This document shows, piece by piece, positions 1 to 64,000 of a stretch of DNA of 64,000 bases. The position numbers and the translations under genes are program-made. The notes below the pieces were generated by a model, which made no database searches, had not been told where the DNA came from, and was given only the letters and a program-made list of their open reading frames with translations. The stretch is from Macrostomum lignano (Eukaryota): the NCBI GenBank assembly GCA_002269645.1, contig NIVC01000008.1:8998-72997 (forward strand), read 5' to 3'. Within the stretch, counting starts at the first letter, position 1. The number at the start of each line of letters is the position of its first letter.

Positions 1-395
1 GGTGTAGCTAGTGTGTCAGATCGGGTGTAGCTAGTGTGTCAGATCGGGTGTAGCTAGTGTGTCAGATCGGGTGTAGCTAGTGTGTCAGATCGGGTGTAGC
101 TAGCGTGTCAAATCGGGGAGCTAGTGTGTCAGATCGGGTGTAGCTAGTGTGTCAGATCGGGTGTAGCTAGCGTGTCAGATCGGGTGTAGCAAGTGTGTCA
201 GATCGGGAAGCTAGTGTGTCAAATCGGGGAACTAGTGTGTCAGGTCGGGTAGCTCGTGTGTCAGATCGGGTGTAGCTAGCATGTCAGATCGGGTGTAGCA
301 AGTGTGTCAGATCGGGTGTAGCTAGTGTGTCAGATCGGGGAGCTAGTGTGTCAAATCGGGGAGCTAGTGTGTCAGATCGGGTAGCTAGTGTGTCA
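1..395. repeat. 23-bp tandem minisatellite (GGTGTAGCTAGTGTGTCAGATCG)
   Basis: Period 23 visible from base 1; runs off the window start. Confidence 0.95.
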
Positions 396-750
396 GAATC
401 TAGTTTCAGAATCTGGTGTCAGAATCTAGTGTCAGGATCTAGTGTCACGATCTAGTGTCAGGATCTAGTGTCACGATCTAGTGTCAGGATCTAGTGTCGG
501 AATCTAATTTTAGGATCTAGTGTCGGAATCTAATGTCAGGATCTAGTGTCAGGATCTAGTGTCAGGATCTAGTGTCAGAACCTAGTGTCGGAATCTAGTG
601 TCAGGATCTAGTGTCGGAATCTAATGTCAGGATCTAGTGTCGGAATCTGGTGTCAGGATCTAGTGTCGGAATCTAATGTCAGGATCTAGTGTCAGGATCT
701 AGTGTCAGAATCTGGTGTCAGGATCTGGTGTCAGAATAAAGTGTCAGAAC
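396..750. repeat. 13-bp tandem minisatellite (ATCTAGTGTCAGG)
   Basis: Directly follows the 23-bp array and shares the CTAGTGT/GTCAG core. Confidence 0.9.
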
Positions 751-2164
751 CCAGAACGATTTTGTAGCCCCCCGCCAATGGCAACCTGGAAGCAGCGCTC
801 CGGCAGTCGGATCTGAACAGCCGGTCATAATGCAGGCTTTTAAAAACTTTTTCTAGCTCAGAATTCAAACGTCACGATGGAGACTGCTGAGTCTCTCTGT
901 GTGACCCCCTCGGTGATGCCGCCCCCAGCCGCTGACCAAAAGCTGTTATCGATCCATCAGTGAGTTCCGAAGCAGAGGTTTCAGCCAATCGATAAGAGAG
1001 TCGCACTGCTCTACACATAGTGCTGTTTTTAACCAGGAGCCAAGCTGCGAAATTCCTCATATATCGATGGGCATAATGCATTTTTCTCCCGTGTTTCTAT
1101 TCCCATTCTATCAGTAATCTCTCTCTCTCCCTCTCCCCCCCAGATATAAAAGTGCCGTTCTGAGCCCCGACCATCCGCGGAATCGCAGTGCAGAGGACGG
1201 CCTCAAGGCCAGAGCCTCGGGGGTGAGCTCTGACCCACAGGGGGGGGGGCAGCGGTCGCTCATGGGAGAGCGGATGTTTTCCCAAAAATGCGCCCGTTTG
1301 TTCAAGCCGGGGTCCACGCGAAATCCTCACTTTCTGTGAGCTGCTTTTTAATCGAATGGTCGCTTTTTAGCCTGCTCAAAGTTACACTGTATTCTCTACA
1401 CTGTGTAATATTCTATTCCTTTTTATTCTATTCTATTCTAGTATTCTATTCTATTTGGCAATGCTTTGACTGTTCTATATTATTTATCTATCCAAGTTGA
1501 TTAATATTCTGCCTTACTCTACCTATTCTCTACTCTACTGTCTACTCTACTCTCTACTCTACTCTAACTATGTTTCAATCTATCTCATCCTACTCTACTC
1601 TCTACTCTACTTGACTCTATTCTATCCTACTCAACTCTATTTTATTCCACCCAGCATGCGCACTCCGTCCCGTGCAGCAGCCGCTCGGCACCAGAGATGC
1701 CCAGTCAATTAAAAAGCATTCTCTTGCTCAGCCGCCTGGAGCTTAGCCCCCCCCCCCTGCCAACCGGCTCTGATCCTAATCCCACAGTTCTCAGTAATAT
1801 AAGTACAAATCGTCTTGATCCCCGAGATGGGCAACTCTTTCTCTCTTGAGTCATTCTTGAGCTCCACTATAATTTGAGAATAAGTTGCTGCACGGCTGAG
1901 CAGCCCGGGGCTCAGAAGCTGCGCCAGTTCTGCATCCTCCCGAACTGCTCCTGGCCAAATAAAAACCGCTGCTCCTAGGGGCAAATATTGGGACAGGGCC
2001 GCAGCTGGCTGGCATGGCAACCCAATCGTTCGCGAAAAATTAAGATTAGATCTTGGCGACCCGGGCCAGCACCGAGCCTGGGCGGGACGCTTTTTCATCT
2101 CAGGTTCGGGCAGTTATGACTATTCGAACTCTTGCTGAGCAGAGTGCTAATTGAGGGCAGGGGC

Positions 2165-2410
<246 letters not shown>

Positions 2411-2684
2411 ACGGACAAAAAATGATCAGCCAAACCAGCTTGGGCAGAAATTTTTCGAAATAAATCCCTAGAAATGGCGAAAAGTCAGTAAATGGAGAAC
2501 AAATTTCTGGGACACGGGTTCGCCTGCTGGGCCAGGAAAATTATTTGGCATAGTCGAGGCTTATTAAAAATTCGAATTTATTGTTGGGTTTAAGAAGAGC
2601 TTTGAAGAGAGGAGCACGAATATCCAGGATTTAGGGCTTGCATAAATCGTTAAACTGGTTCTGCATACCGTCCTGGGATTTACT

Positions 2685-3380
2685 CATAAACTCACAAATA
2701 AACTCATGAACTCACGGATAAACACATGAACTCACAGATAAACTCATGATCTCACAGAAAAGCTCATGATCTCACAGATAAACTCATGAACTCACAGATA
2801 AACTCATGAACTCACAGATAAACTCATGAACTCACAGATAAACTCATGAACTCACAGATAAACTCATGAACTCACAGATAAACTCATGATCTCACAGATA
2901 AACTCATGATCTCACAGATAAACTCATGAACTCACAGATAAACTCATGATCTCACAGATAAACTCATGAACTCACAGATAAGCTCATGATCTCACAGATA
3001 AGCTCATGAACTCACAGATAAACTCATGAACTCACAGATAAACTCATGAACTCACAGATAAACTCATGAACTCACAGATAAGCTCATGAACTCACAGATA
3101 AGCTCATGATCTCACAGATAAACTCATGATCTCACAGATAAACTCATGATCTCACAGATAAACTCATGATCTCACAGATAAGCTCATGATCTCACAGATA
3201 AACTCATGATCTCACAGATAAACTCATGAACTCACAGATAAACTCATGAACTCACAGATAAACTCATGATCTCACAGATAAACTCATGAACTCACAGATA
3301 AACTCATGAACTATCAGATAAACTCATGAACTCACAGATAAACTCATGAACTCACAGATAAACTCATGATCTCACAGACA
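2685..3380. repeat. 20-bp minisatellite (CTCACAGATAAACTCATGAA/T)
   Basis: About 34 near-identical units. Confidence 0.97.
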
Positions 3381-3885
3381 AACGCAGATCCTCTATACAC
3401 CCATTTGCCATCTGTGTGTCCATCTCTCTCTTTTTCTTATAATTTCATACGAAAATTTGATTAGCCAGAGAAACGAGATTGGGGTCGGCTAAAGAGCCGG
3501 TCTGAGCCGCGGGGCCGCGCCAATATTGCGCGCCAAGCGCCTAACAAATCTGAGGATCTGAGAGTGGGACTCGGGAATGCCGATTCCAATTTGACCGGCT
3601 GGGCAGAGGATAAATTGGAAGGAGATTTTGGCTTCTCAGTGAGAGTCTGGGACAGAGATTAATACCTGATGAGGCGGATGCTGCCTCCCTACCCTTATTT
3701 ATCGTGCTCCACTAGGTTGGGCTGGAAGCCTCCGCCCCAGAGTGCATGATTGATTGAGCTGCTCTTCCCCTACTGGAGCTGCCCATCAGTGCCCTGCGGT
3801 CTGCGGCACGTGGCGGCGTAACTTTGTTGTTATGCATGTTATTGAGGCCGGATATTGGGGGCAAAGAGATGAACCAATACAGTGC

Positions 3886-4365
<480 letters not shown>

Positions 4366-5269
4366 GACAGACTTTCTTGATCGACTGCACCCCGATCGCA
4401 GTCACAACAGAAGCCCAAAACAAAGCACAGTCCGCTAAGGTCGCGACCCCAGAATCCGCAGCTCCCTTGTCAGGTCAGGCATCTGTGACACGGGAAATTT
4501 GGTCAGCTGGTCAGATGATGTATCGCTGTTTATACAAAACACACCCGCTTAACACTTTTCACCGTGATACGCAGCAGCTGCGAGCCCCATCTCATGGCTC
4601 AGAGTATGAATATTCAATAAACGGGGCTCGCCAGCCGTAAAGCGCAGCCGCCGATCGTCCCCAACTGTTCACGTGAGCCCAAGGCAGGGCAGTCTGATTC
4701 CGCAACTTTTTATCCCGGCCGATACTGCAGAGAAGCAGCGGACGGAGCCGAAGCTCATGCAATATTAAATACGGCCTATTTTCAGCCAAAAGGGGCAACG
4801 ATGCCTCAACCCCACCTCCAAGAGACCTCCCGCTGCCTCCTTCCTTGGACCGTTCAAGACGAGGACGTCGTCCCCCTAGCCATAAAGTTCCAGCGCTGAT
4901 CTGAATGCGCGGCTGAGAAAGGACTGCGCCAGGGGATCTGTCCTCGCTTGACCTTCCGTGTTTCTCTCCAGCCATCAATCTGACCCTCTGTGTCAGTCTG
5001 CCTGTGTCCGCACCCCTGTGTCCGCACCCCTGTGTCTCTGCCTTCTGTTTGTGTCTGTTCCTCTGTGACTGTCAGTGTCTGTGTCTGTACTCACGTGTCT
5101 GTCATGTGTCTGTGTCTGTACCCACGTATCTGTCATCTGTCTGTGTCTCAACCCCCGTGTCTGTCATGTGTCCGTGTCTCTGACGTGTCTGTGATGTGTC
5201 TGTCAGGTGCTGACTGTCATGGTCTCCCAGGACGAACTGGCCGAGGCAACTGCAAAGCTCCTGGCACAA

Positions 5270-5510
5270 GTCTCAGAGTTGACGGTTGCCGGTTCACCCT
5301 GGGTTCTTCGTCCTACAAGACGACAGTGCTGACCGTGTCCGTCCAAGTGGCCGAAGTAACCCGTGGACAGAGTTTTAGATTGAGCTCTTTCGTCAGCAAC
5401 ATGGCGACTTTCATCAAGAGCCTGAAAGGGGGCGTTCCGAGAGTAATCACCACCGATCGGGGATCCCAAAGTTCATCTTCTAGGAGCTCAGCGACTTCCT
5501 AAAGTCGTAC
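5270..5510 (+). mobile_element. Decayed LTR-retrotransposon (Ty3/Gypsy-like) integrase core fragment
   Basis: Across frameshifts it reads YKTTVLTV..SKWP...GVPRVITTDRGSQ...ELSDFLKSYG, matching rve motifs (D..SKWPE; GVP..I.TD.G.QF). Confidence 0.65.
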
Positions 5511-6139
5511 GGCTTTCTACCAACCTCCTTCACTTTACAACAAGCTTCATCAGCCTCTCTATATCTGAGAAACGGGCAGCAAGGGCAGCAAGATTAATAT
5601 TTATTCACCGCACTATCAGGGGCCACACACCGGCACAGGAAGAGTGCAGACAGAACACACAGAGCTATCAATTAAGCGACTGCAGGATTACAGCGGTAAT
5701 TCTACAACAATCCACCCACACAGACCGTGGCTCTGGCCACTGTCATGCTGGGTGCGTGCCAACACGGGCACAGATTTAATCTGCATTTGCAGGCCACAGT
5801 CAATTCAAACCACCCGGGGCGCACGATTCCTTAACCTGACAGTAGAAACTCACCAATGAATTAACAATTTCTTTAAAGACAACTCCTAGAAGATTCTGGG
5901 ACACAATCTGTGAGGCTGCTCTCTCACACTTCTCTAGGATTCTTCCATTTACCTCTAGGGATTTCCGGCCATTGATTATGCTGATCGCTAATTACCAGCC
6001 GGCTGATTACCCGGGGGACCCGGAGGCCGGCCAGGCTGCGGTCGATGCAGGGCGCCGTTGGAGGAACAGAAAGCTGCCGTCTTGGTCTGACTTCGGTGGG
6101 CAAATCTTTTTTATGAGACGTAAAAATTCACGTCGCTCA

Positions 6140-6490
6140 AGCATCTCTGAGATTTGTTTGAACTTGGAGATTTCCTGATTGAGATTAGGAGATCTCATGT
6201 TTAAGATTGGGAGATCTCCTGTTCGAGATTGGGAGATCTCATGCTTGAGATTAGAGATCTCATGTTTGAGCTTGAAAGATCTCGTGTTTGAGATTGGGAA
6301 ATCTCATGTTTGAGATTGGGAGATCTCCTTTTGAGCTTGGAAGATCTTATGTTTGAGATTGTGAGATCTCATGTTAGAGATCGGGATATTTCCTGTTTGA
6401 GATGGGGAGATCTCATGTTTGAGATTTGGAGATTTCCTGACTGCGATTGGGAGATTTCATTTTTGATTTCAACTTTTGAAATGGGCAGAT
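6140..6490. repeat. Degenerate ~22-bp minisatellite (GGGAGATCTCATGTTTGAGATT)
   Basis: Repeated GAGATCTC / TTTGAGATT units. Confidence 0.85.
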
Positions 6491-6757
6491 CTCTGAGCAA
6501 GCAAAACCGGTGTGAGTGTGTGAGTGTGTGTGTGTTCTTACATTCTCCCACCGAAAAATGTGTTCCGACAGCCATTCAGGCTGCCTAAAAGGGCAGACAG
6601 CGCGGATTTAAAAGAAAGCGCCGGCCGCGACTGCGCCAAAACGCTAATTGGAACGGACGGGCACTCAAGGAACCTGAGAGATGAGAGGACAGAGGGCTGC
6701 AGGGCTGAGCTATATTGAGACTGCTAATGTAGTCTGGGGCTGAGCCGAGGAATACGA

Positions 6758-7330
6758 GTGAATGGATTGCTAATCTAGCCAACGAAAATGAAGGAATAGA
6801 ATGGATTGCTAATCTAGCCAACGAAAATGAAGGAATAGAATGGATTGCTAATCTAGCCAACGAAAATGAAGGAATACAATGGATTGCTAATCTAGCCAAC
6901 GAAAATGAAGGAATAGAATGGATTGCTAATCTAGCCAACGAAAATGAAGGAATAGAATGGATTGCTAATCTAGCCAACGAAAATGAAGGAATACAATGGA
7001 TTGCTAATCTATAGCCAATACAAATGAATTAGAATAGAATGGATTGCTAATCTAGCCAAGGAAAATGAAGGAATACAATGGATTGCTAATCTAGCCAATA
7101 CAAATGAAGGAATAGAATGGATTGCTAATCTAGCCAATGCAAATGAATTGGAATAGAATGGATTGCTAATCTAGCCAATACAAATGAAGGAATAGAATGG
7201 ATTGCTAATCTAGCCAATGCAAATGAATTGGAATAGAATGGATTGCTAATCTAGCCAACGAAAATGAAGGAATAGAATGGATTGCTAATCTAGCCAATAC
7301 AAATGAATTGAAATAAAATGGATTGCCAAT
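6758..7330. repeat. 39-bp minisatellite (GAATGGATTGCTAATCTAGCCAACGAAAATGAAGGAATA)
   Basis: About 14 units. Confidence 0.95.
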
Positions 7331-7672
7331 CTCTATCCCCGATTTTGAAAGACATACCGCAATGGAAAGTAAGTTTAGTTGTTCTTTTACGCGTAGTCAT
7401 CCAGTATTTAGGTTAGTGACAGCAGCAGATTTTATCTGTGACGAAGCTGATGATGATGACTAATCGGTGAAGTACATTGTAATCGGGAACCAAGTGTGTT
7501 GCATGACATACCTTTAGCGTTAAGCCGGCTGCTTAGTAATCGTCAGCAGTCAAATTCCAATGCACATGTCAGCCACCCCATTATGCACGTGTGGCATAAA
7601 TTAGTCACCCCTGTTTACATGAATGTACACTGCAGCGTCACAAAACACATTGGTCAGACCCGCGTTTGCGTG

Positions 7673-7679
7673 TATAAAA
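7673..7679 (+). promoter_or_regulatory. TATA box of the secreted IL-17-like gene
   Basis: TATAAAA about 75 bp upstream of ATG 7750; AATAAA at 8731-8736 downstream of the stop. Confidence 0.55.
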
Positions 7680-7749
7680 TACGAGGCGCTATGCTACGAG
7701 AGTAACCCCCGTAAAAAGTGACCAGAATTACAGTTTCCAGATAGCAAGC

Positions 7750-8589
7750 ATGACTAAAGTTTCGAGAGCATTGACTTCTCCGCCTCTCATGCTGCTGCTG
7801 CTGCTGCTGCTGGCGGCTGCTCAGCAAGTGCGGCCTCAAATTCACGGCTACCCAGTGCCGCAGCCTGGCCATCATCCGCCACCGAAGCGTCTGCCAACCA
7901 CAGCGCGCGAAGCCCGCCAGATTCTCAACGTGAGCAGCAGCATCAACTGTCACTCAGGCTCCCCGGCAGAGGAGCCGCAGTTCCTGTTCGACCACCTGTG
8001 CCCCACTAAATTCCTGGCAACCGACGGTCCGCCAGCAGCAGGGAATCGACGCGATGCCGCGGGGATTCCAATCCACCGGGTGCAGCGCTCCACCTGCGCC
8101 TGCTCAGGACAGCGGGGAGTCAAGACTAACAGCGGCGGCGCCTCCTGTGTCACAGTGAAGCTGCCGGTCACGGAGCTGCAGCCGCTGCCCATCGACGGTG
8201 ACTCGTCGGGCAGGCCACGCTTCGTGGAGACCGTCCAGCTGCAGCAGGTCGGCTGCGCGGCCGTCCTGGAGTCGCTTGCCGCCGACGCCAACAGAGACAT
8301 TGTGCTGACTGGCAAGGACCTCCGCGACGCTAGACGCTCCCTATCCGGTGCCGAGCTGTTCCGCCCGGCCGTCTGCTCGCCCTCTGTGTCGCCGAGGACC
8401 GCGGCGCCGTCCTACAGCGTTCGCGTGAATAAGCAGCTGCGCCCGATGATTCGGCCGGTGGCCCGCTGCTACTGCCCCGGCCAGGTGCCCGTGATGCTGC
8501 CGATCACGGTGCTGCGGCTCATGCCGGGCGGTCAGCTGCGCGACGACGTTGAGACGGTGAGCGTCGGCTGCGCCGTGCCAGCGGAATGA
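7750..8589 (+). CDS. Secreted 279-aa protein with two tandem IL-17-like cystine-knot domains
   Basis: Single GC-rich ORF with signal peptide (MLLLLLLLAAA). Two internal copies of the pattern C..P/R.P..(A)xCxC...V..P(I/V)..L...VGC: HLCP..IPIHRVQRSTCAC..CVTVKLPVTEL..QQVGCAAV and SPRTAAPSYSVRVNKQLRPMIRPVARCYC..VPVMLPITVLR..ETVSVGCAV. The CDS is well supported; the family call is motif-based. Confidence 0.75.
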   Translation: MTKVSRALTSPPLMLLLLLLLAAAQQVRPQIHGYPVPQPGHHPPPKRLPTTAREARQILNVSSSINCHSGSPAEEPQFLFDHLCPTKFLATDGPPAAGNRRDAAGIPIHRVQRSTCACSGQRGVKTNSGGASCVTVKLPVTELQPLPIDGDSSGRPRFVETVQLQQVGCAAVLESLAADANRDIVLTGKDLRDARRSLSGAELFRPAVCSPSVSPRTAAPSYSVRVNKQLRPMIRPVARCYCPGQVPVMLPITVLRLMPGGQLRDDVETVSVGCAVPAE

Positions 8590-10340
8590 CATCTGAGTGC
8601 CAAGCGGAACTATTCATCATTTAGCCACCGTGAATATTTATTACTGCATGCATGCACAGACATCGAGCACAAAACCAATACTCTCGTAGCTTGCGTGCAT
8701 ATTTTTCGAAGCGTTTTTATTACAATTCAAAATAAAATGACTTTACTCGCTTCATACTATTGACTTGGCATGTAGTTAGTAGTTTAGAATAGAGTAATGT
8801 CTTTTATTACAAGAAACAACACAAGAAACGCAGAGTACTTAGCCCAATGTTTTAGCCGGCAACATAATGACCGATTTATTTTTATTAGTCCACAGGTGTT
8901 TAGACCATTAAAACAGAGCTTAGCTTACATTGACTGGGACAAACAGACAATGACAAGAATTTTATTCTAAACAAATAAAGTGCATCAAACTATTCGATTC
9001 TCAGCCTTAAAAAGTTTAATTACTGCATTTCCGAAACCAGAAGCTGGAGAGAAACACCACATCCGAGAGCAAACGTTTCTTAATAGCTAGTTTTATTTCA
9101 ACAAAAACAGCGCTCAGTCCACACGCATTTCTAGTTTTGGGCCTCGTTGGCACGCACAATTTTTACAGTGCAGGTTTTTTTTATTCTACTAAAAGTAACA
9201 AGGACAGAAAATTATAACGAATTTTTGCGAGTATATAACACAACAGGTCTCTAGCTTATACACTCTGCATTAGGCTGAACCACAAAGAATTCGATGGCGC
9301 CACTAATTCAATAAATCTAGCTATAATGGAAAGCTATAAATATAACAATAGCACTCAGATAACAGGCCGGTGAAATAAAAAGTAGGCGAACATTGCGCAC
9401 TAATTCAAACTGCTGGTCTGCGGAATTGACACCGAAAAAAAATTAATTAAACACACCGGAACTGCGACAGGTTTATATATTGATTAGCTTGAAACTGATG
9501 TATAGTAAATTAGTATAAATTTGCAATGAAGCAATGCGAAAGAGCCAATTGTTGGGAGGACCCACGGTAGAGCAGTACTGGAAGCGCAGAACTCACTGGG
9601 GGCCAGATAAAACACACAATCAGACACCCCAAGCTGCATGTCAGGTGATTAGAGCGGTGCGTGAGAATCCGACACCAGGAGAGCCCCCTCCCCACTGATT
9701 CCTCAAGACAAAAGCAAAGCGGAATTCGGAGAACTGCCGTTCCATTAGTTGTCAACTTTTCAAGCCAGTCCAGATTACTGTTTAGCTCAGTTGGGGCTTG
9801 GATGGCCCGATTCGAAATATGAATTATAATGACGCAGAAACGGGACAGTTGGTATTCGGTTAACGCTTAATTCGGTGCACATAAGGAGAGCCGGAGGTGC
9901 TGAACAGTTGGACCGAGGCCGCGCACACAGCCAGAATATCAATTATGGCTAGAATCCAAGAACAATAGCAAAATACAAGGTCAGAATGCTTCGTGTTTCG
10001 GTTTGCGCTGAATTATTTCAGAAATCGGGGGCTGGGAGGCGGGCTAATAACTGGTTTAAATTAACTCTTCTAATGCTACAATAGAACCAATTTAGCAACA
10101 TGCGAATAATTCAAACTAGCAAGCCGTAGTATTATAAACGGGCTCTGTATTTCCAAATAACAGTTAAACCATGCAAAAGCAAGCGAAACAATCAAGGGGG
10201 GAGGCAACAGCGCACACAAACACAGACAAACAAGTAGAACAAGAACAAAGACGAACAAAATTGTCAATCAAATATGAAATAACTTTATAGTTTAAAAGTC
10301 ATGCCGGGCTCCAGAGCCATAGGTGAATGTTGAACCCATT

Positions 10341-13300
10341 CTACAGCTCCTCCTTCTTCTTGTCGTCCTGGGACTCGGCACCCTGAAGTAACGATGGCTT
10401 GATTAAGAAACTGGAAGTAGGACTCTAAATAAGACAAAGCAAAATAACAGACGAGTGGGCACACTTACCGCATCCTTGACCTGCTTGCCGCCGGACTCCA
10501 GGAACTTCTTGAAGCCCTCCAGAGTGCGGTCGCCCTCGTAGTCGATGATCTCATCGGAGTTGGCTGGGAAGAACTTGATGGTGGGGAAGGACTGCACCTT
10601 GACGTCCTCGACCTCGTTGGCCGTGGAGTCCATCTTGGCGATGACGATGTTCTCGTGGTTCTTGTACTCCTCGCCCAGCTTGTCCCAGATCGGGGCCAGC
10701 TGCTTGCAGTGGCCGCACCAGGGAGCGTAGAACTCAACCAGCACGTTCTTAGTCTTGTCGCGGGCAACCTCGTTGAAGTTCTTGCCAACCAGCACCTTGA
10801 CGGGCTCCTTGTCCCAGTCGGCCGGCACTTCCTGGGACATGAGGTGCGGCTTCAGCTTGCCGTCCAATACGCTCTGCACAAACTGGGCCAAGTTGTCGGC
10901 GGTGATGTCGGTAAACTCCGGCTTGTACTTGACCATGTCCTCGTCCAGGGCGATGAATCGGACGGCCGGGCAATCCTCTTTCTTCAGGCCGAAGAACTCC
11001 AGAATGCGCTCGTTATCCTCGACACCGATGTCGACGTAGATGAACAGAGCCTTGCCTGCGGAGGAAGCGGTTGGTTTTTATATGAGAAACAATGCAACAT
11101 TGACTGAGTAACCATCTCTAGTAAGATCAGTGAAGCCATTACAGTTTACAATAGAGCCACAGTGTGTTAGCCCAGTGTTGTTACTAAGGAACAACAACGA
11201 CAAGACAATTGAAAAAATAGTTTGTGAAACAGGAATATGGGGTTCCTCTCAACATCTGACAAGGAAATACTCAATAGTTACAAAGCATATAAATGGAAGA
11301 CAGGAGAGATAATAGCAACCTCAACCTTTAATTATATCACTTTACCTCTCTTCTTCCCCAAAGCCAACAAATTGGCAGCAGATCAATGCAATTTGATTGG
11401 CATACTGGGACATAGTTGACCAAATATTTGGTCTGGATAAAAAATCAGTGGAAACGTAGGTGGGTTAGAAAGGATTGATTTGAGAGACAACCAGTTCACT
11501 GATCAGTTGTGGAGACCTCAAAAGCAAACTTGACTCACCCTTGAACTGCTCAGCGGGAGCCTTCAACTGGTCCATGATGTTGGAGAACTGGGCCTCGTCC
11601 GATTTCTTCAGGAACACGAGCAGGTGCTTCTTAACATCGCCGCCAAAGATGTCGCCAGCGGTCTCCTGGGTGAACTCGTTGATCAGGGGCAGCTTGTTGT
11701 TCTTGACAAACTTGGCGACCTCATCAGCAGTGAAGGGTCCAGTATAGGGGATCCTGGCGCCGTCGGTCTTCTTGAACAGCATGACAGTGTCCTGGTCGAC
11801 CTTGAATTCGGCCATGATATCGGCGCTGTCAGCCATACCGCAGGGGATGTCCTCCAGCTTGGAGAAGGCGGCATCCTCATAGCTCTTAGCACTGTCTGAG
11901 GTGGTGTCCTTGAAGAATCCAATCACAGTAATTTCCTTGTCATTGATGAACTTCTGGGCAGCATCCACAGAGTCCAGGCGCTGGGTAGGTGGGCCAAGCT
12001 TCTTCTCTAGCCAGGAAATGATGGTGTCAGCAGTGCGGCCGCCACTGTATTCAATGGGAGTCTGCTCCTTGAAAAACTTGATAGTTGGGTAGCCTTGCAC
12101 ACCATACTTCTCAGCCAGTTTGCCCTCAACAGTGGCATCAACCTTGGCCAGCTTGATCTCAGAGTTCTTTTCCTTTAGCTGTTGAGCAGCCTTGGCATAC
12201 TCTGGAGCCAGAGCCTTGCAATGACCACACCATGGGGCATCTAAAAAAGAAATCAATATATATAGCTAATTAATTTTTTTAAATAAATAGTAATATCATA
12301 TTCAAGCTGCCTAGATGAGATAATTAAAATGTTTATAAGTATATGGAAAATTCTAACTTGGGAAGCCCTATTTTTTATACTAAAACTAAAAGCAATGCTT
12401 ATAAAATTATTGGCAATCATTTACTTTAGGAAATTTAATTTCTTGAAAGTTTATGGTTTGTTTGAGTGAATGCAAAATGATGTTTAAAATGAATTATTGG
12501 CATAATCTTTAATTAAAATTAGGTATGCACAGTTAGGGTACATCACTCCTAAGAAAATACTATGCATGCAATGCCATGCACACATGGCATGCACTTTATA
12601 GAATCACGCATAAGAGTTATTATGAAGTAGAAAAAAATGAAAGTTAATTTATAAGCATAAATTTTAATTTTGCCAATTTTTTCAAGCTTGTAAGAAGCAT
12701 TTAAAGAAATATTTGCCTGTATCAATTTTTGCTATAAATAATATTGCCAAAAAACATAAAAATCAACTAAATTATTTGCAAATAAAGGCACATTTTTAAG
12801 AATAGGTGTGCACTAAATTTTTTTCAGCATGCATTTGTAACTATTTAATTTTTTTTGGGCATGCACCCAGCATGATTTGGACAATGGGATATAATAGACT
12901 CATAACACAAGCAGTTACAAAACTTAATGAGCTTAATAAACCACAAAGTCAAAATCTATAGCTAGCCACCTATTTGCATATTACTATATTAATTCATTGT
13001 TAAATTATTGTTTATCTATTAGACCATCCATTCACCAGTTTCATTAGTTGACAATTGACAATCTTAGTCAATCTATCCATTGAAACTCATCAATTTATCA
13101 ATTTGATTGAATCTGCCTTTAATAAAAGATTCTTAGAAATTTAGGACTAAAGTCAATGAAGAATACAATTAAATATGCAAAAGTTAAAGATTGTTAATTT
13201 TTCCATTAAAGTATTATTATTAGAGTATGATTAATATATTATATTTTTTTATGCATTGCATTGCATATTATACAATATTCAATTAGGCCCTAGTCTAATA

Positions 13301-14095
13301 ACTATGAGACAATTTTTGGCAATCTTCTCGAATCGTTCGTTTAATTATTTCCGGAATTACTTTGCCCTCTATTTAAGGGTGGTGGGGGGTGGGGGCATGG
13401 ATGAATGAATAGAATGGATTGCTATTCTGGCTCTGGCTATTTTCGTTTTTGACTCTTGCATCCGGTTCCCCCCGTGCCTTTTCATTGGTTGATGATTGCC
13501 ATAGACAATTTTCGGCCTTCGCCCCTTTCTTTCGATGCACAAGCGCTTTCGCTCGTGTTTTGAAATAAAGGGGAAGACCTACGAGCGCTCGATATTCTCT
13601 GCAAGTAACTGACATTCTCAGTTCTTTGCGCTTGTGCATCGAAAGAAAGGGGCGAAGGCCGAAAATTGTCTATGGCAATCATCAACCAATGAAAAGGCAC
13701 GGGGGGGGAACCGGATGCAAAAGAGTCAAAAACGAAAATAGCCAGAGCCAGAATAGCAATCCATTCTATTCATTCATCCATGGGTGGGGGTTGGAATTAA
13801 ACGAACGATTCGAGAAGATAGCCCAATTTTTACTCATATCACTAAGCCTAGCGCCTAGCTAGCTATTGAAAAAAATTATATGTATTGACCATTGTATGAA
13901 GAAACTTTATAAAAAGTAATGAAATGTATTCAGTCATGGGCAGAACTTACAAAACTCGACCAAGATATACTTGTTCGCTTGCAGTGCAGAATCAAAGTTC
14001 TTTTCAGTCAGAACAAGAACGCCTTCCTCTTCCGTGATAGCTTCGTCGGCAAATGCAACGCATGCCACAAGGGAGAAAAGAGCCAGCTTAAACAT
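10341..14095 (-). CDS. P4HB: Protein disulfide isomerase (PDIA1/P4HB type, a-b-b'-a')
   Basis: Exons 14095-13951 ([18 protein letters not shown].., signal peptide; in-frame ATG also at 14101), 12240-11539, 11055-10469 and 10382-10341. All introns are GT-AG with compatible phases. Two APWCGHCK active sites; C-terminus KKEEL* is an ER-retrieval signal. Confidence 0.95.
13318..13823. mobile_element. Foldback/MITE with ~200-bp TIRs and 8-bp TSD in PDI intron 1
   Basis: Arms ~13318-13546 and ~13628-13823 are reverse complements. Termini GGC...GCC are flanked by identical CAATTTTT (13310-13317 and 13824-13831). Confidence 0.85.
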
Positions 14096-14227
14096 AAACA
14101 TAGTTTTAATGCGATGTACTAAGTACTAATAAACGTGCAATTAATAATAATAAGCTAGAGACTGAGTAGAGTTGAGAAGTAGAGTAAGTAAAATTGTAGG
14201 CTAATACGCGTTTAAATAGTAAGACCC

Positions 14228-14235
14228 CCACGTCA
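14228..14235 (-). promoter_or_regulatory. Unfolded-protein-response element (TGACGTGG, XBP1/ATF6 site) upstream of PDI
   Basis: Exact UPRE consensus on the PDI sense strand about 130 bp upstream of the ATG, with a second ACGT core adjacent and TATTTAAA between it and the ATG. Confidence 0.6.
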
Positions 14236-15291
14236 CACTACGTGTCTTGCCGTTATACTATACATAATTAAGAATTTTTTATTTTCATTACTTTCATGAA
14301 AAGAAAATAGTCTTTTCAGTTACTTAGTACAATAATTGCGTATATTCAAAGCTTAAATTTGTTTTACTGTACAAAACGATAATCGTTATGACTAAATTGC
14401 CGTCAAATTTGTGCCCTAAATCTTGATCTTGAACTTTTCAGACCTTAAAATAAAGTTAAGTTAGGAAGTACAGTTTAGTTATTTTATGAAATTTAATTTT
14501 TTGGGTACCCAAAATCATGCATATTTTCACTTTAATTCAACATACAGTTGTAGAATGGAAGTTGTTATCACAAAAAACAGAAAAGTTCTGTGGTTTGTTA
14601 TAGCTGATTTTTTACTGAGTGATTGTAGTACTTGGAATCGCATTGTATAAACAGCTTGAAATCGTGTTTGAAGAAATAAAATAAGACATGCTTTTCATAG
14701 TGCAGTGCCTATTTGAAAACTAGAATTAGATTCAGTACATATTATTTCTGTTTATATCTGTTTTCGAATAAGTAAATAATAAACGCCGTTTAATTCACAT
14801 TCTGTGGTTAGAATGTCCGAGGCTGCGTTTAATGGTCTCGAGGCGAGCGTAGCTTATTTAAATATAATCCAAATATTGTTATACAAATAACTCCCTCAAA
14901 AGGCATGTTTAATCTGATACATAATCCATAGAAATACAGACCTCCGTGACAATATTTGCGTTCTCCGGGATTTTATTTGGTAATAATAATATCCCGTAAA
15001 GTCTTTATGTCTATGGTTTATACGAGATTACACATCTCGGAGATTACACATACTCAGGCCCTCGTGATTTATACAAATAACTCCCTCAAAAGGCATGTTT
15101 AATCTGATACATAAGCTTGATAAGACTCGCCGACCGGAGATAGGCAAATAGGACTAATAGCTTTAAAATCTCCGATTGCTCCAGTAGGTTTGTCTAGGGC
15201 CTAAACTATTTGCCGTATCGCAATATATCAAATATTACATTTTCTTATAAAAATTCATATCAAACATCTTGTCGGAGATTCTCCTCCATGC

Positions 15292-16087
15292 ATGGACAAA
15301 TTCGGCGAAAGCAAAATTCGGCGACAATCAAGGCAAATTCGGCGACAAGTCTTTTTTATAAGAAAATTAAATTACATGTAATAAGGCTTTTTTAAAATGC
15401 TCATGAAAGTTCTCCATATTCTCCTCTAAATTTGGCTTTGCATTTCTGTCCACTTTCTTAAAGCCATTTGGCACTGTAAAAGAAATTTTACCCAGACTCG
15501 GACCTCGCGTAATCAAATGTGCTCGATCTTTGCTCAAGCGTATTAAAACGACTGTACTGTTTACTGCCATCATGAACCTCATAAATTGGAAAATGGGTGA
15601 CAACTCTGATTGAAAGGCCGAGACCTTTCACGACTCTGTGAAAAGGTTTCGGCCTTTATTCGGCGTTAATTATTAGGGTTTATAAGGAGTTTGACGCTGT
15701 GCTGAGAGTCGCACTTCCTTTCGTCCTACGAACCTTGGGTCCCCAGCAGCTAGCTAGTTGACGCCATCATATCGCTGTATGGTGACACGGTAAAATCGTT
15801 TTACATTCAAGTTTTTTTTGCTAAATCGACCTTTTTGTTTATTGTTATCTAATCAGGAACTGGAACTGAAAAGCCGGTCATGGACATCGCGCGAACGAAA
15901 TTTTCTTGGAAAGCACATTTAAAAAGCACAGGATAAAACTTTAAAAAAACTAACTCAAATAAAAGGGAAAAGCTAATATGCATCGACTAATACTGTTGTA
16001 CTACTAGTCATGTAAATATTCAATAAGATTATACACAATTGTTCTTTCTTTATTGTCGCCGAATTTGCTTTCGCCGAATTTGTCCAT
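15292..16087. mobile_element. Putative non-autonomous DNA element with ~37-bp imperfect TIRs containing AATTCGGCGA subrepeats
   Basis: ATGGACAAATTCGGCGAAAGCAAAATTCGGCGACAAT at 15292 and its reverse complement ending at 16087; no clear TSD. Confidence 0.55.
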
Positions 16088-16094
16088 ATAATCT

Positions 16095-16354
16095 GGGCCT
16101 TTTCATATTACCAATTCCAGAACCAGAATCGGTTCGGAATTCCAAGAAAAACAGCAGTATAACTATTAAACTCTGTTAATATTTAACTGCCTTAACAACC
16201 TAACTTAGCGCAATTTTTCACTTTCTTCTTGGCGATTGTCATTCAATAATAAAAACTTTATAGCACGTATCTCCCTCTAGTTATGGAGACAAAAAGTTAT
16301 ACTTCACAAATTGGTTCTGGTTCTGGAACCAGAGCAAGCAATATGAAAAGGCCC
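16095..16354. mobile_element. MITE (GGGCCTTTTCATATT TIRs, possible 3-bp TSD TCT; PIF/Harbinger-like)
   Basis: GGGCCTTTTCATATT...AATATGAAAAGGCCC with subterminal CCAGAACCAGAA / TTCTGGTTCTGG. A related diverged copy lies at ~25701-26128 in PP2A intron 1. Confidence 0.65.
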
Positions 16355-17764
16355 TCTCTGTCGCTGAATTTTCGCTGAATTTGAATTTATTGTATGCTCA
16401 CCTGCACCCCCAACCACCAGGCCCGTCCCCCAGTATCATGATGTACGTTAATTGCTATTTGCTATCGATTGCTCAGCCCCCCTCGCTTAACTGATGCATA
16501 CTCTCGATCTATATCTAATATGCTTTATGATGCATTTAACAAAGACGATTTCTCTCGGTCGCACATTCATTACAGTATGCACTAACTTAACAAGCTACTA
16601 CTGTGTACTGTTTATATGTACATAGTAGACGGTGTGTTCACCGTACAAGTACCGTACACGGTAAACGGTACTACTGAATACTAATTCTGATGTCTGATAT
16701 TCATTTACATCCTGTACTGTCTTGAATTGATTTTCATGAAAAGTTATACAGTCAGTCAGTATGTGTTGTACCCATGTGCATGTACACTATGCTCCATCTG
16801 ATGTAATTGTATGTGCATACATGTGATTAGCTTTTAAGGAATGCATGGAATTTTTAATTCGGATCCCATACAAAGCTCTTGAGAGCTCACAGCTCACAGA
16901 TCGGAACTGGAAATCAATTGCTTTCTTCTTAAAAACCTTTCAAAAGGATTCACACCAAAGTTTTGTACTTTGACCCGCGTACGGTATGTGGGCCTTTAAT
17001 AAAGGTAGTATATGTATATAAACAAAGGCCTGAATTTCTGAGCAAATAATAATTTCCTGTGAGACCTCCGGCTGTGCGGCTCAAATTTCCGTTCTACTGC
17101 AGCAACAATTGATTCTCGCTTTTGGAAGGACCCCCAATATACAGGCAAAACTTAATAGATACAGTTTGTGGAGGTCCTTGAGATTAAATCATGACAGGAA
17201 GTTGCTACCTTGCTATTTTTGTTCTGTTTAGTAAATCTCGCTAAAACAGGTGCAGACACAAAAGTTCAACATGCAGAGACCGAGTCCAGCTGTGTGCAGG
17301 TCTCCACCCTGACTTCTCTTCTGATAGACATATCAACGTGCAATCAGAGAATAACTTGGCGTGCAGGCATAAATATATAGTTGAAACAATGATCACATTA
17401 ATTGAGTAACAGAGGTACATGTTATATGAAGTACAATTTACCTGTGATTTACTGTTAAATATATGCCTGCATGCATAGAGTGAATATAGCACCACGGATG
17501 AGTAGCTCGTATATTCAAAATCAATATTGAATTCTGCATGTACCAGTTTTAAGACTCAGTTTTAAAATTGGTTTATTTACACTGTTTGAGCTACACATGA
17601 ACAATTACGGTAATGTGAATCGGCCTTTTACATATTTACGCAATTACTCGATAACTGTGTATACATGTGCATGTGAAGTAAGGCATCAAGTTTACCAATT
17701 TCCAATCACCATGCAAACTTGCTTGCAACCGAATGCAAATTAACATATGCTTACTACTAGCCCG

Positions 17765-20098
17765 TTAAATAAGAAATATATGGCAGACCATCACGACAAA
17801 AGTCGAGTTAAATCTGCAATGCATCGCTCGAACAATCGAATTACTGACGCCGCCGTCAAGACCGCCGAAGCGGGTTAGCCACGACAGCCGACTGTCTCTG
17901 TAGCTGTCCGCTTGCTCGCCAACGGTGACCAAGATGACCGCCTTCCGATGGCGTCGGCCGCTGCCAATCAATCCAATATTTTCCAACGCCTTCAGAGCGT
18001 CCACAACGAGAGTTGCAGCGATGCTTCGACCTTCCAGTGGACTGCAGCTGTCGGCAAGGCGTCGCTCTAGAATAGCGGAAAAGTCAGCCATGGCGGCGTC
18101 AGTCGCGGCCGCAACAGCCGCATAGGACATTGCGTCCACAACCTGCTTGAGCAGCTGGCTGCGCAGCCGAGGTCCGGGATCGTTGTCCAGCAGGTCTGCT
18201 TCAGCAACTCGGTCCAAGGACTCTAAGGACTCCGAAGCAACATAATGCGACTGACGCTGCAGTATCCGCCGATAGAGTTGCGACAGTTTGTGCGAGTCAT
18301 CTTCTGCAGATAGCACTCGATCCGAGTGTGCGGCTGCGGCAGTGGTTAAATAGCGGTTTTGAGAGCTGAACTTTTCCAATGCTGCTTCGAGAAATATTGC
18401 GTCTGAACGATCGCGCTGACAATCAGCTTCCAAAGCTGTTCTTTCCTGACAAGTAGCTTCCGACGCTGCTCTTTCCTCACAAGTAGCTTCCGACGTTGTT
18501 CTATCCTCACAAGTAGCTTCCGACGCTGCTCTTTCCTCACAAGTAGCTTCCGACGTTGTTCTTTCCTCACAAGTAGCTTCCGACGTTGTTCTTTCCTCAC
18601 AAGTAGCTTCCGACGTTGTTCTTTCCTGACAAGTAGCTTCCGACGTTGTTCTTTCCTCACAAGTAGCTTCTGACGCTGCTCTTTCCTGACAAGTAGCTTC
18701 CGACGTTGTTCTTTCCTCACAAGTAGCTTCCGACGTTGTTCTATCCTCACAAGTAGCTTCCGACGCTGCTCTTTCCTGACAAGTAGCTTCCGACGTTGTT
18801 CTTTCCTCACAAGTAGCTTCCGACGTTGTTCTTTCCTCACAAGTAGCTTCCGACGTTGTTCTTTCCTCACAAGTAGCTTCCGACGTTGTTCTTTCCTCAC
18901 AAGTAGCTTCCGACGTTGTTCTATCCTCACAAGTAGCTTCCGACGTTGTTCTTTCCTCACAAGTAGCTTCCGACGTTGTTCTTTCCTCACAAGTAGCTTC
19001 CGACGTTGTTCTTTCCTGACAAGTAGCTTCCGACGTTGTTCTTTCCTCACAAGTAGCTTCTGACGCTGCTCTTTCCTGACAAGTAGCTTCCGACGTTGTT
19101 CTTTCCTCACAAGTAGCTTCCGACGTTGTTCTATCCTCACAAGTAGCTTCCGACGCTGCTCTTTCCTGACAAGTAGCTTCCGACGTTGTTCTTTCCTCAC
19201 AAGTAGCTTCCGACGTTGTTCTTTCCTCACAAGTAGCTTCCGACGTTGTTCTTTCCTCACAAGTAGCTTCCGACGTTGTTCTTTCCTCACAAGTAGCTTC
19301 CGACGTTGTTCTTTCCTCACAAGTAGCTTCCGACGCTGCTCTTTCCTGACAAGTAGCTTCCGACGTTGTTCTTTCCTCACAAGTAGCTTCCGACGTTGTT
19401 CTTTCCTCACAAGTAGCTTCCGACGTTGTTCTTTCCTCACAAGTAGCTTCCGACGTTGTTCTTTCCTCACAAGTAGCTTCCGACGTTGTTCTTTCCTGAC
19501 AAGTAGCTTCCGACGTTGTTCTTTCCTCACAAGTAGCTTCTGACGCTGCTCTTTCCTGACAAGTAGCTTCCGACGTTGTTCTTTCCTCACAAGTAGCTTC
19601 CGACGTTGTTCTATCCTCACAAGTAGCTTCCGACGCTGCTCTTTCCTGCCAAGTAGCTTCCGTCGACGCTGTTCTTTCCTGACAATCATCTTCCGACGCT
19701 GCTCTTTCCTGACAAGTAGCTTCTGACGCTGCTCTTTCCTGACAAGTAGCTTCCGTCGACGCTGTTCTTTCCTGACAATCATCTTCCGACGCTGCTCTTT
19801 CCTGACAAGTAGCTTCCGACGTTGTTCTTTCCTCACAAGTATCTTCCGACACAGGTTTGTCCTGAAAAATAGCATCCGATGCTGTTTTGCTCTGACAAAC
19901 CTCTGACACAGTTCTTTCTTGACAAGCAGCTGAATCTGAAGCGCATTCGCCTTGGCTCGCAGCTTCAGAATCTTTTGCCAGCGCCAGCAGGTAGTCAGCA
20001 GGCGGCGACAGCTGTCGTGATGAAGAGGACGGCTGTAGAACATCATCCACGCAGTCAGCTCGATGGCCAGGCATTTCGTCTCTTTTGTGGCTTATCAA
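17765..20098 (-). CDS. Hypothetical acidic protein with ~45 copies of a Cys-containing decapeptide (EATCEERTTS)
   Basis: 777-aa ORF. The 30-bp array (~18425-19830) grades into degenerate in-frame copies on both sides, followed by ~220 aa of GC-rich, non-repetitive, helical-looking sequence. True start and exon ends are uncertain. Confidence 0.55.
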   Translation of the reverse strand: MISHKRDEMPGHRADCVDDVLQPSSSSRQLSPPADYLLALAKDSEAASQGECASDSAACQERTVSEVCQSKTASDAIFQDKPVSEDTCEERTTSEATCQERAASEDDCQERTASTEATCQERAASEATCQERAASEDDCQERTASTEATWQERAASEATCEDRTTSEATCEERTTSEATCQERAASEATCEERTTSEATCQERTTSEATCEERTTSEATCEERTTSEATCEERTTSEATCEERTTSEATCQERAASEATCEERTTSEATCEERTTSEATCEERTTSEATCEERTTSEATCEERTTSEATCQERAASEATCEDRTTSEATCEERTTSEATCQERAASEATCEERTTSEATCQERTTSEATCEERTTSEATCEERTTSEATCEDRTTSEATCEERTTSEATCEERTTSEATCEERTTSEATCEERTTSEATCQERAASEATCEDRTTSEATCEERTTSEATCQERAASEATCEERTTSEATCQERTTSEATCEERTTSEATCEERTTSEATCEERAASEATCEDRTTSEATCEERAASEATCQERTALEADCQRDRSDAIFLEAALEKFSSQNRYLTTAAAAHSDRVLSAEDDSHKLSQLYRRILQRQSHYVASESLESLDRVAEADLLDNDPGPRLRSQLLKQVVDAMSYAAVAAATDAAMADFSAILERRLADSCSPLEGRSIAATLVVDALKALENIGLIGSGRRHRKAVILVTVGEQADSYRDSRLSWLTRFGGLDGGVSNSIVRAMHCRFNSTFVVMVCHIFLI

Positions 20099-20744
20099 TT
20101 GTAGGCGGTGGCCTAACTCAATCTAGTTAAAGTGCCTTTGAGCGACTCTTTAATAAAACGCGGTTTCTTTGAAGAATTTTCATTTACAGTATACTGTTTG
20201 GCCTTTGCAGCCAGCTATCTCTTTCAACAAAATCTGCACTTGTTCGCGTAAATAAATTAAACTTCGTATCACTTGGACTCAACAGTTTCATCTCCAACCT
20301 CCCCCAGTAGCTCTGCCTATTGTATTTTTATCGCTCTCTGGCATCTTTTCACCAAGTTGAAGCGCTACAGTTTAAAAGGCCTTTGAACAGACATTCATTG
20401 GCATTAATAACCAGTTCTTCATACTTCGAGAATTTAAAGTGCCAGCACAAGCCCTCAGCCAAGCCAGCTTCCAACTGGGACTGCAATACAAACACAATAT
20501 CTTATTAATGAAACATTAATAAAATGCGGGTCAGCTGAAAAATGGAAGCAGCCATGAATGATTTTCAAGCCAGAAGAAGCAAATAGCATCCAAGCCATGC
20601 CTTCTAACAATAACTGGAGGCCCGTGTGCGCGATATTCTCTAAGCCATTGTAAAGTACATGTACTTTATAGATATAAAAAGCCAGTTATTAACTAATAAA
20701 ACAAGTATCTATCAGGCCATACCGTAGGCTAAAACAGTGTCCCG

Positions 20745-21090
20745 TCCGGTTCTTGCCTGGTACTGTCCGGTTATTATCTGATACTGTCCGGTTATTATCT
20801 GATACTGTCCGGTTCTTGCCTGGTACTGTCCTGTTCTTATACGGTACTGTCCGGTTCTTATATGGTACTGTCCAATTCTTATCTGATACTGTCCGGTTCT
20901 TATATGGTACCGTCCGGTTCTTATATGGTACTGTCCGGTTCTTATATGGTACTGTCCGGTTCTTATATGATACTGTCCGGTTCTTATATGGTACTGTCCG
21001 GTTCTTACATGGTACTGTCCGGTTATTATCTGATACTGTCCGGTTATTATCTGATACTGTCCGGTTCTTATATGGTACTGTCCGGTTCCG
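20745..21090. repeat. 21-bp minisatellite (TACTGTCCGGTTCTTATATGG)
   Basis: Direct reading. Confidence 0.92.
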
Positions 21091-22077
21091 GTTGACAGAA
21101 TGTACACGGAATGCTCAATCAAGCATATCAATCTAATAATGTAGAAATTTGAGAATTTTCATAAATTCTATTTCTGTACTACTGAGAATGTTCACAACAT
21201 AAGTAGGCTGTGCGAATTTTAATTCTTTCTGTACTAGGAACCATTATTATTGAGCTGCCATGATCCCATTAAGATCTCCCTGCTAGGTATAAATCACACA
21301 GTCTGTAAGGCTTCAAAAGGATTGAACAAGCTCATACAGGTAGAAAAAAACATTTTTTACTATACGAGCATACATATACTTGCTAAAATTTTCGTTCACA
21401 TGTAGCAATCAGTTACGATAGTAACGCAGTAACGCAGTTATCAAGTTAGCAGAAATAGTGAATTAATTAAATAGCCATAACAGGAAACAGCTTGAAGTTT
21501 TTCTTCTAGAAGAGACGCAGCATTGAATTGATAGAGAAAGAAAGTCTAAACTAAAGCTGGCTTCATCTAAACACAAATTACGTATTAATTAACTATTGGC
21601 TCCTCTGAATAAAGCGCCAACCGATAGAATAACGCGCAAAAACTTCAGACTGATTTTTCCTAACATTACATATGCTTACCGTATTGCTCATAAATTATTA
21701 ATAAGCTATCGCAAATAATTTCATTTAAGAGAAATTCAGCTAATCAACCAATTCAGGAAAGCTTCTATCTTTACGCCTTTACGTACTAAAACATAGAAAA
21801 ACATTTTCTTGACGGGATGCTACTCACCAGTTAAGTAGGCAGTGACGAGCATTCGAGTTCGTTTTTATAGGAATATAAATCCAATAGTCAGCATACGGTA
21901 AGATAGGAAGGAGCAGCGTGCGAGCCAGTGAGAGACAGGCAAAAAACAGATCACAATTGGTTTGGTGCCAGCGGTTCCTTGCTATTCGTAGGTGTGTGTA
22001 AAGAAAAACAGAAATTGTTGTTAGTTCCGCCTCAGCCACCCCTAGGTCCGGGACTCGAGCCTGCCCGAGCGCCCAAC

Positions 22078-27088
<5,011 letters not shown>

Positions 27089-28684
27089 TCTCGTTAATTA
27101 ATCAACACTAACTTTATTTATACAAATTGCAAACGAGTTAAATTGATTGTTCAGAATGCGATTATTTATTGATAACTTATCCCCACTGTGGCACTAATTT
27201 GGAATTTCACTTAATTCAACGTTGTCTACAAGGAAAGCTCAAATTATTAAGATTAATAGACTAGCAATATCAAGTACAACTAACTGTAATTAATATTTAA
27301 TTAAGTAATCAGAGTATACTGTACTGTATCTACGAATGTTTGAAGTCAGAAAGTAAAAGTGAAAGCAAAAAATTTCCGTGAAACGATGTTTTATTTAAAT
27401 AGTTTTTCATCTGCAATAACAAACTCAAAGAATATAAAAGACAACTTGTTTTCATAGGTTTAAAGTCGTTTATCTCTCCTGACAAAATACGAAAAATTAA
27501 ACACAGTTAATAATTTATTGCACTTTTTGGATTGTCAAGGCGACAATTTTAACACTGAATAAGCCACGAACCCCGGCGGCCCCCCCCCCCCGAATCAGGG
27601 ACCCTTCATTCCTGCTCTAGTAGTCGTTAGCGATAGAAAAGTAATAAGTATTATAAGTAAACTATCGAAATTAAAGGCATTGTCCAAAATACAATTGAGG
27701 CATAAGTTTAGTGTGAATGCCTAATTGTGTTCAATTTATAAGGGATGTTATCATTTCCGTTATGCGTATCGTTAGCTCGATCGCGGACACCTGCAATGCT
27801 TTTTAGCCGCACCAACAGTTAACGATAATGCAGTTAAAGCGTAAAAGCTTTACTTAAAGCGTCAAGGTTGTCTAAATGGTTTGTTTGTGAATCCTTTTGA
27901 TTTTGTGCTGGCATTTCATTCTATTAGAGAACTCGTACTGCATGTATGCAATATTTGCAAAACGCAAACTTTTTTCCATGGATTAGCGGTATACATGTAG
28001 TCCCCTAACGCTAATTTTCAAATAATTTTTGTAGCGGACCACATTAGCAGACCGCAAAGTCCAATTTAGCGGAAGTGTACCGCGCAATCCAATAAAGTCC
28101 GATAGTTTCATTTTTCAGCATATTCCCATGCTTGAATTGGGGATGGGGATGGGGCAGCTGAGATGCCCGAAAAGCCGTCTTTTCCGCACTATTTTAAAAT
28201 TCCGACGCACAACGTCAGAAGTACCCACTTGAATATTGCCGGCGACTTTGATGACGTCGTAAACATTAGCTGTTGTCGTCGCTGACGTCGGACTGTATAC
28301 ATGTATCATTCAATGTGCATGTGACGTTAGAGAAAATTCTTTACTTTTTTATAATAATCATAGCTATACACTGTATGGTCCCGGGGCCATACCGTGAATT
28401 CAATTAAGTGTAACAATGTACTGTTTTAAGGTTTGTTTAAAACAAAATAAAATAAAAAATCCTTTTCTATCAATAATTACAGCTCAGAGCTATTTCTATC
28501 GAGCATCAATGAGATGAAATAATTGTCATTTTCTTGTGCGTTTATCTTTAATATCTTTAATAGAAAAATGAGATTAGCAGCTCAAAAATGGCGTTTGCAA
28601 CCTTAAAATGTGCGTATTGCGGCATCATGCAATGAGGTGGCTAGATATTCTGGTAATCAATTTAATTAATACTTGTCCAGCGCA

Positions 28685-31440
28685 TCACACCAGGCAGGTG
28701 AGCACGGCAGGGTGGTTTCGGTCGCAGATGCACAGCATCCTTTGACCTTCGTGGAGGCAGAGGCAGCAGTGGATTGGGTTGCGCCGGCTCCCGCCCTGCC
28801 ACAGCAGCCGCGTGGTCTCGAGGACCAGCTGGCACCCGGGCTCAGCCAGGTAGCCATCCAGGCAGCCGCCGCCGCTTTCGTTGGTTACCTTGACAACCAG
28901 GACGCGCGGCCCGTCCCAGATGACCAGCGGCGGGTCGATGGACTCGAAGTCTACGGCGCAATTTGCATTCAGACGCAGTGTCTGGCCCTCCACGAGGCCG
29001 AAAAGGCTCAGACAGAACGCCGGCTGCGACTTGGAGTGCAGCACCGCCAGCTGCTGGGTGGAGCCGCTCCAGCCGGCCGCCACGGCCGCGCCCAGGCCGA
29101 GCTGGTGGCTGCCGATCTGCCTGCCGCGCAGGTCCATGATGAGGAGTCCCTGGCCGGGACAGCACAGGAACACCAGTCCGGGCGGATCGGCCACGGCCAT
29201 GTCCATGGGCTCCAAGCTGGCCAGGTTCAGCGTTCGCGTGGCCGAGGTGAAAGGCTCGGCCGGCCGGCCACGCCTGTCCACAAGGAAAGGCCGGGTGCTG
29301 TGCCTGCTGCCGTAGCTCAGCACGAGGAGGCGCTGAGACTGCGGACACCAGGCCAGCCTGTAGGGGTTCACCTCCTGGCCGATGTTGAAGCTGAAGGCGC
29401 CAACCAGGCGACCGCGGGCCGTGTAGATGTTCACCTGGTTGGGCCGATCGTCTTCGAACTCTTCTGCAATGTAGAGAAGATTCTCTGGCGGACCGCCGAA
29501 TGCGATCGACACGGGACAGCCGCTGGTGGTGATCTGCGTTGGTTGCGGCGGCGGCGGCTGGTTGGCTGGCCGGTTTTTCTGCCTGTGGTACTCTTGATCC
29601 GGCTTGTAGCTTTCGTCGAAGAAACCGCGACGCAAAGCGGTGACGGCGCTCGGCGACCAATAGCGCGGCTGCTCGGACTCGTCGGGTGGGACTCGGGCTG
29701 AGGTCGCTGTCGGCGGGTCTCCAGCATGCTGGCGCGCGGTCCGCCAGGAGGCGCAGGGGAGCGCCGCTTGGTGCGCGGTGCCTCTGGGGCTGGCTGGCCC
29801 ATCCGAAGAGGACTCCGAGGCGGGCAGCGAGTAGTACTCGGACTCCCCTGTTGAACCCTTCACGCTGCTTGGCGGAACGGAGAGCTGGGCGGAAGTGGCG
29901 GCTGCAGTGGATTGGAGGATTTTACGACTGACTATTTCTTTTGGCTTTGCAGCCGCGAGATCCGATAATTAACGCGGTTCGCGTCTGGAAACTTTTGCTA
30001 TAGAGATGTATTTATGTATCAGTAACCTGTGTGCGGGTACCCTGTGATCTTGTCCATGCTTAGGGGTTACACTCCTGCCTCCCGCATTCTGCAGGTCAAG
30101 ACTGGCGGGAATTCTGCGCCCTCGATTTGCCTCTGGCAGCCGTAGACTCCCCACGCTGTCTCGGTCGCTAGCGGTCCCCCTACTGGTATCGGGCCAGCCT
30201 TGTGGGTTTTTTTGGCCCACTGCCAAGTCAGATGGAGCGGCTGGGCGGGTGCTGCGCCCCTTTGAGGGTAGCCTACCGACCGTTATCATGGCCTTCGAGC
30301 CGACTATGGATGAAAACCATTTAACTAGAGCTAGGTCAAGGTTTGCGGCAAAGATTAAGCAACTCAAGTGACAAATCGCTGAGCATTTTATTCAGCTCAT
30401 GGGCTACCTTCGAGCCACCTGCATGAACTCTCCATTCCAGAGAGAAACATGGCTGCTGGCGACACTGGGGGACCTCCCTGGGCGGCGCCAACCCTTCGTT
30501 CCTAGCCTCGGGCAGGCCGTTCAGGGATTAGCAGTGTCCCTCCCGGGACCGCTCTGCAGCTAAGTCAGTTAAGCCAGAGTAGCCACTCACAACTGGCCGG
30601 CCCTGGTGGCATTGTCTTCAGCCAGGCCTCAAAATCAGCCTGCCACCTGTGTTGGCACAGTCGCAGCTGCTCCACCGCTTCTGCTACCGCTGATTCCTCG
30701 GCACCGCCTGCGTCCGTGACAGCTTCGGCCGCGTCGGAACCGGCGCCATCCTCGAGCCCCAGGGCAGCGGTTGCCGACTCGAGCAGTTGCAGCAGGTCGA
30801 CGTCGCTCGGCTCGGAGTCATCACCGAGACGGCCAACCAGAGCGTCACGGGTGACTCGCAACTCGCCAATCCGCTTGTCCAGCAGCCGTCGGCAGTTTCT
30901 CTCCAGGAGCTCCGCTTCGGAGAGACGCTGACGACGCTGGGCTGTCAGGACGTCCTCCAGCCAGCGGAAGGTGCCCTCTAGCGCCCGACGGCGGTCCTGC
31001 ATGTCGCGTAGTAGACGCTCGCGCGTGGCCTCCAAAGCTCTGCGACGTCTCTGAAGCTGATGGGCGCGGTTGGCCAGCTGTTGATGAAGTTGCTGCTGTC
31101 TTTGCTTCTGCTGCTGCTGCTGCCTGTGCTGCTGCTGACCGTGGACAGCCGTGTAGGAGCTGCCGAATGGTGCCAGACCTGAGGGACCCCTGAGGGGAAG
31201 AAGGGGATTTTTCGGCGGTCAGAATCGGTTTATCTGAAGTGATTGAGTAGAATAATGGAGCATTTCGATTCTTAGAAACTTATTGGAGGCTGACTTTATG
31301 AATAAAAATACACTAGAGATACAAAATCCACACGAATTTCTCTCCGTTCCCAGACTTTGACTCGATCGCATAGAAATATAAAGCTACCTTGTTGGTGAGG
31401 GCTGCTGCTGCTGCGGGAGGCTCTTTCGACGTCCAGACAT
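28685..31440 (-). CDS. Coiled-coil + NHL-like/beta-propeller protein (622 aa, TRIM-NHL-like but without RING/B-box)
   Basis: Exons 31440-31388, 31189-30591 and 29901-28685 join in frame (1869 nt) with GT-AG sites. Gln-rich N-terminus, coiled coil, S/P linker, then blade-like repeats (PVSIAF..LLYIAE, PYRLAW, PMDMAV). Confidence 0.8.
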
Positions 31441-32029
31441 GGCGTATGGGTGCAGTGAGGCGTCACAGTCTAGAATTCAGCTACACAGTGCAACAATACT
31501 TTGGCTCAGGCCGAATGCGAGCCTGCCAAACGCAAGCAAGCCTATAAGCTATAATTCATTTCTTCAGCGGAAGTTCAGACTTCTGGTGCGAACAGTTCTA
31601 TTTCTAAAGCTTCTAGGCCAAAATTGTCTCCAGCAACCAAGCCAGAAAGATTTCAATCTTTAAAGACAATTTAATTCTGGAATAGAGAAGATAGCAGTTG
31701 CTGTCTTCTTTACCCAACGGGCTTTTAGGTGGCCGGCAGTAGGCAGTAGTGTATACATGCAGTACATGCACGCAGTCGCAGGCAAATGCGCTGACACACA
31801 CACACACACACACACAGAGTGTAGGTTTTATTACCTATTTCGAGTTTTATTACCAATTCGAAAGCAAAATGGTTTGACTTGAAATTTGTGAGAAAAATAA
31901 TTCAGAATTTTTATCATTATTCGAATCCTGAAAAGCTTACGGTAAAAAATTACGGTCATTAAAGAAAACTTACTGCATCTTAATGGGTGCTAATCTTGCC
32001 AAATCGTTGTTGCTTATGAATAGCCTGCA

Positions 32030-32700
32030 GTTGGTCATCACCCTAACAGTGTATTAGTTGGTCATCACCCACTCTAAAAAGTGTATTAGTTGGTCATCAC
32101 CCACTCTAAACAGTGTATTAGTTGGTCATCACCCACTCTAAACAGTGTATTAGTTGGTCATCACCCACTCTAAACAGTGTATTAGTTGGTCATCACCCAC
32201 TCTAAACAGTGTTTAGTTGGTCATCACCCACTCTAAACAGTGTTTAGTTGGTCATCACCCACTCTAAACAGTGTTTAGTTGGTCATCACCCACTCTAAAC
32301 AGTGTATTAGTTGGTCATCACCCACTCTAAAAAGTGTATTAGTTGGTCATCACGCACTCTAAAAAGTGTATTAGTTGGTCATCACCCACTCTAAACAGTG
32401 TATTAGTTGGTCATCACCCACTCTAAACAGTGTATTAGTTGGTCATCACCCACTCTAAACAGTGTTTAGTTGGTCATCACCCACTCTAAACAGTGTTTAG
32501 TTGGTCATCACCCACTCTAAACAGTGTTTAGTTGGTCATCACCCACTCTAAACAGTGTATTAGTTGGTCATCACCCACTCTAAAAAGTGTATTAGTTGGT
32601 CATCACCCACTCTAAACAGTGTTTAGTTGGTCATCACCCACTCTAAACAGTGTATTAGTTGGTCATCACCCACTCTAAGCAGTGTATTAGTTGGTCATCA
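32030..32700. repeat. 31-32-bp minisatellite (TTAGTTGGTCATCACCCACTCTAAACAGTGTA)
   Basis: About 21 units. Confidence 0.95.
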
Positions 32701-33195
32701 ACCACTACGAATAGTCTCTTGTGCTGCTCACAAATAATTTATATTGGTGAAACACGAGACAGATTTAATATGAATCGATTTGGTCACATGCAGTTCGGTT
32801 CTCAGCTCGGAGTGCAACAAGCGGGACAGTTAGGCACACTCACATTCTGCTATACAGGCGCACATGCGGCCAGGGCGGCCAGGACTATCAGGGCTACAAC
32901 TGTCTTCTTATCACCACAGGCCTCCCAGTGAGAGGTGTGGTGAGAGACCTCGAAGGGAAGTATATTTTTGGACTGGAACGTACGAACTGCCGGCTGAAGC
33001 TTTCCGCATTCCTTGTAAACTTGTTAAATCAAAATCTGCGTGCATGCGCGGAAACTTTGATAAACCGAAGGCTAGAAGTGTTAAGCGAAATGCGACCAAT
33101 CTTCTGATATCAAGGATCCTTCAAGTAGACATCGCGCATCTCCTGCCAGAGAAGGCCACCTTGTAGCAGCAAAGCTGGTCACAAGCAGCATAAAA

Positions 33196-36100
33196 ATGTT
33201 TCCAAGGCGAACTGCTAGGGCAGACATTTTCACCGAGTCATTGTCGAGCGACCTACGAAGGTGAGTTCGAGATACGAGTATAATAATTACTACCAACAGC
33301 TTAAAATCTCTAGGTCGCTAAAGTCAAACTGAAACTACTTTCATGTCTGCATCACCTGCAAAACATGCCACGCAACGTTCTACTTGTTAGTAGGCAAACG
33401 CGATTCAATACTCAATAGCCAGTCGATTCCATATCGAAAGAGTGACTCAGTGCGCTGCTGGCTGCTCACGGGTTGGATCAGATCCGAAGGAAGCGGCAGA
33501 CACAGAAAACTGCTAATTGCGGTACTCAAATAAATAAAGCAAATATATTCTAGCTCGTAATGGGAGGAGCCGCGCATACCCACGACGCTTCCGTTTTCAT
33601 GGAAACTGTTTCATAGAAATAGCAAATAAAAGCAACTTCTTCTGCTAGTAGGATCTGCCGCCTCAAGCCAGACCAGCTCAAGAGGCTGGCGAAAGGCGAA
33701 AGACCCTGCGACCGTCTGTGCCGGGCATGAATTCGGCAACCGATCGGTTCTGGCGAAGGTAAGGGGAAACAGTTCCCAGTCTAAGAGAGATTGGACCGAC
33801 AAACTGCGGCTCGCGAAGCCTCTCCGCCCGGCCCTCCGCCTTTGAAACTTCACACCTGCTATCCGGTATGCAATCCGGCAAGGGCACACGTGTTTTTTAG
33901 TACGTTTAAATGCTTGCAGTTTAACCAAGGGTGCTAGCCGCGACCCCTGGTTCGATTCCGTGCGAAGCCCCCCTCCCAACAGTCTGTATGGAGTAAAAAA
34001 CAATAAGATTAAATACAAATTAAATTAAATTCTTCTCCTTTGGGTAATGTGTTTCCGCTCAAAAGTAAGCCTTCAAAAGAAACGAAGAGCGGCGTCTACG
34101 CGCAGTCTCGCACACGACGCATTTCAGCAGCGAGTCCGATACCGATGACCTTCGACGCGACAGCGAGAGCGGCAAGGACGAGGCCGGAGGCGGCGGCGGG
34201 GCCCGGCGGCGCGGTCTGCTGGTGTCCAGCCGCGCTGTGCCCTCCGCTGTGGCCGGCTTCAGCGGCAGCGGCGGCAGCGGTGGCGGAAGCACCTCAGTCA
34301 ACGGAGACGAGGAAGACTACGACTCAGAAGCGTGTCGCCAAGGCGATGAGGAGTTCACCGCCGAGGCGGGGGACGGCGCCAGCGGCGACGTATTCGAATC
34401 TGACGCGGCCGAGGCACTCCGGGCTCGGGCGGTCGACGAGCGGCACCAGCTGCTGTTCGAGCGGAACCGGCTGCGCCATCACAAGCGGCAGCTGGAGGAG
34501 CTGCTGGACACCAGCGAGGACGCCAACAAGCAGCTGAGCGACCGAGTCAAGAGCCTGGAGGTCGAACTGGCAGGGTTAGTTGACATAACGGCATAACGGT
34601 TAGCTAATATAGGCCCTCAAAAACAATTTTTTATTTCCCTAAAGCGCGTCATTTTCGCACATTTGATCCCGTGCCCGGGCGTCCAGTGAATTGACTGACA
34701 CAGGGCTACGCTTGTGCTTATGCTTGCCCAGAAGACTGACTGACGACCAATTCGCACTCGTTCTTGTTGATTTTTCGTCTTTCGCCCATGATTCGCGCGT
34801 CTGCCTTTTTAGTTCTGTTTATTGTTAAACACTGCCTTTAAACTGGGGTTGATCTGACTCACGAGCAGGGTTGGTTGGCAAATAGAGCTCGGAGACACTC
34901 AAACTAATAAAAGTAAAAGCCTCTTAAAGCTCCGTAGGCAGAGCGCACTCTCCAGTCGTCCCCGCCGCGCATCTTCGCAGCCTCCGCCGGACCAACCACC
35001 AGCTGAAGCGTCGCCTGGAGGAGGAGACCGCCCGGGCAGAGGCCATGGAGCGTCGGGCAGCTCAGGCGGAGTCGGCTGGAGCTGCGCTCAGCCAGGAGGT
35101 TGGCCGGCTGCGGGACCGGAACGGCCGGCTGCGGGAGGAACTGCGGCACAGCCAGGGCAGTATTGCCGGCTTTCTTAACGATGTGGCCGAGGTGAGGATG
35201 AGCTACTTGTTGTCATGGAGACAGCGGGTTCAGGTTTCAGAGGCTGGGAAACTTCAGTGTTTTCTGATGATCGGGACTATGATTATTGACTCCCGAACCT
35301 AACCTAAACATCCTTAAACAATAACCTACAATAGACCCAAACCTAAACCCTAACCTAAAACGCTCTCTCCTGATGATTTGGCGTCTGTCATTGTTTTAAT
35401 GTCTGTCATAGTGTCTCTCACAGTATCTTTTATAGTGCCCGTCTTAGTGTCCGTCTTAGTGTCCATCTTAGTGTCCATCTTAGTGCCCGTCTTAGTGTCC
35501 ATCTTAGTGCCCGTCTTAGTGTCCATTTTAGTGTCCGTCTTAGTGTCCATCTTAGTGTCCATCTTAGTGTCCATCTTAGTGTCCATCTTAGTGCCCGTCT
35601 TAGTGTCCATTTTAGTGTCCGTCTTAGTGTCCATTTTAGTGTCCGTCTTAGTGTCCATCTTAGTGTCCGTCTTAGTGTCCATCTTAGTGTCCATCTTAGT
35701 GTCTGTCTTAGTGTCCGTCTTACGACGTATTGTCCATCTTAGTGTCCATCTTAGTGTCTATCTTAGTGTTCATCTTAGTGTCCATCTTAGTGTCCATCTT
35801 AGTGTCCATCTTAGTGTCCGTCTTAGTGTCCATTTTAGTGTCCGTCTTAGTGTCCATTTTAGTGTCCGTCTTAGTGTCCATCTTAGTGTCCGTCTTAGTG
35901 TCCATCTTAGTGTCCATCTTAGTGTCTGTCTTAGTGTCCGTCTTACGACGTATTGTCCATCTTAGTGTCCATCTTAGTATCTGTCTTAGTGTTCGTCTTA
36001 GTGTCCCTCTTAGTGTCCGTCTTAGTGTCCATTTTAGTGTCCATCTTAGTGTCCATCTTAGTGTCCATCTTAGTGTCCATCTTAGTGTCCATCTTAGTGT

Positions 36101-39100
36101 CCATCTTAGTGTCTAACTTAGTGTCCGTCTTACGACGTATTGTCCATATTAGTGTCCGTCTTAGTGTCCATCTTAGTGTCCATCTTAGTCTTAGTCTTAG
36201 TCTTAGTCAATGGAGTCAATTAGTCTTAGTCTTAGTCTTAGTCTTTGTGTCAGTCTAAGTGTCCATCTTAGTCTCAGGGCCCTACCAATGAAGATTGTTT
36301 CAGCCAATGCCAGCTTCAATCCCTCTCCATTCTGCTCACAATTTCCTCATCAATATCACAAAATGCAAAGCTAAACGCAGTTTTTGTTAAGGGTGACCCT
36401 CAGGAATGCAAGATGGAGTGCAGATTCCATGAGCCCGGTCTGACAGGCCCACTTGACTTGGCAGACTGGTTCCTTCCCTCTGCCTGCCGCACTCGAGTCA
36501 TGAGCTTGTTGCCATTCTCACACCCAGCTCACCGCCTTTCTCTCTAACTATCTCTCTCGCCCATCGCCCTCCGTGTGGACTGGCAAAAAGCAATCATTTA
36601 TCTCCATCTTCGGCTCTGTCTCACTCTTTTGCTACACAGAAGAGAGCCTGCATCAAGAAGCTGGAAGAGGATCTGGCCAGCCTGCGAGACGGTTGCAACC
36701 GGCTGAGTGCGGCTTCTTCGCAGCAACAGCAGAAGAAACAATCCAAGCCAGAGCCCCACCAGGAGCCGCAAAACCACCAAGAGCGGCCACAAGAAACTCG
36801 AAGCTCGCCTAGATTTGAGCAAAGCATTCGCGACGAAATTTTGTCGCAGGTAATTACTGCGATTAATGAATGCTGCTTCAAGAGTACTATTAGTAGTAAA
36901 ACTAAAACTAATTCAATATTCGTCCATCTATGGAAGGTCAACGAAGGTCAAGGCCTGAGCTGCGGCGGCCCGAGTCCGTTCTGCGGCAAGGCGACGGCGA
37001 TGCGGCGTGGCGCCCCAGAGTCACTTGACGTGTCAAAACTGATGGGTGAGATGTCTAGATTTTCAAGCTTCTCTAAAGCTCTGTGTAATCCACTAGCATA
37101 CTGGGGCATCAACAGAGGAGCGAGATCTGTACCGCCAGCAGCTGCACGAGGCCTCGGAGCGGATGCGATCCACTGCTGGCCTGATTCGCCACGGCCTGCT
37201 GGAGAAATTCAACGCGCTCGAGAGACAGGTGCGGCTGGAGAGGCGAGAGAACTGCCGGCTGGCTGAACAGGTGACTTTGTGGGCCTAATGGTGCTGGGGC
37301 TGCGGCTGCTGACATGTCTGTGGCTGTGGCTACGGCTGCTGACATGTCTGTGGCTGTGGCTGTGGCTGTGGCTGTGGCTATTACTGACATGTCTGTGGCT
37401 GTGGCTGTGGCTGTGGCTGCTGACATGTCTGTGGCTGGGGCTGCGGCTGCTGACATGTCTGTGGCTGGGGCTGTGGGTGTGGCTATTACTGACATGTCTG
37501 TGGCTGTGGCTGTGGCTGTGGCTGTGGCTGTGGCTGCTGACATGTCTGTGGCTGGGCTGCGGCTGCTGACATGTCTGTGGCTGGGGCTGTGGCTGTGGCT
37601 ATTACTGACATGTCTGTGGCTGTGGCTGTGGCTATTACTGACATGTCTGTGGCTGTGGGTGTGGCTATTACTGACATGTCTGTGGCTGTGGCTGTGGCTG
37701 TGGCTGCTGACATGTCTGTGGCTGGGGCTGCGGCTGCTGACATGTCTGTGGCTGGGGCTGTGGCTGTGGCTGTGGCTATTACTGACATGTCTGTGGCTGT
37801 GGCTGTGGCTATTACTGACATGTCTGTGGCTGTGGCTGTGGCTATTACTGACATGTCTGTGGCTGTGGCTGTGGCTATTACTGACATGTCTGTGGCTGTG
37901 GCTGTGGCTATTACTGACATGTCTGTGGCTGTGGCTGTGGCTGTGGCTATTACTGACATGTCTGTGGCTGTGGCTGTGGCTGTGGCTGTGGCTATTACTG
38001 ACATGTCTGTGGCTGTGGCTGTGGCTATTACTGACATGTCTGTGGCTGTGGCTGTGGCTATTACTGACATGTCTGTGGCTGTGGCTGTGGCTATTACTGA
38101 CATGTCTGTGGCTGTGGCTGTGGCTACTACTGAAATGGCTGTGGCTGTGGCTGTGGCTGCTGACATGTCTGTGGCTGTGGCTGTGGCTATTACTGACATG
38201 TCTGTGGCTGTGGCTGTGGCTACTACTGAAATGTCTGTGGCTGTGGCTGTGGCTGCTGACATGTCTGTGGCTGGGACTTCTGACATGTTTGTGCCTGGTT
38301 CTAATGGCAACTACTTTAAAATAAGAACCACAAAACTTTCTTAGTTGCTTGAAAAAAATATTTATGCATATAATCATAAATTTCTGCCGCTTGAAGCAGC
38401 AACTAGTTCAAATGTATTTCTTCATATAATTATACCGCAATACGTGTAAGACACAGTGGGGCAAGCAAACGCATGCACAAATCAAGCGCAGAAAGAAGAG
38501 GCAATGGGAAAAGCATTCAATTTAGCAGGCAAAGCTATATGAAAGAAATGATTCTGCATATTAATTGCACTACGAGACGCAATACGGAAGTAAAAATCAG
38601 TCAAAAGCAGAGAAAACAGTTATGAAATTCAGTGCTGATCGGTGCACTTCAGAGCTCAAGTCATCCTAATTTGGGCAGCGACGGCAGCTCAGTCGACCTC
38701 CTCGACGGTGGGTCCGCCCGCTCGTCCCGCTCGCTGCGGACCCTGCGGAGGCGGCTGCTGCTGCTGCTGATGCAGCTTGGCCATGAGAGGCGAGCACAGG
38801 CTGCTCAGCTGCCGCTGCTGTTCGGCGATCTCGTCCTTGTCGGCCGTCTGGTTGTTCTCCAGCCAGGAGATGACGCGGTCGCAAGCGGCGGTCACCTCGC
38901 CGGCCTCCTTCTCGCCCAGCCGGTCCTTGCAGTCGTTGGCCGCCTGCTTGTACTGGAAGGCGAGCGATTCCAGCTGGTTGCGGGCCGCCAGGCGCTCGCG
39001 GTGCCGCTCGTCCTCCTCGCGGAACTTCTCCGCGTCCCGCACCATCCGCTCGATCTCGTCCTTCGACAGGCGACCCTTGTCGTTCGTGATCGTGATCTTC

Positions 39101-41088
39101 TCCTCCTTGCTGGTGCTCTTGTCCTTCGCCGACACCACCAGGATTCCGTTGGCGTCTACGTCGAAGGTCACCTCGATCTGCGGGACTCCGCGCGGCGCTG
39201 GCGGGATGCCGTCCAGGTTGAACCGGCCCAGCAGGTGGTTGTCCCTGGTCAGCGCCCGCTCGCCCTCAAACACCTGCACCGTGACGCCGCTCTGGTTGTC
39301 CGAGTACGTGGTGAACGTCTGCGTCGCCTTGGTTGGGATGCGGCTGTTCCTCTCCACGATCTTGGTCATCACGCCGCCGGCAGTCTCGATGCCCAGCGAC
39401 AGCGGAGCCACGTCAAGCAGCAGCAGGTCTTCGATCTTCTCGTCCTTCACACCGGTCAGCACCGCCGCCTGCACCGCGGCTCCGTACGCGACCGCCTCAT
39501 CCGGGTTGATCGACTTGTTCAGCGTCCGGCCGCCCATGAACTCCTGCAGCAGCTTCTGCACCTTCGGGATCCTCGTCGATCCGCCGACCAGAACAATCTC
39601 GCTGACGCTGCTCTTGTCCATCTTGGCGTCCCTCAGCGCTCGCTCCACCGGCTCCATCGTCTGACGGAAGAGGTCAGCGCACAGCTCCTCGAACCGAGCC
39701 CTGGTCACGCTGGTGTAAAAGTCGATGCCCTCGAACAGCGAGTCGATCTCGATGCTTGCCTGCGCTGAGCTGCTCAGAGTTCGCTTCGCTCGCTCAGCCG
39801 CTGTGCGCAGCCGCCTCACTGCTCGGGCGTTGCCGCTCATGTCCTTGCGGTACTTGCGCTTGAACTCCTGGATCAGGTGCTCCACCAGCCGGTTGTCAAA
39901 GTCTTCGCCGCCCAAATGAGTGTCACCGGCCGTCGATCGCACCTCGAACATGCTGCCCTCCGACACCGTCAGGATGGACACGTCGAATGTGCCGCCTCCC
40001 AGGTCGAAGATCAGAATGTTCTTCTCGCCGTCCAGGCTCTTGTCCAGCCCGTAGGCCAGGGCAGCCGCCGTCGGCTCGTTCACAATCCGCAGCACATTCA
40101 GCCCGGCGATCGCGCCAGCGTCCTTCGTCGCTTGCCGCTGGCTGTCGTTGAAGTAGGCCGGCACCGTGATCACCGCGTCAGTCACCTTCTCGCCGAGGTA
40201 CGCCTCCGCCGTCTCCTTCATCTTGGTCAGCACCATGGCCGAGATCTCCTCCGGGTAGAAGCTCCGCCTCTCGCCCATGTACTGAACCTCGATCTTCGGC
40301 CGCCCACCGTCGTTCGCCACCTTGAACGGCCACAGCTTCATGTCCCGCTGCACCGTCTCGTCGCTGAACTTCCTCCCGATGAGTCGCTTGGCGTCGAACA
40401 CCGTGTTCTCCGGGTTCATCGCCACCTGGTTCTTTGCCGCGTCGCCCACCAGCCTCTCCGTGTCCGTGAAGGCCACGTAGCTGGGCGTGGTTCGGTTGCC
40501 CTGGTCATTGGCGATGATCTCCACTTTGCCTGCCTGGAACACGCCCACGCACGAGTACGTGGTGCCCAGGTCGATGCCGATTGCAGGTCCGTTGCTCCTC
40601 TTGCCCATGATGCTTCTTCACTGAGCTGAGCTTGACTGAGAAAGAGGCTTCTTCACTGAGGAAGGCTTGTCTTGCTTTGGATGCTTTTGGATTGCTTTGG
40701 TTGCGATCCGAACTGCTTGCTCCTGGGCCAGCAGGACCGCCTGCTTTTATAGACTGCAGCTCAGCTTCGAGAAATTTCCAGAATTCCCCATTCACGCCGT
40801 CACACGTTGGCCCTCTGCTTCGCTGTGCTATTTTTAGAACACCGATTCTCGAATTTTCTCTACTAGTAGAACCCACTAACAATAATTAAAGTCACATTCG
40901 CTGCAGTTACTGAAAGTAGAAATATATAGTTATGTGTATATTTTTGTATTTCCCTTTGCAAAAATTGACTAGAAAGTGCCTTTACAATTACATTGCATGT
41001 ACATTGCAGCTCAAGCGTTGCCACAGCAGACAGACAAGCGCCTTCAGCGACAGCGCCTGTCAAGTCGGCGAGCCCTTCTTGCGGTCAG
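33196..41088 (+). CDS. Multi-exon coiled-coil protein, probably the N-terminal half of the IRAG/LRMP-like gene (partial model)
   Basis: Phase-compatible exons: 33196-33260 (or 33727-33758), 34080/34128-34574, 34981-35191, 36640-36849, 36937-37045, 37116-37270 and 41010-41088. Heptad segments such as [19 protein letters not shown] and [15 protein letters not shown]. No stop codon before the 3.7-kb intron; further probable exons at ~41829-41902, 42028-42125 and 42629-42851. Confidence 0.7.
35425..36270. repeat. 12-bp intronic minisatellite (TTAGTGTCCATC) with higher-order blocks
   Basis: The interruption ACGACGTATT recurs at ~35722, ~35946 and ~36132. Confidence 0.92.
37285..38290. repeat. Compound (GTGGCT)n + ATTACTGACATGTCT minisatellite, intronic
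   Basis: Begins 15 nt after the donor at 37270. Confidence 0.93.
38689..40608 (-). CDS. HSP70: Cytosolic heat-inducible HSP70 (639 aa, intronless)
   Basis: [24 protein letters not shown] and [14 protein letters not shown] signatures; C-terminal GPTVEEVD; no introns, no GGMP repeats; HSEs upstream. Confidence 0.98.
40745..40751 (-). promoter_or_regulatory. TATA box of HSP70
   Basis: TATAAAA on the minus strand, ~140 bp upstream of the ATG and 14 bp from the HSE. Confidence 0.85.
40765..40784. promoter_or_regulatory. Perfect 4-unit heat shock element
   Basis: cTTCgaGAAatTTCcaGAAt = alternating nGAAn pentamers. Confidence 0.92.
40845..40859. promoter_or_regulatory. Second heat shock element (3 units)
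   Basis: aTTCtcGAAttTTCt. Confidence 0.85.
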
Positions 41089-41107
41089 GTGAGTTGCAAT
41101 TTGGGTT

Positions 41108-41645
<538 letters not shown>

Positions 41646-42334
41646 CGTAAAAGCCCCGGTGCCGGCAAAGTGTACAAAGGCTGGCCAAAGCCTGCATTGC
41701 CTTCAACTGCGGCCGCGCACAGGGCAGCAGACAGATTTGCCGAGCCTCCCTGCAGCAGCCGCGGCGCCGTATTCAGTATCCGTGGGCGCAGATAAATCCC
41801 CAAGTCCCTCCCCTCCGCTCCACTCCAGAGCCTGGCCGATTTGACGCCCGCTTCCCGCGCAGCGTCTTTCTGCATCAGCACCGGAGGCTGTCCACAGGGC
41901 GGGTAAGCGGTGGGGTTGGGGAGAAGTCGGGGCAAAGGCCGAAGCTACACAAGGCAAACACGGCTGCAGCTGGTTGGGCTAGAGATAAGAGCTTCCTGCG
42001 TCGCCATGGCAACTAAGTTTCTACCAGTTCGAATAAATCCTGGCTGCCTCGAATCCCAATTCAGATTGGCAAATTTAACCGGAGCGGAGCGGAGGCCACT
42101 CAGCTGAGAATCAGCAGCGCCTTTGGTGAGTTTTGAGCAGTTTATCATGAGAAATGTGCTAGTATCAGGAGCAGGAGCTGCTCTACATTTTCAAGTTCTC
42201 AGTTCAATCCAAGATTCCAGGGCATTTTGTTCGAAATTGAGGGGTAGGAAATGGCCCACTTCAGAGAATATAGACGTGCTTATGCCAAACAATTCAGGTA
42301 TAAGTAAAAAAGTACCTTTCCACAAAAGCAGCCT

Positions 42335-42505
42335 TCCTTAGAAATAGCCTTTCTTAGAAATAGCCTTTCTTAGAAATAGCCTTCCTTAGAAATAGCCTTT
42401 CTTAGAAATAGCCTTTCTTAGAAATAGCCTTCCTTAGAAATAGCCTTTCTTAGAAATAGCCTTCCTTAGAAATAGCCTTTCTTAGAAACACCCTTCCTTA
42501 GAAAT
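42335..42505. repeat. 20-bp minisatellite (CTTAGAAATAGCCTTT/CC)
   Basis: Direct reading. Confidence 0.88.
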
Positions 42506-43221
42506 ACCCTAATGGTGTCAAAAAGGCAACAAAATATATCAACACAAAATTTCTGTGATTTCGTTGAGCCGGGTGTAATCAGTTTTAAAATTTGTTAAAA
42601 TTCTCTTTTTTTTCAAAAACCGCAGAGGCTCTCGATCTGGCTGTGAAATCAGGATCGGTGTCCGCAAAAGCCCTAGCAACCCCAGTAGCCCAGACGAACG
42701 GCTCAGACTCTGCCCTAGGCGAATTTATGTCGAGACTGCAAAAAAATTTGGCTTCCCAGAAGCGGCAGCAGCAGCAACAACAGCAAAATGTTGCGCAATC
42801 TTCTGAAAGCAGAGACTCGGCTACGAATGCTAATGGAAACCAGTTCCCGAAGGTTGCAAGCTTTGCTTTTCAATGCGTCTGTGTGATTTAAATTTAACTG
42901 CCCATTTTTATTTTTCCAGGAAACGACGAGTTTCATTCGGTTCTCCACTGAGTATAGTTCCTGTGAGTAGATTATCTGTTTCTGCCACAAATGTACTGAG
43001 AGCCTGTCATGAATAATCATGTCATAGTAGTCATACTGCTAATCAAAAGTCGTCTCTGATTGGCTCGGCGTAAATCAATGCTTGTCTCTTATTGGCCAAC
43101 TGCTAATCAATAGTCGTCTCTGATTGGCTCGGCGTAAATCAATGCTCTAAATCCTATTGGCTGGCTTTTAATCGATACTCGTCTCTCATTGGCTGACAGA
43201 GAAGCCCTATTTCCGCTCCAG

Positions 43222-46200
43222 GACCAGCAGGAGCACGAGCGCTACCTGCAGGATCTTGTACGCCGGCCCGTGCAGCAGGAGGACGCCAGCCTCACCGACG
43301 AGGACAGGCAGCGGAACTCGCTGCTCCTGCGCCAGGCCGCCGAAGCCAGCAGCCGTCAGAGGGAGGACAGCACCGCCTCGTCACCAGACAACTCGCCCCG
43401 GCACAACAACCGGCCAAGCAGGACTTCTTCGTCGTTTTTGTCGTCGCTGAAGGTCTCTATTGGCTTCTGGAGGGGGATGGACCCTCCCTGAACCCGATCC
43501 CGCAGCAGGAGTCACACAGACCCTCTCTGAACCCGATCCCGCAGCAGGAGTCACACAGACCCTCCCTGAACCCGATCCCGCAGCAGGAGTCGCACAGACC
43601 CTCTCTGAACCCGATCCCGCAGCAGGAGTCACACAGACCCTCTCTGAACCCGATCCCGCAGCAGGAGTCGCACAGACCCTCTCTGAACCCGATCCCGCAG
43701 CAGGAGTCGCACAGACCCTCCCTGAACCCGATCCCGCAGCAGGAGTCACACAGACCCTCTCTGAACCCGATCCCGCAGCAGGAGTCGCACAGACCCTCCC
43801 TGAACCCGATCCCGCAGCAGGAGTCACACAGACCCTCTCTGAACCCGATCCCGCAGCAGGAGTCGCACAGACCCTCCCTGAACCCGATCCTGCAGCAGGA
43901 GTCACACAGACCCTCTCTGAACCCGATCCCGCAGCAGGAGTCAGACTACAGCCTGTGGAGCCGGTCGGAGACCGCCGGGGCTTCACTCTCAGCTGACGAG
44001 TTCTCCGGGTCGCAGTCGCAGGCCGATCAGTCTCAAGATGCGGAGGTGGCAGCGGCACCTTCGCAGCCCAGAGAAGCATCGAAGGCGGACCAGCTGGTGC
44101 CGTTCCCCTCGCTGCCGAACTCCAGGCTGCACTCCCTGTCCCTGCTGCCGGCCTCTCTGTCCGACTTGGACGCCAGGAACGGCTCCGTGTCCTTAATTGA
44201 CCCGAGCCGACGATTCCGCCTAGACGACATCCCGGACACGGAGCTGGAGGACCGGGTTCGCGCCCTAGCCATCTCCTTCTCCAATGACGCCACCACCCTG
44301 GTAGTTCGGGTCAAGCGGCTGTTCCTGGCCCGGACAAACCAGGAGCAGGACATCAGCTCGGAGCTGCAGGCCCTGGAGTCCGACCTCGCCAAGGCCAACT
44401 CGGGCGAGCAGCTGCCGCCGACCTCATCGAGGTTCGTCGTGCTCAGAGAGCTGCTGGAGAAGCTCAACAGGACGTCGGAGATTCTCGGAGCCGTGCAGCA
44501 GGTCGGTGAACTTGACGAATGGGAGACATCGTTGTTTCTTTGAAAAATTTAAAGGCTGGGTTCGCTCAAACAACCAGCGATTTCCTGACACCCGAACAGG
44601 AGAGCCGCTTGAACTACGCGTTTCACCTGATGCTGAAGCACATGGAGCTGCTCAAGGAGGACAAGGAGAAGTTGACGGTGGAGCTGGAGCAGATGAGGCC
44701 AGTGAAAACTCCTTGATGCAGATCATTGAATTATAATTCTGTTATATTTATCTGATCGCTATCTACCAAATATAGGCAAGCGATGGATGAAGGAAAATTC
44801 TACATGCCGGATGAAGACCTGATGAGCAAGCGGTCCAAGTCCGTCATTGGAGCGGCCAGTCAGAAGGTGCTGTCGGCTTATCAATGCTCACCCTCTCCAA
44901 GTCCAGTCTCACCCTCTCCCAGTCCAGTCTCACCCTCACCTAGTCCAATCTTATCCTATCATAATCCAGTCTCACCCTCACCTAGTCCAGTCTCACCCTC
45001 ACCTAGTCTAGTCTCACCCTCACCTAGTCCAGTCTCACCCTCTCCTAGTCCAGTCTCACCCTCACCTAGTCCAGTCTCACCCTCTCCCAGTCCAGTCTCA
45101 CCCCTCCCAATCCTGTCTCACCCTCTCCTATTCCAATCTTATCCTATCATAATCCAGTCTCACCCTCTCCAAGTCGTCTCACACTCTCCCACTCCAGTCT
45201 CACCATCGGCCTCACCTATTCCAATCTTATCCTATCATAATCCAGTCTCACCCTCTCCCACTCCAGTCTCACCCTCTCCCAGTCCAGTCTCACCCTTTCC
45301 CAGTCCAGATTCACCCTCACCTATTCCAATATTATCCTATCATAATCCAGTCTCACCCTCTCCCAGTCGAGTCTTACATCTCCCAATCCAGTCTCACCCT
45401 CTCCCAATCCAGTCTCACCCTCTCCCAATCCAGTCTCACCCTCTCCCCGTCCAGTCTCACCCTCTTCTAATCCTGTCTCACCCTCACCTATTCCAATCTT
45501 ATCCTATCATAATCCAGTCTCACCCTTTCCCAGTCCAATCTCACCCTCTCCCAGTCCAGTCTCACACTCTGCCACTCCATCTCCCCTCCCGTAGCAGGAG
45601 AGCCAGCGCAGCAAGTTCCAGGATCTCGGCCGAACCGTGGCCAGAACTTCGTCCATCACGTCGCTGCGCAGGAGGATGTCACGTGATCTAAAGAGCGCGG
45701 AGGATCCAGACGGGTAAGTAGGAAGGGAAGATTTCGGACTCAGAAGATTTATGATTAATGAAGTAGATTTCAGAGGATTAGATATCAGTAGATAGATGTC
45801 CGGATCGGTACAGCAGATGTCAGGAGGTACAGCAGATGTCAGGAGGTACAGCAGATGTCAGGAGGTACAGCAGATGTCAGGAGGTACAGCAGATGTCAGG
45901 AGGTACAGCAGATGTCAGGAGGTACAGCAGATGTCGGGAGGTACAGCAGATGTCAGGAGGTACAGCAGATGTCAGGAGGTACAGCAGATGTCAGGAGGTA
46001 CAGCAGATGTCAGGAGGTACAGCAGATATCAGGAGGTACAGCAGATGTCAGGAGGTACAGCAGATGTCAGGAGGTACAGCAGATGTCAGGAGGTACAGCA
46101 GATATCAGGAGGTACAGCAGATGTCAGATTGTCAGGAGGTACAGCAGATGTCAGGAGGTACAGCAGATGTCGGGAGGCACAGCAGATGTCAGGAGGTACA

Positions 46201-47334
46201 GCAGATGTCGGGAGGTACAGCAGATGTCAGGAGGTACAGCAGATGTCGGGAGGTACAGCAGATGTCAGGAGGTACAGCAGATGTCAGGAGGTACAGCAGA
46301 TGTCGGGAGGTACAGCAGATGTCAGGAGGTACAGCAGATGTCGGGAGGTACAGCAGATGTCAGGAGGTACAGCAGATGTCAGGAGGTACAGCAGATGTCA
46401 GGAGGTACAGCAGATGTCAGGAGGTACAGCAGATGTCGGGAGGTACAGCAGATGTCAGGAGGTACAGCAGATGTCGGGAGGTACAGCAGATGTCAGGAGG
46501 TACAGCAGATGTCAGGAGGTACAGCAGATGTCAGGAGGTACAGCAGACGTCAGGAGGTACAGCAGACGTCAGGAGGTACAGCAGATGTCGGGAGGTACAG
46601 CAGATGTCAGGAGGTACAGCAGATGTCGGGAGGTACAGCAGATGTCAGGAGGTACAGCAGATGTCAGGAGGTACAGCAGATATCAGGAGGTACAGCAGAT
46701 GTCAGGAGGTACAGCAGATGTCGGGAGGTACAGCAGATGTCAGGAGGTACAGCAGATGTCAGGAGGTACAGCAGATGTCAGGAGGTACAGCAGATGTCGG
46801 GAGGTACAGCAGACGTCAGGAGGTACAGCAGATGTCAGGAGGTACAGCAGATGTCAGGAGGTACAGCAGATGTCGGGAGGTACAGCAGACGTCAGGAGGT
46901 ACAGCAGATGTCAGGAGGTACAGCAGATGTCGGGAGGTACAGCAGATGTCGGGAGGTACAGCAGATGTCGGGAGGTACAGCAGATGTCAGGATGCCACAC
47001 CCACAGAAGAGACGGCTCCAAAGACAGCAAGAAGTGGAAGATCGAGGAGGAGATTTACCAGTCCGGCTTCGAGCGCGGAGTCCGCATGTCAACCAGCCAG
47101 CAGTTGTCGCAGCTCAAAACTGAGCAGGCGGCCTTCTCCGACCAGCTCGAGCGGCTGATGGACAGGCAGCACCTGACGGAGGCCGAGGAGGCCGACCTTG
47201 ACCGGCTCACTTCTGATTGGCTGGGCGACAAGCGCCTGCGGCTGTTCCTGGCGCCCTGCACTCTGCTGGCAGTAACGGCACTACTCATCTGGGCCATCGC
47301 CTACCCCGTTGCCAAGCAGTTGCTGGGTCGATGA
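43222..47334 (+). CDS. IRAG/MRVI1/LRMP-like IP3-receptor-associated tail-anchored coiled-coil protein (C-terminal part)
   Basis: Exons 43222-43452, 43938-44501, 44600-44697 (GC donor), 44776-44866, 45595/8-45713 and 47007-47334 join in frame. AISFSNDATTLVVRV, SEILGAVQQESRLNYAFHLMLKHMELLK, RRRMS and IEEEIYQSGFERG resemble vertebrate IRAG1 motifs recalled as [43 protein letters not shown], RRRVS and MEEEAYSKGFQEG. C-terminal TM LLAVTALLIWAIAYPV. Confidence 0.8.
43480..43945 (+). repeat. 39-bp VNTR containing the splice acceptor of the next exon
   Basis: Unit GAACCCGATCCCGCAGCAG|GAGTC(A/G)CACAGACCCTC(T/C)CT; 12 CAG|GAG sites from 43508 to 43937. Confidence 0.93.
44885..45570. repeat. Degenerate pyrimidine-rich minisatellite (CCAGTCTCACCCTCTC), intronic
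   Basis: Direct reading. Confidence 0.85.
45805..46990. repeat. 19-bp minisatellite (CAGATGTCAGGAGGTACAG) filling the last intron of the IRAG-like gene
   Basis: About 60 units. Confidence 0.96.
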
Positions 47335-47394
47335 GGGCAAAGGAACTGCCAAGCCTAGCGTGCTTTTATCTGCTTTTGCTTCACCCTTATACAG

Positions 47395-47790
47395 CTTCCA
47401 TCTCACCCTCCTCTAGTTTTAATCTCATCCTTCTGTAGCTTCCATCTCATCCTAATCTATCCATCTCACCCTTCTCTATCCATCTCACCCCCTCTATCAA
47501 TCTCACCCTTCCCTATCCCTCACCCTCCTCTATCAATCTCACCCTTCTCTATCCATCTCACCCCCTCTATCAATCTCACCCTTCCCTATCCCTCACCCTC
47601 CTCTATCAATCTCACCCTTCTCTATCCGTCTCACCCTTCTCTATCCGTCTCACCCTTCTCTATCCATCTCACCCTTCTCTATCCATCTCACCCTTCTCTA
47701 TCCATCTCACCCTTCTCTATCCGTCTCACCCTTCTCTATCCATCTCACCCTTCTCTATCCATCTCACTCTCCTGTAGCTTCCGTCTCACT
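47395..47790. repeat. 19-bp minisatellite (TCTCACCCTTCTCTATCCA)
   Basis: Direct reading. Confidence 0.88.
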
Positions 47791-48074
47791 CAAATGTAAA
47801 ATTTTTGTAAACGTTTTCCCTGTTTTATCCGTTTGCCATCGAGCACTGCATGCTCATATTAACATTCCGCACCCTCTCGCTCGTAATATCGATACTGATT
47901 GTTTTGATTGAAAACCAAGTTCATCTCGCCAAATATATTGAACTGAAAACTAAAGATTTTTTGTAAATTTTCGACCTGTTTAAAATTGATAGATTGACAG
48001 AATTCTATTAAACGACAATTAGTATTTGCAGAATGAATTTCAGAATCAATTTTCTTCTAGAAGAAGGTGCTTCA

Positions 48075-48917
48075 TCACGGGCAAATCTCAGCCGCCAGCT
48101 GCTGGTCCCTGCCGCACAGGATCGCCAGCTCCTGATTGGCTATGAAGGTGAGGATGAAGTTGAATAGTAGCGCCTCGATGTACAGCTGGTTTTCGAAGCC
48201 GCGGAGCGCCTGCGGCGAGAACGGGAAGCTCAACCCAATGTCCTGCAGCTCCTTGCCGTCCTTTGTCTTCGGCGGGAAGACCCGGATGAGCCGCTCCTCC
48301 GGGCCGCTGAACCAGGCGGCGGTGTACACCGCGGCTTCCGACTGGTCCAACATCGGCATCTCCCAGCGGGGCGGCCGGATGATCACGAAGGCCAGCTTGT
48401 AGGGCGGCTGCAGGTTGTAGCTGACGGCGGGGTGTTCGGGGTTTGTGTGGGTGTGCAGTGAGTGGGGTGGTTGTACGGGGAGTGGGTTGGTTGTGTGGGG
48501 AGTGGGGTGGGTGTGCAGTGAGTAGAGTGGATGTGCGGTGAGTGGGGTGGGTGTGCGGGGAGTGGGGTGGGTGTGCGGGGAGTGGGTGGGTGTGCGGGGA
48601 GTGGGGTGGATGTGCGGTGAGTGGGGTGGGTGTGCAGAGGGTGGGGTGGGTGTACAGTGAGTGGGGTAGGCTTGCGGGGAGTGCTGCGGCAGTCCAGCAG
48701 AAGCAGTCTCACCGAACATTGTGGCAGATTCTGTGCCAGAGTGGCACCAGAGCCCGCCGGATGTAGGCCACGCTGCAGTCGGCGTAGAAGCCGTTGAGCA
48801 CGGCGCAGTAATAATCCTCGAATGTGTGCTGCGTGGGGATATTGACAAAGAACACTCGACGCCTGCGGAACTCGTCAAACATGGACCAGTTCTCCAGGTA
48901 GTGAACCATGATGACGC
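48075..48917 (-). CDS. Hypothetical protein, last two exons (~180 aa)
   Basis: Exons 48917-48713 and 48420-48075 join in frame (..CHNVR|YNLQPPYKLAFVII..) across a repeat-filled intron; GC-rich codon usage. A possible first exon at 49556-49514 is uncertain. No family recognised. Confidence 0.6.
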   Translation of the reverse strand, partial: ASSWFTTWRTGPCLTSSAGVECSLSISPRSTHSRIITAPCSTASTPTAAWPTSGGLWCHSGTESATMFGETASAGLPQHSPQAYPTHCTPTPPSAHPPHSPHIHPTPRTPTHSPHTHPTPRTPTPLTAHPLYSLHTHPTPHTTNPLPVQPPHSLHTHTNPEHPAVSYNLQPPYKLAFVIIRPPRWEMPMLDQSEAAVYTAAWFSGPEERLIRVFPPKTKDGKELQDIGLSFPFSPQALRGFENQLYIEALLFNFILTFIANQELAILCGRDQQLAAEICP

Positions 48918-49617
48918 CTTTTCAGTTTCGGCAATGAGTATGAAGGATTAAAGCATTTTTAATCGAAGTTTAAAAAAAATTTCTGCTGCAAGAGTGACGA
49001 TTTGTCGGCCTGAGCAATTAAGTCTATGGTAAAAGTGATTGGCATTCTAAAAATAGCATCTGTCACAGGAATTGCTGAACTAAGCAATGCAACCTCATAT
49101 TCAGAACTGATGTGAAAGAGGGTGCTAAGCCAAGAAACTCGTGAAAACTTCATTGCTGAGAATGGAAAGATGCAGTTTTTTCCATATACGAGTACTATGT
49201 CGCCGGAGGCATCTGGGTGCCCGCAGCCTCTCTGCTTGATAATTCACTAGACTTGCGCTTTCTGCTTGAGTTGTGAATTCTGAATGAATACAAAAACACC
49301 TCATCCAGATGCCAGCTTTCCCAGATCTAAAATTAGAGCGGAGTTCTTTTGTTTGAATCGACAGCTGAAATTTAAATTACTTCTCAATAATTCTTTCTCA
49401 AATATTGTCAAAGAAAAGTAGAGTTTTGGGGCCTGCAAAAGCAGAAAACACCCATTTTGAATCCTTAATGACAGACCCATCTTTGATGAGGAATATCTTT
49501 GAGTAAGTTGTACCTGTAGCCAGAGGCTGCGTCACAGAGCGTGTATAAATATGCATCTTGTGTCTGTGGACGGTGTTAACGGTTGCCGAGTTCAAGTATA
49601 GCCACTAGCTGAGCAGA

Positions 49618-52600
49618 ATGCAAAAATTCAAGTTTGATATTTTCTTGATGTCATGCGTTTTAGCCTGCATCAATATTCAAGGTAAGACTAAAGGCAAAAA
49701 TGACTTCTTGGTCAAAAGCACTGAGTAGCCTCGCCTGTTAGACAGTAGCCTCACCTGTTAGACAGTAGCCTCACCTGTTAGACAGTAGCCTCACCTGTTA
49801 GACAGTAGCCTCACCTGTTAGACAGTAGCCTCACCTGTTAGACAGTAGCCTCACCTGTTAGACAGTAGCCTAACCTGTTAGACAGTAGCCTCACCTGTTA
49901 GACAGTAGCCTCACCTGTTAGACAGTAGCCTCACCTGTTAGACAGTAGCCTCACCTGTTAGACAGTAGCCTCACCTGTTAGACAGTAGCCTCACCTGTTA
50001 GACAGTAGCCTCACCTGTTAGACAGTAGCCTCACCTGTTAGACAGTAGCCTAACCTGTTAGACAGTAGCCTCACCTGTTAGACAGTAGCCTCACCTGTTA
50101 GATAGTAGCCTCATCTGTTAGACAGTAGCCTCACCTGTTTGACAGTAGCCTCACCTGTTAGACAGTAGCCTCACCTGTTAGATAGTAGCCTCATCTGTTA
50201 GACAGTAGCCTCACCTGTTAGACAGTAGCCTCACCTGTTTGACAGTAGCCTCACCTGTTTGACAGTAGCCTCACCTGTTAGATAGTAGCCTCATCTGTTA
50301 GATAGTAGCCTCATCTGTTTGACAGTAGCCTCACCTGTTTGACAGTAGCCTCACCTGTTAGATAGTAGCCTCATCTGTTAGATAGTAGCCTCCTCTGTTA
50401 GACAGTAGCCTCACCTGTTAGATAGTAGCCTCCTCTGTTAGACAGTAGCCCCGCCAACTGACTGCCACCACAATTCCTCAAGCCTCAGCCGCGGCCACCT
50501 CGGTTGTCCACTTCGATGCAGTCCAGCCAGCAGAGCCGGCGGCAGGCGGCAGCTGCACACCGCCAGCTGCATCATCGTCAATCAACGGCAGCTGCCTTCG
50601 GTGCGCCGCGGCGGCAGCAGTTCGCCGAGCTCACTACCTCCGCTGTGGTGCCGGCGAGACCGGCTGCTTCCTGGCGGACGCGCCGCTGTGTGCGGGCGCT
50701 GACGGGCGGGTCTATCGGAGACGGTCGGGTGAGCAGACTGATGGGGCGGCGGTCGGGTTTTAGCTGTAAAATTTGGAATAAAATACATATCGGTTGTTAG
50801 AAAAACAAGGACTTACGCTCGCCGTCAGGGATTCTTAAATGTAGTTTAAGAACCAGAACCAGAACCAGCACCAGGGGCGCCAGCACCAGGGGGCGCCAGC
50901 ACCAGGGGGCGCCAGCACCAGGGGGCGCCAGCACCAGGGGGCGCCAGCACCAGGGGGCGCCAGCACCAGGGGGCGCCAGCACCAGGGGGCGCCAGCACCA
51001 GGGGGCGCCAGCACCAGGGGGCGCCAGCACCAGGGGCGCCAGCACCAGGGGGCGCCAGCACCAGGGGGCGCCAGCACCAGGGGGCGCCAGCACCAGGGGG
51101 CGCCAGCACCAGGGGGCGCCAGCACCAGGGGGCGCCAGCACCAGGGGGCGCCAGCACCAGGGGGCGCCAGCACCAGGGGGCGCCAGCACCAGGGGGCGCC
51201 AGCACCAGGGGGCGCCAGCACCAGGGGGCGCCAGCACCAGGGGCGCCAGCACCAGGGGGCGCCAGCACCAGGGGGCGCCAGCACCAGGGGGCGCCAGCAC
51301 CAGGGGGCGCCAGCACCAGGGGGCGCCAGCACCAGGGGGCGCCAGCACCAGGGGGCGCCAGCACCAGGGGGCGCCAGCACCAGGGGGCGCCAGCACCAGG
51401 GGGCGCCAGCACCAGGGGGCGCCAGCACCAGGGGGCGCCAGCACCAGGGGGCGCCAGCACCAGGGGGCGCCAGCACCAGGGGGCGCCAGCACCAGGGGGC
51501 GCCAGCACCAGGGGGCGCCAGCACCAGGGGGCGCCAGCACCAGGGGGCGCCAGCACCAGGGGGCGCCAGCACCAGGGGGCGCCAGCACCAGGGGGCGCCA
51601 GCACCAGGGGGCGCCAGCACCAGGGGGCGCCAGCACCAGGGGGCGCCAGCACCAGGGGCAACAGGTATCAGGGGTGCTTTTCCAGATATATATATCAGAT
51701 ACGTGTGCATATATAGTCACGCTATACCATTAATTTCAAGTTCCTACATGTACATTCGAAATATTTTTTGGACAAAATCGGAAAATCCAGCGGGTCCGGA
51801 GACCTTCGGCTACGAGGCTGTTGTCGACAGCGGCCAGCGCTTCTGGGTGTTCCAGCAGAGACGGAGCGGCCGGGTCGACTTTGCCAGAAACTGGACCGAC
51901 TATGAGACAGGCTTCGGGACTGCGGACGACTTTTGGAGCGGTTAGTCAGCAATTTTACCCCTCACCACTCCATTAGTGTACGAGTACACTCCTCACCCCC
52001 CATCAATGTACACTCCTCACCATTTATCAAATGTACACTCCTCACCATTTATCAAATATCCACTCCTCACCACTCATCAATGTACACTCATCAATGTACA
52101 CTCCTCACCACTCATCAATGTACACTCCTCACCACTCATCAATGTACACTCCTCACCACTCATCAATGTACACTCCTCACCACCCCATCAATGTACACTC
52201 CTCACCACTCATCAATGTACACTCCTCACCACTCATCAATGTATACTCCTCACCACTCATCAATGTACACTCCTCACCACTCATCAATGTACACTCCTCA
52301 CCATTTATCAAATGTCCACTCCTCACCACCCCATCAATGTACACTCCTCACCACTCATCAATGTACACTCCTCACCACCCCATCAATGTACACTCCTCAC
52401 CACTCATCAATGTACACTCCTCACCACTCATCAATGTACACTCCTCACCACTCATCAATGTACACTCCTCACCGCTCATCAATGTACACTCCTCACCACT
52501 CATCAATGTACACTCCTCACCACTCATCAATGTACACTCCTCACCACTCATCAATGTATACTCCTCACCACTCATCAATGTACACTCCTCACCACTCATC

Positions 52601-53255
52601 AATGTACACTCCTCACCATTTATCAAATGTCCACTCCTCACCACCCCATCAATGTACACTCCTCACCACTCATCAATGTACACTCCTCACCACTCATCAA
52701 TGTACACTCCTCACCACTCATCAATGTACACTCCTCACCGCTCATCAATGTACACTCCTCACCACTCATCAATGTACACTCCTCACCACTCATCAATGTA
52801 CACTTCTCACCACCGCTCAAAGTGCAGGTCTGCTGTCGGTCTCCACTCGCACTCAGCCGTACGGCAGTCGCCGCCTTCGCATGGAGATGACAACATTCGA
52901 CCGGACCTTCCTGGTGGCCGAGTGGTCGGGCTTCTCTGTGGAGGACGCCAGCACCAACTACCGCATGAACTACTCGGCCTACCTGCCCGACAAGTCCAAC
53001 ATCAGCGGCGACACCCTGACGAACCACAATGGCATGCAGTTCTCAACTCTGGACAGGGACAATGACATTTCCAATGGCAAGTGCTCCCAACTGTGGGGCG
53101 GCGGCGGCTTCTGGTTCCAGCAGTGCCTCAGCTGCAACCCGAACGGCCCGTATTCGGCCACCAACAGGACCGGCGAGGAGGAGTTCATGGCCTGCCTGCA
53201 CGTGAAGAACTGGATGTCGCTGCTAGAGATTCGAATGATGCTGAGCACCGATTGA
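49618..53255 (+). CDS. Secreted fibrinogen-related domain (FReD) protein with a Cys-rich N-terminal module
   Basis: Exons 49618-49681 (signal-like MQKFKFDIFLMSCVLACINIQ), ~50489-50728, 51791-51940 and 52828-53255, all phase 1. FReD motifs WVFQQRRSGRVDFARNWTDYETGFG, HNGMQFSTLDRDND, C..LWGGGGFWFQQC..CNPNG. Exon 1-2 assignment is less certain. Confidence 0.8.
49725..50448. repeat. 20-bp minisatellite (GACAGTAGCCTCACCTGTTA), FReD intron 1
   Basis: About 36 units. Confidence 0.96.
50865..51660. repeat. 16-bp GC-rich minisatellite (GCACCAGGGGGCGCCA), FReD intron 2
   Basis: About 49 units. Confidence 0.97.
51955..52812. repeat. 24-bp minisatellite (CAATGTACACTCCTCACCACTCAT), FReD intron 3
   Basis: Direct reading. 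Confidence 0.95.
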
Positions 53256-53659
53256 GCAAGGAGGACAACTCAATTAGAGTACTCAAGTAACATAAAGGAT
53301 ACTACGAGATAGCAATAATTTTATCTATCCATAGTGCTGCTAGTCTAGTGGGGAGCGCAGTCTTGCAAGTTAAGCAGGGTTGGCTGCGGTTAGTACGCAA
53401 TCGCAGCGGGTTAGGCGTACTTTTTATATTTTATATTTTTAACGAATCACAAAAGCGTAAGCCAGTCAAGCGTTCCGTACATTTATGTCAAGAATATGCC
53501 AGCTCTTTAAAAATGTACAATTAATTAAAACTAGTTTTTACGTCAATATTTAACTTATTCAACTTAACTAAATATCGCCAAGTGTCCACGAGTCCACGCT
53601 TACGTGTAATTGCTTAAAAATACTTGTCAAATAATGAAATTAAAATCAAATAATGCGAA

Positions 53660-54330
53660 AGCGCGTTCTGGAAATGAAGATTACCGGATGGCCTTCTTGT
53701 GTCAGGACACAAGCCAGGTGCCCCTTGATGTGTCCGTTGTCAACGTGACCTCCTCTTGTGAGTAAGGTTGCACTACAGGTCTCATGGAGATTTACTTTTT
53801 AAAGATTGAGTACAGTCCTCCGACCAGATTAAGGGGGTGGCTTGCCTAGACGGTTTAATATGGCGCACCTTTGGATGAAAATTCAGGAACGAAGCGTCCA
53901 AAAATTGAACAGCCCCAAAAACTTCTCGACCTCGCTTTTCGAACTCGGAAGGGGGTGGATATATGACGGATCTTTTCCATCAGCTTGTCATCGGGCCAGA
54001 TCCCAGCCGCCGAAATTTTGAAGCCAAGGAAAGCACTCGTAATCTCGTCGAATGCACTGTTTTAACTGCCGCTGACCTTCTTCTCTGCATTCAGTCTCGT
54101 CTCAACACCGAGGTCAGTCGCTTACAAAGCGAGTCGGCATTCTCAGCAAAAAGAAGAACATCATCCTGATAAATAAATTTTCCTTTTAGATTGGCCAGGA
54201 TGCTCTCCATCGCCCTTGGAATATAAATAAACCATTTTTCATGCCCATCTATCTGCAGTTGCTAAACTCGGTTGAATCCGCGTGGGTGTTGCTGTTTGAA
54301 ATCTCCTGTGCGTCCTCCTCAAAAGCAATT
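53660..54330 (-). mobile_element. Decayed Ty3/Gypsy reverse transcriptase-RNase H fragment
   Basis: Minus strand reads, across frameshifts and stops, ..FQRAMESILANLKGKFIYQDDV (YxDD at 54171-54160)..GFKISAAGIWPDD..KSEVEKFLGLFNF..RFVPEFS..WSEDC..VTLTTDTS..LACVLTQEGHPVIFISR. Confidence 0.8.
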
Positions 54331-54510
54331 TTCAAGTAAGCCAATCTTTAGGTCTACCTTTTTTCAAACTTCTTAGCGTTCTTATAAGCTTGGCAAACAG
54401 ATGCTCAGTAGATGGAATGGGGTACGACTCCAACTTTATCTTTGCATTTACATGGTTGACCATGCAATAGTCCGCGCATATCCTGAGCGAACTATCGGAT
54501 TTCTTAAGCC

Positions 54511-54583
54511 CATAGGCGTAGGAACGGGAGGGAGGACAGTGGGGCCATGGGCCCCCACATTTCTAATCGTTCCTACGCTTATG
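54511..54583. mobile_element. 73-bp miniature hAT-like element with perfect 8-bp TSD
   Basis: TIRs CATAGGCGTAGGAACG / CGTTCCTACGCTTATG; CTTAAGCC duplicated at 54503-54510 and 54584-54591. Confidence 0.85.
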
Positions 54584-55267
54584 CTTAAGCCCTACACCAC
54601 GGGAGAATGAAGCGTTAGTTACCGGTCCTTCCACTGGCTCAATGAGTTTAATGAGTCTTAATCTAAAAGTTACGTCAATATACTCCAGTCGTCCGTGACT
54701 AGACATCTCGATTCTAATTATCAAAATAACCAAAAACAGACACAGTGCCAAAATATGTTTGATGCAATTCAAAAAAACTGTAAATACGAGTATATCAAGC
54801 AAGAGATTCAAAGCCAGTTTTATTTCCTCTGGATAAAAAAGAATAGAATAAAAATCTATCACTATTGCGCAACTAAGCTACAAAACACCAAATCCAAGGC
54901 CACAGTGTAAGCTGGTACAGTAAGCTATATATAGAGTGAAAAAAATGCAGCAGCCAAAACGGGTGCCGTAAGATCAACAGCTTCACCAAAACTAACTCAA
55001 TGCAGGAGGAAAACTAACAAAATAGAATAAGCAGATTTGACAAGTCAACAAAATTCAATGCTGTAGAATTAACATTTACCCTAATAGGACGCACTAAAAT
55101 TAACAGTGGTCTTTATAAAAAAAACATTTATTGGAAATGTTCTGTGTTTGTCCAAGGTGCGTCATATTAAGGTAATGAACTTATAAAAAATTGGTCCATC
55201 CTATAGGAAATTATACATGTACTATTACACTGGCCAGCTGCACGGATGAATTGAGTGACTGTCAAGC

Positions 55268-57511
55268 CTAAAGCTCGTTTCTCCTCCTCCTTTTATCCTT
55301 GTCCGACATCTCGTCGATACTCATCTGAAGTTGAACTTTATCAGCTACTCGCTTGCAGCCGGTGCTGGAGAAGAACTTCTCCCGCTCAGGCACGAATACC
55401 AGTTTGTTCAGCACCCGCTCGATGAAGTCCGATCCGTACAGCCAGTCAGGATAGTGGAGTTTCAGGTAGTCCTTGATGCACTCGGTCACGTGGAGTCGCT
55501 CCAGCGGTAGGAATGGGATGAAACGGGACACCAGGTGATGTTTAAGTAGGGCGCTTTTGCGGAGAGGGCCTGCAGCAATCATAGTGCATCAATGAGCTAA
55601 AGTTATATTTGAATCACTTCGGTCCCTGTTGCTGAGGTTATGGGGCTTCGAAAATGGGGCTCATGTGGCCCGATATGCATGATGTTCACGGTAATGATTG
55701 ATTATTAGTAGATGAAAAACAGAACGCACCATTGCTTTCGTCATAAAGATACAATGGCAGTTTGTCGTCAAGTTTGCTGTAAACTTCCGAGCGATCTTTG
55801 CCCAGCTTTTTCTGGGCAAGCATGTACCGAGAAATCATATCACTTCCACTGTTGCTGAAATTATTCATAGGCTAAATTTATTAGGAATTAAATTGCACGA
55901 GAAATTAAAGCAAATTTATATTTGAAACTGAAGTCCCACCTTAGAAAGATGAATATCGCTCTGCGATAATCCACTCGGTCAATATGCTGGTAAGAGTCAA
56001 CAAATGGCTTAAGCGCGTCGAGCAGTGTGGCGGGCATTTTGTCAACTTCATCGAACACGAACACAGATTTTGGGCAGATCGATACGTTGCCACGAACCCA
56101 GGCTTGGATCTGGTCCTATTTTGCATTATTAATTTGCCGATAATAAAGCCTTGGTGAAAGCAAAAACTTTGTTTATGAAATAAAAAAATATGATTAGTAA
56201 TTTACTGACTAACCAACCTTATAAGTTTGCACTTGGTTTTTATGCGGAAAGTGCACAGTGCCCGAGAACAGATGATAAAACTTGCTTTTTGAATCTTTTA
56301 TAAATAGATGCCTAATAAGAATGCCAGACACATAGTTTTTCCCTGTGCCAGGTGGGCCATGCATGGATAGCAGCAAAGCTTTGGCAGGTTGATTGTTGCT
56401 CCAATGCTGTTGAACTGCATTTGACAGACCAATCAGTGGCTGGCCATAGACTCGTTCCTTTAGGGCATTGTTGAAGCCTGATTGATAATTGAAAATATTG
56501 GTTACTTGTTTTAAATAAGATATCTTAGTTTCTAAAAATGATATTTATTATGTATAAAAATCTTATCTATTTCTATAATTTCATTGATTCCCATTTTCTT
56601 TTCTAGTTTAAAATAGTTTACAGCCTAATTTTTTTAAATCAAGACCTATATTTGGGGAAGATATTATTACAAGCTAAATTAAAATAGCTTAGGCCAATAA
56701 TTTACACTTATGAACATATACATATTATATATGCACAATCTAAATTTACCTAGCTAATGCAATACAGTAAGTTTTTTCCTCAAAAATGTGATATGCCTAT
56801 ATCTATAAGGCTTTTTTGACTGTTTGGTTTTTTATATAAGACAGTTTCATTTTAATAAAATTTATAATACATAATACCTTATTAGTATATCAGTTGTGGC
56901 TGAGCTATCAGTTGCACATCTAGCTATTAGGGCAGGCATAATTGATTATTATTATTATATTTCTATATTATGATTATTATTAGTTCTATTTTATTGACTT
57001 TGGCTTTCTCTATATAAATGGGTATTACAAACTAGGCTTATGACTCTGACTCATTTAATTTATTACATAATTGTTCATTGATAAACTATAAATTCAATCA
57101 GTTTATTGAATATTTGTTAACTCCATTTTGAAGTGGATATTATTAGACTAGCTTGTGCAAATCTTCAAATGTTCAAATGACCTTAAGAAGAGGTCCTAGA
57201 AATTAATTTTTAAAGTACATGGCTTTTTTAAAAAGAGAGCAGATGTGGAGAGCTTTAACATTTACATACTTACCTTCTGCACTGAAATCTATCCAAGATC
57301 CTGAGCATCTCTCAGGGAAAATTATATCAAAAAGCCAATTAAAAAATCCATTATTAAATGGCGCCTCGCCCACGGCCACAAAAAGAGTAGGGAAGGTAGC
57401 ACTTGCAAAGAGATACTTGTTTACGCCCGCTATTGATTCAACATTTGAATAACAAAACAAATTCAGCAGTGCTAAAATAGAAGCCAATGGCAGCCTTAGA
57501 TAAATCCGCAT
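55268..57511 (-). CDS. Torsin family AAA+ ATPase, copy 1 (366 aa)
   Basis: Exons 57511-57274, 56477-56218, 56115-55940, 55854-55730 and 55569-55268 (1101 nt). Signal peptide plus hydrophobic N-domain; Walker A GPPGTGKN, Walker B FDEVDKM, IFLSN, PFLPLE and sensor-2 GCKRV. Confidence 0.93.
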
Positions 57512-59234
57512 TATCTCAACTCTAGGGAAACTTATTTTATAAACAGGAAAATCAGAAATTATACGATTGTAAATTAGGATTCACTTTACAATATTTTAAA
57601 ACATTTCGCGTTGTAATTTGTTCGACGACAAACCACAGGACAGGCGTGGATGGAAGCCTTGAGTCTAAATAAGTCTATATTAAAAAATTCAATTTAGCGA
57701 ATTTTCGGTTTTCGATTCTATCGAATATAATTTTCCTCAGTACTTATTCTTGAATGTCTCTTTTGTTTGAATTTTTTTATTTTAGTGTAAATGCTTGTGT
57801 TGCATCTTACGTGTATTCTTTGTTTCTTTGTTGAAACGTTACCACTGATACGTACAAAAACATCGGAATTTTTGTCTTTTATCAAAAGTTGATCCTTTTT
57901 GTACAAAAGAGTCGATAAAAACTTTGCTTCCTTAGACAATCTTTATATCACAGACAGGCAGACACAAAGACAGACAGAAAGAAACTAAAACAGACTGACT
58001 GATAGACAGACAGTTTGCATGGGTTATTGGTGGCGGATTAACCCAATCTCTGCATGGGCGGATGACCATCTTACAGGAGTGGGAGGCCATCCATGCAGCG
58101 CATAAAGTGATTTATATCTATACACCAGTCAAGCGAGGGGCGAGGGACTGACCAATCGATAGCAACGTAAATGATTGGGGGACGGCCGGTGGGTTAGGGC
58201 GGCAGGTACGGTGAGCACACAACAAAATACATTTGCAAGTCTATCACTGAAATCTCGATCTCTATTAGCAAAGAAAGAAAAATCAAGAGGGGAATTAAAA
58301 TCATTTGCTCGAATGAATTATCGCTTTCGAAACATTGTACATTAGGCATTTGCGAAAACTCAAAAGCAGGGACAACTAAAACACTTTAGTTATGTTTTAA
58401 AGTGTTTTAGTTGTCCCTGCTCAAAAGTATTTCTTTAAAAAATACAAAAAATATTTTTCAATATTTTTGAGACAATTATATAAAAAATGAACAACGAAAT
58501 TCGATTTAAACACGAAATAAATAAATTTTTTTATATTTTTCTAAGCAACAAAGTCAGCCGATTAACCCTATATAAGCTTTGCATTGAAAATTCATGTACA
58601 TGTAAAAGCTTAGTCCTTGAAAACAAACAAAAGTCACCGTTCGTATCATTCACACGTCATACATGTATCTGCTTGCCCTTGATGGCCCTAGCAGAGCGGC
58701 GCAGTGGCTCTTCAGGCTCCACAAGATCTGATTGCCGCCAACTCATCGCTGGCTGGAGCCGCCTGGCCGCCGCCAGTTGGACGTCTTCGGCTTCATTAGT
58801 GGACTCAGCAGTGGTCGACGTGCTGATGAAATTTGAAGGTTTGGCAAGGCTGCACTGAGGCGCAGTGCTGATTGGCGCACAGGGGTGCATTGAATACACT
58901 GGCGCTTATGGGAAAAATCCGACCTTCTGGCAGAATCTTTGAATATCTCGATGGTCCGGAGGGCTGGCGACTTGATTCTTGTTTGAGAAGGTGCGCAACA
59001 AAAAGTTAACTCGTGTTCTTGAATTTCGTGTGCCTGCGCCTGCAATACTGTATAAATGTGTAGAGCGAAAAACAAACTGACTGTCCGGGCAATGACAGAC
59101 TGAGACGATTGTCTCGTGCTCCGTTTTGCAATTTACAATTGTCCGAAAAGTGATCGAGAACTGTCATTTCAGAGCGAAAAAACTGCATGAAACCTTTTCT
59201 AATGTTGCTCTAGTGCTTACCTCAAATTAGCGCC

Positions 59235-59720
59235 AGCAGGCACTCATTTTGTGGCCACACCCAGGCACTCATTTTGTGACCACACCCAGGCACTCATTTT
59301 GTGGCCACACCCAGGCACTCATTTTGTGGCCACACCCAGGCACTCATTTTGTGGCCACACCCAGGCACTCATTTTGTGGCCACACCCAGGCACTCATTTG
59401 TGGCCACACCCAGGCACTCATTTTGTGGCCACACCCAGGCACTCATTTGTGGCCACACCCAGGCACTCATTTTGTGGCCACACCCAGGCACTCATTTTGT
59501 GGTTACACCCAGGCACTCATTTTGTGGCCACACCCAGGCACTCATTTTGTGGCCACACCCAGGCACTCATTTTGTGGCCACACCCAGGCACTCATTTTGT
59601 GGCCACACCCAGGCACTCATTTTGTGGCCACATCCAGGCACTTATTTTGTGGCCATCCAGGCACTCATTTGTGGCCATCCAGGCACTCATTTTGTGACCA
59701 CATCCAGGCACTCATTTTGG
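59235..59720. repeat. 25-bp minisatellite (GCACTCATTTTGTGGCCACACCCAG)
   Basis: About 19 units. Confidence 0.95.
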
Positions 59721-59844
59721 CACCGCAGGCGCTATGCATGTATATTGGTGCCTGTAGTAAGTAAACTCAGACGGTTAGCGCGAGGTGGAAAAATAGTACG
59801 GCCCTCACAAGAGCCCGCAACCAGTGAATATGCTTTTATATTCG

Positions 59845-60415
59845 GGATGCAGCACCCCTCCGATTCATTCATTGGCGGACACTTTAAACCAGAGAATTAT
59901 CGAGACACTTTAAATCGAGATGGCTGACACGCTGAAGCAGACCGCGTACTGGCCGGGACTACCAAACCTTCCAACCGAAGAAAATTTAGCATTCAGAAGA
60001 TTCAGATTCAGCTCGAAGAGACGGTATATTGATTGACGTGCAGAAGGTACCGCCATCAGACCGAGGAAACAGCTGCTTGCTGGCGGTGCAGAACCAGTTC
60101 TCCAAGTTCCTGACAGCTGTTCAATCCCAGACCAGACCGCTAAGACAGCTGCAGTAGCGGCCTTGAAGGCATTCTCCCTGTTAGGAGTTCCGTTGGTCAT
60201 CCACTTGGATCAGGGCTCTTCCAAGAGACGCCGCGAGCGCAGGGGCACCAGGAAGACCCGCATCACGCCCTACCATCCCCAAGAAAACGGCCTGGGATAG
60301 TGCGGCAACAAGTCGCTGCTGCAGCTGCTGAGGCTGTTCACCGAGACTGAGTCCAGCTTGAAGGAGCAGCTGTCGTTGGTGGTCCTGTCCTATAACTCCA
60401 GGGTCCACACAGCTC
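59845..60415 (+). mobile_element. Decayed Ty3/Gypsy integrase fragment
   Basis: H...GGHF, TLKQTAYWPGL, ILIDV..NQFSKFLTAV, GVPLVIHLDQG, ITPYHPQENGLG*CGNKSL and YNSRVH, with frameshifts and a stop. Confidence 0.85.
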
Positions 60416-60899
60416 AACTTAGGTTGCGCTCCCTTTGCTCATTTTCACTAATGAATAGATTGATTACTGCCCTGCAAGAACGTCGTACTTTGATCTCACG
60501 CTGCCATTTGTAAGAAATATTATATTTTCAGCCAGAATCTGTTGTTTGTTAAAATTGATTGCACTTATTTAAGAGGAAATCCATGATTCGAGCTCGTACC
60601 ACCATGTATTTTTCAATTATCGACCATTGGCAACATTGACAACCGACTACCAAGATCATAACTTAAAGGAGTCGGCAAGTTAAAGGTATATGTAATCAAT
60701 AATTGTGCAGGTAGAAACCAACGACTACTCATGTTGTTATTGCTATTTCGATATTTTTCGATATTTTTCGATTTTTCGATATTTCGATTGCTTTCGATAG
60801 GAGGCAGTGTTGATCCTAAGATGTACATGTCCTGTGCCTAAAAACCATAGAAATGGCACGGCACGGCTCGGATCATTTGTTTTATGAATATTTTTATTA

Positions 60900-61480
60900 T
60901 TATCCCATGCTTCAGATTGGGGAATCCCATGCTTCAGATTGGGGAATCCCATGTTTCAGATAGGTGAATCCCATGTTTCAGATAGGGGAATCCCATGTTT
61001 CAGATAGGGAATCCCATGCTTTAGATAGGGGAATCCCATGCTTAAGATAGGGGAATCCCATGCTTGAGATAAGGGAATCCCATGCTTAAGATAGGGAATC
61101 CCATGCTCAAGATAGGGGGATTCTTAAGATAGGGGAATCCCATGCTTCAGATAGGGGAATCCCATGCTTGAGATGAGGGAATCCCATGCTTGAGATAGGG
61201 GAGTACCATGCTTAAGATAGGGGAATCCCATGCTTGAGATAGGGGAATATCATGCTTGAGATAGGGGAATACCATGCTTTAGATAGGGGGATCCCATGCT
61301 TAAGATAGGGAATCCCATGCTTTAGATAGGGGAATCCCATGCTTTAGATAGGGGGATCCCATGCTTGAGATAGGGGAATCCCATGCTTGAAATAGGGAAT
61401 CCCATGCTTAAGATAGGGAATCCCATGCTTGAGATAGGGAAATCCCATGCTTTAGATAGGGGATCCCATGCTTAAGATAA
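60900..61480. repeat. ~22-bp minisatellite (GGGAATCCCATGCTTGAGATAG)
   Basis: Direct reading. Confidence 0.92.
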
Positions 61481-61550
61481 ACTTGAGTTTCCACCTTATA
61501 GTTCCAAGTTTAGCGCTCAAAGTTTTTAACTCAATAAAAATACTGCGTAG

Positions 61551-61928
61551 CTAAATAGCTTTCCTCTTTGATTTTGTTCTCGACATGTCCGCATCTCCGC
61601 TCTTCTCTCTGTCTGCTTCATTGTCCAACATGCTCTGCACGAACTGTGCCTTGCTGATGACCATCTTGCAGCCTGACTCGGAGAAGAATCGCTCATTCTC
61701 CGGCTTGAATCGAAGCTGCTTCAGCACCCGATCGATAAACAGCTGCCGACGCTGCGCGGCCAGGTAGTTGGGCTGGCTGGCTCGCAGGTAGTCCTCTATG
61801 CAGCCGGTCACGTGCTCCCGCTCCAGCGGCAGGAACGGGACATAGTGCGACACCAGGTTCTGCTGGAAGACGGCGCTGTCACGCACGGAGCCTGTGGTGG
61901 TATAGTGATGTGTGTGTGTGTGTGTGTG

Positions 61929-61959
<31 letters not shown>

Positions 61960-64000
61960 GTGTCTTAGTGTCTATGTGTCTTAGTGTCTGTCCGTCTTAG
62001 TGTCTGTCTGTCATAGTGTCTGTCTGTCATAGTGTCTGTCTGTCTGTCTTAGTGTCTGTCTATCAATCTACCAATAACAAGCAGAGCTGAGCTCACTCTG
62101 TGTATGCAGGTACTTGATCAGCTGATTTTTCAAACTGAAGTTGCTGTAAGCATCGCCTCGGTTTCGATTCAGCCTCTTCTGCTCCAGCATGTGCTGCTCG
62201 ATGGCGCTGCTGCCTTCGTTGCTGCAATTCGGGTTATAAAATCTGGGTCAAAGTTGATTCTCAGCCTACTACTTAAAGTAGTTAACAGCAGAGTCACAGC
62301 AGTTTCTCACAAGAGAAATATGAAAATTGCGCTGCGAAAATCCAATGCGTGGAACACCTGGTCGGTCTCGTGGTAGTCGAGTAGCGGTTGCAGCGAGTCA
62401 AGAAGCCTGAAGGGCATTTTGTCAACCTCGTCGAACACGAACACCGACCTGGGGCAGCGGGTCACATTGCCCCGGATCCAGGAATGAAGTCGGTTCTGAC
62501 AAGTTCCATAGGGTGTGAGATTGTTTATAAGTTTGCATATATACTTGTATACAAGCTTTAATATGTGTAATAGAGTACGTTATAATTACTATGATTATTT
62601 GGCTTACGTAGTTGATACTTTAAATAAGTCACGTCACGTAAAGCGGATGTCTTAGGGGAGCGTAGCCCAGTGGTCCAGCTCTTATTGGTCCAGCTCTTAT
62701 TGGTCCAGCTCTTATTGGTCCAGCTCTTATTGGTCCAGCTCTTTTTGGTCCAGCTCTTTTTGGTCCAGCTCTTATTGGTCCAGCTCTTATTGGTCCAGCT
62801 CTTATTGGTCCAGCTCTTATTGGTCCAGCTCTTATTGGTCCAGCTCTTATTGGTCCAGCTCTTATTGGTCACTTTCTTAGTCAACATTAATTTGGGGCTA
62901 AATTGGAATCTCGGCTTGGGTCTGCTTATGCAATTAACGCCCTTAAGGGCACCCACCTCCAAGGTACAGGGTGTACATGCCTGATGATTAGAAAGTCAGG
63001 GCCTGTGCCTGAATGCATAAGTATCTACGTGCTTGTGTGATTGCTCAGGGGAGTCAGTGGAGCCTGCTCAGGGGCACTAATGCCTATCGCCGGTTGTGTG
63101 ACAATGTCGCTTAAACCTGCCCACATGCTCCCTGCATCTAAAAATATAAGATATCCTCATAGGTTATATTTATTCTGAAATTGTTTCTGGATAATGTCTG
63201 GTCTGCTGTAGCCCCACATTTGCCTCATAGGCCACTTAACAAGTAAATATTCTAGATACAATACAACAAGTTCTAAGAAATTGAAAAATAACTTGTGCTA
63301 GCTGCTATCTGCATCATGTTAGCCTATCACTCTAGTTGATTTTTTCATAAAAAAATAAGTTTACCAACCATATAATTGAGCAGCTGACTGCTCTGGTGGA
63401 AGTGCAAAGTTGCTGGTACAAGTGGTAGAACTGGCTTCTTGTTCCTTCTTTGTATAAATGATTTGCCATGATCTGGCATACATAGTTTTTGCCAGTGCCT
63501 GTGGGGCCATGCATTGATATCACAAGAGCTTTGGCTGCCTGACTATCATTCCAATGTTGCTGGATGGCCTCTGCTAGCCCAGTTAATGGTTGTCCATACA
63601 CTCTGTTGACCAAGGCTTCTTTAAAACCTAGGAAAGAAAAAAAAACTCCTTTAAATAAAAAAATTCATACTAATTATAAACAATTTTTGTTATGCATGTT
63701 TAATTCTTTTTTATTTTAATCGAACAAAACTAAAAGTTGTGTTTAACACTTTATCAGCAAATGAACAAATAATAGAAATTAATGTATTGATTTTTAGCTA
63801 TCTTAATTAGCCATACCTCCTGCAGTTTTTAAAGCTATATTATATTTAGGAATATTTTGTATTATATATTTGATAAATTAACAAAAAATAACTACAAAGT
63901 AAATATTAGGCCTACCTGTGAAATTAAAATCAACCCATGGACTTGTGCAGGTTTCATAATCCTCACTTGAACTGGTAAGAAAATTGAGCACTTCCAAAAG
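61551..64000 (-). pseudogene. Torsin family AAA+ ATPase, copy 2 (5' partial; 1-nt frameshift in exon 2, pseudogene or assembly error)
   Basis: Exons >64000-63916, 63627-63369, 62495-62311, 62221-62097 and 61891-61551, at the same intron positions as copy 1. [21 protein letters not shown] and GCKMV are present. Exon 2 is 259 nt versus 260 in copy 1, with the frame lost after YHLY at ~63415. The torsin identity is firm; pseudogene status is uncertain. Confidence 0.7.
62672..62870. repeat. 15-bp minisatellite (TGGTCCAGCTCTTAT) in torsin-2 intron 2
   Basis: Direct reading. Confidence 0.93.

Follow-up and report, generated by a model that had tools for sequence, protein, structure and literature searches.

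The window analyzed here, a 64,000-nucleotide stretch of the genome of the flatworm Macrostomum lignano, includes a compact ORF that looks like an intronless gene for a secreted protein of an invertebrate host and that is apparently unannotated. Our preferred reading, which we regard as an even call, is that this single-exon Macrostomum gene encodes a secreted protein in which an internal duplication has given rise to a tandem pair of highly divergent IL-17-type cystine-knot modules. A single chain of this protein may carry the equivalent of a normal IL-17 dimer. The features of the region are as follows.

7673..7679, + strand: TATA box-like element TATAAAA, read directly, 71 nt 5' of the ATG; putative role, from position only
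7750..8589, + strand: single-exon CDS from the ORF list, 279 aa, stop codon included in the coordinates; mature part with 10 Cys
7750..7821, + strand: signal-peptide-like N-terminus, aa 1-24, by inspection; cleavage between AAA and QQ probable
7822..7890, + strand: Pro/His-rich segment, aa 25-47, with dibasic K46-R47 at its end; putative processing site
7927..7935, + strand: the sole N-glycosylation sequon, N60-V-S, from a regex scan of the protein
7948..8274, + strand: domain 1, aa 67-175, by similarity a diverged duplicate of domain 2
8155..8189, + strand: DNA repeat copy 1, encoding VKLPVTELQPLP, identical to copy 2 at 28/35 positions
8275..8373, + strand: inter-domain linker, aa 176-208, holding R192-D-A-R-R196-S-L
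8374..8586, + strand: domain 2, aa 209-279, IL-17-like by Pfam, hhalign and motif test
8491..8525, + strand: DNA repeat copy 2, encoding VMLPITVLRLMP, identical to copy 1 at 28/35 positions
8731..8736, + strand: AATAAA polyadenylation signal, read directly, 142 nt 3' of the stop codon; putative role

The ATG at 7750 has an A at position -3, and the frame runs uninterrupted through 279 codons to the stop at 8587-8589, with no AT-rich intron-like segment inside the ORF (7750-8589). The ORF forms a GC island, with a GC content of 0.58-0.78 per 60 nt compared to 0.27-0.45 in the flanks (0.66 in the ORF, 0.37-0.39 in the flanks), and the fall in GC coincides exactly with its stop codon. GC3 is 0.77, and the codon-usage score is highest in the ORF's own frame. 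Scans of the window for Rfam families and tRNAs found nothing. Many of the long ORFs in the window are translated tandem repeats. The possibility that the ORF at 7750-8589 is itself a translated tandem repeat was ruled out, as TRF found no array within these coordinates.

It is very improbable that the ORF is non-functional, whether arising by chance within a GC-rich patch or representing a dead, unexpressed gene copy. Such an origin would fit the finding that no exact or similar protein was returned by our searches, M. lignano UniProt entries included; the HSP70 encoded in the window finds those entries at 98% identity. Nor is an open frame of this length excluded by composition, since the frame stays fully open in 0.65% of sequences obtained by mononucleotide shuffling of these GC-rich 840 nt. 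However, the frame is intact from the signal peptide to the C-terminal domain, the codon bias is specific to that frame, and the GC island ends where the frame ends. The TATA box and AATAAA lie at sensible distances from the ORF, the total number of Cys residues is even, and the ORF contains a structured internal repeat (see below).

On inspection, the N-terminus, MTKVSRALTSPP-LMLLLLLLLAAA-QQ, is organized like a signal peptide, with a charged region, a hydrophobic region and small residues in succession. K3 and R6 are followed by the Leu/Ala-hydrophobic stretch LMLLLLLLLAAA and then by small residues at -3 and -1, and a helix at aa 11-25 was present in both AF2 runs. Inspection and this helix together predict the secretory signal peptide that is expected of the IL-17 family. 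In the linker, R192-D-A-R-R196 (nt 8323-8337) fits the minimal RxxR or dibasic pattern and overlaps a low-confidence AF2 helix at aa 188-197. The first-pass annotation of this DNA had described an intronless ORF with a TATA box, a signal peptide and a polyadenylation signal, as well as a KR site after a Pro/His-rich segment and a linker containing DARRSL. Each of these elements is present at the positions listed above (K46-R47 and R192-D-A-R-R196-S-L in the case of the two basic sites), and a flatworm host is consistent with the invertebrate origin that it proposed. CAG repeats and an intronless HSP70 gene in the window could also suggest an insect or mosquito host, a reading set aside in view of the 98% match of that HSP70 to M. 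lignano.

Domain 2 is probably a remote, very divergent homologue of IL-17. A scan of 24,736 Pfam models returned IL17 (PF06083) as the sole family at E<=10, in each of four overlapping constructs that include domain 2 (E 0.28, 0.058, 0.019 and 0.0089). The full protein scored 12.0 bits and the domain 2 constructs 14.2, 15.8 and 16.8 bits; the best of these covers model positions 45-77 of 81 only and does not reach the gathering cut-off of 24 bits. By hhalign, domain 2 matched an alignment of six human IL-17 domains with 85.4% probability (P 5.8e-6, score 33.1), with aa 222-275 (nt 8413-8574) aligned in 54 columns to template columns 12-81 of 86. This reference consists of the six human paralogues only; its IL-17A is identical to PDB 5hi3, and all six sequences score 72-111 bits against PF06083. 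None of 600 shuffles of domain 2 reached its hhalign score, which lies about 9 SD above the shuffles (mean 10.7±2.4, maximum 22.6), and the reversed sequence scored 11.6. When corrected for approximately 25,000 families, the Pfam and hhalign signals correspond to E roughly 0.01-0.1, which is borderline on a library-wide scale.

The resemblance appears to be specific to IL-17, as had been suggested for domain 2 from its motifs alone. Alignments of NGF, TGF-β and VEGF gave no match to domain 2 (hhalign 7.5-10.9), and for either domain the NGF-family, TGF-β and VEGF comparisons remained at 7.5-14.6, with probabilities <=0.65% and no such Pfam family at E<=10. Neurotrophins themselves score 14-23 against IL-17 (NGF 23), lower than domain 2. 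Three conserved IL-17 motifs have been described (PMC4517768) and were used for a motif test. Taken in the order m1-m3-m2, domain 2 matches 17 of the 41 specified positions (5+7+5), which is partial in absolute terms, compared to a chance level of 12.4±1.0 with a maximum of 16 in 1000 shuffles. Motif 1 is ungapped in domain 2 (Y222, P232, A238, R239, C240), and the key residues of the domain as a whole are Y222, P232, A238-R239-C240-Y-C242-P-G-Q245, V246-P-V…I252.VLR256 and E268.VSVGC274-A-V276. A six-sequence IL-17 HMM scored domain 2 at only 8.1 bits and domain 1 at 5.2 bits, both in sensible registers.

We searched for homologues of the protein with a word-indexed search (E<=0.01) and with exhaustive phmmer against 1.84 billion representatives (E<=0.001). 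No homologue was found among the 5.8 billion and 1.84 billion proteins searched. The full protein and domain 2 showed no match in the PDB by phmmer at E<=10, a metagenome contig scan for homologues returned no match, exact-sequence look-ups showed the protein to be absent from the collection, and tblastn detected no paralogues within the window. AF2 run on the single sequence, with no alignment, gave a pLDDT of 34.7 for the full protein and 44.0 for aa 186-279; a Foldseek comparison of the latter, low-confidence model to the PDB returned nothing below E 1.7.

By comparison of the two halves, domain 1 is a real, decayed internal duplicate of domain 2, and it is tied to IL-17, by prediction, solely via domain 2 and the positions of its own cysteines. 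These are C67, C84 (CPxxF), C116-x-C118-x-G-Q, C133 (CVxV) and VGC169. One pattern recurs in both halves, as C116-A-C118-S-G-Q … V136KLPVTEL … VGC169A in the first and C240-Y-C242-P-G-Q … V248MLPITVL … VGC274A in the second, with the shared consensus CxCxGQ…V.V.LP[VI]T.L…VGCA. Smith-Waterman alignment between the halves scored 49, against 27.8±5.0 in shuffles (13/5000 reached 49), and an hhalign comparison of the two domains gave P 0.004-0.005, with 3/400 shuffles reaching the score; the P value for duplication at the protein level is about 0.003-0.008. At the DNA level, the two copies of the 28/35 repeat are offset by 336 nt, in frame, and codon shuffles reach 26/35 at most (0/500 reach 28). 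The two CxC…VGC copies noticed in the first-pass annotation are thus present, with a similarity between the halves that is beyond chance.

On its own, domain 1 had no hit in Pfam, its hhalign score against IL-17 was that of the shuffle mean (10.8, P 0.31), and the 11 positions it matched in the three-motif test are not above chance. Against a profile of IL-17 plus domain 2, its alignment spanned 69 columns with the register correct (P 0.025-0.031), and 12/400 shuffles reached its score. The proposal of tandem IL-17-like domains in one chain therefore holds as far as the duplication and the likeness of domain 2 are concerned, but not for an IL-17 signal from domain 1 itself. Compared with IL-17 profiles half by half, as the first-pass annotation had advised, domain 2 has a sub-threshold hit and domain 1 has none, so the proposal escapes refutation on the ground that neither half hits a profile.

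These results bear on the alternative that the protein is a one-domain IL-17-like cytokine, in which only the C-terminal 60-70 residues adopt the IL-17 fold and dimerize between chains. The N-terminal 150 residues would then be a long extension or pro-region carrying a partial duplicate of strands 3-4, with no second IL-17 module. IL-17 domains usually occupy the C-terminus after a variable N-terminal extension (PMC4517768), and the IL-17 profile signals here come from domain 2 only. The strongest similarity between the domains is confined to the stretch from CxCxGQ to VGCA, the DNA repeat is 35 nt long, and the dibasic/RxxR site between the halves is reminiscent of pro-protein ligands. We nevertheless consider this alternative improbable. 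The similarity begins at the strand-2 CxC and extends as far as the final knot Cys, and so takes in more than strands 3-4; domain 1 has Cys residues at the expected places for Cys1 (C84-P..F) and Cys4 (C133-V.V); and the 69-column alignment with the IL-17 plus domain 2 profile is in register.

Of the four canonical knot cysteines (disulfides 2/5 and 3/6; CxxxxC … CxC), each domain keeps only Cys2 and Cys5. In the hhalign and HMM alignments, Cys3 gives way to Q121 in domain 1 and Q245 in domain 2, and Cys6 to A171 in domain 1 and V276 in domain 2, so that the two Cys residues lost from each domain are partners of one disulfide (3/6). This agrees with the earlier remark that both domains retain a single Cys of the terminal CxC; it is the first that is kept in each. 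In domain 1, C84, C116, C133 and C169 fall on knot positions 1, 2, 4 and 5, in an alignment to IL-17 that is statistically insecure. Domain 2 also lacks Cys at positions 1 and 4. C133 aligns with the Ser of 'NSVP' in the six-sequence HMM alignment only, and C84-P with 'S-P-W' by eye only. These serines are presumably the two positions at which a difference between lineages has been described. Invertebrate IL-17s carry Cys, and those of chordates Ser, at two positions (PMC4517768). For the middle Cys of the 'CLC' in IL-17B-E, no disulfide partner is given in PMC9477748.

IL-17s without the 3/6 disulfide, type T1C, are known in invertebrates (PMC11087794). T1C proteins keep disulfides 1/4 and 2/5 (Chen et al. 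2024, PMC11087794), and domain 1, read through an alignment that is not significant on its own, would resemble them in having Cys at positions 1, 2, 4 and 5 and none at 3 and 6. Unlike T1C proteins, domain 2 would keep 2/5 and one extra pair, an arrangement that is outside the five types of PMC11087794.

The missing cysteines (two of the four that define the knot) are one of several observations that would suit a different origin, in which the ORF encodes a lineage-specific, fast-evolving secreted protein containing Cys and an internal repeat, such as an adhesive, a gland product or a seminal-fluid protein, and the likeness to IL-17 reflects chance or convergence. The protein is an orphan in all searches, and all of its IL-17 signals fall below curated thresholds. 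Moreover, the hypothesis arose from motifs spotted by eye, so the P value of the targeted hhalign comparison overstates its significance. Such an origin appears unlikely, however, in that IL17 alone surfaces from the complete set of Pfam models, in four constructs with domain 2, and that the hhalign score stands well above its shuffles and is specific with respect to other cystine knots. Furthermore, the matches fall on the most conserved positions of the family, in the published motif order, and the Cys residues lost are both partners of the same disulfide.

In comparison with the IL-17 family (PF06083; human IL-17A-F), the protein is likewise predicted to be secreted, with its domain at the extreme C-terminus. 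It shares Y…P…A-[KR]-C-x-C-x-G, V-P-[IV]…I.VLR and E.V.VGC in the same order and with the same spacing in motif 1, and, like IL-17B-E, it has the middle Cys of 'CxCxG'. It differs from the family in the replacement of Cys3 by Q and of Cys6 by A or V and in its two predicted modules per chain, and domain 2 lacks the 13-residue loop between strands 2 and 3 of IL-17A. Its divergence far exceeds that of any pair of human paralogues, which score 77-158 in the identical hhalign set-up compared to 33 for domain 2.

The first-pass annotation took IL-17s to be single-domain proteins. This premise needs qualification, as gene models with two (SPU_022838.1) and three (SPU_019350.1) IL-17 domains exist in the sea urchin S. 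purpuratus (PMC4517768). As judged from their description, these models resemble the protein described here in that each polypeptide is predicted to hold at least two IL-17-type domains. The sea urchin models, however, come from loci with tandem arrays of IL-17 genes, whereas the present ORF is uninterrupted; there is no stop codon or intron between the modules, and a gene-model fusion artefact is therefore excluded. Trunk, PTTH, CFSH and neurotrophin-type cystine-knot ligands have been proposed as relatives of IL-17 (PMC11087794). They too are secreted cystine-knot-type proteins, and their pro-region is often removed at basic sites. The similarity of NGF to IL-17 by hhalign is faint, and NGF-family alignments are matched by neither domain.

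A more specific version of our preferred reading is that the protein is a natural single-chain IL-17, in which two fused IL-17-fold modules with reduced knots (2/5 in both, plus 1/4 in module 1) form an obligate asymmetric pseudo-heterodimer. We offer this version tentatively and consider it unlikely. In the preferred reading itself, the signal peptide would be removed around A24 and Q25. Each module would form an IL-17-like four-strand unit held by a Cys2-Cys5 disulfide (C116-C169 in module 1 and C240-C274 in module 2), the Cys3-Cys6 pair having been lost as a unit from both (Q121/A171 and Q245/V276). Module 1 would retain the ancestral invertebrate Cys1-Cys4 pair, C84-C133, which module 2 would have lost together with the loop that links the second and third strands. 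Within each CxC, the middle Cys (C118, C242) might bond to one further upstream (C67, C209). In ligands of the cystine-knot type, strand 1 begins and strand 4 ends at the knot, and IL-17 protomers lie parallel to each other in the dimer; a linker of 33-45 residues would therefore have enough reach to let the modules pack together into an obligate asymmetric pseudo-heterodimer. The linker may be cut between RDAR and R to give two associated chains, and the protein would serve as an extracellular ligand of an IL-17R-type receptor.

IL-17 ligands act as dimers, and the pairing of protomers decides which receptors are engaged. If the proposed architecture is correct, two different IL-17-type modules hard-wired into each chain would constitute a ready-made asymmetric ligand. 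The protein would also indicate the extent to which a cystine knot tolerates reduction, with possibly a single knot disulfide in one of the modules. No mention of flatworms was found in the published surveys of IL-17 evolution that we searched; the gene would extend IL-17-type signalling to this group and would be the first such ligand described in Platyhelminthes. With no match in the protein databases searched, it illustrates how very divergent cytokines escape standard annotation. Macrostomum lignano serves as a genetically tractable model in work on regeneration, stem cells and transgenesis, and this tractability would make a role of the protein in the response to wounding or infection directly testable.

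A reading of the sequence together with an ORF listing shows that the + strand carries a compact, gene-like unit at 7673-8736. Its elements are:

7673-7679, + strand: TATAAAA, upstream of the ATG
7750, + strand: ATG (AGCATGA; position -3 is A)
7750-8589, + strand: candidate ORF of 279 codons, unbroken, with a TGA stop at 8587-8589
8731-8736, + strand: AATAAA, downstream of the stop

The ORF, TATA box, signal-peptide pattern and polyA signal of the first-pass annotation were all confirmed. The GC content of the ORF is 0.66 (GC3 = 0.77) and stays at 0.58-0.78 in all 60-nt bins from 7810 on, compared with 0.27-0.45 in the flanks, and its fall coincides exactly with the stop codon. No AT-rich GT..AG segment was found inside the ORF. 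A codon-usage score trained on other genes within the window was highest for the annotated frame (0.29, versus at most 0.13 in the five other frames). Composition supports a genuine single coding exon, and it is very improbable that the ORF is non-functional.

By inspection, aa 1-24 of the predicted protein (MTKVSRALTSPPLMLLLLLLLAAA) follow the textbook pattern of a signal peptide, and aa 25-47 form a Pro/His-rich segment that ends in K46-R47; a single N-x-S sequon lies at N60. RxxR or dibasic sites occur at 46-47, 53-56, 100-101, 110-113 and 192-196 (RDARR). There are ten cysteines, at 67, 84, 116, 118, 133 and 169 in domain 1 (aa 67-175) and at 209, 240, 242 and 274 in domain 2 (aa 209-279).

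Both halves had been proposed to be IL-17-like cystine-knot domains, a claim that profile searches supported for domain 2, below threshold, and not for domain 1. Unbiased scans of 24,736 Pfam models at E<=10 gave IL17 (PF06083) as the sole family for all constructs containing domain 2, with E-values of 0.28, 0.058, 0.019 and 0.0089 (12-16.8 bits), always under the 24-bit cut-off and covering only model positions 45-77; domain 1 alone had no match. As a reference we used a MAFFT alignment of six human IL-17 paralogs, which all match PF06083 across its full length (72-111 bits) and of which IL-17A is identical to PDB 5hi3. Against this alignment hhalign matched domain 2 (aa 200-279) with a probability of 85.4%, P 5.8e-6 and a score of 33.1, over 54 columns (template columns 12-81 of 86), compared with 10.7±2.4 (maximum 22.6) for 600 composition-preserving shuffles and 11.6 for the reversed sequence. 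On the same scale human neurotrophins score 14-23 and genuine human IL-17s 77-158 (leave-one-out), and domain 2 reached only 7.5-10.9, no match, against the NGF-family, TGF-β/BMP and VEGF. Three IL-17 motifs and their order have been published (PMC4517768); domain 2 carries them in that order at 17 of 41 specified positions, versus 12.4±1.0 (maximum 16) in 1000 shuffles, and motif 1 matches ungapped at Y222, P232, A238, R239 and C240. Because the same motifs prompted the IL-17 idea, the library-wide significance of the match is only E ~0.01-0.1. On these comparisons domain 2 is probably a true IL-17 homolog. Among the controls, human NGF aligned to the human IL-17s with a score of 23.2 (P 0.0013, 71 columns), a faint signal that agrees with the neurotrophin/IL-17 relationship proposed previously (PMC11087794).

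The two internal pattern copies noted in the first pass held at both the protein and the DNA level. Smith-Waterman alignment of half against half scored 49, versus 27.8±5.0 for shuffled sequences (13 of 5000 reach 49), and when domain 1 was compared with domain 2 by hhalign, 38 columns aligned at 50% identity (P 0.004-0.005; 3 of 400 shuffles as high). In the DNA, 28 of 35 positions are identical between 8155-8189 and 8491-8525, which are offset by 336 nt and in frame; shuffles that preserve codons gave 22.2±0.9 (maximum 26), and none of 500 reached 28. The core common to both domains is [TR]-C-x-C-x-G-Q … V-x-V-x-L-P-[VI]-T-x-L … VETV … VGCA. Judged at the sequence level, the internal repeat is real.

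Domain 1 may itself be IL-17-like. Alone, it gave no signal against the human IL-17 alignment (hhalign score 10.8). Against a template of IL-17 plus domain 2 its alignment kept the correct register across 69 columns, running from D..R.P by way of C.C.G and CV.V as far as VGC..V (P 0.025-0.031), with 12 of 400 shuffles as high. C133 of C133-V-T-V falls on the Ser of IL-17 N-S-V-P in the six-sequence human HMM alignment, and C84-P-T-K-F stands, by eye and outside every alignment, at the place of IL-17 S/C-P-W-x-Y. According to the IL-17F structure paper, these 'SPW' and 'NSVP' serines are reportedly the two variable knot positions. Two knot positions are occupied by Cys in invertebrates and by Ser in chordates (PMC4517768). 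The fit of the domain 1 cysteines to an invertebrate IL-17 framework is suggestive, not proven. A rival reading, in which one IL-17-like domain sits at the C-terminus behind an N-terminal extension that is partly duplicated, agrees with the silence of domain 1 in direct searches but seems unlikely beside the shared core and register.

In both domains the alignments show knot Cys3 (Q121, Q245) and Cys6 (A171, V276) to be replaced; the two missing positions would be partners of one disulfide. Hymowitz et al. (2001) are said to have assigned the 3/6 disulfide of IL-17F to C77-C124 and the other to C72-C122, a numbering that agrees with the IL-17F sequence checked against PF06083. Domain 1 would retain 1/4 (C84-C133) and 2/5 (C116-C169), and domain 2 would keep 2/5 alone (C240-C274); relative to IL-17A, domain 2 has also lost the 13-residue loop between strands 2 and 3. 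The middle Cys of the CxC, also found in human IL-17B-E, could pair C118 with C67 and C242 with C209; all ten cysteines would then be paired. Invertebrate IL-17s without the 3/6 disulfide ('T1C') have been described (PMC11087794), and domain 1 would resemble these.

No homologs of the protein were found among 5.8 billion clustered proteins, 1.84 billion representatives, the PDB or metagenome contigs, and no paralog lies within the window. The exact protein and the exact window HSP70 are both absent from a 15-billion-protein collection, which does contain M. lignano HSP70 entries at 98% identity; the window therefore derives from an assembly or strain with a gene set that these databases lack. 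Since M. lignano entries are present in the searched database, the gene is apparently unannotated in the M. lignano UniProt set, and it seems to be absent from the public proteome. A lineage-specific secreted protein unrelated to IL-17 could be such an orphan; set against the domain 2 scores, we consider it improbable. The literature search did not link IL-17 ligands with Macrostomum or planarians, and flatworms are unmentioned in the text of the IL-17 evolution papers searched.

Other features of the window are:

10406-12256, - strand: protein disulfide isomerase-like gene, two thioredoxin-domain exons (10406-10936, 11468-12256)
24088-24603, - strand: calcineurin-like phosphoesterase (Metallophos) exon
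38692-40608, - strand: intronless HSP70, 98% identical to M. lignano HSP70 entries
~52863-53243, + strand: exon for a fibrinogen-C domain; the 'ORF' upstream of it is a tandem array of 24-nt units
18425-19850, 45794-46992, 50865-51658, 37318-38273, 2166-2417, 3886-4371: example tandem arrays (TRF)

The isomerase-like gene lies 1.8 kb downstream of, and convergent with, the cysteine-containing candidate, probably by coincidence. After the M. lignano entries, the next best HSP70 matches are 83-84% identical, and those from other phyla at most 76%. The window is therefore eukaryotic DNA, from M. lignano or a very near relative, a free-living flatworm. Three canonical heat-shock elements (GAAnnTTCnnGAA) lie at 40766-40858, 160-250 nt upstream of the HSP70 start; the window holds 4 matches versus 0.68 expected (0 of 100 shuffles with 4), and the region resembles the promoter of a classical inducible hsp70 gene. 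The remainder is mostly micro- and minisatellites at extreme density (40 TRF rows scoring at least 200), including 6760-7332 (39-nt unit, ~14 copies), which ends ~340 nt upstream of the candidate TATA box. Six-frame ORFs >250 aa are mostly translated tandem repeats and no genes; a tandem-repeat scan excluded this origin for the candidate ORF.

Our best reading, held with about even confidence, is that the ORF encodes a secreted protein with highly divergent IL-17-like modules in tandem. The first-pass observation stands, and its IL-17-like interpretation stands in part, for domain 2 and not for domain 1 alone. Against this reading, the protein is a complete orphan in all searches, its scores stay below the family thresholds, and it lacks half of the canonical knot cysteines. 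AF2 without an alignment gave pLDDT of 34.7 and 44.0, too low for a usable model, and a Foldseek search with the model returned noise only. That IL-17s are single-domain proteins, as first assumed, is not strictly true: sea urchin gene models have two and three domains, in a genome with many IL-17 ligand genes in tandem arrays (PMC4517768). Unlike those models, the two modules here share one uninterrupted ORF, and therefore a model-fusion artefact is excluded. The tandem protein would be secreted as a ligand whose one chain carries both IL-17-type modules, with the linker site RDAR|R and K46R47 as candidate convertase sites. Strand 1 begins, and strand 4 ends, at the knot in ligands of the cystine-knot type, and the two protomers of IL-17 pack parallel to each other; a linker running from aa 176 to ~220 would therefore be long enough for the two modules to pack as an intramolecular pseudo-heterodimer.
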